From an uncultured Candidatus Saccharibacteria bacterium (lineage in GTDB: Bacteria > Patescibacteriota > Saccharimonadia > Saccharimonadales > JAUPVS01), in assembly GCA_964627095.1 (NCBI GenBank), contig CAZVKH010000005.1, positions 16,067-75,332 of the forward strand: a stretch of 59,266 nucleotides of DNA, read 5' to 3'. Shown piece after piece: positions 1 to 59,266 of this stretch (positions are counted from its first letter, which is position 1; the number at the start of each line of letters is the position of its first letter). The translations under genes and the position numbers were made by a program. The notes beneath the pieces were generated by a model that saw only the letters and a list, made by a program, of their open reading frames with translations, searched no databases and was not told the origin of the DNA.

Positions 1-692
1 CTCTGAATCTGGCTACGCAAACCCGACACGTTCTTGGAATTATCAGAAATTAACTTCATCTGCGTATAGCTGGTGACACCAACATCGGTAAAGATGAAGC
101 TTGGTACATAGACCTCGCTGCCGGCGCCCGACTTAATGACTCCTACTACCGTGAACTCATCTTTAACTTCAGCCTTTTTAGCCTTGGGGTCTTTCATTGG
201 TATTACCAGGGTAATCTTCTTATTAATGATCTCGCTGTTCGACTTATAGCCAACTGCCTTAACGGCCGCTTCGTTTAACATAACTGAGCGGTTGTCTTCT
301 TTTTTAAGACTGCGGCCACCGCCCAATGAAAAGTCGGTTAGTTCTAAGTAGCCCTGATCAACCCCGTAAACAATGGTGTCAACCGAGCTACCACGCTGGT
401 TCATGCTACCTGGGAAAGAATACTGTAGACCGTATTTTTCGACATGCGGTAGGTTCTTAATTTTATCGACTTGCTCGTTGTTAAGCTGGACGACTTTGGA
501 GTTGGCTGAGCTTATATCGATTGACTTGACCGAACTATTACCAACAATTTCTTTAGTCACCAAGTTCTGAATGCCCAAACCGAATGACAGTAAGAAGAAG
601 ATAGCACCGATACCAATAATAACTCCAAAGATGGTCAGGAAGGTGCGGAGCTTTTTGCTAACCAGGTTGCGCCAGGCTATATATATAACCAT
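1..692 (-). CDS. ABC transporter permease, MacB/FtsX family (N-terminal part; gene runs off the window edge)
   Basis: Manual minus-strand translation from ATG at 692 gives MVIYIAWRNLVSKKLRTFLTIFGVIIGIGAIFFLLSFGLGIQNLV.... This is the first TM helix plus the large extracytoplasmic domain typical of MacB/FtsX permeases. It lies 40 nt downstream of the ABC ATPase gene. It is absent from the ORF track because it is truncated. Confidence 0.8.
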   Translation of the reverse strand, partial: MVIYIAWRNLVSKKLRTFLTIFGVIIGIGAIFFLLSFGLGIQNLVTKEIVGNSSVKSIDISSANSKVVQLNNEQVDKIKNLPHVEKYGLQYSFPGSMNQRGSSVDTIVYGVDQGYLELTDFSLGGGRSLKKEDNRSVMLNEAAVKAVGYKSNSEIINKKITLVIPMKDPKAKKAEVKDEFTVVGVIKSGAGSEVYVPSFIFTDVGVTSYTQMKLISDNSKNVSGLRSQIQ

Positions 693-732
693 TCTTAAGG
701 GAATAGCGGTAAAGCGTTTTTTTACGCCATGG

Positions 733-1548
733 TTATTGGTCTTTTCGGACGGCATCCATCATCTCCTTGGTTTGTTTGTGTTCCAAATGTTTCGAGCGCG
801 ACAGACTATTCAGACGGGCTTTCATGTTGTCTAACAACTCTTCGGCTGTTTTGGTAATTGAACCGTCGCGCATCTCTTGGATCTGGCCATCTTCAATATG
901 AATCAAATGGTCGGCCAGGGGCAGGTATTCCATGTTGTGGGTCACCAAAATAATCGTGCGCTTAAACTGGGTCTGACATTCGCGCAGCAAATTCATAATC
1001 ATGTCACCGTTCTTACTATCCAAGCTACCGGTTGGTTCGTCGGCAATAATAAACAGCGGGTCATTAACCAGCGCTCGCGCCGTAGCAATACGTTGCTGCT
1101 CACCACCAGACAGCAGTGATGGATACTTCTTGGCATACTGGCCCATATTGACACGATCCAAAGCTGTCATGGCAATCTTGGCAGCCTGCGACTTGTTGTA
1201 GCCCAAAAAGTACAGGGGCATCGACACGTTTTCGATCACACTCAGGCTTTTCACCCAGTAGTTAGTCTGGTAAACGATGCCAATGCGGTTAGCCCTAAAG
1301 TGAGCTAGTTCGTCGGGCTTAAGCGAATAGACATCCTTACCTTCGAACAGAACCTGACCCTTAGTGGGACGCTGCAAACCTGTTAAAACGTTAAGCAGTG
1401 TCGACTTACCACTACCAGATGGACCATAAATGATATTGAAGCTGTTTTCGGTCAGTTCAAAGCTAACCTTTTGCAATGGCTTAATAACTTCGTCGCCGAC
1501 TTTAAATTCCTGTTCAATGTTAGTGGCCTTAACCAGAATATTAGCCAT
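733..1548 (-). CDS. ABC transporter ATP-binding protein (MacB/LolD-like)
   Basis: Walker [10 protein letters not shown], signature LSGGEQQR, Walker B FIIADEPT and H-loop VTHN. Its start is 2 nt after the stop of the giant gene. Confidence 0.93.
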
Positions 1549-1550
1549 AG

Positions 1551-4500
1551 TTAGAAACCAAACACTTTCTTGAGGGTATTAAGGATAATCGTCAGCACGC
1601 TGTCCGACGCTCGGCCGACGATAGCCGACTGAATCTCGCCCGTGCCAGAGTTACCGGAGCGGTCTTTGGACACCGGCTGCATGCTGTAAACGCGTGAGGT
1701 CGGTAGGTCGGACACAATCACAACGTGCTCGGTACTTAAGGCCGAATCTTCGGCCGTCTTACTGTTAAACACGGTGACGCCGGCACCATCGGCAAAGGCG
1801 ACTTGGCTGGTTGATGGCTCATCGGTCTTCCACGATACCACTACCTGACCACGGGCTTCGGCGCCAACGCCGCGAATGGCTGGTTCGATACTAATGTTAC
1901 TAATCTTCGGTGGTCGGGTATCCAAGGCGGTGCGGAAGGTTTGACGATCTGACACCGCCAAGTTGCCATCGGCGTCACGTGACTGGGCAATCAAAGTGTA
2001 TTCACTATCATCTTCTAGAGCCTTAATGACAATTTCGTGGCTAGTGACCTGCTCCGATAACTGCGCGTCGGTAGTACCACCGCCGACTTTTCCGTAGGTC
2101 ACCAAGGTAGAAGATGGCACGTTGGTATCCCAGGTTACTTTTTGAGTGCTGGTTGGTTCGCCGCTAACTGGCTGGAAGCGCAGATTGTTAATACGTGGGC
2201 GGGGCGGGGTAGTGAATGATGCCACCGTTCCTTCGTACGAGTTACCCTCGCTGTCGGATGACACTAACTTATAGAAGTACTTACTGCCGTCATCCAAACC
2301 TTCGAGCGACACATTATAGACCGACTCACTCAGCGAGGTATTAACGGCCTTTAATCCACCGTAACCTTCGTTCTTACCATAGTAAACCGCTACCTTGGTC
2401 GCATCTTTAGAAGTAAACTGAATCGTGGCGTCGGTCAGGCCAACCCGAACCGCCGAAACCTCCTTAAGACTTGGTGCTGGCGAGGTTGTAAAGGTATATT
2501 CTTGGCTGGTACCGGTGTTACCGTCTTCATCAGTCCATTTGGCCACCAGGTAGTAGGTAGTGCCAGCGCTTAGGTTGTCTAATTCTATGGCGTGGGCGCT
2601 GACTTGGGTGGAGTTACCAACTTCGGAAGAAGCATATTGACCACTAGCCGTACCAATAGCCACCTTAGAGTCGCTGGCGCGGTCGGTGCTCCAACTAATC
2701 TTGGCTTTCTTGGTAGTTACATTGCTAACGGTTGGTTCGGCCACAATCGCGGCTGGAGTAGTAAACTTACCGGTCGGAATCTGATCGACATCGGAGCTTA
2801 CCGAGCCACAGTTATTGGTGCTATCACAGGCTTTAACGTGGTAGTAATAGCGTTGAGCCGACAAACCAGCATCGATGTAGGTGGTGCTGGTGCTACTACC
2901 AACAAAGCTAAAGGTTACGTTATTGGTGGAGCGGTAGACCTTGTAGCTGGCAATACCGGCACCAGTGTAGGACGGTACATCCCAGGTTAGCGCCAGCCGC
3001 CAGTTGCTGGTCGACTTAATTGAAACGTCAACGATATCAACATTCAATGGCATACCCGGCGAAGGCGTGTTGGTCGTAAAGTCAGCCTGGGTATAGTTAG
3101 AGTAGTTAATATTGCCAGACTCATCCTTGGCCACCAAGTACATGGTGTTAAGGCCAGGTTGCGTGCCGTAAGCACCCGTACCTAAGCTAAGGGCGCCAGC
3201 ATTAGTATAAGTACAGGTGCTGTCACTCGGCAGCGTGTTAAAGGTGTAACAGTAAGTTAAGTTGTTGGCGTCGCCAATAAAGGTGGTTGGTGCAAACCAA
3301 CTAAACGAGAAGGCGTTAACCGTATTGGTAGAAGGGCTGGGCGCCAAACCTTGCGGCGCACTTGGTGCACCCGAGGTGTTAACCTTTAGAGCCGCCGTGA
3401 CATAGCTAGTGGTCACGTTACCGGCTTGGTCCCAAGTGCGGAAGGAGACCGTGTTAACACCTTCGGCGATATTAGCGTAGTCGGGTGAGTTGGACGTGGT
3501 ATAGCTACCGTCGTCGGCCAACAAGTCGCTCGAATCTCCCGTACCACTATGGCTGTCACCATACCAAGTAGTGTTACCAATCTTATACTGCAGGCCAGCA
3601 ATGCCCGAGTTATCGTCGTCGGCCGCCGCCACGCCACTGGTCGGCCAAGTCAGAGTGGCATTCTTGGTATTTATAAAGCCTGACGGAGCCGTGATGTAGC
3701 CGGGGTTAGACGGTGCCGTATTATCAAAGCGGAAGTAGAACTGCACCCCAGTGTCGGCCACGTTACCGGCATTATCGATGGCCTTAACGGTTAGGTAGTA
3801 GGCCGAATTGCTAGTAGTCAGGGCTGTACCGATATAGCCGGCTGTAGCGGTGTCTATGCTTGTGCTCGAAACTATGAACTGACAGTTATTACCAGTGCTG
3901 ACAGGGCTAGTGCCTAATAATCCCTTGGTAGTTACCGGGTCGGCCGTATTGTCGGTTCCTAAGTATAAGCAGTAGCCCTTAATGCCCGAGTCGGCGTCGG
4001 TGCCGGCTGTCCAGCTAAAGTATGGCGACGCACCATTTGTCCAAGCATTCTGGGCTAGCGACGATCCGCCGGCCGCCTTGAGCGCCGTAATATTGCTAGC
4101 ATTGGCATTCGGGTCGACACTATCCGAAGTTGAAGCCAGCGCCACGCCGTCCAATGTAACTTGTTGAGTGCCATCACCGGTCATAACAGCTTGCCAAGTA
4201 ATTCCTCCAAAACCAACCGGAAACTCATCGATATTAGCGTCAATCGTGGCAATGGCATTGGACATTGATGTGTCGGTCGACTCCACCCAGGCACTACCAT
4301 TCCAATGTTTCCAACTAGTTCCGCCGTCGTTAGACAGCCTATAGGCAATCGTGCCGCCATTGGCTGTTTCGTTACTGGTCATATTGTCAAAACTCTTAAC
4401 GCCAGCTGTACGCACGGCCGAAGCCAAGGTAACGGTTTGGGCCGATGCACTATACGGCTTGGTGGTTAGGGTAGAGCGGTAATTATTGCTAACGCGAACT

Positions 4501-7500
4501 TCGTCGAGACGGGCATCGATATAACCGGCATCGCGCGAGGCGCCACCACTACCGTAACCACTACCCATATATAGTTGTGCCGTACTGTCTGGCATACTCA
4601 AGGTCTTGGTCGCCGAACCAGTTACCGCACCGTCAACTACAATCTCCATAGTCGTACCGTTATAGCGACCGGCTACGTGGTGCCAGTTAGTATCTTGAGT
4701 CGTCGCCGAAGCTTGGGCAAAACCGTTGTCACCATAGGACCAAACCATCGCATCGGTGTTAGCCGTATCACCCATACCGGCATAAAGTTTACCCTGGAAT
4801 ACTGTCATCGTTCCGACGTTTTCGATAATGTTGTTGGTCCAACCAACACCGTCACCACCAATTGCCGTCCAGGTAGTGCCGTTATACTTATAGATCTCGC
4901 CGTCACCAGCTGTTAAACCAAGCGAGGCATACAGGTCGCCATTGTAGACCACCATACTACGAACGCGCTCGTAGCCAACGCTTTCTAGCCAGCCTAAGTT
5001 ATCGGTAGGTGGGTCAGAACTGTCGCCACCAATCTTTGTCCAAGATGGCGTAGCATCACAGGTCGTACACGACCAGACTTCGGCATCACTGTTACCAATA
5101 CCAGCCCCGGTTAAGCCAAGTCCTGCCACCAACTTATCGTTGTAGACGGCAAGGGAAGTGACTTCTTCGTAAGAGGTGTTCCAGCTAGAGAATAATCCAC
5201 TACCACCAACCTGCGTCCAAGTAGTGCCACTGCCGCTATAGCGGTAAACCCGACCTTGGTTAGTAGAGAAGCCAATACCGGCGTACAGCGTTCCTTTATA
5301 AGTCACCATCGAACCGACCCTAAAGTGAGCCGTGCCCCAGTTGCCAGAAGCGGTACCACCAATTTGCGTCCAAGCCGGGGTGCCGTCACAGTTAGTACAT
5401 TCGTAGACACGACCGTCGCCGGCCGCACTATTTCCAATACCGGCATATAACTTACCGTTAGCCACCGCCAGTGAATCGACTGTTTCAAAGCTAGTATTCC
5501 AACTCGAGCCAGTGCCGTCGCCACCCACCTTGGTCCAACTCGAACCATCGTAGCGCCAGACTTCGGCATCAGTGGTACTGGAGCCAATGCCGACATAGAG
5601 TTTATTCTTATAGTTAACCATCGACAGTACCGATTCAAAGGTGTCGGCCGCCCAACTACTATTTATTCCTTGGCCACCGATCATAGTCCAAGCACTGGTT
5701 GCCGGGTCGTACTCCCAAACCGTGGCGTTACCGGCCGTAGTATTACCAGTACCGGCATATAACTTACCGCCGACAGTCGTGGTTGACTCAACACTCTGAA
5801 AACCAGTCTGACCCCAACTCTTATTGCGATACTGTCCACCAATGCGAGCGCCGCCCCAAGCTGGGCTAGTATCACAACTAGTGCAACGCCAAACGTGGGC
5901 TAGGGTGGTATTAGATAGTCCAGCATAAACTGTCGTACCGTCCACTAACAAAGACTGCACCTGAGTGTGGGTGGCATTCCAACTACTGTTGGTAGCGTCA
6001 CCACCGACTTTAGTCCAGCTTGGGCTGGTCGAGCAACTGGTACAGCGCCAAACTTCATCTTCATTAGCAGTATTACCCAAGCCAACATAAACAGTTGTGC
6101 CGTTAGCCACGATATCCCACACCTGGTCATGCGTTGTACCCCAGTAGGTTACGGTACTTTCGGCAATCTTGGTCCAACCGGCCGTTGCTGTGCAAGACGA
6201 ACTTATGTCACAGCGCCAAACCTGGGCATCAGTAGCACTGTTACCCGTACCAACATATAAGAAGTTACCGCTGGCCGCCAAGCCAGTGACATACTCGAAG
6301 GCCGAAGCCCAGCTTTGGCCGCCACTACCAGAACCATCACCACCGCGCTTAGTCCAAACCGGTGTGCCACTGGCGCAGTTGGTAGTACACTGCCAAACCT
6401 CACCGTCGCCAGCCGTAAGCCCTAGTCCAACCACCGGGTTACCGCCAATTAAGGTCATGCTCGAAACTGTTTCGTAAGTTGTATTTGCCCAGCTGCTGTT
6501 GACACCATCACCGCCAATACGGGCACCACCCCAGTCCGGGCTAGTATCGCAACTGGTGCAACGCCAGACTTCGGCTTCGCCGGCGGCATTCGTGCCCAAA
6601 CCGGCCCACACCGTGCTGCCATTAACAGCCAAAGAGGCGACCGCCTCGTAACCACCAGCGGCCGACCAGCTACTATTGGTACTATCGCCACCAATCTTGG
6701 TCCAGCTAGTGCCGTTAAAACGCCAAACCTCGGAGTCAGCCCCCGAGTTATTGCCTAGTCCAGCGTAAAGGTAAGTCGTCCCATCGGTGGCAAGTGCTGT
6801 AACCGATTCAAAGGCATTGGCCGTTACCTGATTGGTCCAGCTACTATTAATGCCGTCGCCAGCCACTTGCTCCCAAGTACCACCGCTAGTGTCGTAGCGC
6901 CAAATCTCAGCATCGTTGCTGCTACCGCCTAAGGCCGCATAGACATATGAACCTAGCTTGACCTGTTTGGTAACGTTTTGCTTGCCGTTAGTATCCCAGC
7001 TGCGCTTGATCTTAGCACCGTTGGCATTAAGCAGATCGCCACCAGCTTGTTGCGCCCAGTTCATACCACCAGAATTTTCGAGCTCGTAGGTGACCTTACC
7101 AGTTTCGTTATCGTAATATAGCTGGTACTTACCCTTGTCGACAACGCCCTGTTTGTAAGGATGGCTACCCGGGCTAAAGGCGTTATTAAACTTAACCCAG
7201 CCTTCAACAGTATGACTACCGGTTAACGACAGCGAGGCCGAGTCATCGGCGCTGGCATTCTGGCTGGAACCGTTCAAAGCTAGGCCGTTATTTAAGTTAC
7301 CGGTTACAAAACTCGGCGTACCGCTGGTGCTACCGTTGTTACTATTACTACTAGAATCGGTCGCAGTTGTACCGCTGCTCGAGTCTAAGTGGTATAAAGC
7401 AGCCGTATTGCCGTCGTTATCATAATTCTGAGCTTTTAGGCGGGCACTGCTGCCGCTGGTTTCGACACCGCTACTTAAGTTATAGGGGGCGGCGCTAGAG

Positions 7501-7922
7501 AAGTTCCAGGTGTCATTAAGGTCGGACAGGGCATAAGCCTTTTGGTAAACTCTAAACACTAAAAAGCCGACAAACAAGATATAGATGGCGATCAGGGCGT
7601 AGTGTACCTGCGGATGTTTCTCGTAGCTATGCCATCGGTCGTACCAGGCAACTTTTCGTCTTAGGTGCTCATGCGGACGCACCGCCACGTGATGATGAAC
7701 CACCTTACTGCCGCGGCGGACGCCCACCGCTGTTACGACAGCGATTTTCTTAGAATGCCGGGCCGTGGCAGCAGCACCACGTTTAGCCACTGGTTTAACT
7801 GTTTTGTGTGTTTTTTTAAGGGCTTTTACAGATGAGTCCTTGGCTACGCGTAACCCAGAACCGGCTTTTTTGGTTGCTTTTTTGACAAAAAGCAAGCTAG
7901 CAGTTTGCTTGTTTTTCCCCAT
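1551..7922 (-). CDS. Giant (2123 aa) N-terminally anchored surface protein: basic tail, TM helix, LamG-like domain, 14 propeller-like repeats, multiple FN3/Ig-like domains
   Basis: Single uninterrupted ORF. Lys/Arg/His-rich residues 1-100 are followed by the TM helix YALIAIYILFVGFLVF. LamG_3-type motifs are present (SLSLTGSHTVEGWVKF ... NWHHVAGRYNGTTMEIVVDG ... YIDARLDEVRVSN). The C-terminal half has repeated FN3-like modules (for example KISWSTDRASDSKV...TTYYLVAKWTDEDGN). Confidence 0.85.
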   Translation of the reverse strand: MGKNKQTASLLFVKKATKKAGSGLRVAKDSSVKALKKTHKTVKPVAKRGAAATARHSKKIAVVTAVGVRRGSKVVHHHVAVRPHEHLRRKVAWYDRWHSYEKHPQVHYALIAIYILFVGFLVFRVYQKAYALSDLNDTWNFSSAAPYNLSSGVETSGSSARLKAQNYDNDGNTAALYHLDSSSGTTATDSSSNSNNGSTSGTPSFVTGNLNNGLALNGSSQNASADDSASLSLTGSHTVEGWVKFNNAFSPGSHPYKQGVVDKGKYQLYYDNETGKVTYELENSGGMNWAQQAGGDLLNANGAKIKRSWDTNGKQNVTKQVKLGSYVYAALGGSSNDAEIWRYDTSGGTWEQVAGDGINSSWTNQVTANAFESVTALATDGTTYLYAGLGNNSGADSEVWRFNGTSWTKIGGDSTNSSWSAAGGYEAVASLAVNGSTVWAGLGTNAAGEAEVWRCTSCDTSPDWGGARIGGDGVNSSWANTTYETVSSMTLIGGNPVVGLGLTAGDGEVWQCTTNCASGTPVWTKRGGDGSGSGGQSWASAFEYVTGLAASGNFLYVGTGNSATDAQVWRCDISSSCTATAGWTKIAESTVTYWGTTHDQVWDIVANGTTVYVGLGNTANEDEVWRCTSCSTSPSWTKVGGDATNSSWNATHTQVQSLLVDGTTVYAGLSNTTLAHVWRCTSCDTSPAWGGARIGGQYRNKSWGQTGFQSVESTTTVGGKLYAGTGNTTAGNATVWEYDPATSAWTMIGGQGINSSWAADTFESVLSMVNYKNKLYVGIGSSTTDAEVWRYDGSSWTKVGGDGTGSSWNTSFETVDSLAVANGKLYAGIGNSAAGDGRVYECTNCDGTPAWTQIGGTASGNWGTAHFRVGSMVTYKGTLYAGIGFSTNQGRVYRYSGSGTTWTQVGGSGLFSSWNTSYEEVTSLAVYNDKLVAGLGLTGAGIGNSDAEVWSCTTCDATPSWTKIGGDSSDPPTDNLGWLESVGYERVRSMVVYNGDLYASLGLTAGDGEIYKYNGTTWTAIGGDGVGWTNNIIENVGTMTVFQGKLYAGMGDTANTDAMVWSYGDNGFAQASATTQDTNWHHVAGRYNGTTMEIVVDGAVTGSATKTLSMPDSTAQLYMGSGYGSGGASRDAGYIDARLDEVRVSNNYRSTLTTKPYSASAQTVTLASAVRTAGVKSFDNMTSNETANGGTIAYRLSNDGGTSWKHWNGSAWVESTDTSMSNAIATIDANIDEFPVGFGGITWQAVMTGDGTQQVTLDGVALASTSDSVDPNANASNITALKAAGGSSLAQNAWTNGASPYFSWTAGTDADSGIKGYCLYLGTDNTADPVTTKGLLGTSPVSTGNNCQFIVSSTSIDTATAGYIGTALTTSNSAYYLTVKAIDNAGNVADTGVQFYFRFDNTAPSNPGYITAPSGFINTKNATLTWPTSGVAAADDDNSGIAGLQYKIGNTTWYGDSHSGTGDSSDLLADDGSYTTSNSPDYANIAEGVNTVSFRTWDQAGNVTTSYVTAALKVNTSGAPSAPQGLAPSPSTNTVNAFSFSWFAPTTFIGDANNLTYCYTFNTLPSDSTCTYTNAGALSLGTGAYGTQPGLNTMYLVAKDESGNINYSNYTQADFTTNTPSPGMPLNVDIVDVSIKSTSNWRLALTWDVPSYTGAGIASYKVYRSTNNVTFSFVGSSTSTTYIDAGLSAQRYYYHVKACDSTNNCGSVSSDVDQIPTGKFTTPAAIVAEPTVSNVTTKKAKISWSTDRASDSKVAIGTASGQYASSEVGNSTQVSAHAIELDNLSAGTTYYLVAKWTDEDGNTGTSQEYTFTTSPAPSLKEVSAVRVGLTDATIQFTSKDATKVAVYYGKNEGYGGLKAVNTSLSESVYNVSLEGLDDGSKYFYKLVSSDSEGNSYEGTVASFTTPPRPRINNLRFQPVSGEPTSTQKVTWDTNVPSSTLVTYGKVGGGTTDAQLSEQVTSHEIVIKALEDDSEYTLIAQSRDADGNLAVSDRQTFRTALDTRPPKISNISIEPAIRGVGAEARGQVVVSWKTDEPSTSQVAFADGAGVTVFNSKTAEDSALSTEHVVIVSDLPTSRVYSMQPVSKDRSGNSGTGEIQSAIVGRASDSVLTIILNTLKKVFGF
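4728..6965 (-). repeat. Intragenic array of 14 degenerate ~50-61-aa repeats (beta-propeller-blade-like) inside the giant gene
   Basis: The recurring unit is W(T/G)x(I/V)GG(D/Q)G.NSSW...(F/Y)E.V.S(L/M)....G.LY(A/V)G(L/I)G.....(A/G)EVW(R/Q/S), anchored at aa 339, 398, 451, 508, 567, 623, 676, 734, 787, 838, 891, 948, 1009 and 1059. Seven units carry a C-x(2-5)-C pair right after the anchor (CTSC, CTTNC, CDISSSC, CTSC, CTSC, CTNC, CTTC). Confidence 0.75.
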
Positions 7923-8083
7923 ATAGTGTTACCGCTTTTAATATAGCATAAAGACTATGAGTTTGAATACATTTTTTACACAGTTGCAAAGGGATTTATT
8001 TTTGCTTATTTTTCAATTACGTTGTCAAATTAACTTTACTCATGGCGGTGCGGCGCGTTATACTGATTTTTAAAGGGGGATCT

Positions 8084-8497
8084 ATGACAGAAAAAGTAAA
8101 TAAATCAGATAATTCAGTACCAATACCAACCTATTTAACGATTGGGAAGGTAATCTCGTATGCTCTATATGCCTGGGTAATCTTTGGCATAATTGTACTT
8201 GGTTTACGCGTCTTCTTGTTGGCGTTTTCGGCCAACAGCACCACACCGTTTGTGGAATTCATCTACAATACATCGGCCAGTTTCTTGCAACCGTTCCGCG
8301 GTATTTTTCCACCTAAGCCAATTGGCACAACCGGCTATCTAGACGTTGCCGCCTTATTCGCCATGATTATCTACAGCCTGCTAGCCTGGGGCTTCTCGGC
8401 CTTAATCGAATATATCAAGTACAAGATCAGCAAATTTAAGCTAGACAACGAGCCAGCCAAGCCCGTCGTATCAGTCAGGAGCCGTAATGCCAACTAA
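8084..8497 (+). CDS. YggT-family-like small membrane protein
   Basis: Contains TM helices and the motif FLQPFRGIFPPKPIGTTGYLDVAALFAMIIY, which resembles the YggT P-x-R...P...G-x-D signature. A strong SD (aaaggggga) precedes ATG 8084. The ORF-track start at 8042 is probably an upstream extension. Confidence 0.55.
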   Translation: MTEKVNKSDNSVPIPTYLTIGKVISYALYAWVIFGIIVLGLRVFLLAFSANSTTPFVEFIYNTSASFLQPFRGIFPPKPIGTTGYLDVAALFAMIIYSLLAWGFSALIEYIKYKISKFKLDNEPAKPVVSVRSRNAN

Positions 8498-8711
8498 TCT
8501 TGCCACCACTATTTTAGGTCTTAGCGCCGCCAGTTTTATGCTAGTTCTAGGTATTGTCATCTGGATTTTCATTGCTTTGTGGCCAGCCCGGGTGGCTTAC
8601 CGCAAAGGACACAGCTTTTTACTGTTCTTTATATTCAGCCTATTTTTCTTTCCAGCGGCTGTAATTACAGCTTACGTTGTTAAAGATCGTTCGCATCCCG
8701 TAGAAGCCTAG
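8487..8711 (+). CDS. Small two-TM membrane protein, unknown function
   Basis: 74-aa ORF with two hydrophobic helices. It overlaps the upstream gene by 11 nt, consistent with an operon. Confidence 0.45.
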   Translation: MPTNLATTILGLSAASFMLVLGIVIWIFIALWPARVAYRKGHSFLLFFIFSLFFFPAAVITAYVVKDRSHPVEA

Positions 8712-8715
8712 CAAC

Positions 8716-9261
8716 TTGATGACGGTAGCTATTGCTTATGGTTGGTCGGAAGGCCCTTGGCATGGTAAAAAATTACGCCGTGCCTTGCAGCAGGCCGGCT
8801 ACACAGCCACCAAGAGCCTTGCCAAAGCCGATGTAATCATTGCTCACTCCGGTGGCTGTTTTATGGTTCCCGATAACACCACCGCTCAAGTCATAATGCT
8901 AGTAGGCGTGCCGTACTGGCCCAGCCGCCATCCGCTCAAAAGTCTTCTCCATAAGGTATCTAAAGAGAAGAAGGACTGGCGCTGGATTAAGAAGACATCG
9001 TTTAATACCTTCTACCAGTTGGCTCACAGTTGGCGCTGGGTGCAGATGTACAAGGCCTGGAAACGCCTCAAACTACCCCTGAGCAGTAGCGCTAGCGTGG
9101 TGGCTATTCGCAATAATCATGATGTGTTTTCGCACCCCGAAGCCTTAAACGATTTGGCCAACCAACATGGTTGGAAACTGATTGGCTTTGACGGTACCCA
9201 CGACGACATCTGGCTAAATCCTCAGCCCTATGTCGACTTTCTGCTAAACTTACAAGTATGA
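8716..9261 (+). CDS. Hypothetical protein, possibly alpha/beta-hydrolase-like
   Basis: 181-aa ORF with a nucleophile-elbow-like IIAHSGGCF and a later THDD. Its stop overlaps the prs start (ATGA). The functional call is weak. Confidence 0.45.
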   Translation: MMTVAIAYGWSEGPWHGKKLRRALQQAGYTATKSLAKADVIIAHSGGCFMVPDNTTAQVIMLVGVPYWPSRHPLKSLLHKVSKEKKDWRWIKKTSFNTFYQLAHSWRWVQMYKAWKRLKLPLSSSASVVAIRNNHDVFSHPEALNDLANQHGWKLIGFDGTHDDIWLNPQPYVDFLLNLQV

Positions 9262-10223
9262 AGAAACCAGCTGCCAGCAACGCCCAGCTCATTAGCGGTT
9301 CGGCCCACCCCCAACTAGCCCAAGCCGTCGCCAAGGCCCTAAAGCTACCACTAACCCCCATTAAACTGGGGGCTTTTGCTAATGGGGAAATTAGCTGCAA
9401 GTTAAGTCAGTCGGTACGCGGCGATGATGTTTTTGTATTGCAGTCGCACTGCGGCGACATTAATAAGGCACTGATGGAACAGCTTATTATCATCGACACG
9501 CTTAAACGAGCCTCAGCCCGATCGATTACGGCGGTCTGTCCGTTCTTGGCCTATGCCCGTCAAGATCGCAAGGCTAGTGGCCGTGAGCCAATTACCGCTC
9601 GTTTGGTAGTGGACATGCTACGTACCGCTGGAGCCGACCGAATTATGAGCATCGATCTGCACTCCGGCCAGATTCAAGGCTTCTTTGACGGGCCATTCGA
9701 CCACCTGATTGCTCGCGGCATCCTAACCAACCACATCACCAGTAAGCTGGATGACGGCAACTTGGTAATCGTGTCGCCCGACGCCGGTCGCGTTAAGTCG
9801 GCCGAGCGTTACGCCAGTAGTTTGGGTTGCGACATCGCCATCATTCACAAGCATCGTTCGCACGAAAAGGCCAACAACGTCGAGGCCAAGCACCTGATTG
9901 GCAAGGTAGAAGGCAAGACCTGCTTGATTATCGACGACATGATCGATACTGCCGGCACCATCTGCGCCGCCGCCGACATGCTGGCCGAAAATGGCGCCAA
10001 AAAGATCTACGGCCTGGCCACGCACGGTGTTTTGTCTGACCCAGCCGTATCCAGAATCGACGCTTCGTCCTTCGACAAGGTAATTGTCACCGACTCATTG
10101 CCAACGCCAAAGTCTAAAAAGATTCAAACTATTACCGTGGCCGGGCTGCTAGCCAGCGCTATCGAAGCGGTTTACTGTGGCCAGTCGGTGTCGGCCTTAT
10201 TTGACGGCCAAAACCAATTCTAG
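9258..10223 (+). CDS. prs: Ribose-phosphate pyrophosphokinase (PRPP synthetase)
   Basis: Full-length match to the Prs pattern: DLHSGQIQGFF and the PRPP-binding loop LIIDDMIDTAGT. Confidence 0.95.
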   Translation: MKKPAASNAQLISGSAHPQLAQAVAKALKLPLTPIKLGAFANGEISCKLSQSVRGDDVFVLQSHCGDINKALMEQLIIIDTLKRASARSITAVCPFLAYARQDRKASGREPITARLVVDMLRTAGADRIMSIDLHSGQIQGFFDGPFDHLIARGILTNHITSKLDDGNLVIVSPDAGRVKSAERYASSLGCDIAIIHKHRSHEKANNVEAKHLIGKVEGKTCLIIDDMIDTAGTICAAADMLAENGAKKIYGLATHGVLSDPAVSRIDASSFDKVIVTDSLPTPKSKKIQTITVAGLLASAIEAVYCGQSVSALFDGQNQF

Positions 10224-10230
10224 AGTCTGC

Positions 10231-10236
10231 TATACT
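10231..10236 (+). promoter_or_regulatory. -10 box positioned for a leaderless pyrB mRNA
   Basis: TGcTATACT at 10228-10236, 8 nt before ATG 10245, with no SD in between. Confidence 0.55.
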
Positions 10237-10244
10237 AGGCAGTA

Positions 10245-11162
10245 ATGTCAGCTAATGTCATCAGCATCGATCAGTTTTTCGATAAAGATCTACTGGCTAG
10301 CCTGTACAAACGTGCCCGGGCGTTTTCCGAGCTCCCCTTAGCCGATTACCCCAAACCGTTGCAACACTTAACCCTGGCAACGGTTTTTTTTGAGCCCAGC
10401 ACCCGTACCCGATTGTCGTTTGAAACAGCTATTCAAAATCTGGGCGGCCAGCTTATTACCGTCGAAAACGCTGGTGAATTTTCTTCGGCCAAAAAGGGCG
10501 AAAGCCTCGAAGATACCATTCTGACCATCAACGCCTACGCCGATGGCATCATTATGCGTCACCCCCAAGTCGGCGCCGCCAAGTGTGCCGCCAAAGTATC
10601 GCGCGTTCCAATTATTAACGCCGGTGATGGTGGCGGTGAACACCCCACCCAGGCATTACTAGACCTCTACAGTATCCAGCAATGCCAAGGGAAGATCGAC
10701 GGCCTAAGTGTCGGCCTGGTTGGCGACCTACTTAATGGCCGCACCATTCATTCACTAGTTCAGCTACTGGCCCAGTACCACGTCACCATCTACCTAATTG
10801 CGCCCGACAGTCTGCAACTACCGCCCAAGTACCTCAAACTGCTTAAATCCAACGGCGCCACCATTCATCAGATTGCCAACTGGGACAATGCCCTGGGCAA
10901 GGTTGATGTGCTATACATGACGCGCATCCAAAAAGAACGCTTTAAATTTGTCGAAGATTACCTGGCCATCAAAGACAGTTTCATCCTAACCCCCAAACAG
11001 GTCGCCAAAATGAAAAAAGACGCGATTATTTTGCACCCACTGCCACGCGTTAACGAAATTGACCCAGCCGTCGACCAAGACCCACGCGCCAAATACTTTG
11101 AACAGGTCAAGAACGGGCTTTACGTGCGCATGGCGCTGTTAGAGCACCTGTTTAAACACTAA
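10245..11162 (+). CDS. pyrB: Aspartate carbamoyltransferase catalytic subunit
   Basis: Carbamoyl-phosphate site STRTR, HPTQ and HPLPR motifs; 305 aa. Confidence 0.95.
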   Translation: MSANVISIDQFFDKDLLASLYKRARAFSELPLADYPKPLQHLTLATVFFEPSTRTRLSFETAIQNLGGQLITVENAGEFSSAKKGESLEDTILTINAYADGIIMRHPQVGAAKCAAKVSRVPIINAGDGGGEHPTQALLDLYSIQQCQGKIDGLSVGLVGDLLNGRTIHSLVQLLAQYHVTIYLIAPDSLQLPPKYLKLLKSNGATIHQIANWDNALGKVDVLYMTRIQKERFKFVEDYLAIKDSFILTPKQVAKMKKDAIILHPLPRVNEIDPAVDQDPRAKYFEQVKNGLYVRMALLEHLFKH

Positions 11163-11774
11163 CTACTGTTTCAAAAAGGCAATCATCTCGTCATACTGGG
11201 CGCTAGTGATTTTCTTTTCTTCGGCCAGAATCTTAAAGACTTCTGTGATAGTCATGGCGACATCAACACTATAGCCAGCATCTTCGACCAACTTCTTACC
11301 ACCCATCTCGCGGTCTAGCAACAAGTAAAAACCGACTACATCAAGCTTACAGGCCTTAAACTGTTCAATCGACTCAATTTTTGAATCGCCCCGGGTCACT
11401 AAGTCGTCGATAATCGCTACTTTGTCGCCCGGCTTCCAATCGCCCTCGATCGACTTACCCTTACCATGCTCCTTAATTTTGGCTCGGGGCTGGATAAGCG
11501 GGCGTCGGGTTTCGTAACCAACTGCCGTAGCAATCGGCGTACCGGCTTCAGGAATACCGGCCAAGAAAACATCTTGCGGTAAATCTTGTAGCATCTCGGC
11601 GTATATAGCAGTAATACTATGGAGCGCTTCCGGATAAGTCTGGACAACCCGCATGTCACAATAAAAAGGCGAAATCACACCACTTTTTAGCTTAAAGCTA
11701 CCGAACTGCAAAATACCGAATTTATGCATGCTCAGGGCAACGTCTCGTTTAGTCTGTTCAGTTACTTGGCTCAT
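11163..11774 (-). CDS. pyrE: Orotate phosphoribosyltransferase
   Basis: PRPP-binding motif KVAIIDDLVTRGDS; 203 aa. It overlaps the end of pyrF by 4 nt. Confidence 0.9.
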   Translation of the reverse strand: MSQVTEQTKRDVALSMHKFGILQFGSFKLKSGVISPFYCDMRVVQTYPEALHSITAIYAEMLQDLPQDVFLAGIPEAGTPIATAVGYETRRPLIQPRAKIKEHGKGKSIEGDWKPGDKVAIIDDLVTRGDSKIESIEQFKACKLDVVGFYLLLDREMGGKKLVEDAGYSVDVAMTITEVFKILAEEKKITSAQYDEMIAFLKQ

Positions 11775-12601
11775 GGTTTACTCCTATGTTTATTAATTTC
11801 GTCGTAGGTGGCTTGGGCGCGCCCACGGGCGGCTTGGGCAAAATCCTTACCAGAAGAAGCATAGATAATATCGCGCGACGAGTTAATGACCAGCTCGTTC
11901 TGGTTCGGCCCCAGCCCGGCCGCCATAATGGCAGCAATGTCGCCACCTTGAGCACCAACGCCCGGCACCAAGAAAAATATCTCCGGTCCAACAGCTTGGC
12001 GAATGGCCTGCATTTCTTTAGGGTAGGTAGCGCCAACCACCAATAGGCAGTTCTGGTTCTTGTTCCAGTCTTTAGCGACGCGCTCGGCCACATGCATGTA
12101 AACCGGCTGTCCGTCGGCCTGCAGGTCTTGAAACTCGGCGGCACCAGGGTTAGATGTTCGACATAGCACGATCACGCCCTTGTCAGCGCGGTCGAGCAAG
12201 GGCTGCAAAGCTTCGCCACCTAAGTAAGGATGAACAGTCACGGCGTCCATGCCCAAGTAGTCAAAGGTCGCCTTTGCATAACCATCGTTAGTGTTGCCAA
12301 TGTCGGCCCGCTTGGCATCCAAAATAACCGGAAGGTCTGGGTAATTCTTATTAATATATTCGGTGGTTAGTTTGAGCTGTTCCAGGCCACTGGTACCAAG
12401 TGCTTCGTAAAAGGCGCTGTTTAGTTTAAAGGCACAGGCCAGGTCGGCCGTAGCGTCGATAATTGCCTTATTAAAATCTAGTAGTGGCTGGTCACTAGCC
12501 TGGAACTGCGCCGGCAGCTTAATAACATCCGGATCCAAGCCAACACACAAGAGCGAGTTGTTTTGCTGCATGGCTTTTTGGAGTTTCTTTGTAAAATTCA
12601 T
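11771..12601 (-). CDS. pyrF: Orotidine-5'-phosphate decarboxylase (long, type 2)
   Basis: LCVGLDPD and DAKRADIGNT motifs; 276 aa. Confidence 0.9.
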   Translation of the reverse strand: MNFTKKLQKAMQQNNSLLCVGLDPDVIKLPAQFQASDQPLLDFNKAIIDATADLACAFKLNSAFYEALGTSGLEQLKLTTEYINKNYPDLPVILDAKRADIGNTNDGYAKATFDYLGMDAVTVHPYLGGEALQPLLDRADKGVIVLCRTSNPGAAEFQDLQADGQPVYMHVAERVAKDWNKNQNCLLVVGATYPKEMQAIRQAVGPEIFFLVPGVGAQGGDIAAIMAAGLGPNQNELVINSSRDIIYASSGKDFAQAARGRAQATYDEINKHRSKP

Positions 12602-12644
12602 GCTATTTCATTTACTATACATGTAGCTAGTAAAGGAGCCAAAT

Positions 12645-13736
12645 ATGGTAAAAGCAGCTGTGATGTACGACCCAACAAAAACGTTCCAAGACAACTTTGA
12701 CAACGGGCCGTTCCCGCTGCTCGATAACCAAAAACCATATACTAACAGTGGTGAGCCGCAGTTTACCTTTTTGGGCAAACCGGTCTATTCACCATTTGGC
12801 ATCCCGGCCGGTCCACTCTTAAACAGTAAACATACTACTTATGCCTTTAATCAGGGGTTTGACGTTGTCTGCTACAAAACCCAGCGCAGTGTTTCGTTTG
12901 ACTGCAACCAGTTCCCGAATGTTCTATACCTTGATATCGATGGTGATCTGACGCTAGAAAAAGCCGCTCAGCCCCAAGTTGGTAAAACCGATACCGACCA
13001 ACCGATAGAGAAACTTTCGATCACTAACTCATTTGGAAACCCGTCACGCGGGCCTGAGTTTTGGGTAGATGATTTAAAGAAAGCTGTGGCCGCCCAAGGA
13101 AAGGGTCAACTTCTTATTATGAGCGTTGTCGGCACTATTAAAGAAGGTGCTAGCCAAGAAGATTACTACGATGACTTTGCCAAGGCTGCCGAACAAGCTG
13201 CTAGTACGGGCGTCCAAGCCATAGAATTGAACTTATCGTGCCCTAATGTGGCTACCGAAGGCGTGCTGTGCTATACCCATGACGCTGTCGTTAGCATCTG
13301 CCAAAAAGCCAAAGCCAAAGTCGGCGACATACCGCTAATTGCCAAGTTCGGCTACTTTTCGGCCGAGCAACAGGAACTATTAGAGCAAATTATCACCGAT
13401 ATCGCCCCCTATGTTTCGGCGATTTCTTCTATCAATACCATCTCGGCACCAGTAGTAGACGAAAAGGGTGAGCAAGCACTGCCTGGTCCAAACCGCCTTA
13501 ACAGTGGCGTCTGCGGCGCTGGCATTAAGTGGGCCGGAATTGATATGGTGAAACGACTCGATGCCTTGCGCAAAAAGAAGAATCTTAGCTACGAAATCAT
13601 TGGCGTCGGTGGCGTCATGACAGCTCAAGACTTTGCCGACTACCGCGCTGCTGGAGCCGACGCCGTTCAATCAGCCACTGCTGCCATGTGGAAGCCCGAA
13701 CTGGCGGCCGAAGTTAAAGCCAGTTTACAGAGCTGA
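12645..13736 (+). CDS. pyrD: Dihydroorotate dehydrogenase family protein (class-1-like, Cys base)
   Basis: Motif AIELNLSCPNV, with Cys where class 2 enzymes have Ser, plus a C-terminal FMN-binding IGVGGV. SD aaaggag lies 7 nt upstream. It has an atypically long N-terminal region. Confidence 0.78.
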   Translation: MVKAAVMYDPTKTFQDNFDNGPFPLLDNQKPYTNSGEPQFTFLGKPVYSPFGIPAGPLLNSKHTTYAFNQGFDVVCYKTQRSVSFDCNQFPNVLYLDIDGDLTLEKAAQPQVGKTDTDQPIEKLSITNSFGNPSRGPEFWVDDLKKAVAAQGKGQLLIMSVVGTIKEGASQEDYYDDFAKAAEQAASTGVQAIELNLSCPNVATEGVLCYTHDAVVSICQKAKAKVGDIPLIAKFGYFSAEQQELLEQIITDIAPYVSAISSINTISAPVVDEKGEQALPGPNRLNSGVCGAGIKWAGIDMVKRLDALRKKKNLSYEIIGVGGVMTAQDFADYRAAGADAVQSATAAMWKPELAAEVKASLQS

Positions 13737-13823
13737 CAGTCTTGTAGCCGAGTAGCACTATTGACAACAGTGGCTAGTTCTTACTATATTATGGTTAAGC
13801 TTCAAAAATAAAAAGGAATCAAG

Positions 13824-14345
13824 ATGGCAAAAAATACTAAAACTTCCAATGCGTCAAAAAAGAAAGTGGTGACCAAAACGGTATCACGCTCCCAAAACCC
13901 TTGGCTCTTGGGACTTGCGGCATTGGTCATCGCTGCGGTTCTTACAGTTATTGGTATGGCTGCGTACAATAAGTATAAAGAAAATGACCTCAAGGCTAAA
14001 GCCGGTAGCTACGGAACTATTTATAGTAAAGATGGCTTCACGATGAAAGCCTGCCGCACTTATAATACAGCCGCAAGGCAGTATATCGTTACAGTAATCG
14101 GTTCAAAACCGGCTGACTGGGGGCCTGGTATGGCTTCATTAAGTGCTGACTCGATTGCCAAGACGACCGATGAAAAGCTATACAGTCGATCAAATGCCAG
14201 CTTCTCCTGGTATGGCGGCGTTGTTACAGCCATAAAAGTGGTCGTGCCTATCAACGGCAGTTACCGAGCAGGAATAGCCAAGGACGCCTTTGATCGGTCA
14301 CACTTGAGCCCTTGGGTAAACATAAACTTCACGCCTGGTTGCTAG
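13824..14345 (+). CDS. Small N-anchored protein, paralog family member 1 (ends ...TPGC)
   Basis: Lys-rich N-tail, TM helix, Y-x-K-x-K-x-x-D-L-x-A-K-A motif (YNKYKENDLKAKA), internal Cys (FTMKAC), SWYGG motif and a C-terminal Cys. SD aaaagga. Confidence 0.7.
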   Translation: MAKNTKTSNASKKKVVTKTVSRSQNPWLLGLAALVIAAVLTVIGMAAYNKYKENDLKAKAGSYGTIYSKDGFTMKACRTYNTAARQYIVTVIGSKPADWGPGMASLSADSIAKTTDEKLYSRSNASFSWYGGVVTAIKVVVPINGSYRAGIAKDAFDRSHLSPWVNINFTPGC

Positions 14346-14349
14346 CTTT

Positions 14350-15399
14350 TTACGAAACAATCCGACCAGAACCTGGCTCAACCAAAACTTTGCCATCCTC
14401 GAACACCTTGGTGCCGTGTAGGTAAACAGTTTTAACGCGACCAACCACTTGGCGGCCGGCGAATGGGCTCCAGCCACACTTGGTAAGAAGTTCTTCGTTC
14501 TTTATTGTTCGTTCGGCCATATCAACTTCCACCTTGGTGGTGTCATCGGTTGCTAAACCAAAAATCCTGGCCGGGTTGCTGTGGAGTTTTTCTACCAGCT
14601 GTTTTTGTGTCAGTTTGCCCTCGGCTTGGGCGGTCAGCATTAAGGGCAGGGTAGTTTCTAGGCCGGGCACGCCAAAAGGTGGTTCGGCACTGTCTTTTTC
14701 TTCTTTAGTATGCGGAGCGTGATCGGATTCAATTACGTCAACGGCGTCTAAGTGATCCCACAAGAACTTCTGATCCTTGGCTGATTTTAAGAACGGCTTC
14801 ATGTGGCCGTAGGCACCCAGGCGGTCGGCATCTTTGTCGGTTAAAAACAGATGGTGCGGCGTCACGCCACAACTAATTGGCAGACCTTTTTCTTTAGCCT
14901 GCATCACAAATTCTAGTTCGGCTTGGCTGGAAACGTGGCAAATGTGAGTTCGCTTTGGCTCGGCCGCCAAGGTCTTTAAAACAATTTCCGAAACATCGTC
15001 TTCGGCATGCAGCAAGATCGTTTTGCTACCTGGCCAAGCCCGATAAATTTCGATCAGTTTATTGGCGTCGATTTTAAAGTTACCGGTGGTGACATTCATG
15101 TAAATCTTGAGGCCACTGACTTTGTCGATAACCTTGGTAAATTCGTCAAAATTATCGCCCAAGGTACCAAAGTTAAAACCAATATCGGCCACGGTTTGCT
15201 TTTTTGCGCTAGCGATCTTTGCTTCTAAACGCTCCAGTGTGGTGATCGGCTCAGCATTGTTGGGCATGTCCAGCACCGTAGTATAGCCACCGGCTAGTGC
15301 AGCTGAGGTGCCGCTGTAAAAATCCTCTTTGTGAGTTTGTCCAGGATCGCGCAGGTGTACGTGCGGGTCGATCAAGCCCGGTAAGGTAAGTATGCTCAT
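14350..15399 (-). CDS. pyrC: Dihydroorotase
   Basis: Metal-binding DPHVHLRDPG and amidohydrolase-fold motifs. I prefer the start at ATG 15399 (MSILTLPGLIDPHVH) because TGcTATTAT lies 6 nt upstream. The ORF-track start at 15432 adds 11 aa. Confidence 0.9.
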   Translation of the reverse strand: MSILTLPGLIDPHVHLRDPGQTHKEDFYSGTSAALAGGYTTVLDMPNNAEPITTLERLEAKIASAKKQTVADIGFNFGTLGDNFDEFTKVIDKVSGLKIYMNVTTGNFKIDANKLIEIYRAWPGSKTILLHAEDDVSEIVLKTLAAEPKRTHICHVSSQAELEFVMQAKEKGLPISCGVTPHHLFLTDKDADRLGAYGHMKPFLKSAKDQKFLWDHLDAVDVIESDHAPHTKEEKDSAEPPFGVPGLETTLPLMLTAQAEGKLTQKQLVEKLHSNPARIFGLATDDTTKVEVDMAERTIKNEELLTKCGWSPFAGRQVVGRVKTVYLHGTKVFEDGKVLVEPGSGRIVS

Positions 15400-15405
15400 A
15401 CAGCC

Positions 15406-15411
15406 ATAATA
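15406..15411 (-). promoter_or_regulatory. -10 box positioned for a leaderless pyrC mRNA
   Basis: The minus strand reads TGcTATTAT-ggctgt-ATG, a 6-nt gap to ATG 15399. Confidence 0.55.
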
Positions 15412-15457
15412 GCATGGCTCAATTTTGCTCATGGTTTGAGTTCTGACACTACAGTCT

Positions 15458-15463
15458 TACACT
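15458..15463 (+). promoter_or_regulatory. -10 box positioned for a leaderless mRNA
   Basis: TACACT lies 6 nt before ATG 15470. Confidence 0.5.
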
Positions 15464-15469
15464 AGTAGT

Positions 15470-15970
15470 ATGAGTATGGAAGAACCGACGATGCACGTCA
15501 GCCTGGATTTACCAGCAAACATGGGTCAGCCAGCCATCAACGCCTTGCGAGCAATACTGTATGGTATGAACATCGACGACTTTATATTAAGCATTGATGA
15601 AGAAGCTCGAACCTATAATCCAGATCTAGTGACCCTTGTTCCTGACTCTCAGACAGGTATTAACCAGGCCGTAGTCACAGCTCGCAACTTGCTAGAGTTT
15701 GAACAGTCACATCGCGGTAACTGGCCCCATCACCGCACCACAAAACTGTGGCGCATGCTCGACAGCCACAAAGAACAGGAACCATTTAGGCATTATGTTG
15801 TGACCGGCGAAGACGGCCTACTATTTGGTTTAAACCCAGCAGTTGTTGCGGTGTTTGCCGATAATATTAGTCACCAGGCAGGCTGGGTCAGTCGAGCAAT
15901 CGGACCGTCGACTCTAGTTTTTCTGCGAGACTTTGCAGCCGAACTCTACCAGGACCCGACACGCACCTAG
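15470..15970 (+). CDS. Hypothetical protein (166 aa)
   Basis: Clean ORF with a leaderless-type promoter. I recognise no motif. Confidence 0.5.
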   Translation: MSMEEPTMHVSLDLPANMGQPAINALRAILYGMNIDDFILSIDEEARTYNPDLVTLVPDSQTGINQAVVTARNLLEFEQSHRGNWPHHRTTKLWRMLDSHKEQEPFRHYVVTGEDGLLFGLNPAVVAVFADNISHQAGWVSRAIGPSTLVFLRDFAAELYQDPTRT

Positions 15971-16045
15971 CATTTAGCCCCAGTTATTGCTATAACTATA
16001 AGCAGTAATAAAGTGTGATGGGACAATGAAAAGAGAGCTATACTA

Positions 16046-16753
16046 ATGGCCGAACAACGACTACCGCTGGTTAATGGTGATGATGGCCAATGGGGCGATA
16101 TCATCAACCAGTTTATTGCCACTCAGCACTACAACAACACCGGTGTCGACGATCCCGAAAACGGCATGCACATGAAGGTGACCATAAGGGCGGGAACGGC
16201 CACGGGCGGCACGGCACCACTTAAATTCAACTCTGGCACACTACTTAGCACACCCGAAGCCGGGGCCGTTGAGTTTTTAACTGATCGCCTCTACCTTACC
16301 CAGACTACCAGCACCACCCGCAAGGTGATTGCCGCCTTCGACGACAGCAGCGGTGCCACCGGCGATGTCTACTACCGCGATGCCAGTGGTTATTTTGTGC
16401 GTTTGGGTATTGGCAGCGACAATCAGGTGCTCAGTATCGCCTCGGGTATACCCAGCTGGCGTCAGGCTATTTTTGCCGTTTCGACCCAAAGCGGCACCAG
16501 CTACAACATTTCCGCCAGCAACACCGTAGTTATCGCCGATGCCACCAGCAACAATGTCAGTATCGTTTTACCGGTGGCTTCAACAGTTACCGGCTACCGC
16601 TATTACATTAAACGCAAAGACGGTACTGGCAACAGCGTTACCATCGACCGTTCTGGCAGTGACACCATCGACGGCGCCACCAGCCAGACCCTGCAACAAC
16701 AATATACCTCGGCCACAGTCGTGTCCGACGGCTCTAACTGGTATATTATTTAG
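16046..16753 (+). CDS. Hypothetical protein with phage tail-fibre-like termini
   Basis: The N-terminus MAEQRLPLVNGDDGQWGDIINQFI resembles the W-G-x-x-(L/I)-N start of phage fibre/hyaluronidase-type proteins. The C-terminus is beta-rich (VSIVLP...GYRYYIKRKDGTGNSVTI...DGSNWYII). There is no signal peptide. It is the first gene of a tightly packed five-gene array. Confidence 0.55.
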   Translation: MAEQRLPLVNGDDGQWGDIINQFIATQHYNNTGVDDPENGMHMKVTIRAGTATGGTAPLKFNSGTLLSTPEAGAVEFLTDRLYLTQTTSTTRKVIAAFDDSSGATGDVYYRDASGYFVRLGIGSDNQVLSIASGIPSWRQAIFAVSTQSGTSYNISASNTVVIADATSNNVSIVLPVASTVTGYRYYIKRKDGTGNSVTIDRSGSDTIDGATSQTLQQQYTSATVVSDGSNWYII

Positions 16754-16755
16754 AC

Positions 16756-18222
16756 ATGACATATACGCCAGGCCTTAATGGGGGAAGAATCAACGCGACC
16801 ATCAGCGGCAACACGGCCGGAGCTGGTGCTTTAGTTTCGACCGGTACCATGACCCTGGCCGGCGGTAATAACATCACGCTTAGCCAGGCCGGCAACGCTA
16901 TTACAATTTCTGGGGCAGCCGGTGGTGGCGCTGGCTTTACGGCCGGCATGTCAACCCTAGGTAACACCAGCAACGAAACCGGCATGGCCACCAACCGCCT
17001 AGTTTTGGCCGGTGGTAACAATGTAACGCTCGAGCAATTCACTAGCAGCAACGGCAATACCATTGGCATCCACGCCGCCTCACAGACTGTTCAGACACAA
17101 AATATCCTAAATGGTTTCAGCGCCAGTGGTATATCCACGTCAGGAACCCTAGAATCAATTACTTCTGGCGGATTGTTCCTATATGGCAGTTTTGTCACTC
17201 AATCTCAAAATTCCGTTTCTTTAGGAATGGCCTCGCCCTACGCCCTGTCGGCCGGAATGAGTGGCGGCAATACAGCCGGTGGTGGTAACCTTATAGTCAA
17301 TAAAGCCCTCTACTTCGCTGGCGGCAATAACATAACCTTATCGAACTCCAACACTCTTGATGCCGGCTTTGGTGTCAGCCAAACAATCACAATCTCGGCT
17401 GCCAACCAGACCAACCAAACTGTTGGAATTTACGCTGCCAGCAACACTACCCAAAGCACCTCGGCAACAGTTGACGCCCGCTCTATGACTTTTGCCGGTG
17501 CCGGCGTGGCTTCGGTGGGTGCCAGCAACGGTAGCGTCGTTATATCGGTGCCATCAGGTGGCGGTGGTGGTGGCGACCTAGACTTTTACCAAAACATGGA
17601 CCGTGGTACCTCGGCCGCCCTAGGAACTGGCCTTAACACCCTGATGCTACAGCGCCTCAACCAAGAGAATAATGCACTTGGTCACAATGTTACCGCTAAC
17701 ACATTCTTAATGAACATGTCTGGTAACATGACTGCCACCTCATTGAGCTCCAGTCATAGTTATACTTTAAGTATTGGGGTCTACATAGACCAGGTAACTC
17801 GCTTGTCCCTGGTTAACTCGGCTACTACAACCTGGGGCTTTGCGGCCGCAACCAGCAACACCGCCAACTACCATGGACCCCGCTGGGTTTCTTTTGTATC
17901 AAGCCAGTGGTCGTCGGCACCAGCCTTTGCCAGCGGCAATGACTACGTATTTGGCGTGATAGCCAGCCGGGCAAACTATGGCGCACCACTTTCATATATT
18001 GGCCAGAACTATATGGTTTCGGCCCAAAGAAGTGGTACACTAGGCACCACAGTTGCTACTAACACTTCATTAGCTCAAGGAAACTACTGGAACGCCATGT
18101 TCTCTGCCACCCAATCATCACTACCAAGCACAATTGCATCAAATGCTGTTAACCGTAACAACGCCACAGCCATCTTTATGCCACATGTCATTCTTAATAA
18201 CCGCTACTCGGGAACCTTCTAG
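16756..18222 (+). CDS. Gly/Thr/Asn/Ser-rich repeat protein with (L/F)AGGNN(I/V)TL motifs
   Basis: 488-aa ORF starting 2 nt after the upstream stop. Three copies of the motif are present: LAGGNNITLSQAGNAITISGA, LAGGNNVTLEQF...IGIHAA and FAGGNNITLSNS...ITISAA. There is no signal peptide or TM helix. Confidence 0.6.
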   Translation: MTYTPGLNGGRINATISGNTAGAGALVSTGTMTLAGGNNITLSQAGNAITISGAAGGGAGFTAGMSTLGNTSNETGMATNRLVLAGGNNVTLEQFTSSNGNTIGIHAASQTVQTQNILNGFSASGISTSGTLESITSGGLFLYGSFVTQSQNSVSLGMASPYALSAGMSGGNTAGGGNLIVNKALYFAGGNNITLSNSNTLDAGFGVSQTITISAANQTNQTVGIYAASNTTQSTSATVDARSMTFAGAGVASVGASNGSVVISVPSGGGGGGDLDFYQNMDRGTSAALGTGLNTLMLQRLNQENNALGHNVTANTFLMNMSGNMTATSLSSSHSYTLSIGVYIDQVTRLSLVNSATTTWGFAAATSNTANYHGPRWVSFVSSQWSSAPAFASGNDYVFGVIASRANYGAPLSYIGQNYMVSAQRSGTLGTTVATNTSLAQGNYWNAMFSATQSSLPSTIASNAVNRNNATAIFMPHVILNNRYSGTF

Positions 18223-18223
18223 C

Positions 18224-18949
18224 ATGAAGCCACAGATCGTCATCCCGGACTATACCGGGCAACATAACAGCCGCAGCCACACCAACGCCCGGCTAACCAA
18301 GGGTAAGACCTACCAAGATCTGTCAACGATAATTATTTGCCCCACCCGTGGCCAAATTCCGGCCAAGGTAGTTCAAAGCTGGATGAACATGATGCGGCCA
18401 ATGAACCAAAAGGTGATTGGACCAATTTTTGCGATTGGCCTAGAAGTTGGTCATGCCTATAACAATATGCTCATGCAGATCATTAATAACCCAGGGTTGT
18501 CCGACTGGAAGTATATTCTTACTATAGAAGAGGACAACATGCCGCCACCGGATGGCCTGCTACGGCTCTACGAAAACATGGACGAATACGATGTAATTGG
18601 CGGCCTGTACTGGACCAAGGGCGAAGAAGGCCAGCCCATGATTTATGGCGACCCCAATGTCATGCCCAAGAATTTTATTCCGCAACTGCCGCAACCGGAT
18701 ACCATCCAACAAGCCAACGGCTTGGGAATGGGCTTTAACCTATGGAAGATGGAGATCTTTAAAGACAAGCGCCTCGATATCGGCGATTGGTTTAAAACCG
18801 AACAGAGCTACTTGCCAGGGCAGGGCGCCAAGGCCTACACTCAAGACCTCTACTTTTTTGAAAAAGCCGGGGCGCTGGGTTATAAGTTTGCTTGCGATAC
18901 CAGGGTTAAGGTGGGACACTACGACATAAATACGGATATAGTTTGGTAA
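18224..18949 (+). CDS. Putative GT-A-fold glycosyltransferase
   Basis: ATG 18224 lies 1 nt after the upstream stop, so the ORF-track start at 18134 overlaps the previous gene. Motifs include IIICPTRG, an acidic TIEEDN (DxD-like), and TQDLYFFEKA...VGHYD, typical of family-2-like transferases. Confidence 0.6.
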   Translation: MKPQIVIPDYTGQHNSRSHTNARLTKGKTYQDLSTIIICPTRGQIPAKVVQSWMNMMRPMNQKVIGPIFAIGLEVGHAYNNMLMQIINNPGLSDWKYILTIEEDNMPPPDGLLRLYENMDEYDVIGGLYWTKGEEGQPMIYGDPNVMPKNFIPQLPQPDTIQQANGLGMGFNLWKMEIFKDKRLDIGDWFKTEQSYLPGQGAKAYTQDLYFFEKAGALGYKFACDTRVKVGHYDINTDIVW

Positions 18950-18958
18950 GGAGAAGTC

Positions 18959-19570
18959 ATGCCCAGGAAAAATCTAAATTCTAAAACATCAAAACCCAAG
19001 AAGGTATTGAAGCTATCGTTGGCCTGTGGCGACAATAAGCCCAAAGGTTTTATGGGAGTGGACATTGCCAAAACCAAGTCGGCCGACTATGTCCAGGACC
19101 TATTAAAATTTCCTTGGAAACAGTTCAAGACTGGTTCGGTCGACGAAATCGAATGCTCTCACTTCGTCGAACATATTCCACACGGCGATGGCTACAACGA
19201 TCCATTCTTTCAGTTTTTTGACGAAATCCATCGCATTCTTAAGCCGGCCACGTTTGACCCCAATAATCCTAATGTGCCGTTAACCGGTTTTGCGACCATT
19301 ACCTGCCCGTACTACTCGAGCATGCGCGCCTGGCAAGACCCCACCCACCAGCGAGCCATCTCCGAAGCCAGCTTTTTGTATCTTAATAAACAGTGGCGTG
19401 TCGACAACCGACTAGACCACTACCCGGTAACTTGCGACTTTGACTTTAGCTACGGATACGTACTAAACCCCGAGTGGCAAAGCCGCAGCGAAGATGCCCG
19501 TAACTTTGCCGTCCAGCACTACATTAACTCCGTAAACGATATCCAAGTTATTCTTACCAAGCGAGGCTAA
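18959..19570 (+). CDS. Class I SAM-dependent methyltransferase
   Basis: SAM motif I LKLSLACGDNKPKGFMGVDI, then YVQDL and VDEIECSHFVEHIP. SD aaggag lies upstream. Confidence 0.72.
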   Translation: MPRKNLNSKTSKPKKVLKLSLACGDNKPKGFMGVDIAKTKSADYVQDLLKFPWKQFKTGSVDEIECSHFVEHIPHGDGYNDPFFQFFDEIHRILKPATFDPNNPNVPLTGFATITCPYYSSMRAWQDPTHQRAISEASFLYLNKQWRVDNRLDHYPVTCDFDFSYGYVLNPEWQSRSEDARNFAVQHYINSVNDIQVILTKRG

Positions 19571-19573
19571 CCA

Positions 19574-20464
19574 GTGCGCCTAGCTCTTCGCTTCGGTCTT
19601 GTCGGCGTCTTTGTTTTGGCGTTGGCGGGCACGGCGGTAGCAGCCACACCACAACGGCCACCGGGCGTACAAGTTAAGCCTTTGCGCGCCTATCCAAACC
19701 AAGCACCCGGCCAAACCACCAACGGCAGTTTTACTGTTACGAACAATACTGATCAGCCGCAAGAAGTCAGCTTTGCGGCCGAACGCTTCAAAACCATCGA
19801 CGAAGACTATAATTACGCCTTTGACAAAGATGTTATTACCGACTGGGTCGACTTTAAAGAACCGAACATGGAACTCAAACCCAAGCAAAGTAAGGTCCAA
19901 AATTATACTATTGCCGTACCGGCCGATGCCACACCTGGCGGTCGCTACATTGCCTTACTAACAAGCGTCACACCAAAGTCCGACCAGCAAAGCGTCACCC
20001 AGATCAACCGTGTTGCCTCGTTAGTATATTTAGAGGTTACCGGCAAGATAACCCGTACCGTTCAACTATTAAGCACTGATGTCCCCAGTCTTGTCGAGAA
20101 ACCCCAGACCGAGGCCATCATACGATTGGCCAACACCGGTAATAGCCACTATCGGGCTCGCGTCGGCCTATCGGTTGGGCGCTGGCCATCAACCAATAAT
20201 ATAACCAAGTCGCAACCAGAAACTGTTTTGCTACCAGGAACCGTTCGTAAAGTTTCCGAAACCATAAATTTACCTAAAATTCCAGGCGTTTACAAAATTA
20301 CTGTAGATTTTTCTCCGCCGCAAGGGGGCAAGACCAGTCTAACCCGCACCGTCGTGTACACACCGGTGTGGTTTATTGGCCTGTTTGTCGCTGTGCTGGG
20401 CGGGCTGGTTATATCTCTGTTTCGGTGGCGTTCGCGCAGTTCACGCAAAAAGAAGCAACAGTAG
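19574..20464 (+). CDS. Secreted two-domain protein with C-terminal TM anchor (CscA / DUF916-DUF3324-like), copy 1
   Basis: GTG start. Signal peptide LVGVFVLALAGTAVAA. Motifs LKPKQSKV...VPADATPGGRYIALL, NTGNSHY and LLPGTVRKV. C-terminal helix WFIGLFVAVLGGLVISLF plus RWRSRSSRKKKQQ. Clear paralog of 22136..23140. Confidence 0.62.
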   Translation: MRLALRFGLVGVFVLALAGTAVAATPQRPPGVQVKPLRAYPNQAPGQTTNGSFTVTNNTDQPQEVSFAAERFKTIDEDYNYAFDKDVITDWVDFKEPNMELKPKQSKVQNYTIAVPADATPGGRYIALLTSVTPKSDQQSVTQINRVASLVYLEVTGKITRTVQLLSTDVPSLVEKPQTEAIIRLANTGNSHYRARVGLSVGRWPSTNNITKSQPETVLLPGTVRKVSETINLPKIPGVYKITVDFSPPQGGKTSLTRTVVYTPVWFIGLFVAVLGGLVISLFRWRSRSSRKKKQQ

Positions 20465-20468
20465 CTAC

Positions 20469-21026
20469 CTATTCGGTTTGCGGTACGGCGGTGTATACAA
20501 CCGTACTGGTATAGTTACCGGCCGGCTTGGAATTATCTACTTTAACACCGTAGGTTACGGTTGTTGTATCACCTGAGCTAAACGGACCAACCCCATTCTT
20601 AATAAGTACGTCGCTAGCGGTAATGCCAACGTAGTTTGCGCCAGCATCGGTGTTGTAGCCCCAGGTATTAGTAGCCAGGGAAGCGGGCAGACCATTAGCA
20701 CTGGCCGGTATAGTAAAGGCGCCGTTGGCCATATCGGTGCTAGACAGCGATCTAATGTAGAGCTTATAGCCGACGACATCCGTTGAGGTAACTGTGACGG
20801 CATTATTGGCCGTACCTAGTGTACCGCTGTCGGTTGGGGTAACCTGAATTAAAACGTTACCACCGGTGCTGATCGACAAACTAGTGGCCGCGCCGTAGGG
20901 AACATTGGCGCCAAACTTACCGGTGCCAAAGGGCTGGGCGCCGACCACAACTGGTAAGGCAACGGTTATCCACAGACTAACCGCCACAATCAGCAATCTT
21001 AGTCCACGTAATCGGTTTGCATTCAT
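20469..21026 (-). CDS. Secreted beta-rich surface subunit, WxL-domain-like (Tyr variant)
   Basis: Signal peptide LLIVAVSLWITVALPVVVGAQP. Contains TVTSTDVVGYKLYI and the C-terminal PAGNYTSTVVYTAVPQTE, with Tyr where WxL proteins have Trp. Confidence 0.55.
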   Translation of the reverse strand: MNANRLRGLRLLIVAVSLWITVALPVVVGAQPFGTGKFGANVPYGAATSLSISTGGNVLIQVTPTDSGTLGTANNAVTVTSTDVVGYKLYIRSLSSTDMANGAFTIPASANGLPASLATNTWGYNTDAGANYVGITASDVLIKNGVGPFSSGDTTTVTYGVKVDNSKPAGNYTSTVVYTAVPQTE

Positions 21027-21076
21027 ACGTCGTATGTTACACTATGCTTATGGATAAATCACGGGGAGTGAGTATT

Positions 21077-22084
21077 GTGTTGAAGCGTTTTTCATATAAA
21101 TTCAGTGCTTTTATGTTCACTCTGGCTACCGTTCTTTTTGCCTTTAGCGGCACCGCCTCGGCCGCCCAAATGACATCGCGTAAAGTAACCATTGGTTCAT
21201 CGGTAGCATCAGCCACCACAACCTATTCGTTTAACTTCACCTTGCCATCGGCCACCGTTGTGCAGTCGTTTGGTGCTCAAATCTGTACCACCGCATCTGG
21301 TGCCTGTTCAACACCATCGGGCTTTTCACAATCCTCGTCTACGCTAACTGCTCAACCAACCAACCTTGGTGATGCTTCGGGCTGGACGGTGAGTACTGCG
21401 ACTTCGGGAGAATTGCGACTCAGTAAATCCGGCAACGTGGCCGCTCCTGGCGGTGCCGTAACCGTTGGCTTTAGTAACGTCGTTAACCCGAGTGCAACTA
21501 ACAGTACATTCTTTGCCCGCATGACAACCTACTCGGCCGCTAACTGGACTGGCGCCATCGACACCGGTACCGTCGCCGCCTCGACAGCTGGTCAAATTAC
21601 TGTTACCGCCAGTGTCGACGAAACGTTAACGTTTACACTATCGGCTGCCACCGTAGCTCTTGGCACATTAACCACCGCCACAACCGGCAGCGGCACCTCC
21701 ACCATGACCGCCTCAACCAACGGTACAACTGGCTATGCCATTACCGTAAACGGAGCCACTCTAACGTCGGGTGGTAACACTATAGCCGCGCTTGCTTCGC
21801 AAACAGCCTCGACCCAAAACTCTAGCCAGTTCGGCATCAACTTAAAAGCCAACACCACACCCAGCGTCGGCTCTGATGTAACTGGTACCGGCTCAGGTGC
21901 CGCCACCGCCAACTACGACACAGCCGATCAGTTCCGCTTCGTAACCGGTGATACCGTCGCCTCGGCCAGTGCCGCCACTAACTCGAACACCTTTACGGTC
22001 AGCTATATAGCCAACATTAGTGGCTCACAGCAAGCTGGTTCATACTCAACCACGCTAACCTACATTGCCACGGCAACATTCTAG
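21077..22084 (+). CDS. Secreted beta-rich surface subunit, WxL-domain-like (Tyr variant), large
   Basis: GTG 21077 follows SD ggggag and gives the signal peptide VLKRFSYKFSAFMFTLATVLFAFSGTASAAQ. Contains TNGTTGYAITVNG and ends AGSYSTTLTYIATATF. The ORF-track start at 21017 overlaps the divergent gene. Confidence 0.58.
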   Translation: MLKRFSYKFSAFMFTLATVLFAFSGTASAAQMTSRKVTIGSSVASATTTYSFNFTLPSATVVQSFGAQICTTASGACSTPSGFSQSSSTLTAQPTNLGDASGWTVSTATSGELRLSKSGNVAAPGGAVTVGFSNVVNPSATNSTFFARMTTYSAANWTGAIDTGTVAASTAGQITVTASVDETLTFTLSAATVALGTLTTATTGSGTSTMTASTNGTTGYAITVNGATLTSGGNTIAALASQTASTQNSSQFGINLKANTTPSVGSDVTGTGSGAATANYDTADQFRFVTGDTVASASAATNSNTFTVSYIANISGSQQAGSYSTTLTYIATATF

Positions 22085-22120
22085 ATACACTTTTTAGTTC
22101 CAGATATTAACACCAAATGA

Positions 22121-22126
22121 TATAAT
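22121..22126 (+). promoter_or_regulatory. Extended -10 box just upstream of a start codon
   Basis: TGaTATAAT lies 9 nt before ATG 22136. Confidence 0.45.
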
Positions 22127-22135
22127 TTCAACAAG

Positions 22136-23140
22136 ATGGGAAATCAGGGAATTTCGCGCGTCACCGAACGCCTGGTCATCGCTATAATCAGCGTCACCCT
22201 TATTCTGACCGCTTTTATCATTCCGCTGCTTTCACCAAAATTGGCTCACGCCGATGACTCGCAAGGCCTCCAGGTTTCGCCGGTAATCGTTGATCTGAAC
22301 AGCGAAAAGGGTGGTAGCTATAACCTAAAGCTAACCATCACCAACGTCACCGCCAACGTGCTCGATATCACCTCTAGCACCAACGACTTTACCGCCTCAG
22401 ACGAAACCGGCAACCCCAAAATCCTGACCGGTTCCGAAGATAACGACAATTCATATTCTTTGAAGTCCTGGGTTAGTGGCATCCCCGAACTCACACTGCA
22501 ACCCAAGCAAAGCCGGACCCTAACTTTTGCCGTTAATGTTCCGAGCAATGCCGAAGCTGGCGGACATTACGGGGTTATTCAGTTTATTGGCACACCACCG
22601 CCAAACCAGAGTCAGACCGTCTCGCTTAACGCCAGCGTTGGCGTCTTACTACTGGCGCGCGTGGCCGGGACTATCACCGAAAAAGTTGTCGTCAAGGATA
22701 TGTTCGGCGAACAAAATGGCAAGCGTCTAGGAGTAACGGCCAGCGGACCGGTTAATATCGTTACTCGCGTTAGCAACACTGGTAATGTTCACGTCAAGCC
22801 AATCGGCACCCTAACCGTTAAGAACATGTTCGGTCAGACTGCTAGCAGCTACCAATTTGGTGGCACCAATAAGAATGTTCTGCCTGGTACGACCCGCCGT
22901 TACGAACAAAGCTTTGATAAACGCTGGATGTTCGGTCGTTACACTGCCAAAGTAGAGGCTGCCTACGGCACCACAGGCGGCGTTCTGACGGGCGAAACTA
23001 GCTTTTGGGTTATACCATTCAGGTTCATCTTCTTGCTGCTTGTCAGCATCGTCGGGCTAGTTCTATTGATCCGCTTCTTACTTAAGCGCTACAATCAACG
23101 AATCATCCGCAAGTCCCAGCATAACCACAAAAAACGTTAG
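22136..23140 (+). CDS. Secreted two-domain protein with C-terminal TM anchor (CscA / DUF916-DUF3324-like), copy 2
   Basis: N-terminal hydrophobic signal. Motifs QVSPVIVDLN, LQPKQSRTL...VPSNAEAGGHYGVIQF, NTGNVHV and VLPGTTRRY. C-terminal helix FIFLLLVSIVGLVLLIRFLL plus a basic tail. Confidence 0.65.
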   Translation: MGNQGISRVTERLVIAIISVTLILTAFIIPLLSPKLAHADDSQGLQVSPVIVDLNSEKGGSYNLKLTITNVTANVLDITSSTNDFTASDETGNPKILTGSEDNDNSYSLKSWVSGIPELTLQPKQSRTLTFAVNVPSNAEAGGHYGVIQFIGTPPPNQSQTVSLNASVGVLLLARVAGTITEKVVVKDMFGEQNGKRLGVTASGPVNIVTRVSNTGNVHVKPIGTLTVKNMFGQTASSYQFGGTNKNVLPGTTRRYEQSFDKRWMFGRYTAKVEAAYGTTGGVLTGETSFWVIPFRFIFLLLVSIVGLVLLIRFLLKRYNQRIIRKSQHNHKKR

Positions 23141-23143
23141 GCA

Positions 23144-23878
23144 TTGATGATGCGGGCAGGGAGGGCACGTTTTGGTTCGAGCCGGCTGGTTTGGTCTTTT
23201 ATTCTTGTTGTGGCCTTACTAGCCACTGCGCTCAATCTGTCGTCCGCCAACCAAACCCAAGCCGTCAGCATCAACGGCAATCAGCCGATAACAGCCCTGG
23301 TTCTACCAATGCAACCAACCATACCGGCCATTATCGACTCGCCCAGCACCAACTCCACTGTCCAACAAACACCTCAAGTAGTAAGCGGTACTTGCCAGGC
23401 CACTCTTTTAGTTCGCATTACCAATAACGGACAGCTGGCTGGCTCAGCTACTTGCCAAGCCGATGGGACCTTTACGATCAACATCGTCTTATCAATTGGC
23501 GTGAATGTTCTGACGGCCCTTAACTACGATTCGTATGATCAGCCTGGCCCAGCCTCCGACCCAGTAACAATTACCGTAATCGAACCGGTGCCAAGCAGCA
23601 ATAACCAGCAGTCCACAGCCATGATAAGACAAGCCGTCGGAACGGATTCGCCGCAACTCATAACCAGTCTTCCTAATAAAGAACCGATTTTTCACGGTAC
23701 TGCCCTAGGGCCGCTCGCCAAGCTACTTGGTATCGACCAAGCTGTGACGCGACAATTCAACCAAACCTTCGCCATAATACTGTCGTTATTTACCGTGTCA
23801 TTAGCCGTACTAATTTTCATCATCCTGTTCAGCAGGCGCCTACTGCAATTGCTAGCCGCCTTGTTCGCAAAGCTTTAA
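23144..23878 (+). CDS. Membrane-anchored protein with Ig-like domain
   Basis: Signal/anchor LVWSFILVVALLATAL. An Ig-like segment has two Cys (VVSGTCQATLLVRITNNGQLAGSATCQADGTFTI). C-terminal TM helix FAIILSLFTVSLAVLIFIILF. It starts 3-9 nt after the upstream stop. Confidence 0.5.
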   Translation: MMMRAGRARFGSSRLVWSFILVVALLATALNLSSANQTQAVSINGNQPITALVLPMQPTIPAIIDSPSTNSTVQQTPQVVSGTCQATLLVRITNNGQLAGSATCQADGTFTINIVLSIGVNVLTALNYDSYDQPGPASDPVTITVIEPVPSSNNQQSTAMIRQAVGTDSPQLITSLPNKEPIFHGTALGPLAKLLGIDQAVTRQFNQTFAIILSLFTVSLAVLIFIILFSRRLLQLLAALFAKL

Positions 23879-23931
23879 CAACTGCCAGGTTGATGTAAAT
23901 TTTATAGTATTCAAGCGCTTATGCTTGGTGC

Positions 23932-23937
23932 TACAAT
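23932..23937 (+). promoter_or_regulatory. sigma70-type promoter (TTCAAG-N16-TGcTACAAT) feeding a ~200-nt leader
   Basis: The -35-like TTCAAG is at 23910-23915 and the extended -10 GTGcTACAAT ends at 23937. The next credible SD-led start is ATG 24151. Confidence 0.45.
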
Positions 23938-24150
23938 ACTGTCAAGCCATGTGTGGGCTGGCCAATTTTTTGGACTTCCTCCATACAGACTTCATTTCAG
24001 GCAACCACACCGTTTCGGTCACTGCGCGCCTCATATCTAACATTCAGCTTCTTGCGTTCAAAAGTACATCATAGCGGTGATCTACTCTTGCAAGCAGCTC
24101 AACTCCAAAATCCGTTTACCTCAGTAATAACATCTGATAGGAGTTTAGAT

Positions 24151-24399
24151 ATGGAATCAATCAATAGTATCGTCAACGTTAGTGCCTTCTACTTTCACCG
24201 CAGCCCGCACAGTTTAAAGTCATTCCCACGCCAAATCGAATTCGGCAATACCCGCTGCACTTTTAAAGATGGTTTTCAGTACCTAGTAAAGAACGGGGAG
24301 AGAATAGTGCGCCTATTCGACATGACCGATGGTCAGACAACCTACCGCCTACGCAACGAGAACGACAGCTGGGTATTAGTTGGAACCAGACCGGCTTAG
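24151..24399 (+). CDS. Small hypothetical protein (82 aa)
   Basis: SD ataggag lies 8 nt before ATG 24151. The 66 upstream codons of ORF 23953..24399 are low-complexity S/T/F/L and look non-coding. Confidence 0.45.
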   Translation: MESINSIVNVSAFYFHRSPHSLKSFPRQIEFGNTRCTFKDGFQYLVKNGERIVRLFDMTDGQTTYRLRNENDSWVLVGTRPA

Positions 24400-25340
24400 C
24401 TAGATTTGGGCTGTGTGGTGAACAATTTTACAAAGATGATAAAGCCAACCAAGATTACCGGGAAGATCACACCCAGCCCAATCAACGCCGCTTTGTCGTA
24501 AGCCTGCGCCCCGTAGGCTGTGTCCAATAGTCCTGGGTAGAGTAAATAGGGACGATTGGCCAGAGCCCACACCACCGGCGCCGCGATTGCCACCACCGAC
24601 AAGCCCCACCACAAACGCTGTTCTTTATGAGTCAGTAAAAGTACTGCTGTAAATAGCAGTAGAAGATCCAACAAAACTGTCCAGGCCACAAACGGTGCTC
24701 CCATAAGATGATTAGTCGAGCTGGTCAGAACCGTCTGCAAGCCCAAAGTCCCCAGACCAGCAAAGGCCACTGTTAAACCGGTAGAAGTCAGTCGCAGGCG
24801 ATTTGATATGGCTTGCTGACGAGAAAGGCTATATTGCATAAAGCTAACGGCCAGCGCCAATATTCCGGCTAGAGCCGTGGCGGCAAACACCCAGCCAGTT
24901 GTTGTCTGCCAGAACTGGGCACCTGTCAGCAGACGAATACCAGCCGCCGCAAAGCACATCGGCACTAGCAGGCTGACCAAAACAAACAGGGCATTACCGA
25001 CATTCCAACCAAGTTGGTTGCGGTGGTAGTACAAGTAAAGCACCAAACAACCCCGCGCCACGATACCAACCATCGCCAAGGTTAAAACTGTAAAGACGGC
25101 TTCGCTGGTGGCTTGTAGACCGTTATTAAAGAAGACCACAAAACCGGTAAAGCCAAACACTAAAAAGACGTTAGTAATTTCCCATAGTGGTGTGAACATA
25201 TTGCGATTGGTGCCAGTATCAAGCCCACGGCGGCCAGTGATACGCAACAAGCCAATCCCTAGCTCTAAGCTACTCATCCAGCCATAAACACCGAACAGCA
25301 ACGCTACCAAGAACAGAGCGATTTCAGGCATCGACATCAC
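24396..25340 (-). CDS. cydB: Cytochrome bd-type oxidase subunit II
   Basis: 314-aa polytopic membrane protein immediately downstream of cydA, overlapping it by 17 nt. Confidence 0.82.
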   Translation of the reverse strand: MMSMPEIALFLVALLFGVYGWMSSLELGIGLLRITGRRGLDTGTNRNMFTPLWEITNVFLVFGFTGFVVFFNNGLQATSEAVFTVLTLAMVGIVARGCLVLYLYYHRNQLGWNVGNALFVLVSLLVPMCFAAAGIRLLTGAQFWQTTTGWVFAATALAGILALAVSFMQYSLSRQQAISNRLRLTSTGLTVAFAGLGTLGLQTVLTSSTNHLMGAPFVAWTVLLDLLLLFTAVLLLTHKEQRLWWGLSVVAIAAPVVWALANRPYLLYPGLLDTAYGAQAYDKAALIGLGVIFPVILVGFIIFVKLFTTQPKSS

Positions 25341-26640
25341 GTACCGCCTGGTGGTTCATAGTTTTACGCAGGATAACAACCGCCAACACTAGCAGGGTTA
25401 AGAAGAATACCGGGAAGATAAAGCCAAACTTGATAACCGCCTGGTTGGTAGTCAAGGCGTCCGCCACCTTCAAATAGCCATGCACGATGTAGGGCTGTCG
25501 GCCCAATTCGGTCAGGAGCCAGCCGAACATGGTGGCAAAGACCGCTAAAACACCACATGACATCAGGGCGATAAGCATCGGTTTGCTATAGGCTGCCCGG
25601 CGCTTTTTAAAGACCAGTAGCCCTAGGAACAGACTAGGGATCAATACTATTAGGATGCCGCAGAGCACCATGCCGTCAAAGAAATAGTGCACTACTAAAC
25701 TCGGCCGCTCATCCTCCGGGAACTCGTTCAGGCCTTTGACTTCGGCGCCAAAGTTATTGGCAGCCAGGAAGCTTAGTAGGCTAGGTATCTTAATTCCGTA
25801 TTTAATCTCGCCATCTTTAACGATTCCGCCAATTGTTAACGGAGCATTTCTTTGGGTTTCCATCAAACCTTCAGCCGCCGCCAATTTATAAGGCTCGTGT
25901 TTGGCCAAGTATTTACCAGACTGGTCACCAACTATGGCCGTCAGAATTCCAAATACCAGGCCAACGATCGCCAAAGCCACAATTACTTTCTTAAACCAAG
26001 GCCGGTCAGCCTGGTGCTTTTTCTTTAGGTAGAGCCAGATGTAGATTGATAAGAACACAAAGGCGCAGGCCGTAATATAACCCAGTATCGAATGCACCAC
26101 TGTCGTATAGGTAGCGGGGTTAAACATCGCTTGGAAGGTATTACTCTCGATCGGGTTACCATCTTGGCCGAGTAAAAAGCCTCGTGGCTGATTCATGAAA
26201 GCATTAACTGTGGTGATAAACACGGCTGAGCCCATCGAGCCGATCACCATCGGGATACTGCACAGCCAGTGATAGATCGGTTTAAAGCGATCCCACGACA
26301 GCATGTAGATACTCAAGAAGACGGCTTCTATCATAAAGAAGGTGCCCTCGAGGGCAAAGGCCAGACCAACCGGCTTGTTAATAAACTCCAAGAAGCGCGG
26401 CCAGAACAAGTTGAATTGTAAGCTGATCACAGTTCCCGACACGGCACCGACTACAAATAAAATTACCAGCGCCTTCGACCAAGTTCGGGCCAGTGCTCGA
26501 GCCTTGGGTCGGTGACGGACAATACCATATAGTTCGGTAGCCGAAATTAACAGCGGTAGAGCCACGCCAAAGATAATGAATAGGAGGTGAAAGGCCAGGC
26601 TATCACCCATTAATGCTCGTCCGGCTGAAACTCTTTCCAT
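25324..26640 (-). CDS. cydA: Cytochrome bd-type oxidase subunit I
   Basis: The N-terminal pattern SLAFHLLFIIFGVALPLL, with a heme-ligand-type His, and the overall 9-TM layout fit CydA. At 438 aa it is a short Q-loop form. Confidence 0.88.
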   Translation of the reverse strand: MERVSAGRALMGDSLAFHLLFIIFGVALPLLISATELYGIVRHRPKARALARTWSKALVILFVVGAVSGTVISLQFNLFWPRFLEFINKPVGLAFALEGTFFMIEAVFLSIYMLSWDRFKPIYHWLCSIPMVIGSMGSAVFITTVNAFMNQPRGFLLGQDGNPIESNTFQAMFNPATYTTVVHSILGYITACAFVFLSIYIWLYLKKKHQADRPWFKKVIVALAIVGLVFGILTAIVGDQSGKYLAKHEPYKLAAAEGLMETQRNAPLTIGGIVKDGEIKYGIKIPSLLSFLAANNFGAEVKGLNEFPEDERPSLVVHYFFDGMVLCGILIVLIPSLFLGLLVFKKRRAAYSKPMLIALMSCGVLAVFATMFGWLLTELGRQPYIVHGYLKVADALTTNQAVIKFGFIFPVFFLTLLVLAVVILRKTMNHQAVRDVDA

Positions 26641-26692
26641 GGAATATTTTAAACTCTTATGGTTGTAGTATAACTGGACTTAAGCACTTTGC

Positions 26693-28345
26693 CTAGAAAT
26701 GCTCGCGGATGTGCGAAAAACTGTAGTCCCAAGTGGCATCGGTCTTCTTGTGCGGATTGAACAAGTTGCTCGGATCAAAGATCGTTTTGGTATCCTTGAA
26801 CAGTTCTAAAATTTTGGGCCCGTACATTTGTTTGAGCCAGGGGCCGCGCACTAAGCCGTCGTTATGCTCGCCGCTTAAAGAGCCGTGATACTTCAGGACC
26901 AGTTCGTTGACTTCGCGCATGGCCGGTGCCAGCTTGCGCCTTTCTTTAGGATCTTCTAACTTCATCAGGGGAATAACATGGAAGTTGCCATCGCCCATGT
27001 GCCCAGCCACGGTGGCCAGCAAGCCATACTTGTTAATAATCGTGCGCAGCTTAGGTAAAAACTCTGGTAGGTAAGGGGGCGGCACCACTAGGTCATCAAT
27101 AAAGGGGGCGGTGTGCTTGTCTTTGACCTTTTTGCGCAACAGGTTGAAACTTTCGCGGCGCATCACGCGGAACTTCCAGGCCTTCTCGACAGTATTATCT
27201 TCTTCGATCGCTTCTAGTTTGAAGGGCTTGAGGTCGGCGTGCATAGCTTTAATTTTTTGATCAACTTCTTCCTGCGAGGTACCAGTGAACTCAATCAGCA
27301 TAATCAGTTTGGGGATACCTTTCAAAAGAATCAGCGCATCGGGAATGAGTTGCAGGGCGAGTTTTATAAGCTTGCCCCAGCCTAGGGTTTTCCTAAAGTA
27401 GAAGAAGAATTTAATCGATAACTTGAGTGTGTAGTTGTCGAATGATTCAAAAGTGGCTGGATGGCGCGCCATAACAACGTTGATGATTTCGCCGAGTTGG
27501 TTCATGTCCTTCATAAAGCAGACCAGGACGCCACTGTAGGCCGGATTGGGTACCAGACGAAACTTGATGTCGGTCACAAAACCTAAGGTACCTTGGGCGC
27601 CCACGATCAGCTTGGTTAAGTCAAAAACGCCAGTCTCGCGATCCCAAACATCCCACAAGTTGTAGCCTGTCGAGTTCTTGCTGACCTTGGGCTTGGCTGC
27701 CTTAATGGCATCGTAATGCTTTTCGATAAGATTAAAGGTTTGTTTGTACAAACGGCCTTCAAAGTTTTTTTGAGCCATCTTGGCAACCAGTTCACGCCGG
27801 TTCAGCGGCTTAACGGTGTACTCATTGCCGTCGGCAAAAACCACCTTAAGTTCGGTTACAAAATCTTCGGTTTTACCAAACTCCAAGGATTTTTCGCCGC
27901 CTGAATTGTTATTAACCATACCGCCAACCGTACATAATTCGCGACTGGCCGGGAAACTCGGCAACAGGGCACCATGCTTAAGGGTTTGGGGTTCAAAATC
28001 ACGATAGAAAACACCCGGCTGAACCTGGGCAGTCGTAGCCGTTACCTTATGAACTTTGCGAAAGTGCTTATTAAAATCAACAATGATTGAATCATTAATG
28101 GCACCACCCGACATGTCGGTGCCGGCGCTACGGGCTGTTAATGACAGACCGGTCTGCGTTTTTTTGGCGGCCGCTACCATTTGCACCAGCTTTTGCACGT
28201 CCTGGCTGTCCTTGGGCATAACCACCGCCTGAGGTGTTAGCTCGAACATCGAGGCGTCATGGCTATAAAAATCGCGCGTCTCTTGGCTGGTATCGGTTTC
28301 GCCACTAAAGCCAGCTTGCTTCAGTTTCAGAATGAGCTCGTCCAT
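26693..28345 (-). CDS. FAD-linked oxidase (D-lactate dehydrogenase / GlcD-like)
   Basis: N-terminal FAD_binding_4-type region (VVMPKDSQDVQKLV, GTDMSGG, GGMVNNNSGGEKS) and a C-terminal FAD-oxidase domain (GSLSGEHNDGLVR). Confidence 0.85.
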   Translation of the reverse strand: MDELILKLKQAGFSGETDTSQETRDFYSHDASMFELTPQAVVMPKDSQDVQKLVQMVAAAKKTQTGLSLTARSAGTDMSGGAINDSIIVDFNKHFRKVHKVTATTAQVQPGVFYRDFEPQTLKHGALLPSFPASRELCTVGGMVNNNSGGEKSLEFGKTEDFVTELKVVFADGNEYTVKPLNRRELVAKMAQKNFEGRLYKQTFNLIEKHYDAIKAAKPKVSKNSTGYNLWDVWDRETGVFDLTKLIVGAQGTLGFVTDIKFRLVPNPAYSGVLVCFMKDMNQLGEIINVVMARHPATFESFDNYTLKLSIKFFFYFRKTLGWGKLIKLALQLIPDALILLKGIPKLIMLIEFTGTSQEEVDQKIKAMHADLKPFKLEAIEEDNTVEKAWKFRVMRRESFNLLRKKVKDKHTAPFIDDLVVPPPYLPEFLPKLRTIINKYGLLATVAGHMGDGNFHVIPLMKLEDPKERRKLAPAMREVNELVLKYHGSLSGEHNDGLVRGPWLKQMYGPKILELFKDTKTIFDPSNLFNPHKKTDATWDYSFSHIREHF

Positions 28346-28405
28346 ATACTCTTAAGCTTATCATATCGCGGTAGCTAAGTGGTTACGCTTAGTCCGGTTA
28401 TTCGC

Positions 28406-28411
28406 TATACT
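28406..28411 (+). promoter_or_regulatory. -10 box close to the ndh start
   Basis: TATACT lies 7 nt before ATG 28419. The intervening ggaagga could alternatively act as an SD. Confidence 0.4.
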
Positions 28412-28418
28412 GGAAGGA

Positions 28419-29597
28419 ATGAAAAAACAGAATGTGCTAATTGTGGGTGGTGGCTTTGGTGGTGTTAAAGCGGCCCTGAGCCTGAGCCAGGACGAGCGCT
28501 TTAAAGTTACGTTAATTTCTGACCAAGATGACTTTCGTTACTACCCAGCGCTGTACCATACTGCCACCGGGGGCGCCAGCCAGGTATCATCGATACCGTT
28601 AAGCGAGCTATTGGCTGGGCACAGGGTTACCTATCATCGGGCAAGAGCCATGCACCTCAAACGCGAGACCAAGCAATTAGTAACCAAAGGTGCCGGCACG
28701 CTAAGTTACGATAGTCTTATTTTATCGCTCGGCATGACTACCAACTACTTTGGCATCAAAGGCTTGGAAGAATATTCATTTGGCATCAAGTCGCTTGATG
28801 AGGCCGAAGAACTCAAACAGCACATCCACAACCAACTCCGTCATGATGGCACTGTCGATCAGCATTACCTGATTGTGGGCGGTGGCCCAACCGGTGTTGA
28901 ACTGGCTGGCGTACTACCGGGTTATATCAAGCAGGCTATGCACCGCCACGGGCTACCGAGGCGAGCCGTTCAGGTTGAACTGATTGAGGCTATGCCGCGC
29001 ATCATGCCGCGCATGACTAAAGACGTCTCACGGGCCACCGCCAAGCAGCTTCGCAAGTTGGGCGTTATTATTCGTACCAATCAAAAGGTTGAAGCCGAAA
29101 CAGCCGATGCCCTGATAATCAATGGCCGCCCCGTTACCAGTCATACAGTAGTTTGGACGGCCGGGGTGGCCTGTAACCGCTTCTTCCAAGATAACAACTT
29201 CGTCATGACCGAACATCACAAGGTCGAGGTCAACCAGTATCTTCAGGCCGAACCCGACATTTATGTACTGGGCGACAATGCTGACACCAAATATAGTGGT
29301 GTTGCCCAAACCGCCCTCCATGATGCCGTTACCGTTACGCATAACTTACAACGCCTGGCCAGCGGCAAGTCGCCCAAGCCATATCGTCGTCGCCAACCAA
29401 TCTATGTCACCCCGACGGGCCCGGGTTGGGCGTCAGTGGTTTACGGTAAGTTCCGAGTTTACGGCCGGGTAGGTTGGTGGCTGCGCGAAGCGGCCGACTT
29501 CGTGGCCTATCATGACTATCAGCCCTGGTGGCCAGCCGTCCAGCGCTGGCGAGCCCTGCGTGACACTCAGGAATCTTGTCCGCTTTGCGGCCAATAA
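28419..29597 (+). CDS. ndh: Type II NADH dehydrogenase (NDH-2)
   Basis: Two dinucleotide-binding motifs, VLIVGGGFGGV and LIVGGGPTGVE; 392 aa. Confidence 0.9.
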   Translation: MKKQNVLIVGGGFGGVKAALSLSQDERFKVTLISDQDDFRYYPALYHTATGGASQVSSIPLSELLAGHRVTYHRARAMHLKRETKQLVTKGAGTLSYDSLILSLGMTTNYFGIKGLEEYSFGIKSLDEAEELKQHIHNQLRHDGTVDQHYLIVGGGPTGVELAGVLPGYIKQAMHRHGLPRRAVQVELIEAMPRIMPRMTKDVSRATAKQLRKLGVIIRTNQKVEAETADALIINGRPVTSHTVVWTAGVACNRFFQDNNFVMTEHHKVEVNQYLQAEPDIYVLGDNADTKYSGVAQTALHDAVTVTHNLQRLASGKSPKPYRRRQPIYVTPTGPGWASVVYGKFRVYGRVGWWLREAADFVAYHDYQPWWPAVQRWRALRDTQESCPLCGQ

Positions 29598-29601
29598 CCG
29601 T

Positions 29602-29607
29602 TACAAT
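29602..29607 (+). promoter_or_regulatory. -10 box positioned for a leaderless mRNA (GTG start)
   Basis: TACAAT lies 6 nt before GTG 29614, just after the ndh stop. Confidence 0.5.
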
Positions 29608-29613
29608 GTAGTA

Positions 29614-30222
29614 GTGAACAAAACCGCCGTTAAACCCTTCAGCCAAGATCTGGAAGACTGGCTACACAGCCGTCACCCCAAAACTATCGCCGGACTGGTC
29701 CAGGCAGCCGGCGAAAAAAGCTTTGCCTTAATCTTTGTGGTGCTGATGTGTATTCCAGCCCTACCGTTGCCAACCGGTGGTGTTACTCATATCTTCGAAG
29801 CCATCGTGCTCCTGTTAGCACTAGAACTAGTTATTGGTCGCCGTACTATCTGGCTGCCACAAAAATGGCTACACAAACCGTTAGGCAAGACCATCCAAAA
29901 ACGCACCTTGCCATATCTGATCAAAAAAGTCCGCTGGCTCGAAAAATACTCACGGCCGCGCTTTGGCCACATTATGACTAACCGAGAGTTCTTGCGACTG
30001 ACAGGACTGCTAGTTATGGCCGGCACCCTGGGCGCCTTTTTCGCACCACCATTTTCTGGTCTCGATACCTTGCCGGCCTTGGGTGTGGTTAGCCTGTCGT
30101 TGGGCGTAATTCTTGAAGACACCCTGGTTTACGTGGCTGGCATTATTATTGGGGCATTTGGTATATTTTTAGAAATTGGTCTGGGCGCCATAATTGTCGA
30201 AGCGGCCCAGAAACTATTCTAG
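29614..30222 (+). CDS. ExoD-family membrane protein
   Basis: FALIFVVLMCIPALPLPTGGVTHIFEAIVLLLALELVIGRRTIWLPQKW matches the ExoD pattern. I place the start at GTG 29614 because the ORF-track start at 29512 overlaps ndh. Confidence 0.68.
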   Translation: MNKTAVKPFSQDLEDWLHSRHPKTIAGLVQAAGEKSFALIFVVLMCIPALPLPTGGVTHIFEAIVLLLALELVIGRRTIWLPQKWLHKPLGKTIQKRTLPYLIKKVRWLEKYSRPRFGHIMTNREFLRLTGLLVMAGTLGAFFAPPFSGLDTLPALGVVSLSLGVILEDTLVYVAGIIIGAFGIFLEIGLGAIIVEAAQKLF

Positions 30223-31443
30223 CTATTCGTGCCTGAGTGATTCGATTGGATCCTTGCGGGCGGCCTGAATGGCTGGCGCGACCCCAAAGACAACTCCCAG
30301 TAGCCAAGCTGCCAGCGGCGTAATCACCACCACTTGCCAGCTAACGACAGGGAATAGGTTTGTGCTCACCCGAATCAGAAAGATGCAGGCTAGGGCGATC
30401 ATAATACCAATCAATCCACCCATGCCAGCCAGGGTAGCTGATTCGACTAAGAACTGATTAAGAATCTGGCGGTTGCTGGCGCCAATGGCTTTGCGAACAC
30501 CAATTTCGCGCGTCCGTTCGGTCACCGATACCAGCATGATATTGGCGATTCCAATTCCACCTACTAGTAGCGAAAGAGCCGCTAAACCAATAATCAGCTG
30601 CGTCACCAAATCAACACTACCGGCACTACTAGCCAAGTCCTGTTGCCGGGTAAGCACCACAAAGTCCTGCTGGCCAGAATGAGCAGTCTTGAGGTTGTTG
30701 GTTAGATTTCGGCTGGCCTGAGCCGGCGTAGTATCGCTGTTGACGCGGGCAAAGACTTGAGCAATTGGCAAGGTTCCATTGTTCAGACTGGCGGCTATCG
30801 GGACGGGTATAAAAACGGCTCGGTTTAGATCCACGCCGAGTGACAACGGGTTACCTTCAAAGCCTTCAAACACTCCCCGCACAATAAAGTCTTGACCGCG
30901 GATTGTTAGCGTCCGGCCAATTGGGGCGTTCTCTTGGAACAAGTCTTCGGCCACGCGCTGACCAATCACCACCACATTACTATTAAGTTCCTGTTCATTA
31001 AAGAAGATGCCGAACTCAATTTTGTGATGCAACATAGCCGGCAGACCATCGGTGGTCGCGATAACACTACTAGCTTCCAGTCGCTTGCCATCAACGGTAG
31101 CAAAACCACTACCCACGCCCAAGGGAACAGCCGTCTGAATGCCTTCGGTCTGACGGGCAACATCCCAATCGGCCTGGTTGAGCGGGCTGGCTCCCAAGCC
31201 AGAAAAAGCACCGCCGGCCGATAAATAATTGGTCGCCGTACCAGTGCCAGCCGGTCTGATTGTCACAACATTATTGCCCAACTTATTGAGCTGATCGCTT
31301 AACTGCTGCTTGACACCGGCACCAACACTGATCGTCACCGTGACAGCAACCACACCTACCATAATGCCGAACATCGTCAGTAAACTACGCCCGCGCGAAC
31401 GTCGCAACGAACTAAGCGCCATCCTAAAGTTGCCGCTACTCAT
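30223..31443 (-). CDS. ABC transporter permease, MacB/FtsX family
   Basis: 406 aa. N-terminal TM helix (SLLTMFGIMVGVVAVTV), a large extracytoplasmic domain and a C-terminal FtsX 3-TM bundle (ERTREIGVRKAIGA). Confidence 0.9.
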   Translation of the reverse strand: MSSGNFRMALSSLRRSRGRSLLTMFGIMVGVVAVTVTISVGAGVKQQLSDQLNKLGNNVVTIRPAGTGTATNYLSAGGAFSGLGASPLNQADWDVARQTEGIQTAVPLGVGSGFATVDGKRLEASSVIATTDGLPAMLHHKIEFGIFFNEQELNSNVVVIGQRVAEDLFQENAPIGRTLTIRGQDFIVRGVFEGFEGNPLSLGVDLNRAVFIPVPIAASLNNGTLPIAQVFARVNSDTTPAQASRNLTNNLKTAHSGQQDFVVLTRQQDLASSAGSVDLVTQLIIGLAALSLLVGGIGIANIMLVSVTERTREIGVRKAIGASNRQILNQFLVESATLAGMGGLIGIMIALACIFLIRVSTNLFPVVSWQVVVITPLAAWLLGVVFGVAPAIQAARKDPIESLRHE

Positions 31444-32297
31444 GATTTCTTGCTCCGTTTGGTAGACCGTTTACGACGCTTGGTCTTAGGGGCTGGTTTG
31501 TCCTTAGTAGGAACGGCCTTCATTAGAGCCGTCACCCCAGCTAAGTCATCTTCTTCACTAGTCTTGTTGGGCACACTATAAATCAGGCGCCGGGCGCGGG
31601 CCGGCACTTTACCAACTTCTTTAACCTCATCGTGGACAATGGCACCGTCCTGCATGTAGACCACGCGATTGGCATAGCGAGTCAGTTCGGGGTTATGTGT
31701 CACCATCAAAATAGTATGGCCGGTACTATGAACTTCGCTTAGTAACTCCATCACCAAGCGGCTAGCAGCACTATCAAGGTTACCAGTTGGCTCGTCGGCA
31801 ATTACAATGTCGGGGTTGGCAATTAGAGCGCGAGCAATTGCCACTTGCTGAGTCTGACCACCACTAAGTTGGTGTGGTTGATAATACTCCCGATCCTGTA
31901 GACCCACCCGCTCCAGTAGAACACTGGCCTGCTTAAGTCGGCGACTAACCGAAACATTTCGATAGGCTAGCGGCAGGGCGACATTCTCGATGGCCGACAG
32001 GCGGGGAATTAAGTTAAAGGACTGAAAGATGAAACCAATTTTGTCGCGCCTAACCTTGGAACGCTGGTTGGGTCGGAGCCGCGCCACCGAACGGCCGTTC
32101 AAGGTGTATTGACCATGAGTGGGCCGATCTAATAACCCGATCAAGTTCATTAAAGTAGATTTACCCGAGCCACTAGGACCCATCACCGCCACGAACTCAC
32201 CGCGCTCTACGCTTAAATTAACTTCGTCGAGGGCCACGGTAGTGGCATCGCCGAAGCCGTACAGTTTACTGACGTCTTTTAGCTCAATAATAGGCAT
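31440..32297 (-). CDS. ABC transporter ATP-binding protein (MacB-type) with basic C-terminal tail
   Basis: Walker [10 protein letters not shown], signature LSGGQTQQ and Walker B VIADEPT. The ~55-aa tail ends KDKPAPKTKRRKRSTKRSKKS. Confidence 0.93.
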   Translation of the reverse strand: MPIIELKDVSKLYGFGDATTVALDEVNLSVERGEFVAVMGPSGSGKSTLMNLIGLLDRPTHGQYTLNGRSVARLRPNQRSKVRRDKIGFIFQSFNLIPRLSAIENVALPLAYRNVSVSRRLKQASVLLERVGLQDREYYQPHQLSGGQTQQVAIARALIANPDIVIADEPTGNLDSAASRLVMELLSEVHSTGHTILMVTHNPELTRYANRVVYMQDGAIVHDEVKEVGKVPARARRLIYSVPNKTSEEDDLAGVTALMKAVPTKDKPAPKTKRRKRSTKRSKKS

Positions 32298-32376
32298 GTA
32301 ACCCTTAGTTTACGCTGTTTTTTGCAGTTTCATCAAGTATAATGGCTAAAGTTCGCTCCCGGTAGTGAATTTTCCT

Positions 32377-32467
32377 GGAGAGGTGGCCGAGCTGGTTTAA
32401 GGCGCACGCCTGGAAAGTGTGTTGGGCCGCAAGGTCCTCGCAGGTTCGAATCCTGTCCTCTCCGCCA
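32377..32467 (+). tRNA. tRNA-Ser (anticodon GGA), CCA encoded
   Basis: Hand-folded cloverleaf. Acceptor GGAGAGG/CCTCTCC, anticodon stem CACGC/GTGTG with loop CTGGAAA, long variable arm, and T-arm CAGGTTCGAATCCTG. Confidence 0.93.
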
Positions 32468-32472
32468 ACAAG

Positions 32473-32503
32473 AAAATGTATCGCCACGGTGATACATTTT
32501 TTT
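32473..32503 (+). terminator. Intrinsic terminator after tRNA-Ser
   Basis: Hairpin ATGTATC-gccacggt-GATACAT followed by a run of 7 T. Confidence 0.8.
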
Positions 32504-32555
32504 GTTTCACAGGGAAGGGCGGGAGCCGCGCCGGCGGCGATATCCTGTCTTCTGC

Positions 32556-32561
32556 TATTCT
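32556..32561 (+). promoter_or_regulatory. Extended -10 box positioned for a leaderless mRNA
   Basis: TGcTATTCT lies 7 nt before ATG 32569. Confidence 0.5.
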
Positions 32562-32568
32562 GTAACTA

Positions 32569-32988
32569 ATGGACTACAAACTTGCTTTAGTGATTGTTGC
32601 CATCATAACAATAGTTTTGCCGCTTCTGACAGGCAAATACCTCTACCGAGGCGCACTTAAAAAAATATCCTACGGCCTTGCGGTTGCAGCGATTTTTTGT
32701 GGCTTTATATTTGTTAGTGAAAGCCTCACGACTGTAGCTACATTCAAAAAAACCTGCCAGAGCCTATCTGGCTATACCTACGCCGGTAATTTTGTAGATT
32801 ATAAAACTCTGACCTGCTGGGGGCCTGGCGAAAATGATACTGTCTATCTATATGAAACTGAGGGCGTGGTATCAAAAATAATCACAATTCCGGCCTATCT
32901 AATCTTCCTGACCTGCCTGTTCAACCCATTATTAGCCTTAGCAGTAATTACCAAGCGACGTCTAGCCAATCGCAAACGAGCCAAATAG
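32569..32988 (+). CDS. Hypothetical polytopic membrane protein (139 aa)
   Basis: Three to four hydrophobic helices. The 3' end overlaps the convergent NRAMP gene by 27 nt. Confidence 0.5.
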   Translation: MDYKLALVIVAIITIVLPLLTGKYLYRGALKKISYGLAVAAIFCGFIFVSESLTTVATFKKTCQSLSGYTYAGNFVDYKTLTCWGPGENDTVYLYETEGVVSKIITIPAYLIFLTCLFNPLLALAVITKRRLANRKRAK

Positions 32989-34362
32989 CAGCAGCACGGC
33001 GGCCGTCATAATCAAAAAGGCCAGCTTAACAAATAAGTTTGATACCCAGCCGTTGCGGTAGGGGCCCATGACCTTGCGATTGTTGCCAACTTTTATAATC
33101 ATAAAAAGTAGGGGTACGGCGGCGATGCCGTTAAACACAGCTGTGAACACCAAGGCTTTAATGGGGTCAATGCCAAGAAAGTTAATAGCCAGACCGGCCA
33201 GGGTAGCCAAGATGATCACGGCATAAAAACCAACGGCGCGCTTAACCTTTTGGTGCAAGCCTTCTTTCCAGCCAATCGCTTCGCTAATCGCGTAAGACGA
33301 TGACCCCGCCAGAACCGGCACCGCTAACAAGCCGATGCCAATAATTCCAATCGAAAATATCGCCTTGGCAACCAGGCCAGCGTTAGGGAAGCCCTGGACC
33401 AGCGGTTCCAGGGCCCGAGCCGCATCAGCCGCCGTGTCAATCTGGGTGATACCGTTGTTATATAAGGTTGAGGCGCAGGCGATAACTATAAACCAGGCGG
33501 TGACGCTAGCCAGGGTCATACCGACAAAGTTATCAAGCCTCATGTTGTGCAAGAACTTCTTGGTGGCCTTGGGCACTTCGCCAATCTTGGACATATTCTT
33601 CTGTGCTACTTCTTGCTCAACAACCTCCGATGTATCCCAAAAAAACAGATAGGGCGATATAGTTGTCCCGAGCATACCAACAAACAAGAACATGGTATCA
33701 GCATTAATTTGCGGTGTTAGCGTAAAGGTATTGCGAAATACCGCCGGCCAATCCTGACCCACCAGAAAGGCGGTAATCGGGTAGGCAAATAAAGATAGCG
33801 CCAGCCACTTGAGCATCCTGGCATAAGACTTGTAGCTAACAAATACCACCAGAAATACAATCAAGGCGGCGTAGAAAACAGCCAGCAGGGCATATGGCAA
33901 ATCTATAAATAACTGGGTCGTGGCCGCCATGGCGCCCAAGTCAGCCCCAATATTGATGGTATTGGCGAATACTACCAAGCCGACCGACATATACAGAAGA
34001 GGCCGACCGTAATGCTGCTTAATAACTGCTGCCAAGCCTTTGCCGCTAATGGCTCCAATCCGGGCACAACTTTCTTGTACTGCTAAAAGTAGGGGATACA
34101 TAATTGGAAAGGCCCACAGCAAGCCGTAACCAAATTGAGCACCAGCTTGCGAGTAGGTGGCAATACCTGAAGGATCATCGTCGGCGGCGCCGGTCACCAA
34201 GCCTGGCCCCAACACCCGCAAGAAGCGGTTAAAACGACGGTGAACCACGATCGCCTTAACCACAGCATAGGCGTGTCGTTCGGACTTATTAAGCCGTCGA
34301 CGCAATTGTTTTTCGGTTTTTATAAATCGATTATTACGCATATGTTTATATGCATAATACAA
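32962..34362 (-). CDS. mntH: NRAMP-family divalent metal transporter
   Basis: Signature GAADDDPSGIATYSQAGAQFGY and a polytopic layout. The start is uncertain: TTG 34362 or ATG 34341. Confidence 0.86.
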   Translation of the reverse strand: MYYAYKHMRNNRFIKTEKQLRRRLNKSERHAYAVVKAIVVHRRFNRFLRVLGPGLVTGAADDDPSGIATYSQAGAQFGYGLLWAFPIMYPLLLAVQESCARIGAISGKGLAAVIKQHYGRPLLYMSVGLVVFANTINIGADLGAMAATTQLFIDLPYALLAVFYAALIVFLVVFVSYKSYARMLKWLALSLFAYPITAFLVGQDWPAVFRNTFTLTPQINADTMFLFVGMLGTTISPYLFFWDTSEVVEQEVAQKNMSKIGEVPKATKKFLHNMRLDNFVGMTLASVTAWFIVIACASTLYNNGITQIDTAADAARALEPLVQGFPNAGLVAKAIFSIGIIGIGLLAVPVLAGSSSYAISEAIGWKEGLHQKVKRAVGFYAVIILATLAGLAINFLGIDPIKALVFTAVFNGIAAVPLLFMIIKVGNNRKVMGPYRNGWVSNLFVKLAFLIMTAAVLLLFGSFAIG

Positions 34363-34385
34363 CTAATTGCGTCCTGAGCTACAGT

Positions 34386-35099
34386 CTAACTAATTGTAGT
34401 ACCGATGTCTTGGCCTTCGACGACCTTTAGAAGCTTACCGGCTTCCATGGCATCAAACACGATAATCGGCATTTTATACTCCATCGCCAGACCCATAGCA
34501 GCTTTGTCCATAACAGCGATATCGGCATTTTCAACAGCAGACTGAAAGGAAACCTTGTCGTGTTTAATCGCATCTTTGTGCTTAGCTGGATCCTTATCGT
34601 AAACACCGTCAACTTTGGTGGCCTTGAGAACGGCCTGGCAGTCCAGCTCGAGCGCCAAAGACACGGCAGCCGTATCAGTAGTTAGATAGGGCCGACCGAT
34701 GCCCCCAGCCGCAATCACAACCCGACCACTTTCCAGGTGTTTTTGAGCTAATCGGTGTACGAAAGGCTCTGCCACCTGTTCAGCAAAGATATTACTTAAA
34801 CAACGTGTTTCGATGCCATTCGACTCAAAAATATCAGTTAGACCAAGGGCATTAATTAAGGTTGCCAGCATTCCCATATGATCGCCGGTCACTCGCTTGA
34901 TCCCATGGCCAGCAATCTGGGCACCGCGCACAAAGTTACCGCCGCCGACCATGATAACCACTTGGCCACCAGCATCAGTCACTTTCTTTACTTCTTCGGC
35001 CAACCAAGCGCACAGCGCTGGGTCAATACCACTATCAAATTTTCCGGCCAGCTGCTCACCAGACAGCTTTAGTAGTACTCGTTGGTATTTCAGGCTCAT
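34386..35099 (-). CDS. pyrH: UMP kinase
   Basis: YQRVLLKLSGE and VGGGNFVRG motifs. I prefer ATG 35099 because TGcTACAGT lies 8 nt upstream. Confidence 0.92.
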   Translation of the reverse strand: MSLKYQRVLLKLSGEQLAGKFDSGIDPALCAWLAEEVKKVTDAGGQVVIMVGGGNFVRGAQIAGHGIKRVTGDHMGMLATLINALGLTDIFESNGIETRCLSNIFAEQVAEPFVHRLAQKHLESGRVVIAAGGIGRPYLTTDTAAVSLALELDCQAVLKATKVDGVYDKDPAKHKDAIKHDKVSFQSAVENADIAVMDKAAMGLAMEYKMPIIVFDAMEAGKLLKVVEGQDIGTTIS

Positions 35100-35107
35100 T
35101 GCCGCTA

Positions 35108-35113
35108 ACTGTA
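35108..35113 (-). promoter_or_regulatory. Extended -10 box positioned for a leaderless pyrH mRNA
   Basis: The minus strand reads TGcTACAGT-tagcggca-ATG (35099). Confidence 0.5.
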
Positions 35114-35185
35114 GCATAAATACTACCTGCTCGCCAACATTATTAAATACCTATTAACTTCTTTGGAACCCCCAAAACAGACTGC

Positions 35186-35191
35186 TACAAT
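35186..35191 (+). promoter_or_regulatory. Extended -10 box positioned for a leaderless mRNA
   Basis: TGcTACAAT lies 6 nt before ATG 35198. Confidence 0.55.
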
Positions 35192-35197
35192 GCCAGT

Positions 35198-35647
35198 ATG
35201 AAAGAAGACGCCATCCTAACAATACTTACGAAAATCCAAGCTGACATAGCCACACTGAAGGAGGACGTTGCCGGACTTAAAACCGATGTGGCAGAGTTGA
35301 AGGTAGACGTCTCGGAACTAAAGTCGGATGTGGCTCAGCTTAAGGCAGACGTCTCAGAACTAAAGACGGACGTTGCGGAACTAAAGACTGATGTTGCTCA
35401 GCTGAAAACGGACGTTGCGGAACTAAAGACTGATGTGGTGGAGCTGAAGACCGATACCACACTCCTAAAAGATGACTTGACGGTTGTCAGCTCGCAGACA
35501 GCGCGGATGCCAGAAATCGAAGCCGCTATAGTAGAACTTAGAAACGAGGTTGGTCTTATAAGGACAGTTCTTCAGACTAACAACCTGGAGATTCGCCGCC
35601 ATGATCAGTTTATTGGAAGGCTCCGCAAAGCTGTTATTGCCCGCTAA
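35198..35647 (+). CDS. Coiled-coil protein with 11 near-perfect heptads (LKxDVxE)
   Basis: 149 aa. Residues 16-94 read ...LKEDVAGLKTDVAELKVDVSELKSDVAQLKADVSELKTDVAELKTDVAQLKTDVAELKTDVVELKTDTTLLKDDL. There is no TM helix or signal peptide. Confidence 0.7.
   Translation: MKEDAILTILTKIQADIATLKEDVAGLKTDVAELKVDVSELKSDVAQLKADVSELKTDVAELKTDVAQLKTDVAELKTDVVELKTDTTLLKDDLTVVSSQTARMPEIEAAIVELRNEVGLIRTVLQTNNLEIRRHDQFIGRLRKAVIAR
35243..35479 (+). repeat. Tandem 21-bp coding repeat (about 11 units)
   Basis: Units such as gacgttgcggaactaaagact and gatgttgctcagctgaaaacg repeat in frame. Two consecutive 42-bp blocks are nearly identical (about 35372-35455). Confidence 0.8.
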
Positions 35648-35665
35648 GCCGCTCCGACCAACTGC

Positions 35666-35671
35666 TATACT
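35666..35671 (+). promoter_or_regulatory. Extended -10 box positioned for a leaderless xth mRNA
   Basis: TGcTATACT lies 6 nt before ATG 35678. Confidence 0.55.
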
Positions 35672-35677
35672 ATCTTT

Positions 35678-36481
35678 ATGACCACAATCTTCTCATGGAA
35701 CGTCAACGGTATCCGCGCCGTACTTAAAAAGGACACCTTCCATCCGTTCATCAAAAAATATCAGCCCGATATCGTTTGCTTGCAAGAAACCAAAGCCCAC
35801 CAAGATCAAGTGGAGCTAGAGCTACCCGGCTATCACCAATTCTGGAACTCGGCCGAAAAAAAAGGCTATAGCAGTACGGCAATTTTTTCCAAAACCGAAC
35901 CAATTCAGGTCATCAACGGTTTGCCCGAAGACATCATGAAAAAGTATCAAATGGAAGACAACTATGGCGACCCCAACAAAGAAGGCAGGATGATTGCCGC
36001 CGAATTCAACGACTTCTACGTTGTTACCGTCTACACTCCCAACGCCAAAGACGACCTTAGTCGCTTGCCGTTACGAGAAAAACACTGGGATCCAGCCTTT
36101 TTGGAATACTGTAAACAGCTCGAACAATTAAAACCGGTGGTTTTTTGCGGCGACCTCAATGTTGCCCACACTGAAGACGATCTGGCTAACCCCAAACCGA
36201 ATCGCGGCAAAAAAGGTTTTACCGATCAAGAACGGCAGGGCTTTCAGAACTTCTTAGATGCCGGCTTCATAGACACGCTCCGGTTGTTCAAAAAAGGTAA
36301 CGGTTTTTATACTTGGTGGAGCCATTGGGCCAACGCCCGTCAGCGCAACGTCGGCTGGCGTATCGATTATGTTCTGGTGTCGACTAGTCTTAAAAACAAG
36401 GTCGAGAAGGCCGAAATCCACCCCGATGTTATGGGGTCAGATCATTGCCCGGTAAGCATTACACTGGCAACCAAGGCTTGA
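35678..36481 (+). CDS. xth: Exodeoxyribonuclease III (AP endonuclease)
   Basis: SWNVNGIR, CLQETK, GDLNVAH and SDHCPV motifs; 267 aa. Confidence 0.93.
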   Translation: MTTIFSWNVNGIRAVLKKDTFHPFIKKYQPDIVCLQETKAHQDQVELELPGYHQFWNSAEKKGYSSTAIFSKTEPIQVINGLPEDIMKKYQMEDNYGDPNKEGRMIAAEFNDFYVVTVYTPNAKDDLSRLPLREKHWDPAFLEYCKQLEQLKPVVFCGDLNVAHTEDDLANPKPNRGKKGFTDQERQGFQNFLDAGFIDTLRLFKKGNGFYTWWSHWANARQRNVGWRIDYVLVSTSLKNKVEKAEIHPDVMGSDHCPVSITLATKA

Positions 36482-36532
36482 CAAGACCACTTATGCTTAC
36501 TACCATACAGTTAAACAATAAAAAGGCACAAC

Positions 36533-37081
36533 ATGGCAACAAAAAAATCTACAAAAAAGTCAGCTAACAAAAATTCGACACGACTAAGCGGACGCTTCTC
36601 TTCTTTATCCGGGACCAAAAAATTTATTCTGCTAATTGTATTAGCCCTACTATTGAGCCTCTTGGCAGCACCTTTATACTCCAAGTGGAAAACAGACGAC
36701 ATGACCGCCAAGGCTATGACCCTCAATGTACCGGCTGCTAGTGGCGACCAGAACATTCGGTTCGGGCTGTGTTTCTTTGGTAGCGGACCAAACGAGTTGG
36801 CTGTCAGAGCCTACTACGTCAAACCGGGCAACTACTCTAAGGGGATTACCACGCTCAAGTATTATGATGCGGGCAATAGCGGTAACCCCGGTAAGCTACT
36901 CAGCTCACAGGCATCATCGACAGTGTGGTGGGGTAACGAAGTGAAGGGTATGCAGACTGGTTACTCGCTTAAAGCAAATTACTGGATCCAGGTCGGTTAC
37001 ACTGGGGTAAACGGTGACGGTAATGCCGTTAGCGCACGAAGTGCAACCATATTCTTTGGCTATCTCCCTCCTTGCTTATAG
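36533..37081 (+). CDS. Small N-anchored protein, paralog family member 2 (ends ...LPPCL)
   Basis: Lys-rich N-tail, TM helix, YSKWKTDDMTAKA, internal Cys (RFGLC), VWWGNEV and a near-terminal Cys. Confidence 0.7.
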   Translation: MATKKSTKKSANKNSTRLSGRFSSLSGTKKFILLIVLALLLSLLAAPLYSKWKTDDMTAKAMTLNVPAASGDQNIRFGLCFFGSGPNELAVRAYYVKPGNYSKGITTLKYYDAGNSGNPGKLLSSQASSTVWWGNEVKGMQTGYSLKANYWIQVGYTGVNGDGNAVSARSATIFFGYLPPCL

Positions 37082-37092
37082 CATCCTACTGC

Positions 37093-37098
37093 TACACT
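37093..37098 (+). promoter_or_regulatory. Extended -10 box positioned for a leaderless mRNA
   Basis: TGcTACACT lies 6 nt before ATG 37105. Confidence 0.55.
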
Positions 37099-37104
37099 TA
37101 ATAG

Positions 37105-37815
37105 ATGAAGAAGTTCGCGGCCTTTGATATTGACGGCACTCTAATTAGATGGCAGCTTTATCATGCCGTGGTTGACCGACTGGCCAAGCAGGGTAAACTT
37201 GGCGTGACCGCCGAGACCGACCTACACGCCGCCCGTATGAAATGGAAGCGTCGTGAACACCCCGACGGTTTTCGCGCATACGAAATCGCCCTTATCGAAG
37301 TATTCGAAGCGTCGTTCGATCAACTTAAAGCCAGCGACTTTGACATCGCCACTCAGGAAGTCTTTGACGAATACAAACACCAGACTTACGTCTACACCCG
37401 TGATTTAATTAAACTTCTAAAAGGGAAGGGCTATACCTTGCTGGCTATATCCGGGTCGCAGACCGAACTGGTTAAGCACATCGCCGACGCCTACGGCTTT
37501 GATGACTACATTGGTAGCGTCTATCAAAGAGACGGCGACCACTTTAGTGGCCAAAAAACCGTCGCTAGCCACAATAAAAAGGAAGTTTTGGAGCATCTGG
37601 TTGAAAAACATCAGCTGAGTTTTACCGACAGCTGGGCAGTCGGCGATAGCGCCAGTGACGCCAGCATGCTAGCTATGGTGACTAACCCAGTGGCCTTTAA
37701 CCCCGATCAAACTCTTTATAAAGAAGCCAAGCAACAGGGCTGGAAAATAGTACTGGAACGCAAAAACGTCATTTATGAACTCGAGGAGCACCATGGAAAC
37801 TACTTATTGGCGTAA
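37105..37815 (+). CDS. HAD-superfamily hydrolase (subfamily IB, SerB-like)
   Basis: Motif I FDIDGTL, motif II ISGS and motif III/IV K...GDSASD. Confidence 0.85.
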   Translation: MKKFAAFDIDGTLIRWQLYHAVVDRLAKQGKLGVTAETDLHAARMKWKRREHPDGFRAYEIALIEVFEASFDQLKASDFDIATQEVFDEYKHQTYVYTRDLIKLLKGKGYTLLAISGSQTELVKHIADAYGFDDYIGSVYQRDGDHFSGQKTVASHNKKEVLEHLVEKHQLSFTDSWAVGDSASDASMLAMVTNPVAFNPDQTLYKEAKQQGWKIVLERKNVIYELEEHHGNYLLA

Positions 37816-38608
37816 GCAACAAGATCAAGCCTTATTCCCAGACATAGCCTGGAGTAAACCCGAAAATAAACAGCATGCTGGCAAGTTGCTCATCATTGGC
37901 GGCAACCTGCATGGCTTTGCGGCACCGGCCGCAGCCTACCAAGAAGCCCACAAGGCTGGCGTGGGTGTCGCCAAAGTACTTTTACCCGATGCTCTGCAAA
38001 AAACCGTCGGGCGGATTCTGGAGAACGGCGAATACGCACCTAGCACGCCCAGTGGTAGCTTCAATCAAAAGGCCTTAGCCAGCTGGCTCGACTGGTCGCA
38101 GTGGGCCGATGCCATTTTACTGGCCGGTGACCTTGGGCGAAACAGCGAAACTGCCATTACCATTGAGCATTTTGTGGCTAAAACCAATCTGCCGTTAACA
38201 ATCACCAAAGATGCCGTCGACTACTTTTATGCCAACCCCCGCGCCATCACGCAAAGGCCAAAAACTACTTTAGTACTGAGCCTGGCTCAACTTCAAAAAC
38301 TCAACAAACAAATGGGCTCGACCGAACCGCTGTTATTTAGCTTTGGGATCGTTCAGTTAGCCAACTGGCTTCACAGCTTTACCTCAGATAATCCCTGTAC
38401 AGTTGTGGTATACCATCAGCAATCAATTTTGGTAGCCCACCACGGCCAAATAACTTCAACCGAGGTTGGAGAACAAACCATTTGGCGTTTAAAAACCGCC
38501 TCTTGTGGAGCGGTTTGGTGGTTGCATAATCCAACTAAGCCGTTAGAGGCTTTGACAGCCGGTATATTCGAACAATTCAAAACTGATGGTGCCGCAGGTC
38601 GGACTTGA
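37793..38608 (+). CDS. YjeF-C / carbohydrate-kinase-fold-like protein (degenerate)
   Basis: GKLLIIGGNLHGFAAPAAAYQEAHKAGVGVAKVLLP resembles the NAD(P)HX-dehydratase N-terminal pattern, but I could not find the C-terminal GxGD motif. I take ATG 37793 as the start, overlapping the HAD gene by 23 nt. The last 22 nt are antisense to tRNA-Leu. Confidence 0.5.
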   Translation: METTYWRKQQDQALFPDIAWSKPENKQHAGKLLIIGGNLHGFAAPAAAYQEAHKAGVGVAKVLLPDALQKTVGRILENGEYAPSTPSGSFNQKALASWLDWSQWADAILLAGDLGRNSETAITIEHFVAKTNLPLTITKDAVDYFYANPRAITQRPKTTLVLSLAQLQKLNKQMGSTEPLLFSFGIVQLANWLHSFTSDNPCTVVVYHQQSILVAHHGQITSTEVGEQTIWRLKTASCGAVWWLHNPTKPLEALTAGIFEQFKTDGAAGRT

Positions 38609-38673
38609 ACCGACACGGAGTTGCCCCCACGGGATTTTGAGTCCCGCGTGTCTACCAATTCCACCACTGCGGC
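38587..38673 (-). tRNA. tRNA-Leu (anticodon CAA), CCA encoded
   Basis: The reverse complement folds with acceptor GCCGCAG/CTGCGGC, anticodon arm CGGGA-CTCAAAA-TCCCG, a long variable arm, and T-arm TCGGTTCAAGTCCGA. Confidence 0.92.
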
Positions 38674-38783
38674 ACAGGGTTAGGGGTAGAGAACAGGGGT
38701 TATTGTACTACAAACAGATGGAGTACAAAAGGGGTGAATCTGTTATACTTTAATCTGTTAAATCTAGCATAAGCATTCAATAT

Positions 38784-39944
38784 ATGGCCAGCCACAACAA
38801 TATAGCGCCAACCAAGGCTTCAAATAATGACTCCAGCGAACTGGCGGCCGAAGTTATTCGGCAAAAAATCCAATCACTTTATGTCGAAGAGACTAAGGAA
38901 GCCCACGAACCTAGTGCCGCCGCCGAAAAGGCTGAGGTCGCCCATATCCAACATGGCTCGAAACACCAACGCTACATGCAACAACTCAGTAATTCCGGTA
39001 AATCTTTAGAAGAAATCCAGACCGCCTGGCACCAGTACTACACCGGCTTACCAGATGACGAGAAACATCAAGTCTGGCAAGAATTCTATAGTGAGCAGGC
39101 CAAGTCTAAGCAAGCTCAAGCCCCGGAACCAGTCAAGCCAGCCGCTCATCATAAAAAGGCCGGTCAAAAAACCGTTACCCAGCTTAAAAAACAACTCCTA
39201 GGCAAAGCTACAGCGCGTAGTACCAGCAACCTTAAGACAAAGCATCACATCCAATCGATCCTGTTCGGTCTAGGTATTGGTTCGGTGGCTGTTCTCATCA
39301 TGCTGTTTGGCTTCTTTAATGAACGTGTCATCGCGCCGTTTGTCACACCCAGCAAGACCGTTACTAGCACGCCGATTATTAGCAACGGTACCCAGGTTGT
39401 CAGTAGCAACCCGGAAGTGATTATTCCCAAGATTAATGTTCAGATACCAGTTGTCTATGATCAGACCAGTATCAGCGAAGACGATATCCAGAAGTCGCTG
39501 GAGAGCGGCGTGGTTCACTACGCCACCACCTCTTCGCCAGGCGAGCAGGGGAATACCGTAATCTTTGGGCACTCCAGTAACAACATCCTCAATAAAGGTA
39601 AGTATAAGTTCGCCTTTGTTCTGCTCAATCGTTTAGAAGTGGGCGATACCTTTAGCCTTACAAAGGGCGGCAAACAGTACACCTACCGCGTCTACGAAAA
39701 GAAGGTGGTTAAGCCCAATGACGTCAGCGTGCTCGGCCCGGCCAGCAAACCATCCACAGCCACCCTAATAACTTGTGACCCACCAGGGACTTCGATCAAT
39801 CGACTAGTCGTTTTTGGTGAGCAAATCTCGCCCGATCCAACCGTAAACACCGCTAGTACGGCTGTTAAAAGCGACGAAACACCGACCACCGTACCGAGTA
39901 ACGCACCCAGCCTCTGGGAACGTTTAACAAGTATCTTTGGCTAG
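38784..39944 (+). CDS. Sortase-family transpeptidase with long N-terminal extension
   Basis: Catalytic motifs VIFGHSS, TLITCDP and a downstream R (NRLVVFGE). A TM helix ILFGLGIGSVAVLIMLFGFF lies about 165 aa from the N-terminus. Confidence 0.85.
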   Translation: MASHNNIAPTKASNNDSSELAAEVIRQKIQSLYVEETKEAHEPSAAAEKAEVAHIQHGSKHQRYMQQLSNSGKSLEEIQTAWHQYYTGLPDDEKHQVWQEFYSEQAKSKQAQAPEPVKPAAHHKKAGQKTVTQLKKQLLGKATARSTSNLKTKHHIQSILFGLGIGSVAVLIMLFGFFNERVIAPFVTPSKTVTSTPIISNGTQVVSSNPEVIIPKINVQIPVVYDQTSISEDDIQKSLESGVVHYATTSSPGEQGNTVIFGHSSNNILNKGKYKFAFVLLNRLEVGDTFSLTKGGKQYTYRVYEKKVVKPNDVSVLGPASKPSTATLITCDPPGTSINRLVVFGEQISPDPTVNTASTAVKSDETPTTVPSNAPSLWERLTSIFG

Positions 39945-41428
39945 TTATTCTGACCAACGACTAGGTTTGTGCGTTGCAAGGCAAATGAGCCTGCCGGTGC
40001 GTTAGTGGCAGTACGCGGCGCAATTGTGTACAGCAAGCGGTATTGGCGATCGAACATCGGCACCAAGCCGGGCTGATTGGCCAGCAACGTCTGTAGGTTA
40101 GCGCCGTCGTAGTCGACAACAACCATCTTGCCAGAACTGTTTAGTATTAAGCGGTGACCATCCATCCAACTGGCTTTAGGTGAAGCCGCATCGAGTGGAA
40201 GTTTTAAGTCATACTTAAAGCTACGCTGGTGCTCAAAATCATAAACCGCGAACTGCGATCCACTTTGCAAGGCCAGGAACTGAGTATTGGCCGAAAATTC
40301 TAGCCAGTTCGGACTAGGGACACGCAGGATGGTTTCGAGCTCTGGGTTTGGCTTGGTCTGCTTAATCGAATCCTGGGGGTCTTTATAGACGTAAACTCGC
40401 TCATCACTAGCGCCACCGGCCGCCATATACCAGTGACCACCATACTGAGCAAGGTTCAACAAGTAAGTTGGACTGGCTGTGACTTCGCGTAGCAGGTAAG
40501 AACCCGATCTATCGCGCAGCATAATTCGCGTTTTGCCGGCCGTAGCGCCGTCGGCAGTAGCATACAAGATCATATCGCTGCCGTGCGACTTAAAGTCCTG
40601 GACACCAGCCAAAACCGGCTTGACCGTTTTATCGCCATTATTAGCAAGATCGAGTTTAAGTGTCGGCTGGCTGTACAAGTACAACTGGTCAAACGACTTA
40701 TCACGCATGGCGACTTCGGTTGGAGAAACATTAAATGTCTTATTGACGTTAAATGAACTGTTAGGCGTTTCCCGATCAACCATAATAAATTCGCGGCCAC
40801 CCTGGAAGTCGTGCTGCAGCATAAAGTGTCGGTTGTCGGTCGACCACTCCACAACCTTAATATTGTGCTGGGGCGAAACAGTTAGGAGACTGTCTGGCAC
40901 CTTAACAGTAGTGGCCGCGCGCTGGCTGTCATTGGCATCAAACTCATCAAAGGTTGCTACCTGGCCAATCTGTTGAACCAGCATCCAGCGCCGATCCGGA
41001 CTCTGCGTAGACAGAACCGGTGCCGCCGTGTAGGTCTTCTGCTCAACTGGTTTTAAGTCGGTTGGGAATAGAAAAGGATACGTGACGCGCTCGATCGTAC
41101 CACCAGCCAAGCTGATAGTCCGCTTCCAGGTTCGATAACCATTGTTCTTTAGTTCCATCTTATAAACGTCGGATGGTAGCACCAAGCGAGCATCGGCGCG
41201 GGCTTTGTATTGCTTACCGTTCAGATAAACATCAGCCGGTTCGGGTTGGGCGGCCACAAATAATAAGCCGTTCTGAATAATTGCACCAGTTTTACGATCC
41301 AAATCGTAACCATATGACTGAAAGACCAAAATCAGCGTAACCAAAGCAATCGCTACTCCGATAAGGATATATCCGAGGATCAATCTTTTTTTGTGGGCAC
41401 GTTTTTTGTTTGGGTCTAAAAAGTCCAT
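39941..41428 (-). CDS. PEGA-domain membrane-anchored protein with beta-propeller-like C-terminal region
   Basis: N-terminal TM helix LILGYILIGVAIALVTLILVF. PEGA-like segment PEPADVYLNGKQYK...YKMELKNNGYRTWKRTISL. Confidence 0.65.
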   Translation of the reverse strand: MDFLDPNKKRAHKKRLILGYILIGVAIALVTLILVFQSYGYDLDRKTGAIIQNGLLFVAAQPEPADVYLNGKQYKARADARLVLPSDVYKMELKNNGYRTWKRTISLAGGTIERVTYPFLFPTDLKPVEQKTYTAAPVLSTQSPDRRWMLVQQIGQVATFDEFDANDSQRAATTVKVPDSLLTVSPQHNIKVVEWSTDNRHFMLQHDFQGGREFIMVDRETPNSSFNVNKTFNVSPTEVAMRDKSFDQLYLYSQPTLKLDLANNGDKTVKPVLAGVQDFKSHGSDMILYATADGATAGKTRIMLRDRSGSYLLREVTASPTYLLNLAQYGGHWYMAAGGASDERVYVYKDPQDSIKQTKPNPELETILRVPSPNWLEFSANTQFLALQSGSQFAVYDFEHQRSFKYDLKLPLDAASPKASWMDGHRLILNSSGKMVVVDYDGANLQTLLANQPGLVPMFDRQYRLLYTIAPRTATNAPAGSFALQRTNLVVGQNN

Positions 41429-41548
41429 AGCGCTTTTACCAGTTATACCACGTCTGGCGGCTCAGGTCACGACCGAATCGCTAAAGTCGCTAAACCGCTT
41501 GCGGCAATCTCTTACAAGCGGTAAGATACTAACTATAAGGGTAACAAC

Positions 41549-42607
41549 GTGGGACAGACCAAAACAACCATCGAATTAAATGGAAAACTGTATGACGCCA
41601 CTACTGGCAAGGTGGTGTCTTCGGCCGACGCCAGGACCGTCAAACCAGTTGCTAAACCCCAAGCCGTCGATGGCTTTATTCGCCAAACCGGCCATCACCC
41701 CAAGCCAAATCCAACTAAGCCAACCGCTCGCCAACCGGCTGTGCGCCACCCCAACCCAGCCCAGCACAAGCCGCAACGTTCAAACACCTTGATGCGCCAC
41801 GTCGTTCAAAAACCAACCTCTAGCAATCCCGTAAAAGCCAGCTCTCCAAAACCAACCCCGGCGACTTCGGTTAGTAGTCCCAGTAACCGCGACACCCGAG
41901 CCGCCAATGTTACCAAGAGCACGTCCATTAGTCGGTTCGGTCACAGCCAGACAACCCGCCTAACTACCAAAGTAGCCCCACTAGCTGTCAAACCACATCC
42001 CGAGCAACATCATTCCAGCCAAGCCGCTAAACCGGCCAGTGCGGCGACAAAAACCTTCGATAATGCCTTACGTTCAGCCTCTAGCCATACCAAAGGTAAG
42101 CTCAAGAAAAGCCGCGTTCATCACCGCGCCGCTAAAAAACTGGGCATCAGTAGTAACTTGGTGATTGCTAGCACGCTAACTATGTCGTTCGTCCTACTGG
42201 CCGGCTTTGTCGCCTACCAAAATGTACCCAACCTATCGATGCGGATTGCCGCCAATCGAGCTGGTTTTTCGGCCTCATTACCACAGTACACTCCGAGTGG
42301 CTTTGGCGTGGCCGGCCCAATTAAAGCAGCGCCTGGCGCCATTACCGTCAGTTTCCGCTCGCACTCCGACGACCGTAGTTTCGAAGTCACCCAAAAGCCC
42401 TCTAACTGGACCAGCGATTCTTTGCTAAGCAGCTTTGTGGCTACCAACAAACAGTCCTATCAGACTTATCAAGAGAAAGGCAAAACCATCTATATCTATA
42501 ACGGCTCTAATGCCACTTGGGTTAACGGTGGCGTTTGGTATCAGGTCAATGGCAGTAACGCCAACCTCAACAGCGAGCAATTAGTGCGCATCGCCGATAG
42601 CCTCTAA
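41549..42607 (+). CDS. Hypothetical single-pass membrane protein (basic/Pro-rich N-region, DUF4367-like C-domain)
   Basis: GTG start. About 190 aa of K/P/S/T/H-rich low complexity, then the TM helix IASTLTMSFVLLAGFVAY, then a globular C-terminal domain. Confidence 0.55.
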   Translation: MGQTKTTIELNGKLYDATTGKVVSSADARTVKPVAKPQAVDGFIRQTGHHPKPNPTKPTARQPAVRHPNPAQHKPQRSNTLMRHVVQKPTSSNPVKASSPKPTPATSVSSPSNRDTRAANVTKSTSISRFGHSQTTRLTTKVAPLAVKPHPEQHHSSQAAKPASAATKTFDNALRSASSHTKGKLKKSRVHHRAAKKLGISSNLVIASTLTMSFVLLAGFVAYQNVPNLSMRIAANRAGFSASLPQYTPSGFGVAGPIKAAPGAITVSFRSHSDDRSFEVTQKPSNWTSDSLLSSFVATNKQSYQTYQEKGKTIYIYNGSNATWVNGGVWYQVNGSNANLNSEQLVRIADSL

Positions 42608-42625
42608 CAGCGACCCATAATCTGT

Positions 42626-42631
42626 TACAAT
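42626..42631 (+). promoter_or_regulatory. Extended -10 box just upstream of gltX
   Basis: TGtTACAAT lies 9 nt before ATG 42641. Confidence 0.5.
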
Positions 42632-42640
42632 AGGGCAGAT

Positions 42641-44053
42641 ATGTCAAAAACCACCCCCCGCACTCGTTTTGCCCCTAGTCCGACGGGCTATTTGCATGTT
42701 GGTGGTATTAGGACCGCCTTGTTTGCCTGGCTGGTGGCCCGCCAAGGTGGGGGACAGTTCATATTAAGACTAGAAGATACCGACCAAGCCCGCGAAGTCG
42801 AAGGGGCTGGCCAACACATTGTCGACAGTCTACTAGCCCTGGGAATCGATTTTGACGAAGGACCAATTCGCCAAAGTGCCAACCTGGCCATCTACAAAGA
42901 TTACGCCCAAAAATTGATCGACAGTGGCCGTGCTTATGCCGATCCGTACACCGCCCAAGAGGTTCAAGCCTTCCGTGAAGACGCCCAAAAGGCCAAAAAA
43001 CCCTTCCTCTACAGGAACCATCGACCAGCCAATCCACCGGCGTGGGATGGTAGCACACCGCTCCGCTTTAAAGCTGAACCGAAACCGCGTAGCTGGCACG
43101 ATGCCGTTATGGGCGACCTGCAGGCCGGCCCCGAAACCCAAGACGACTTTATCTTAATTAAGTCCGACGGCTACCCAACCTATAACTTCGCCCACATCGT
43201 TGACGATGCCGAAATGAAAATTACCCATGTTATCCGCGGTCAGGAGTTTATAGCCAGCACACCTAACTATATGGCCCTGTACGAGGCACTGGAGCTGCCA
43301 CAGCCCGTTTTAGCCACCATGCCGCACATCTTAGGGCCGGACGGCAATAAGAAGCTCAGCAAGCGCGATGGCGCGAAGGACGTGCTCGACTACATCCGGG
43401 ACGGCTATCTGCCCGAAGCTCTGGTAAGTTTTATCGCCACCTTGGGCTGGAATGATGGCACCGAGCAAGAAGTCTTTACTGTTAAAGAATTAATTCAGAA
43501 ATTTGACCTGTCACGAGTGGGACGATCCGGCGCCCGTTTTGACGATCAACGCTTGTTATGGGTGAACGGCAGCTTCATCCGCGATATGCCACTAGACGAA
43601 CTCTATCAAAAAGTGACTGCTTTCTGGCCGGCCGAGGCTAAAGTTCATGACGACAACTACAAAAAGGCCGTCCTTGGCCTGACCCAAGAAAGGCTGAAAT
43701 ACTTTGCCGAGCTGCCAGCGCTAACCAGCTTCTTCTTTACTGATTTACCAGTCAATCTGGAGCTGATCGACGGCAACAAGCAACTTAAAAAGCTCGACCG
43801 CAGCCAGCAGGTTGAACTGCTCGAACAAGCCCAAACCAGCCTTGAAGCCAGCGATTTCAGCGTTAACGATCTACAGGCAAGGCTCAATCAACTACTAGAG
43901 GATACTGGCCAAAAACCAGGCATTCTATTTAGTCTAATACGCATCGCCACAACTTGGGCGCCAGCCAGCCCCGGCCTAGCTGACACAATGCATGTACTCG
44001 GTAAAGACGCATCTTTAGCGCGTCTTAAAAATAGCCTCAGCGCCTTGCGCTAA
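42641..44053 (+). CDS. gltX: Glutamate--tRNA ligase
   Basis: Class I signatures PSPTGYLHVGG (HIGH) and KLSKR (KMSKS); 470 aa. Confidence 0.95.
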   Translation: MSKTTPRTRFAPSPTGYLHVGGIRTALFAWLVARQGGGQFILRLEDTDQAREVEGAGQHIVDSLLALGIDFDEGPIRQSANLAIYKDYAQKLIDSGRAYADPYTAQEVQAFREDAQKAKKPFLYRNHRPANPPAWDGSTPLRFKAEPKPRSWHDAVMGDLQAGPETQDDFILIKSDGYPTYNFAHIVDDAEMKITHVIRGQEFIASTPNYMALYEALELPQPVLATMPHILGPDGNKKLSKRDGAKDVLDYIRDGYLPEALVSFIATLGWNDGTEQEVFTVKELIQKFDLSRVGRSGARFDDQRLLWVNGSFIRDMPLDELYQKVTAFWPAEAKVHDDNYKKAVLGLTQERLKYFAELPALTSFFFTDLPVNLELIDGNKQLKKLDRSQQVELLEQAQTSLEASDFSVNDLQARLNQLLEDTGQKPGILFSLIRIATTWAPASPGLADTMHVLGKDASLARLKNSLSALR

Positions 44054-44547
44054 CAGGTAGGGACGAAGCCCATAAATACGGTGGCTGTATTGCTGTTATC
44101 GTAGTTGATTTTGACCCAGCCCTTGGCGGCAACCGGCAACTCGATGGCTGTAATCGCACCCCAGTACCAGGCATTGCTATAGGCGGTATCATAAACGGGG
44201 CCTGGTTTACCATCTGTGCCTTCGGAATAAACGGTCAATTTGGCGTAGTTATTACCTGGGTTGGCGTTGCGAGCAACTATGCCGCGCACTCGGGTGCGAC
44301 CGCTTTTATCGACATTCTTACAAACTGCAAAGCTGACGTCTTCGTTCGGGCCCATGCGAGCCACCCTAAAAGCGGCTGCCTTACTCTGCAGATCACGTTG
44401 CTTGAGCTTGGCGTAGCCAGCCGTGCCAGCCACCGCCACAACTAATAGTAAACTAGCACCCAAGAAGATTTTCTGCCAAACCTTTAAGCCGGGCTGCATC
44501 ATGTTGCCCGACTTAGTTGATTTTAGCGGCTTCTTTTTGGCTGGCAC
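44050..44547 (-). CDS. Small N-anchored protein, paralog family member 3 (ends ...VPTC)
   Basis: GTG start overlapping the stop of member 4 by 1 nt (TAGTG). Lys-rich N-tail, TM helix, YAKLKQRDLQSKA, internal Cys (FAVC), WYWGAITAIE and a terminal Cys. Confidence 0.7.
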   Translation of the reverse strand: MPAKKKPLKSTKSGNMMQPGLKVWQKIFLGASLLLVVAVAGTAGYAKLKQRDLQSKAAAFRVARMGPNEDVSFAVCKNVDKSGRTRVRGIVARNANPGNNYAKLTVYSEGTDGKPGPVYDTAYSNAWYWGAITAIELPVAAKGWVKINYDNSNTATVFMGFVPTC

Positions 44548-45296
44548 TAACGCGTGCCCTCACAGTTAATGATTTTAGCCAAGCTAGGTGTGTTTCGTTC
44601 CCAGGCTGTTCGAGCCTTAATATAATCGTCGGCGTTAGCGTAAGCCTGTGGAGTTGGTGGAGCATAATATAGACGGAAGGGGCTGCGGGCTTCTCCAACG
44701 GTACTACCCAATACGGCCACCCGGCCTTTGTCACTACCAACCGTCATCGATATTTTTGAACCATCGGCCACATCAACCATTGAGGCAGTGGTGACAGTAT
44801 CGGCCCACCAGGTGTTAGCAAAGCCAGCTTTGCGACCCACCGACCACCAAGTGTGCCCGTACCCAGCCTTACCAGAGTCTGACTTGGTGTACGATTCAAT
44901 CCACAAACTTGGTTGGCCATTCTTTGAACTAGAAGTATTGGTCTCGTACTTTAGGTCGGCCGGCTTACTGGCGACCACGGTGACCTTGGCTTTTTTAGAG
45001 GCCGCATCGTTGGCCAGCTCTTGAGGGGTGCCTTGATATTGCTTACAGGCCGTGAACTTCACTTGGTCACCATCACCGTTGATAGTGCTGTAAGGCGTCA
45101 CCTTTGTCCAACGTGTGGCCTTGGCCTTAAGATCATTTTCTTTCCATTTAGAGTAACCAATCGTGCCCAAGAATACTAGGGCCAACACTAGCAGCAGACC
45201 AACTAGGATCTGTAGAAGGCGAGGTTTAGACGATGTTACATTGCGTGATACTGTCTTGGAAGCTGGTTTTTGGGTAGATTTTTTTGGAGCGGCCAT
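44547..45296 (-). CDS. N-anchored protein, paralog family member 4 (longer, 249 aa)
   Basis: I take the start at ATG 45296 (MAAPKKSTQKP), preceded by SD aaaaagga. Contains YSKWKENDLKAKA, FTAC, VASKPAD (also in member 1), TWWADTV and a near-terminal Cys (INCEGTR). Confidence 0.68.
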   Translation of the reverse strand: MAAPKKSTQKPASKTVSRNVTSSKPRLLQILVGLLLVLALVFLGTIGYSKWKENDLKAKATRWTKVTPYSTINGDGDQVKFTACKQYQGTPQELANDAASKKAKVTVVASKPADLKYETNTSSSKNGQPSLWIESYTKSDSGKAGYGHTWWSVGRKAGFANTWWADTVTTASMVDVADGSKISMTVGSDKGRVAVLGSTVGEARSPFRLYYAPPTPQAYANADDYIKARTAWERNTPSLAKIINCEGTR

Positions 45297-45390
45297 TTTT
45301 ATCCTTTTTGTGTTTGTACTGTTAGGCTCATGGTAATAACATTTGCCGCTTATGTCAATAAAGAGGCTGGTCGGGTACGGTGGCAACTGT

Positions 45391-45396
45391 TACAAT
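45391..45396 (+). promoter_or_regulatory. Extended -10 box positioned for a leaderless mRNA
   Basis: TGtTACAAT lies 7 nt before ATG 45404. Confidence 0.55.
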
Positions 45397-45403
45397 ATTG
45401 CTT

Positions 45404-46633
45404 ATGATTAATGACATGCATGGGTCTAAAGGCCCTTTTAACAAACAACCAAAAACCAACGAACCAGAGGCCGAGGACGACGATTTTATGGTGGTGCCAG
45501 AAGATGGCAGCCCCGACACACTGCCGATTGACCCAATCGAAAAACCACCCAAAACTAAATCTAAGCGGCGCTTTCACGTCTGGCCGGCTAGGTGGTCAAC
45601 TAAGAAGAAACGAATCTGTACGGCCATTCTTGTTATAGTCCTGTTGCTAGCCGCCGGGGCTGGCTATTATTTCTACCAGCAGTCCCATAAGACCAGCAAA
45701 GCCGTGGTCGTCGTAGGGAGTAAAACCGAACCAGCCAAGCCAACCACCGAAGCATCACGCCTTACCGGCGTACAAGTCGACCCAGCTTCTAACCAGCGCG
45801 TGGTAACGGGTGTCATGATAGAAAACAGCCCCGATGCCCGGCCGCAATCCGGTCTAGTCGATGCTGGCTTTGTGTTTGAGGCCGTCGCCGAAGGCGGTAT
45901 CACCAGATTCTTAGCTTTGTACCAAGAAGGCCAGCCAAGCTCAATCGGTCCGATTCGCAGCGCTCGGCCATACTATCTAGACTGGGTTCTGCCGTTTAAT
46001 GCCACCTACGCCCACGTTGGCGGTAGCCCCGAGGCTTTAGCGCAAATTAAATCGTTAGGCGTACGCGACCTTGATCAATTTGCCAATGGCGGCGCCTACG
46101 AACGAATCTCAACGCGTTACGCACCTCATAACGTTTACAGCAGCGCCGCCCGCTTGTATGACTTAGCGCAAAAGAAGGGCTACACCAGTAGTACTTTTAC
46201 TAGCTTGCCGCGCAAAACCGAAGCGGCATCAGCCACACCCAATGCCAAAACCATCGACTTGTCGATATCCGGACCTTTGTATAACCCACACTACGACTAT
46301 GATGCCGCTACCAACTCCTACAAGCGTAGCGAGGGTGGCAAGCCACACATCGAACAAATCACCGGCAACCAACTTTCTCCTAAGGTGGTTATCGCCCTGG
46401 TTATGCCCAGCGCCATCGCATCGGACGGCACCCATAACAGCTACACCACTACCGGCAGTAACACGGCCTTTGTGTTTCAGGACGGCGTGGTTACGCAAGG
46501 TACCTGGAAGAAAGATTCGCGCACTGCCCAGTTCGTCTTTACCGACGCTGCCGGCCAGCCACTTAAGCTAAACCCTGGTCAGACCTGGGTTAGCATGGTC
46601 AACGCCAGTAGTTCAGTCGTCTACAAACCTTAA
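45404..46633 (+). CDS. DUF3048-domain protein, N-terminally anchored
   Basis: VMIENSPDARPQSGLVDAGFVFEAVAEGGITRFLALY...IGPIRSARPYY is the DUF3048 (YerB-like) signature. I place the start at ATG 45404 rather than GTG 45380. Confidence 0.78.
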   Translation: MINDMHGSKGPFNKQPKTNEPEAEDDDFMVVPEDGSPDTLPIDPIEKPPKTKSKRRFHVWPARWSTKKKRICTAILVIVLLLAAGAGYYFYQQSHKTSKAVVVVGSKTEPAKPTTEASRLTGVQVDPASNQRVVTGVMIENSPDARPQSGLVDAGFVFEAVAEGGITRFLALYQEGQPSSIGPIRSARPYYLDWVLPFNATYAHVGGSPEALAQIKSLGVRDLDQFANGGAYERISTRYAPHNVYSSAARLYDLAQKKGYTSSTFTSLPRKTEAASATPNAKTIDLSISGPLYNPHYDYDAATNSYKRSEGGKPHIEQITGNQLSPKVVIALVMPSAIASDGTHNSYTTTGSNTAFVFQDGVVTQGTWKKDSRTAQFVFTDAAGQPLKLNPGQTWVSMVNASSSVVYKP

Positions 46634-46642
46634 GCCACGAGC

Positions 46643-48187
46643 ATGGATCACTTCCACCGACTTAAGCGCCAGGTTCAGCATTATATATTCTTGCTTGGAA
46701 CTTTAGCAGTAGTCTTTTTGGTGGGCGGCGCCTGGATAATCCGGCGCATCTTTCCCGACAACAACGACATTTTGGTGAGCGGCGGATTGCTATTGTTTGG
46801 CTGGCTGGTTGTCTGGCTACTTTCGGTTATCCTAACAAACTATGCTCTGCAACCGCTCGAAACCATCTGGCGGGCAATTTTGCATGTGACACCCGGCCAC
46901 ACCAGCACGGCTCCACCTAACCTAGAAAAGAGTAAGATTGGCCAAGAGTTGGTCACTACTTTAGCGCTGCAGGTTTATCAGTTAGCCAGCAGTAACGCCA
47001 GTCTCCAGCAAACCACCAAGCCAGTTAACGCTAGTGCCGACTTAGAAAGCGACATTTTTCAGAACTTTCCACTGCCAATTCTGGCAATATCCAAAAACCA
47101 GACTATTAGCATCGCCAACGAGTCAGCCTTAGCCTATCTTGGTCTCAAGAAAGAAGATGTTTTTCAGAAGAATCTTTATTCGGTGCTCGATTTATCATTT
47201 TCTGATGAACGCACTCTGGATAACTGGCTACAACACTGCCGCCAAAATAAGGCGACCGACCAACATTTTTGGCAACGCGTTCGGCTCAAGCTAGCTGACC
47301 AAGCAACTGTTAAACAATTCGATTTAGCAGCCGCCTACAGTAAAGAGAATCCTAACGGCATAGAAGTAATCATTAGTCTGTTCGATCAAACCAGCCGTTA
47401 CCAGATCGACGATGAAGCGCTCGACTTTATCGCCTTAGCCGTGCACGAACTGCGCACGCCGCTAACTGCCTTGCGCGGCTATATCGAGGTCTTCGAAGAT
47501 GAACTCAGTCCGCAGCTTAGTCCCGAACTGCTCGGCTTCATGCATAGCATGCAGACCTCGGCTCAACAGCTCACTGCTTTTGTTAGTAATATCTTAAATG
47601 TCGCCCGCATCCAGGAAGGGCAACTAGCTTTGCAACTAACCGAAGAGAATTGGGAGGCGGTAGTTAAAAATGCCGTCGATAATATGAGCTTAGCAGCCAA
47701 GCTTAAAGGCATCACCATAACCGCAACCGTCGACCCTAAGGTACCAAGCGTAGCCGTCGACAAAATTAGTATCACCGAAGTTCTTAACAACTTGCTCGAC
47801 AATGCCATTAAGTACAGCGGCACCAGCAAAACAATTCAAGTTAGCGCCAGCATGACCAACGATGGTCTGGTCGAGACCGTCGTGAGTGACACCGGTGTAG
47901 GTATTCCGTCTAGTGTCATGCCCAACTTGTTCGAAAAGTTTCATCGCAACCACCGTAACCAGGCCCGCATCGGTGGTACCGGCCTGGGCTTGTACCTATG
48001 CGCCTCACTTGTTAAAGCCCATAGTGGTAATATTTGGCTCAAGTCCAAGGAGGGCGAGGGCACCAGCGTTGGCTTTACCGTTCAACCCTATAGCCTGCTT
48101 GCAGGAAAGCTAAAAGATAGTGATAATAAGGGCATCACCCGTAACGCCCACGGCTGGATTAAAAACCACTCATTATATAGAAGGTAG
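46643..48187 (+). CDS. Sensor histidine kinase
   Basis: Two N-terminal TM helices, a PAS-like segment, H-box AVHELRTPLTALRGY, N-box LLDNAIKYS, and G-boxes DTGVGIP and GGTGLGL. Confidence 0.88.
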   Translation: MDHFHRLKRQVQHYIFLLGTLAVVFLVGGAWIIRRIFPDNNDILVSGGLLLFGWLVVWLLSVILTNYALQPLETIWRAILHVTPGHTSTAPPNLEKSKIGQELVTTLALQVYQLASSNASLQQTTKPVNASADLESDIFQNFPLPILAISKNQTISIANESALAYLGLKKEDVFQKNLYSVLDLSFSDERTLDNWLQHCRQNKATDQHFWQRVRLKLADQATVKQFDLAAAYSKENPNGIEVIISLFDQTSRYQIDDEALDFIALAVHELRTPLTALRGYIEVFEDELSPQLSPELLGFMHSMQTSAQQLTAFVSNILNVARIQEGQLALQLTEENWEAVVKNAVDNMSLAAKLKGITITATVDPKVPSVAVDKISITEVLNNLLDNAIKYSGTSKTIQVSASMTNDGLVETVVSDTGVGIPSSVMPNLFEKFHRNHRNQARIGGTGLGLYLCASLVKAHSGNIWLKSKEGEGTSVGFTVQPYSLLAGKLKDSDNKGITRNAHGWIKNHSLYRR

Positions 48188-48196
48188 GGAACTAAT

Positions 48197-48595
48197 ATGG
48201 ATCAACCAACTACAACCACGCCAACTACTGCCAAGAAAGTTCTTTGCATCGAAGATGAGCACTTTATTGGTGAGCTCTATGCCCGCGCCCTCGACAAGGG
48301 CGGCTACCAAGTTAAGGTGGTGGTCGACGGAGCTGAAGGGCTTAAAGAAGCTCAGTCCGACCAATACGATATTATTTTGCTCGACTTAATGGTGCCTAAT
48401 ATAACTGGCATGGAAATCCTTAAGCAGCTGCGTGGCCCCAACCAGCCAGCCCTTAAAGCCAAGATTATTATCACCACTAACCTAGAGCAAAAAGAAGAAA
48501 CCCGCGCCGCCATCGAGCAGCAAGCCGATGGCTACCTTATTAAGGCCGAGGTCACACCCAAGCAGCTAGTTGGCATCCTCGACACGCTCAACTAG
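48197..48595 (+). CDS. Stand-alone response-regulator receiver (CheY-like)
   Basis: Receiver motifs VLCIEDE, phospho-acceptor context IILLDLMVP, and a conserved T and K (IIITTN, YLIKA). There is no output domain (132 aa). SD aaggtaggg. Confidence 0.88.
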   Translation: MDQPTTTTPTTAKKVLCIEDEHFIGELYARALDKGGYQVKVVVDGAEGLKEAQSDQYDIILLDLMVPNITGMEILKQLRGPNQPALKAKIIITTNLEQKEETRAAIEQQADGYLIKAEVTPKQLVGILDTLN

Positions 48596-48597
48596 TC

Positions 48598-48603
48598 TAC
48601 AAT
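48598..48603 (+). promoter_or_regulatory. -10 box positioned for a leaderless umuD-like/umuC mRNA
   Basis: TACAAT lies 6 nt before ATG 48610. Confidence 0.55.
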
Positions 48604-48609
48604 AGAGAC

Positions 48610-48942
48610 ATGAGCGACAAAGATGACGTAGGTGTTTCCATTCATGCCGGCTTTCCCAACCCGGCGGCCGACCGCAACCTGGCCGAGGTTGACCTGCATC
48701 GGCTGCTGGTTAAGCAACCGGTCAGCACTTTCTTCATGCAAATCGCTGGCAACGACTGGGAAGATCGGTCAATTTTTGACGGTGACATCGTGGTGATTGA
48801 TCGCTCTCTAACAGCCCGTCCGGCCGACCTGGTTATTGCCACCAAAGATGCTGATTTTTTAATAACACCGCTGGGTAAACTCCCGGCAGATAGTGTTTTT
48901 TGGGGAACCGTAACCGCGGTGGTACACCGCTACCGTAAATAG
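48610..48942 (+). CDS. UmuD-like S24-fold protein lacking the Ser/Lys catalytic dyad
   Basis: AGFPNPAADRNLAEVDLHRLLVKQPVSTFFMQIAGNDWEDRSIFDGDIVVIDRS aligns with E. coli UmuD [54 protein letters not shown]. It sits directly upstream of umuC. Confidence 0.75.
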   Translation: MSDKDDVGVSIHAGFPNPAADRNLAEVDLHRLLVKQPVSTFFMQIAGNDWEDRSIFDGDIVVIDRSLTARPADLVIATKDADFLITPLGKLPADSVFWGTVTAVVHRYRK

Positions 48943-48943
48943 T

Positions 48944-50230
48944 ATGAAGCAGCCCATTTTTGCCCTAATCGACTGTAATAACTTTTTTGTCAGTTGCGAA
49001 CGCCTGTTCCGACCCGAATTAGCCACCCGACCAGTTGTAGTGCTGTCCAGTAACGACGGTTGCGCCGTGTCCCGCTCCAACGAAGCCAAGGCCCTGGGAA
49101 TTCCCATGGGAGCACCGGCTTTTAAATACCGCCAGCTCTTTAAGGCCAATGGTGTAGTATCGTTTTCGGCCAATTTTGAATTGTATGGTGATCTGTCGAA
49201 AAGACTGGTGCAAATATTAACGGCCATTACGCCGCGCCTCGAAGTCTACTCGGTGGACGAGTCTTTTCTGGACCTCAGCCTAATGGCTATCGATGACCAC
49301 GAACAATGGGCCAAAAACTTGCGGGCCCAGGTACTACGCGACATCGGCATTCCTGTTTCTATCGGCATCGGCGGCAGCAAAACGCTGGCTAAAATCGGGG
49401 CTGATATTGGCAAGAAGGATCCAAGTAGCGCTGGCGTTCGTGACCTTTATCACATGTCTTCGGCCGAGCGACAGGCCGCCCTAGAAACTATTCCAATCAG
49501 GAACGTCTGGGGTGTCGGTCGCCGGTTAGCGCCCCAACTTCAAGCCGATGGCGTCGCCAGCGCCGCTGATCTGGCACAATCACGTTCGGCCCGGGCTCGG
49601 CAGCTTATGGGTGTCCACGGCGCCCAAATGGTCTTGGAACTTAACGGTACTAGCTGCATTCCTTTAGAACGCCAGCACAAACCACAAAAGATGATTTCGC
49701 GCGGACGCACCTTTGGCGAAGACACCAACCAAGCCCACGTCGTCGAAGCCGCCCTGGCCAGCTTTGCTGCCCAAAGTGCCTACCGCCTACGCCAAAGCCA
49801 GCAACTAACGCGGCGGGCCAGTATTTTTTTGAATAGCGACCGTCACAAAGCCGGCTACCACCAGTGGGGTAGCGAAATCGTCTTTGGCGCGCCAACGGCC
49901 GACACCGGCCAGCTGATTGGCGCTGTCATAAACGCCTTCGGCAAAATTTATGACAAGAGCGCTGCCTACCACCGCGCCAGCGTCACACTACACGATTTAG
50001 TGCCCGATAACGTCTTTCAGGTCGACTTACTGGGCGAAGCTAACCCAGCCCAGCACGTCCTTAAGGTTGCTCGCAGCCGCGCCGTCGACACCCTTAACAA
50101 ACGCTTCGGCAAGCGCACCGTCCGTTATGCCGCCGAAGATCTGGCTTCGGCCTGGGAACCGCGTCGCAAACTAAAAAGCCCGCGCTACACCACCAGCTGG
50201 GATGAATTGCCTAAGGTTAAACCGCTTTAA
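48944..50230 (+). CDS. umuC: Y-family DNA polymerase, UmuC-type
   Basis: N-terminus FALIDCNNFFVSCERLFRPELATRPVVVLSSNDGCAVSRSNEAKALGIPMG closely parallels E. coli UmuC. It also has SVDESFLDL. Confidence 0.9.
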   Translation: MKQPIFALIDCNNFFVSCERLFRPELATRPVVVLSSNDGCAVSRSNEAKALGIPMGAPAFKYRQLFKANGVVSFSANFELYGDLSKRLVQILTAITPRLEVYSVDESFLDLSLMAIDDHEQWAKNLRAQVLRDIGIPVSIGIGGSKTLAKIGADIGKKDPSSAGVRDLYHMSSAERQAALETIPIRNVWGVGRRLAPQLQADGVASAADLAQSRSARARQLMGVHGAQMVLELNGTSCIPLERQHKPQKMISRGRTFGEDTNQAHVVEAALASFAAQSAYRLRQSQQLTRRASIFLNSDRHKAGYHQWGSEIVFGAPTADTGQLIGAVINAFGKIYDKSAAYHRASVTLHDLVPDNVFQVDLLGEANPAQHVLKVARSRAVDTLNKRFGKRTVRYAAEDLASAWEPRRKLKSPRYTTSWDELPKVKPL

Positions 50231-50895
50231 CCGCGAGGGAATTTGCGCTGAAAGAACTTGCGCATATGAAAGCCGATAATTTCAAGGTTGGCATAAACGA
50301 TGGCTTCGGGACTATCGAATTTAAGGGTTGGTTCAACCTTGGCCGGGAGTTTACTCAGTAAGTGGTGGTTTTTGTCGGTTTTAGTGGCCTCACTCAAGCC
50401 ATTAGTAAAGTTATAGCCGGTACTGGTAGTAAACTTTGAGTGAACGGGGTAACGCCATAAATTTAGATGGCCGTCATAAAGCAGTTTGGTTCCGGTTTCA
50501 TCAAGGGGAGCACATAACACCAAGGATGAGTCATTTAGCAAGGCAATACGTCCAGTGTTGCGTCCATCGGCTTCCGAAACTACCCAGCCCTCGCCAACAG
50601 CACTGGCTTCGGTTTCTTTAGCACCTATACGAGGCGGCTTTGACACACGGCGAAACCAATTATGTTTTTCGTGCATGGCAGCCCTAGCCGTCAGCTCGGT
50701 TGCTACTTCAACAACTTCAACTTCTTCGGCAATGTGCCCCGCCAGCAAGCGACTCGTTAGGTAGTCGGCAGCTGCGCCAATTTCGGCAGCTTTATCAAGC
50801 ACAACATCAACTGCCGCACGATGGGCGTCGGCATGAAATTGACCAATTTCTTGTGACGGTGTCTGGGGGACTGGCTGATTAAGAAAATAACTCAT
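50227..50895 (-). CDS. Hypothetical protein (222 aa)
   Basis: Clean ORF with SD gaaagga, downstream of the lipoprotein gene. I recognise no motif. Confidence 0.5.
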   Translation of the reverse strand: MSYFLNQPVPQTPSQEIGQFHADAHRAAVDVVLDKAAEIGAAADYLTSRLLAGHIAEEVEVVEVATELTARAAMHEKHNWFRRVSKPPRIGAKETEASAVGEGWVVSEADGRNTGRIALLNDSSLVLCAPLDETGTKLLYDGHLNLWRYPVHSKFTTSTGYNFTNGLSEATKTDKNHHLLSKLPAKVEPTLKFDSPEAIVYANLEIIGFHMRKFFQRKFPRG

Positions 50896-50907
50896 AATAT
50901 TCCTTTC

Positions 50908-51495
50908 CTAGGCAGGAAGGCCGCCTTCGGGGATTACTTGCGGAACCTCATCCAAAGGTTCGGTTGACTCATTACCATAGAAACTAAATTCCGGTAGGCA
51001 ATCCAGTCGAAAGTAGGTACTACCGTCGCTGGCCAATCGGGCCGTAAAGACAGCGTCGTAACCAGCTTCGTGACTGTCAATCAGCTCAACGTAGTCGTCG
51101 TTGTACAGATCAACCGTCACCGACTTGTCAGGATTATTCGACGTTGATATCCGGTATGCAAATTCGCCCAATCCCTGAACGGTGGCACCGCTCGACATAA
51201 AAGGATAGCCCTTAGCGTCAGACTGATCACTAAAACCAATCGTTGTCGTGTAGTCCTCTTTATCGGTTGGGTCGGTGTCGATGCTGCTAGCCCAGCCCTC
51301 CGGATCATCAAAACAGCTGCCGGTCGAAAAGTTTTCGCGCGGAGCATCGGTGTAACCAAAATTCGGGTCGGCAGGAAGGTAATCAGACTCCGGATTTTTA
51401 TCAAAAGCCGTCGGCTTCTGCTCACCAGAAGAACAGCCAAGGGTCATTAGACCGGCCAGACTGGCTGCTGTAACTGAGGTGGTTAATCGATTCAT
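50908..51495 (-). CDS. Putative lipoprotein (195 aa)
   Basis: Starting at ATG 51495 gives MNRLTTSVTAASLAGLMTLGCSSGEQ, with lipobox L-G-C. The mature part is Asp/Glu/Ser-rich. The ORF-track start at 51657 adds an implausible 54 aa. Confidence 0.6.
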   Translation of the reverse strand: MNRLTTSVTAASLAGLMTLGCSSGEQKPTAFDKNPESDYLPADPNFGYTDAPRENFSTGSCFDDPEGWASSIDTDPTDKEDYTTTIGFSDQSDAKGYPFMSSGATVQGLGEFAYRISTSNNPDKSVTVDLYNDDYVELIDSHEAGYDAVFTARLASDGSTYFRLDCLPEFSFYGNESTEPLDEVPQVIPEGGLPA

Positions 51496-51504
51496 AACTA
51501 CGTT

Positions 51505-51510
51505 ATTATA
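51505..51510 (-). promoter_or_regulatory. -10 box close to the lipoprotein start
   Basis: The minus strand reads TATAAT-aacgtagtt-ATG (51495), a 9-nt gap. Confidence 0.45.
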
Positions 51511-51522
51511 GTAGATTTTGGA

Positions 51523-52884
51523 GTGAAAGTCAATATGTCGGTTATGCTTGCTTTCCTCCTGTCGGTGTTTAGAATAATAACCATGCTTAATATTACCGCT
51601 ACCGACGAACTGACCGGACGTTTTGCCTACTCGCACCTTGATGCTGCCTTGGACCAATCCAACGAAGAAGCTCGATTATCCGATGTTGTCTATGGTGGTT
51701 GGGTGCCAGGCCATTCAGACAAATATGCATTTGCCGAGCACGTTACCCAAACACTGCAAGAAAGTCCATTATGGGATCAACTGACAGAAGATGAACACCG
51801 CCTAATCTACGGCTACGCGCACCATGCAACAACGGGGCAGGCGATCTGGAAGGTAGAAGGCCAGCCCGGCGAGGATAATCTCTTTGGTCTACCCAGAGTA
51901 CACCGAACCATCGCTTTCACCGACAGCCATCTAAACATTGTCAGCGGCGTTGCCATGGTAGATCTCGTTAAGGAGGGTGTCGTTGAACCAGATGATTACG
52001 AAGACTACGGATTCGCTTCTAGGTTAGGTTTTCTGGCAGCCGTTGGCGGCTATATCGCTAGCAGCAAGGTCTATGACTTTAGTGGTGAGGAGCCGACCAT
52101 GCTATCAGCCGACAGCAACCCGTATGTCAAGTCTATGAAGTCTATCACCGGCGACTTGCACGGGGACCTCATTATGCGCCATACCCTGGTCTTCCCAGAA
52201 GGCGCCACCGATCCAATGGGGCAACGCCAGCTATTTGCACCAATCGAGAACGGCAACAGCTTACACGCCTACCACTCAACCGAACCATCCTTGGTTATCG
52301 GCCTATTCTACTGGGCGGATCAACTCGGCCTTAGCAAGTCTGAGCAAGAAAATTTGTGGAGCCAAGGTTTGGATCGTCTTAAAACTGGCGATGTTGAGCG
52401 GCCAAGGTTTGCTACCACTGCCGAGCAAGTTGGCGGCACCGACAGTTTATGGGCAACTATTTCAGCCGGCCAATACCGCAATCGCCCGACCGACGGTTCG
52501 GCTGATCAGACCCATCACTTTGGCTACAAACAAGTTGCTTTCGACATGTGGCTGACTGGTGGTAATCACTCTGGCATAGAACTATTCGTCACACCGTCCG
52601 GGCAGCTGGCAGCCCTGCCGGGTGGTCAAAATAATCACGCCGAGGAAGACGAGCTAGCTTTTAAACAGCGCATTGATCAGGGTATTTTCTTTGAACCAGC
52701 CGACCTAGCGGGGCTGATCAACATCACGCTCGAACAGGCCATGTGCGCCAAGGGCCGGACACCAGTCAATAACATTATCGACATGCTCAACGCCCGTTTC
52801 GACGACTCCGATGCCCTCATGACACTAAGTAGATATGCGGCGGCCCACGATATTCTGACGAGTAAACGCCAACAAGGGCGCTAG
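51523..52884 (+). CDS. Hypothetical protein (about 450 aa), no recognisable domain
   Basis: Long clean ORF. The start is ambiguous: GTG 51523 (10 nt after TATAGT) or ATG 51535. Confidence 0.55.
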   Translation: MKVNMSVMLAFLLSVFRIITMLNITATDELTGRFAYSHLDAALDQSNEEARLSDVVYGGWVPGHSDKYAFAEHVTQTLQESPLWDQLTEDEHRLIYGYAHHATTGQAIWKVEGQPGEDNLFGLPRVHRTIAFTDSHLNIVSGVAMVDLVKEGVVEPDDYEDYGFASRLGFLAAVGGYIASSKVYDFSGEEPTMLSADSNPYVKSMKSITGDLHGDLIMRHTLVFPEGATDPMGQRQLFAPIENGNSLHAYHSTEPSLVIGLFYWADQLGLSKSEQENLWSQGLDRLKTGDVERPRFATTAEQVGGTDSLWATISAGQYRNRPTDGSADQTHHFGYKQVAFDMWLTGGNHSGIELFVTPSGQLAALPGGQNNHAEEDELAFKQRIDQGIFFEPADLAGLINITLEQAMCAKGRTPVNNIIDMLNARFDDSDALMTLSRYAAAHDILTSKRQQGR

Positions 52885-52995
52885 AGCCCTGCGGGGTAAG
52901 CGCACGACTGCGGCCATGCTCGAAGCAAGCTTCTGCGCGTGGCCTGGCCGACCGAACCCTACGGCTTCGGCTCTCGAGGAGAGCAACCAGAGAAT

Positions 52996-53016
52996 AAAAA
53001 ACCACCCGTTGGGTGG
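52996..53016 (-). terminator. Intrinsic terminator after tRNA-Glu
   Basis: The minus strand reads CCACCC-aac-GGGTGG followed by TTTTTT. Confidence 0.65.
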
Positions 53017-53028
53017 CGTTTCATTCTC

Positions 53029-53105
53029 TGGTGACCCCTGCGGGATTCGAACCCGCGATCTTCAGGATGAGAACCTGATGTCCTAAACCGCTAGACGAAG
53101 GGGCC
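53029..53105 (-). tRNA. tRNA-Glu (anticodon CTC), CCA encoded
   Basis: The reverse complement is GGCCCCTTCGTCTAGCGGTTTAGGACATCAGGTTCTCATCCTGAAGATCGCGGGTTCGAATCCCGCAGGGGTCACCA. Anticodon loop TTCTCAT, T-arm GCGGGTTCGAATCCCGC. Confidence 0.93.
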
Positions 53106-53216
53106 GTGATGATTAACTGGTTAATACTAGCACAACAGGGGTCAAACGGCAACCATTGGCACCAGTGGCAGTGATTGCAGGGAACAGATGGGCGTGACAT
53201 AATGGTTATGGTAACC

Positions 53217-54560
53217 ATGAATATAAGTATGTCACTCGGATTAGCCGCCGCCGTTGGTCTATTAATTTTAGCCGGGGTGGGTTTTTTGCTGTGGCAACGC
53301 TTTGGCAACAAGTTAAAGAGTGGCGACAACCAGCTGAATGCCTTGCTTCAGCAGGAACAACTTAAATCTAGCCTAATTATCAACAGTATCGACGATGGGG
53401 TGGTGGTGATTGACCAAAATCATGCCATCCGCTTATTCAACCCGGCCGCCCTCAAGATTGCCGGCTGGAAGGATAACGAAGTTCTGAACCTCGACTACAA
53501 GAGCGTATTAAAGGTAGTCGACGAAAAGGGCCAAGAATATTCTTCTAGTAAAGATCCCTTCAAGCAGGTTTTTGAAAAGGGCATCGCTGTTCACGACAAC
53601 AATGCCGCCCTGATAAACCGCGACAAAAAACAGATTGCCATCAGTATTAGTGCCTCGCCTTTGCTCGACAAGGACGGCAAGGTTAGTGCCGTTATTGGCA
53701 TCTTCCGCGACGTTAGCCAGGAGCGTGGCCAAGAAAAGCGCAGCGCCGACTTTGTTAGCACCGCTAGCCACGAAATGCGCACGCCAGTGGCCGCTATCGA
53801 AGGCTATCTTGCGCTGGCGCTCAACGACCGCGTCAGCAAGATCGATAGCAAAGCCCGCGAGTACCTCGAAAAAGCCCACGAATCGACGCAGCATTTGGGC
53901 CGACTGTTTCAAGACTTACTCACCAGCACCAAAGCCGAAGACGGTCGACTGAGCAGTCACCCAACAGTTATAGAAATGAGCACCTTTACCGAGAAGGTGG
54001 TCGAAGACCTGCGCTTTACGGCCGAGAAGAAGGGGCTGCACATGGAATACGTCATGGGCACGGCCGACGGCCAGAATGTCAATGCCGCCACCGACCAGGC
54101 CGGCAGCACCAAAGTTATCAAGCCATTCTACTATGTTCAGGCCGATCCCGAACGTTTGCGCGAAGTTATTACCAACATCTTCGACAACGCCGTCAAGTAC
54201 ACCGAAAGCGGCTCGGTTACTTTGGGCTTAACTGGTAATACCGAAGTGGTGCAGATTTCGGTACGCGACACTGGGCCAGGCATACCAGCCGAAGACATCC
54301 CGCATCTTTTCCAAAAGTTCTATCGCGTCGACAGCACTTCGACGCGTACGATTGGCGGCACCGGTCTGGGTTTGTTTATCTGCCGCAAAATCGTTGAGCT
54401 ATACGACGGTCGTATTTGGGTAGAAAGCGAACTCGGCAAGGGCAGCACCTTCTATGTAAACCTACCCCGGTTAACTAACGAAAAAGCCAAACAACTCCAG
54501 GCCACGCAGGCCAGCAGCAGTAACAGTGTACCGACGCTATCCAGCGCAGGCGCGCCATGA
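53217..54560 (+). CDS. Sensor histidine kinase (TM - PAS - HisKA - HATPase)
   Basis: H-box ASHEMRTPVAAIEGY, N-box IFDNAVKYT, and G-boxes DTGPGIP and GGTGLGLF. The start is uncertain (ATG 53202/53208/53217, or TTG 53175). ATG 53217 gives MNISMSLGLAAAVGLLILAGVGFLLW. Confidence 0.86.
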   Translation: MNISMSLGLAAAVGLLILAGVGFLLWQRFGNKLKSGDNQLNALLQQEQLKSSLIINSIDDGVVVIDQNHAIRLFNPAALKIAGWKDNEVLNLDYKSVLKVVDEKGQEYSSSKDPFKQVFEKGIAVHDNNAALINRDKKQIAISISASPLLDKDGKVSAVIGIFRDVSQERGQEKRSADFVSTASHEMRTPVAAIEGYLALALNDRVSKIDSKAREYLEKAHESTQHLGRLFQDLLTSTKAEDGRLSSHPTVIEMSTFTEKVVEDLRFTAEKKGLHMEYVMGTADGQNVNAATDQAGSTKVIKPFYYVQADPERLREVITNIFDNAVKYTESGSVTLGLTGNTEVVQISVRDTGPGIPAEDIPHLFQKFYRVDSTSTRTIGGTGLGLFICRKIVELYDGRIWVESELGKGSTFYVNLPRLTNEKAKQLQATQASSSNSVPTLSSAGAP

Positions 54561-54606
54561 TACAATATGCGTAAAGCCATAAGCACCATAAATAGGGGAC
54601 TGTAAA

Positions 54607-55680
54607 ATGCCAAAAGTAATGCTTGTCGAAGATGATAATAACCTCCGGGAGATCTACGATGCCCGTTTAGTTGCCGAAGGTTACGAGATTGTCTCGGCCC
54701 ACGATGGCGAAGAAGCCCTAGCCTTAGCCGTCAAAGAAAAACCCGACTTAATTATTTCCGACATTATGATGCCCAAAATAAGTGGCTTTGACATGCTCGA
54801 CATCCTGCGCAGCACCCCCGAAACCAAGAATGCCAAGGTTATTATGATGACTGCTCTTAGCCAAGCCGAAGACCGCGAACGGGCCGGCAAGCTCGGCGCC
54901 GATCGCTACCTAGTTAAGTCACAAGTCACCCTAGAAGATGTCATCAAGGTTGCCCACGAGGTCTTAAACGACACTGGTCAACCGGCCCCAACACCAGCCT
55001 CAGCTGCCGACGAACCAATTGTCATCAGTGGCAGCCCGGCAGTTAGTAGCTCCGACACTACCGCCAAAGCCAGCGTTCCACCAACCCAGGCCGACCTACC
55101 GGTTGTTAGCGCCCCACCAGCCGCCGACGAGCCGGCAACTACTGCACCGGCCCCTTCGGACGACCCTGCGCCAATTGTTACTGACGAACCGGCCAAAGAA
55201 GAAGCCCAGCCTAAGGCCGAAGAAACCACTGGTGTCGAACAGCAGATTCAAGACTTTATTGCCAACAACCCAACTCTAACCGCCACACCGTCTACACCAG
55301 CGCCAGACAGCTCTGCAACCAGCATACCGGTAACTGTGGCTTCGAGCACACCACCTGTCGAAACACCCAAGCCCGACGCCACCCCAATTCCTGGCGAGAT
55401 GCCGCCACCACCAACACCACCGGCCGGACAAGACGCCCTGTCTAACCCAACAGCCGCCGTTAATGTTAGTAGCGCCGCCGATGCACCGTCTCATAAAAAA
55501 CTCGTTTTACAACCTACCGAAGAGGCCACGGCGCCAGCCGTTGATCTTGACGCCTTGCTTGCCAAAGAAGAAGCCAAGGCCAGCGAGCCCGCTGCCGTAC
55601 CTACCAGTGGCGTCGTCACGCCAGCTTCTACCGAAGACGACAAGCCAACAACTGTCAGTCCCAACGATATAGCCCTATAA
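54607..55680 (+). CDS. Response regulator: receiver domain plus ~235-aa Pro/Ala/Thr/Glu-rich low-complexity tail
   Basis: Receiver motifs VMLVEDD, LIISDIMMPK, MMTALS and YLVKS in residues 1-120. The remaining sequence has no DNA-binding or enzymatic motif. SD agggga. Confidence 0.85.
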   Translation: MPKVMLVEDDNNLREIYDARLVAEGYEIVSAHDGEEALALAVKEKPDLIISDIMMPKISGFDMLDILRSTPETKNAKVIMMTALSQAEDRERAGKLGADRYLVKSQVTLEDVIKVAHEVLNDTGQPAPTPASAADEPIVISGSPAVSSSDTTAKASVPPTQADLPVVSAPPAADEPATTAPAPSDDPAPIVTDEPAKEEAQPKAEETTGVEQQIQDFIANNPTLTATPSTPAPDSSATSIPVTVASSTPPVETPKPDATPIPGEMPPPPTPPAGQDALSNPTAAVNVSSAADAPSHKKLVLQPTEEATAPAVDLDALLAKEEAKASEPAAVPTSGVVTPASTEDDKPTTVSPNDIAL

Positions 55681-55681
55681 T
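55676..55681 (+). promoter_or_regulatory. Consensus -10 box positioned for a leaderless mRNA; overlaps the upstream stop codon
   Basis: TATAAT at 55676-55681 contains the TAA stop of the response regulator and lies 6 nt before ATG 55688. Confidence 0.55.
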
Positions 55682-55687
55682 GCCTAC

Positions 55688-56347
55688 ATGCGCATAAATA
55701 AATTCATCGCTTCGGCCACCGGCCTCAGTCGGCGCGTTGCCGATATGGCTATTGAGCAGGGTAACGTCACTATTAACGGCGAGCGCGCCACCCTGGGCAG
55801 TAATGTCCACGACCAAGACGAGGTCCGCATGCGCGGTAAACTCCTAACGGCGGCAGCCGTCAGCCAATCAATACTTCTTCATAAGCCAGTCGGCTATGTC
55901 TGTAGTCGGGACGGGCAGGGCAGCCAAACTATCTACGAACTTTTGCCCAAAGAACTACACAAACTTAAGCCAGTTGGCCGCCTAGACAAGGATTCATCGG
56001 GGATCATCCTGCTCACTAACGACGGCGACTTAGCGCATCGTTTAGCTCACCCAGCCTTTCATAAAGAAAAACGCTACCGCGTCACTCTCAATAAATCGTT
56101 ACAAGCGGCCGATCAGAAGCACATCCAAGCCGGCGTCAAGTTAATCGACGGTCCTAGCCAGCTCGAGTTAAGCTCTGGTCACACCCCCGAACAGTGGTTG
56201 GTTACCATGCACGAAGGCCGCAACCGCCAGATTAGGCGTACCTTTCAGGCACTCGGTTATGATGTCGTCGAACTGGAACGCATCCAATTTGGCGACTACC
56301 AACTAGGTGACCTGCCGTCGGGTGTCTATAAAACTATTTCATTGTAA
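55688..56347 (+). CDS. Pseudouridine synthase, RsuA/RluB family
   Basis: N-terminal S4 domain (RINKFIASATGLSRR) and catalytic motif GRLDKDSSGIILLTNDG. Confidence 0.9.
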   Translation: MRINKFIASATGLSRRVADMAIEQGNVTINGERATLGSNVHDQDEVRMRGKLLTAAAVSQSILLHKPVGYVCSRDGQGSQTIYELLPKELHKLKPVGRLDKDSSGIILLTNDGDLAHRLAHPAFHKEKRYRVTLNKSLQAADQKHIQAGVKLIDGPSQLELSSGHTPEQWLVTMHEGRNRQIRRTFQALGYDVVELERIQFGDYQLGDLPSGVYKTISL

Positions 56348-56383
56348 TGATTTTGTTCTCTTGTCAATATGTCTTACCTCTGT

Positions 56384-56389
56384 TATAAT
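56384..56389 (+). promoter_or_regulatory. Extended consensus -10 box positioned for a leaderless der mRNA
   Basis: TGtTATAAT lies 7 nt before ATG 56397. Confidence 0.55.
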
Positions 56390-56396
56390 ACCGTCA

Positions 56397-57713
56397 ATGG
56401 CTAAAAAAGTTCCTATCATCGCAATCGTCGGGCGCACTAACGTTGGTAAATCCAGCTTGTTTAACGCCATCCTGCAGCGCCGCGAGGCAATTGTGGCTAA
56501 CCAACCCGGTACCACGCGCGACAGCATCATGGCTAAGGCCAGCTATGGTGAACGCGACTTCTGGCTGGTCGACACGGCCGGCATTAAAGACCCCGAAGAC
56601 GACTTTGAATTTACCATTCAGGAACAAATTCTACAGGCCGCCGACAGTGCCGATGTCATCTGGGTCGTTATCGAAGCCAACGTCGCCATCACCGAAGAAG
56701 ACCGCAAGGTAGCCAAACTCGCCCTTAAAACCAAGAAGCCGGTCTTTTTAGTTGTCAACAAGGCCGACAAGGCTCACCGCGCCAAAGCCACCGACTTCCA
56801 ACGCCTGGGCGTTAAAACCATCATTATGACCAGCGCCACTCAGCAGAGCGGTATCGAAGAACTGCTCGAAAAACTTAGTCAAGTTATCCCCGAAGCCAAC
56901 ATTGATGAGGCCGACAACCGTCTGCGCATCGCCCTGTTGGGTCGTCCTAATGTTGGCAAATCTCAACTGTTTAACACCTTGAGCAAGAAGCAGCAGGCCA
57001 TCGTGGCCGACCGCGCCGGTACTACCCGTGACATCAACCGCAGTATTGTTCGCTTTAAAACCCGCGAGATCGAAATTCTCGACACCGCCGGTATTCGCCG
57101 CAGCGGCAAAATCGGGCAGGGCGTGGAACGCTTTAGTGTGATCCGCTCGTTAAGCGCCATCGAACAGGCCGACATCTGTTTCGTACTAATGGACGTTAAC
57201 GAAGTCGGTACACAGCTAGACCAAAAAATCACCGGCATGGTTAAAGAAGCTGGCAAGGGATTAGTTTTAGTTATTAGCAAATGGGATAGTCTAGACGAAA
57301 AAACACCCTTCAGCCGCGATGAAATGGCGGCCCGCATGCGTCAGGAATTTGCTTTTGTGGCCTGGGCACCACTGGTTTTCACCAGTAGCATCACCGGTCA
57401 GAACGTCGCTAAGCTGTTTGACCTAGCCCTCGAAATCGATGAACGTCGTAATCAAAAGATTAAAACCACCGAGCTCAACCGCTGGTTGCAACACGTCATC
57501 CACGAACACCCACCAGCCGGCCTTAAGAACCGCAACCCCAAGCTCAACTACATCGTCCAAGAAGACGACAACCCCAACCCTAGCTTTAAAGTCTTTGGCG
57601 CCCACACCAAGTTTCTGCACTGGAGCTACAAGCGCTTCATGGACCGCATGCTCCGCGAAAAGTGGGATTACGACGGCACACCCGTAAAATTCTGGTTTAT
57701 CGAAAAACACTAA
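56397..57713 (+). CDS. der: Ribosome-associated GTPase Der (EngA), two GTPase domains plus KH-like domain
   Basis: G1 motifs GRTNVGKSS and GRPNVGKSQ, DTAG twice, and NKAD / SKWD. I place the start at ATG 56397 (MAKKVPIIAIVG) because the ORF-track start at 56307 overlaps the upstream gene. Confidence 0.95.
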   Translation: MAKKVPIIAIVGRTNVGKSSLFNAILQRREAIVANQPGTTRDSIMAKASYGERDFWLVDTAGIKDPEDDFEFTIQEQILQAADSADVIWVVIEANVAITEEDRKVAKLALKTKKPVFLVVNKADKAHRAKATDFQRLGVKTIIMTSATQQSGIEELLEKLSQVIPEANIDEADNRLRIALLGRPNVGKSQLFNTLSKKQQAIVADRAGTTRDINRSIVRFKTREIEILDTAGIRRSGKIGQGVERFSVIRSLSAIEQADICFVLMDVNEVGTQLDQKITGMVKEAGKGLVLVISKWDSLDEKTPFSRDEMAARMRQEFAFVAWAPLVFTSSITGQNVAKLFDLALEIDERRNQKIKTTELNRWLQHVIHEHPPAGLKNRNPKLNYIVQEDDNPNPSFKVFGAHTKFLHWSYKRFMDRMLREKWDYDGTPVKFWFIEKH

Positions 57714-57717
57714 AGGG

Positions 57718-57723
57718 TATACT
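57718..57723 (+). promoter_or_regulatory. -10 box positioned for a leaderless pth mRNA
   Basis: TATACT lies 6 nt before ATG 57730. Confidence 0.55.
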
Positions 57724-57729
57724 AGTCCC

Positions 57730-58380
57730 ATGGGATTATTCGTCCGCAACCAAAACAACAAGTCCGAGCAACCACTGTACCGGCTTAGTAACGCCGGCCA
57801 AACTAAGACACTGCTACTGGTTGGTCTAGGCAACCCCGGCAAAGACTACGACGGCACGCGTCACAACATTGGCTTTGACTGTCTAGACCACTTTGCCGGC
57901 CACAATGAATTCCCGGGCTGGACCACCAAAAAGGATCTTAAGTGCCTCGTTACCATGCACACCCTGGGTGACTGCCGGGTTATCTTATGCAAACCAACCA
58001 CCTTCATGAACAACAGTGGCGAAGCCGTTCAGGCCGTCCAGAACTTCTATAAACTAGCCGATTCGGCCACCATTGTTGTTCATGACGAACTCGATATACC
58101 ATTCGGTCAAATTAGATTGCGTACTGGTGGCGGCAGCGCCGGCCACAACGGCATTAAGTCGATCTCGGCCCTAACCGGCGACAACACCGGCCGCATTCGT
58201 ATTGGTATCGCCAACGATTTTAGCGGCCAAGCCGACAGCGCCGACTTTGTATTGGGCAAGTTCACCAGCGACGAACAAAAACACCTCCCAGCCTTACGCC
58301 AAGAGGTGAATAGTATTATTGTCGAGCACGTCTACGGCGACAGCCAGCTGCCAGTTGAAACGCGTAGCTTCTTAATTTAG
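57730..58380 (+). CDS. pth: Peptidyl-tRNA hydrolase (with ~25-aa N-terminal extension)
   Basis: LLVGLGNPGKDYDGTRHNIGF, FMNNSGEAV and GGSAGHNGIKS motifs. Confidence 0.9.
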   Translation: MGLFVRNQNNKSEQPLYRLSNAGQTKTLLLVGLGNPGKDYDGTRHNIGFDCLDHFAGHNEFPGWTTKKDLKCLVTMHTLGDCRVILCKPTTFMNNSGEAVQAVQNFYKLADSATIVVHDELDIPFGQIRLRTGGGSAGHNGIKSISALTGDNTGRIRIGIANDFSGQADSADFVLGKFTSDEQKHLPALRQEVNSIIVEHVYGDSQLPVETRSFLI

Positions 58381-58664
58381 AGGCTCTGTTCAACTTCAAA
58401 AGTCAACAAGGTACCAGCCATGCCAATCAAAATATCACGCACTTCTTCGGCGCGAGCAATGTCTCGGCTTATATTCGGGTTTTGGTCAAGCGCATCAAGC
58501 GCATATCGACCCCACAAGTCGTCAAGTCTCTCACCGGCGCTGGCCAGCCAATCAGGAATATTTTCTTGCACATCGGCAGGCGTTAATGGTTCTGGCAAGT
58601 CTTTGCCTACCAGGACACGCTTTTCATCTTCATTCAAATAAACAACACCGTTATTTATATCCAT
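58377..58664 (-). CDS. Hypothetical acidic protein (95 aa)
   Basis: Clean ORF with TGaTATAAT 7 nt upstream of ATG 58664. I recognise no motif. Confidence 0.5.
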   Translation of the reverse strand: MDINNGVVYLNEDEKRVLVGKDLPEPLTPADVQENIPDWLASAGERLDDLWGRYALDALDQNPNISRDIARAEEVRDILIGMAGTLLTFEVEQSL

Positions 58665-58671
58665 GGCTGGT

Positions 58672-58677
58672 ATTATA
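58672..58677 (-). promoter_or_regulatory. Extended consensus -10 box positioned for a leaderless mRNA
   Basis: The minus strand reads TGaTATAAT-accagcc-ATG (58664). Confidence 0.55.
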
Positions 58678-58694
58678 TCATATTTGTTGGCAAA

Positions 58695-58733
58695 TTAAAA
58701 GGCCTCCAGAGGGGGTGGGCACCGCTGGAGACC
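58695..58733 (-). terminator. Intrinsic terminator (minus strand; weaker hairpin plus TATTTTA on the plus strand, so possibly bidirectional)
   Basis: The minus strand reads GGTCTCCAG-cggtgcccaccccct-CTGGAGGCC followed by TTTTAATTT. The stem is 9 bp including one G-U. Confidence 0.6.
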
Positions 58734-59045
58734 TATTTTACCCTTCAACCCACCCCAGTGAAGCGTCAGCGTCCAAAACTCCTTAAAGACGTGCGCCTCT
58801 GCTCTCCGCAAAGAGGGCAGAATACTTGAATACTCACTTTGAATTGGGGACTCCATTAAATGCACAGGGCATTTAGGGCGGAGACATCAGTTAAAGGGAT
58901 TAGTCTGTTCTAGAGCGTTCTAGCTTTTAAGGGCCAGGTGCTGACGTAAGTGGAGGGTAACAACTTATGACCGCCGCTCTAAAACAATCTAACAAATGTT
59001 AGAAATGGGGGTAAAAGGTGCAAAACGTATTTATTACGCTTACGG
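58695..59045 (-). ncRNA. Candidate ~350-nt structured RNA of unknown class
   Basis: Bounded by a near-consensus promoter (59052-59079) and the terminator at 58695-58733. No ORF of 60 aa or more occurs in any frame between 58787 and 59266. Several local helices are visible (TAAATGC/GCATTTA, TAGAGCG/CGCTCTA, GGGGTGGG/CCCACCCC). I found no tmRNA, RNase P or SRP hallmark by eye. Confidence 0.35.
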
Positions 59046-59051
59046 ATTGCT

Positions 59052-59079
59052 ATTTTAGCAACTTTCTGTCGATTGTCAA
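59052..59079 (-). promoter_or_regulatory. Near-consensus sigma70-type promoter (TTGACA-N16-TGcTAAAAT)
   Basis: The minus strand reads TTGACAatcgacagaaagtTGcTAAAAT. The -35 is at 59074-59079 and the -10 at 59052-59057. This is the best -35/-10 pair I saw in the window. Confidence 0.6.
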
Positions 59080-59266
59080 TACCTTTTTGCTTATTACGCA
59101 ACTTACGGTTCTTGCACCTCTGTTAATTATTTCTATAGAATTGCGCCCGCAGTCGCTTGATTGTTGGGGCAGGGTTGAACAAAACTATTACTTGCCTGAC
59201 CACGTATATGCACAAAATACGAATGGGTATTTACATACAACTAAAAGGTCCTCCGCAAAAATAGGC

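Follow-up and report, generated by a model that had tools for sequence, protein, structure and literature searches.

Background

The Pam pilus is a recently described system of the ultra-small CPR/Saccharibacteria, reported from Ca. Mycosynbacter amalyticus (Troman et al., bioRxiv 10.64898/2026.03.03.709456). Cryo-EM showed that PamA and PamB of M. amalyticus, the only proteins for which filament formation has been demonstrated, form filaments by donor-strand exchange, in which the interdomain linker is both the donated strand and the most conserved region. PamC and PamD were described as PapD/FimC-like proteins of two Ig domains and a TM helix, PamT as a single-domain tip subunit without linker strand, and PamR as an RbmA-like protein that has a strand at its N-terminus and a TM helix at its C-terminus. 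The evidence comes from one preprint, in which the chaperone, tip and anchor roles are based on AlphaFold and not on experiment, and which leaves the evolutionary origin of Pam pili open (bioRxiv 10.64898/2026.03.03.709456).

A second system of interest is formed by the WxL (Csc) clusters of Lactobacillales and Listeria. Their hallmark is a pair or more of WxL-domain proteins, each with two Trp-x-Leu motifs, encoded next to the WxL-interacting protein. A minimal cluster encodes a small subunit consisting of the domain only, a larger subunit with the domain at the C-terminus, and a WxL-interacting protein (WxLIP) with a TM helix (PMC9772566, PMC10599100). The WxLIP has the architecture DUF916+DUF3324+TM (PMC10599100, PMC9772566; PDB 9i1y, 9i25), and the clusters are currently viewed as static peptidoglycan-bound complexes (PMC10599100, PMC9772566).

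Organization and conservation of the operon

The sequence studied was a stretch of 59,266 nt (the window), in which a block of five genes occupies positions 19574-23878. The block, from a member of the Saccharimonadia (CPR/Patescibacteria), is very probably an operon for a Pam-type pilus. In all likelihood it is a typical copy and encodes a pair of chaperones anchored in the membrane, a tip-like subunit, a pilin that polymerises and a protein serving as membrane anchor. All five ORFs called in a first-pass annotation were found in the ORF listing of the window at the coordinates and on the strands given there (5/5). A Kyte-Doolittle scan of the five proteins revealed an N-terminal hydrophobic segment in each (5/5) and a C-terminal TM segment only in the two ~300-aa paralogs and the fifth protein; the signal peptides and C-terminal anchors proposed earlier are thus real. 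The first-pass annotation had further proposed that the exported set makes up a fibre or adhesion system at the surface of a bacterium with a small genome; this is upheld here, the genes being strongly co-conserved and the bacterium a member of the CPR. Its description of the system as new had to be abandoned because the subunits belong to an already named family, the Pam pilins of CPR bacteria, members of which form donor-strand-exchange filaments proven by cryo-EM.

The window resembles the published Pam system in that the C-terminal domain of its major pilin belongs to the same family, with a score exceeding the NCBIfam cutoff, this pilin consists of two domains and a conserved linker and is accompanied by a single-domain subunit, two membrane-anchored PapD-like chaperone paralogs are encoded, an Ig-type protein with a C-terminal TM helix partly matches PamR, usher, sortase and ATPase are absent, and the host lineage is Saccharimonadia. 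It differs in that the set is minimal, with one polymerising pilin as compared to PamA, PamB and PamE; the small subunit is not a PamT equivalog and is encoded on the opposite strand; the PamR-like protein is a short one-domain form; and the pilin shows a single invariant Cys pair (C70, C77), compared with the two or three reported (three in PamB). The neighbours are cytochrome bd and a putative glycosyltransferase/methyltransferase pair in the window, whereas ATP synthase and CorB/MFS are reported for relatives of M. amalyticus.

Conservation of the operon was established by comparing gene order among 80 Saccharimonadia loci, in which the block proved to be strongly co-conserved. The arrangement of the window was the commonest: the order chaperone A (+), small subunit (-), pilin (+, 1-5 copies), chaperone B (+) and PamR-like gene (+) occurred in about 45 of the 80 loci, 27 of which showed exactly the order of the window, and a shorter form (small subunit, pilin, chaperone B, PamR-like gene) in about 25 of the 80. 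Chaperone A is present in the ~45 loci with the window-type arrangement, whereas chaperone B is the universal chaperone and is followed by the PamR-like gene in nearly all loci. Relatives of chaperone B were detected in 340 GTDB species-representative genomes, essentially all of them Saccharibacteria.

Pilin subunits

The major two-domain Pam-type pilin (21077-22084, plus strand, 335 aa) comprises a signal peptide (residues 1-29), an N-terminal beta-sandwich (~30-165), a linker (~166-186) and a C-terminal Pam pilin domain (187-335). Compared with the Pam models of NCBIfam 20.0 (NF058578/79/81), it yielded 171.3 bits with NF058581 (CPR_Pam_pilin_C; cutoff 55), which places the pilin domain in this family. 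The homologs number more than 2480, and the best 120 of them are 64-96% identical. The GTG start at 21077 is preceded by a Shine-Dalgarno-like site (GGGGAG), and the length counted from this start equals that of a 96%-identical homolog (P0121).

The interdomain linker (residues 166-186, VAASTAGQITVTASVDETLTF; 21572..21634, plus strand) is the most conserved stretch of the pilin, with a mean column identity of 0.92 at residues 166-180 and 0.87 at residues 181-195. In the AF2 monomer, which has two beta domains and a mean pLDDT of 80, the linker is unstructured (pLDDT <50 at residues 169-181). It is the putative donor strand, its conservation matching the cryo-EM-based description of PamA/PamB.

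Apart from its signal peptide, the small single-domain subunit (20469-21026, minus strand, 185 aa) consists of a Pam-pilin C-type domain (residues 54-184) alone, with no C-terminal TM segment in the Kyte-Doolittle scan. An iterative HMM seeded from the C-terminal domain of the pilin recruited it over the whole model (E=1.2e-30), whereas the score with CPR_Pam_pilin_C (20.9 bits) was below the cutoff of 55 and the cutoff of the PamT model was not reached; genuinely PamT-like proteins are found at other loci. Within the subunit family as a whole, 66 of 85 members matched CPR_Pam_pilin_C and 56 of 85 matched PamT (best E=2e-94). Since the 185-aa protein has neither a donor-strand linker nor an anchor, it is a putative tip or initiator subunit of PamT-like architecture.

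When the whole-chain model of the pilin was compared using Foldseek, the matches were confined to generic adhesins of two domains, for example ClfB and SdrG (E ~2e-4). Ig-like folds are generic, and promoter and terminator scans were uninformative on operon structure, so that one might think of a chance cluster of unrelated Ig-like adhesins or an envelope layer without chaperone-assisted polymerisation, or else of a sortase-dependent pilus. Such explanations are very improbable in view of the strict gene order over dozens of species, the one specific C-terminal domain common to the subunits, the Pam NCBIfam score above cutoff and a chaperone-like fold that carries a membrane tether. Regarding sortase, a regex scan for LPXTG was negative for the five proteins and for the C-terminal region of every ORF of the window, in agreement with the first-pass annotation, which had reported the lack of an LPXTG (CscD-like) partner; in the lack of this sorting signal the pilins of the window differ from sortase-dependent pili.

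PamR-like protein

In the fifth protein (23144-23878, plus strand, 244 aa), a signal peptide and an N-terminal strand are followed by a single Ig domain (Big_6), a spacer and a TM helix at the C-terminus (~205-242). Its earlier description as Ig-like and C-terminally anchored is borne out by the Pfam Big_6 match (32.3 bits, gathering score 27.6) and the TM segment at 205-242. The match to the NCBIfam PamR model (NF058578; 92.7 bits, E=1.8e-26) is confined to the first half of the model (positions 11-147 of 297) and is well below the equivalog cutoff of 300; most members of the family measure 300-400 aa, and this one, of 244 aa, is a short form. The consensus of the conserved N-terminal strand in the PamR-like family, sGSVxVxAxV, resembles the pilin linker AGQITVTASV. 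From the partial PamR match we infer a PamR-like terminator/anchor of short form.

Putative chaperone paralogs

Paralog A (19574-20464, plus strand, 296 aa) and paralog B (22136-23140, plus strand, 334 aa) are 26% identical over 290 aa (E=1e-15), and the motifs KPKQS...GG(R/H)Y, NTGN.H and LPGT.R, which had been quoted together with the claim of paralogy, are in register in the pairwise alignment. Paralog A starts with a signal peptide, followed by two Ig-like beta-sandwich domains, a TM helix near the C-terminus (~259-286) and an R/K tail; its hydrophobic segments lie at residues 1-27 and 259-286. In paralog B, a signal peptide or anchor helix precedes two Ig-like domains, after which come a TM helix (residues 295-333) and a basic tail; the AF2 model of this paralog (pLDDT 85) consists of two beta-sandwiches and the helix 295-333. 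The predicted architecture of both, two Ig domains and a C-terminal TM helix, is that of PamC/PamD. No NCBIfam model matched either paralog.

Both paralogs are genuinely related to the Firmicute WxL-interacting proteins (CscA/WxLIP-like). Pfam PF06030 (WxLIP_PGBD, DUF916) was matched by paralog B with 27.7 bits (gathering score 27.3) and by 39 of the 45 chaperone family members, whereas paralog A remained below the gathering score (17 bits). In profile comparisons using hhalign, the paralog A family (ORFs of 45 loci) aligned with Firmicute WxLIP over 222 columns (96.1%, E=3e-9), the paralog B family aligned with genuine Firmicute WxLIP at 93% probability, and the merged A+B profile reached 97.8% (E=1e-12) with both domains aligned; the alignments run through the second domain, to template column 276. 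A Foldseek search of the PDB with the model of paralog B gave the WxLIP of E. faecium as best matches (9i1y and 9i25_C, E=3e-10 to 6e-9). The CscA/DUF916 assignment of the first-pass annotation is therefore borne out by both profile and structural similarity; of its DUF916+DUF3324 architecture, the first part holds and the second domain is spanned by hhalign, but the Pfam DUF3324 (HBD) model was not among the matches of any of the 45 family members. This link between Pam pili and WxL clusters at the chaperone level, not mentioned in the Pam preprint, is what the present analysis adds.

The next Foldseek matches were the chaperone-usher chaperones YadV, CfaA, Caf1M and FimC (E 1e-8 to 1e-7), which establishes the similarity of the two-Ig-domain fold to these proteins. 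Pfam models of PapD_N, PapD_C (PF00345/PF02753) and usher gave no match at E<=1 among the proteins of the block.

Comparison with WxL clusters

The likeness to WxL/Csc clusters extends beyond the homology of the chaperones to WxLIP by profile over both domains and by fold: the cluster grammar is identical to that of the minimal WxL cluster (small domain-only subunit, larger subunit, WxLIP; PMC9772566, PMC10599100), all products are exported, and in WxL clusters a strand of the WxLIP is predicted to enter the WxL domain, as on the principle of a chaperone. The locus might accordingly be taken for a Csc/WxL-type surface complex, a non-filamentous adhesion platform whose secreted proteins are divergent WxL proteins with Tyr for Trp, held non-covalently on the wall by membrane-anchored WxLIP/CscA-like proteins. 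The Tyr motifs on which the first-pass annotation had relied are real and are a signature of the whole subunit family, the G-Y motif occurring in 173-180 and the G-x-Y-...-Y motif in 153-178 of 182 sequences. At low stringency, hhalign placed the C-type domains of the Pam pilins (Pam-C) and the WxL domain collinearly (LG with FG, G-Y-x-I with G-W-x-L, Y-x-T-T-L-T-Y with Y-x-T-T-L-T-W), and the spacing of the motifs is similar (94-109 residues in Pam-C, ~106 in small WxL proteins). The score of this alignment, 18.3, compares with a maximum of 12.2 in 30 column-shuffled controls, but it equals that of unrelated beta-sandwich pairs (17-19) and corresponds to a probability of 1%.

The remaining results speak against WxL subunits. 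Pfam WxL (PF13731) was matched at E<=1 by none of the 85 subunit family members, including both subunits of the window; Trp was found at either motif position in none of 182 Pam-C domains and Tyr in place of Trp in none of 22 WxL domains; and the solved WxL chain 9i25_A was absent among the best 50 matches listed by Foldseek for the pilin model. In Firmicute WxL loci the best matches of the Pam-C HMM were the WxLIPs and not the WxL proteins, and the terminal G-x-Y strand therefore looks generic. The homologous PamA and PamB are experimentally filaments, and the pilin linker carries a donor-strand signature, whereas WxL proteins are described as peptidoglycan-bound complexes and belong to a different phylum; the window also has no LPXTG partner, which is frequent but not obligatory in WxL clusters. 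The Csc/WxL-type complex is thus an improbable explanation of the locus as compared to a Pam operon, and it is not demonstrated that the subunits are WxL proteins.

A tentative wider reading is that Pam pili and Firmicute WxL/Csc clusters branched from a single ancient assembly system of bacteria with one membrane; this system would be usher-less and use a membrane-tethered chaperone. The Pam pilin C-terminal domain and the WxL domain would then be homologous, which is doubtful but fits the collinear motifs and their similar spacing; of this common ancestry, the chaperone half is well supported here and the subunit half is not. If it is true, WxL clusters also use strand complementation and perhaps polymerise. 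Small WxL proteins have a conserved N-terminal strand and a Pro-rich linker, an arrangement that fits strand complementation in WxL clusters.

Proposed assembly of the pilus

For the Pam-type operon of the window, we infer the following division of roles and sequence of assembly steps. Sec would export all five products, and both paralogs would remain tethered to the cytoplasmic membrane by their C-terminal helix as PapD/WxLIP-like chaperones, each capping with a beta-strand of its own the incomplete Ig fold in the C-terminal domain of an exported subunit. The 185-aa subunit, which has an acceptor domain and no donor linker, would therefore initiate the fibre and form its distal tip. Copies of the 335-aa pilin could then join head to tail by donor-strand exchange, the linker strand of each displacing the chaperone strand in the preceding subunit, until the N-terminal strand of the fifth protein enters the last pilin and ends growth; the TM helix of this protein would anchor the fibre. 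The scheme would require no usher, sortase or ATPase. Incomplete Ig-like subunits and the proposed assembly by donor-strand complementation and exchange are shared with chaperone-usher pili; the system of the window differs from these in having TM-tethered chaperones, no outer-membrane usher and no outer membrane, and a donor strand that is the interdomain linker instead of an N-terminal extension. The fibre probably serves for reach and attachment to a host bacterium.

To our knowledge, Pam pili are the sole non-type-IV filaments so far known in CPR bacteria, and they are thought to make first contact with the host cell. Hundreds of Saccharimonadia genomes contain five "hypothetical" genes that are accounted for once the operon is recognised. 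The layout of the window, in which a single pilin and a single tip-like subunit are combined with two chaperones and an anchor, is the minimal and commonest one, which makes it convenient to use in reconstitution. The chaperones, being homologous to WxLIP, give a first lead on the origin of Pam pili. Their homology also suggests that WxL clusters in lactobacilli, enterococci and Listeria, so far poorly understood, may share the logic of chaperones and strand complementation.

Genomic neighbourhood

Four tightly packed genes on the plus strand precede the operon. The first (16046-16753) encodes a 235-aa protein, which recurs upstream of the operon in about 40 of the 80 loci. The second (16756-18222) encodes a Gly/Asn/Thr repeat protein of 488 aa that lacks a signal peptide. 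The gene of a putative glycosyltransferase (18224-18949) follows, and then that of a putative methyltransferase (18959-19570), which ends 3 bp ahead of chaperone A. The glycosylation/methylation operon proposed in the first-pass annotation is only weakly supported, with a PHROG glycosyltransferase match (E=8.5e-5) for the former enzyme and a match below threshold to Pfam Methyltransf_11 (E=0.017) for the latter. The trio of repeat protein, glycosyltransferase and methyltransferase occurs in only 6-7 of the 80 loci, and the genes at 16046..19570 are regarded as accessory or context. Among these upstream genes there was also a PHROG baseplate match (2.4e-5), and like the two enzyme matches it is a weak annotation.

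Classification and features of the locus

The five-gene block is very probably an ordinary, widespread Pam-type pilus operon. The Pam pilus system was reported in a 2026 preprint, in which PamA and PamB were identified as pilins by cryo-EM of Ca. Mycosynbacter amalyticus filaments and polymerisation was described as donor-strand exchange (10.64898/2026.03.03.709456). Besides these two pilins, the Pam operon encodes PamE, also a pilin, and PamT, which has a single domain. It further carries two PapD/FimC-like chaperones (PamC and PamD), each with a C-terminal transmembrane (TM) helix, and PamR, which is RbmA-like, has a TM helix and was suggested to stop fibre growth and to serve as the anchor (10.64898/2026.03.03.709456). 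The window block has the same parts list in minimal form: chaperone A (19574-20464, plus strand, 296 aa), a small subunit (20469-21026, minus strand, 185 aa), a pilin (21077-22084, plus strand, 335 aa), chaperone B (22136-23140, plus strand, 334 aa) and a PamR-like fifth protein (23144-23878, plus strand, 244 aa). The locus thus belongs to a kind already described in 2026, and the new surface-fibre or adhesion system proposed in the first-pass annotation is not borne out.

In the ORF listing of the window all five ORFs lie exactly where that annotation had placed them. Chaperones A and B are paralogs as claimed (26% identity over 290 aligned aa, E=1e-15, pairwise protein comparison), and the motifs quoted for them line up in the alignment. 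A hydrophobicity scan confirmed the predicted signal peptides and C-terminal anchors, with an N-terminal signal-like hydrophobic segment in 5/5 block proteins and a C-terminal TM segment only in both paralogs and the fifth protein. GGGGAG lies ahead of the pilin GTG start at 21077, and the protein that this start gives agrees in length with a 96%-identical homolog. A promoter and terminator scan did no better than on shuffled sequence.

Two other types of pilus were considered and rejected: a sortase pilus, because no LPXTG was found in the block proteins or near the C-terminus of any ORF in the window (the absence of an LPXTG partner had been noted before), and the classical chaperone-usher pathway, because the block proteins include neither an usher nor a PapD Pfam match.

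Conservation and host range

Across the GTDB species representatives, 340 genomes carry a relative of chaperone B, and virtually all of these are Saccharibacteria/Saccharimonadia. Saccharibacteria have natural competence (PMC10633639). Layouts were determined by HMM labelling of 80 retrieved loci, a set that does not include the M. amalyticus genome. The window-type layout, i.e., chaperone A (+), small subunit (-), pilin (+, 1-5 copies), chaperone B (+) and PamR-like protein (+), was seen in about 45 loci (27 exact), so that the expected co-conservation of the block in relatives holds; a shorter layout, consisting of small subunit (+), pilin, chaperone B and PamR-like protein, occurred in about 25 loci. 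The nearest of the 80 loci (L001) is from a river-water Patescibacteria MAG and shows 85-98% amino-acid identity.

In the window the small subunit gene lies antisense amid the co-directional genes of the operon, 4 bp from the stop of the upstream gene and 50 bp from the pilin start. In about 45 of the 80 loci the gene is inverted in the same way; in loci without chaperone A the small subunit is encoded on the same strand as the other operon genes. One locus (L050, DATLJN010000065.1) is a 9.3-kb contig assigned to a Magnetospirillaceae MAG, although its Pam-type operon is typical of Saccharimonadia; it is most likely a binning contaminant rather than a case of horizontal transfer.

Pilin subunits and anchor

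Models of the "Pam pilus system" of CPR bacteria were taken from NCBIfam 20.0. The pilin matched CPR_Pam_pilin_C with 171 bits (cutoff 55), the fifth protein gave a partial match to PamR (92.7 bits, cutoff 300), and the small subunit gave a weak match, to the final strand of this domain of the pilin. An iterative HMM seeded with the pilin C-domain and searched against all ORFs of the 80 loci picked up the small subunit along the entire domain (E=1e-30), which makes this linker-less protein a single-domain member of the pilin subunit family. Among 85 diverse subunits from the 80 loci, 66 matched Pam_pilin_C and 56 matched PamT.

AF2 modelled the pilin (pLDDT 80) as two beta domains with a low-confidence join at residues 169-181. 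Residues 166-195 are the best conserved part of the protein, and the donated linker of PamA and PamB is likewise the most conserved region (10.64898/2026.03.03.709456). A strand conserved at the N-terminus of the PamR-like family, sGSVxVxAxV, is similar to the pilin linker AGQITVTASV and would be consistent with a role as terminating donor strand. PDB sequence searches with pilin, chaperone and family profiles returned nothing meaningful, PamA and PamB structures apparently being absent from the searched set or too divergent; Foldseek with the whole two-domain pilin model matched only generic two-domain adhesins.

Relationship of the chaperones to WxLIPs

The locus had been read as a Csc/WxL-type surface complex, in which the two paralogs would be CscA (DUF916+DUF3324, or WxLIP) proteins and the secreted subunits WxL domains with Tyr for Trp. 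The chaperone half of this reading stands; the subunit half is unproven, the defining WxL feature having been tested for and not found.

Regarding the chaperones, AF2 modelled chaperone B (pLDDT 85) as two beta-sandwiches with a helix at the C-terminus (295-333). Its best PDB folds in Foldseek were structures of the E. faecium WxLIP that were released recently, 9i1y and 9i25 chain C (E=3e-10 to 6e-9), followed by the chaperone-usher chaperones YadV, CfaA, Caf1M and FimC, and by RbmA. The gathering score of Pfam WxLIP_PGBD (DUF916) was reached by this paralog, and 39/45 family members match. For profile comparison, genuine Firmicute WxL clusters were recovered from metagenomes by scanning for the published WxLIP motif NQIDKxxxYFDLK; as a check on the recovered set, one WxLIP matched 9i1y at E=1e-43. 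In hhalign the WxLIP profile was matched by the chaperone B family with a probability of 93% (E=3.3e-7, 223 columns), by the chaperone A family with 96.1% (E=3.2e-9, 222 columns) and by the merged A+B profile with 97.8% (E=1.1e-12, 217 columns), each alignment covering both domains, whereas unrelated control pairs reached <=1% (E=0.055-0.51). The CscA/DUF916 assignment is therefore correct on Pfam, fold and profile-profile evidence, and Pam-type chaperones are homologous to Firmicute WxLIPs at the level of both sequence and structure.

This link is what is new here relative to the Pam preprint, which mentions neither WxL nor DUF916 nor Csc (10.64898/2026.03.03.709456). Together with the parallel cluster grammar of WxL clusters and the Pam block, it gives a clue, open to testing, as to where the Pam pilus came from and how WxL clusters work.

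Relationship of the subunits to WxL domains

Pfam WxL (E<=1) gave 0 matches for both window subunits and 0/85 among the family members. The Pam pilin C-terminal domain (Pam-C) was compared with WxL (n=22) by hhalign, using a low-diversity and then a high-diversity profile (182 sequences). The modes were default, low-mact and global, and the controls consisted of reversed and column-shuffled profiles and unrelated families. The 182-sequence profile reached a non-significant 1% probability, and default settings aligned only the last strand. The low-stringency alignment was collinear and placed G-Y-x-I opposite G-W-x-L and Y-x-T-T-L-T-Y opposite Y-x-T-T-L-T-W, exactly the motif pairs proposed in the first-pass annotation; its score of 18.3 was above the reversed controls (12.3-12.6) and the column-shuffled maximum (12.2), and no better than unrelated beta-sandwich pairs (17-19). 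At the two aromatic positions Pam-C (n=182) has Tyr, rarely Phe, Leu or others, WxL (n=22) strictly Trp, with no intermediates. The WxL chain 9i25_A was not in the Foldseek top 50 of the full pilin model (both domains together).

In reciprocal HMM searches with filters off, Pam-C ORFs made up 17 of the top 50 (base rate 9%). This enrichment was rejected as evidence of WxL homology, as the scores were 4-9 bits and the reverse search favoured WxLIPs: the Pam-C model ranks these above WxL proteins, and the terminal G-x-Y strand therefore appears generic. With evidence that is negative or inconclusive, the identity of the subunits as WxL domains is unproven.

Small WxL proteins of the recovered Firmicute clusters (L081-L109; e.g., L081:7711-8499(-), L083:8496-9239(+)) carry a short conserved beta-strand-like segment after the signal peptide (SNGQITFEPN, SNGAITFE, SKTDVTFIE, TVKFKAG), followed by a Pro/Asp-rich linker and the WxL domain. 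Both the Pam pilin linker AGQITVTAS and the N-terminal extension seen in pilins of chaperone-usher systems are similar to this strand, a hint that WxL clusters may use strand complementation.

Proposed assembly

The present analysis demonstrates the domain families and architectures, the homology of the chaperones and the conservation of the operon; filament structure is demonstrated for homologs only (10.64898/2026.03.03.709456). The most likely course of assembly is as follows, with the roles of all individual window proteins inferred. All parts would be exported via Sec, and the membrane-tethered chaperones would cap the open C-domain of every new subunit. The linker-less small subunit would nucleate the tip, polymerisation would proceed by exchange of the pilin linker strand into the previous subunit, and the PamR-like protein would end and anchor the fibre through its N-terminal strand.

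Neighbouring genes

Four tightly packed genes (16046-19570, gaps of 1-9 bp) lie immediately upstream of chaperone A. The first of them, a 235-aa gene, recurs in about 40 of the 80 loci and is probably the "tail fibre-like" gene named as a Pam operon neighbour (10.64898/2026.03.03.709456). A prophage tail module was dismissed, as it rested only on the weak PHROG baseplate/tail match of this gene, itself a conserved chromosomal neighbour. A trio encoding a 488-aa protein (Gly/Asn/Thr repeats, no signal peptide, no family match), a putative glycosyltransferase and a putative methyltransferase accompanies the operon in only 6-7 of the 80 loci. The annotation of the trio is weak, and so is the support for the adjoining glycosylation/methylation operon described earlier. 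Pilin modification is a possible function of these genes, a PamA serine having been reported as modified (10.64898/2026.03.03.709456).

Directly downstream of the pilus block, and also in the closest MAG, L001, are genes for subunits I and II of a cytochrome bd oxidase (Pfam E=1e-107 and 2e-19) and for an FAD-linked oxidase (24396-26640(-) and 26693-28345(-)). These genes serve respiration or the handling of oxygen, whereas the genome is otherwise of the reduced CPR type. A giant ORF of 2123 aa (1551-7922(-)) may encode another large surface protein; its sole Pfam match, near residues 1730-1810, is to the N-terminal (FnIII-like) domain of purple acid phosphatase. Immediately after the PamR-like gene, a 148-aa ORF (23953-24399(+)) with no family match is kept in the two closest loci (98% in L001, 72% in L002).
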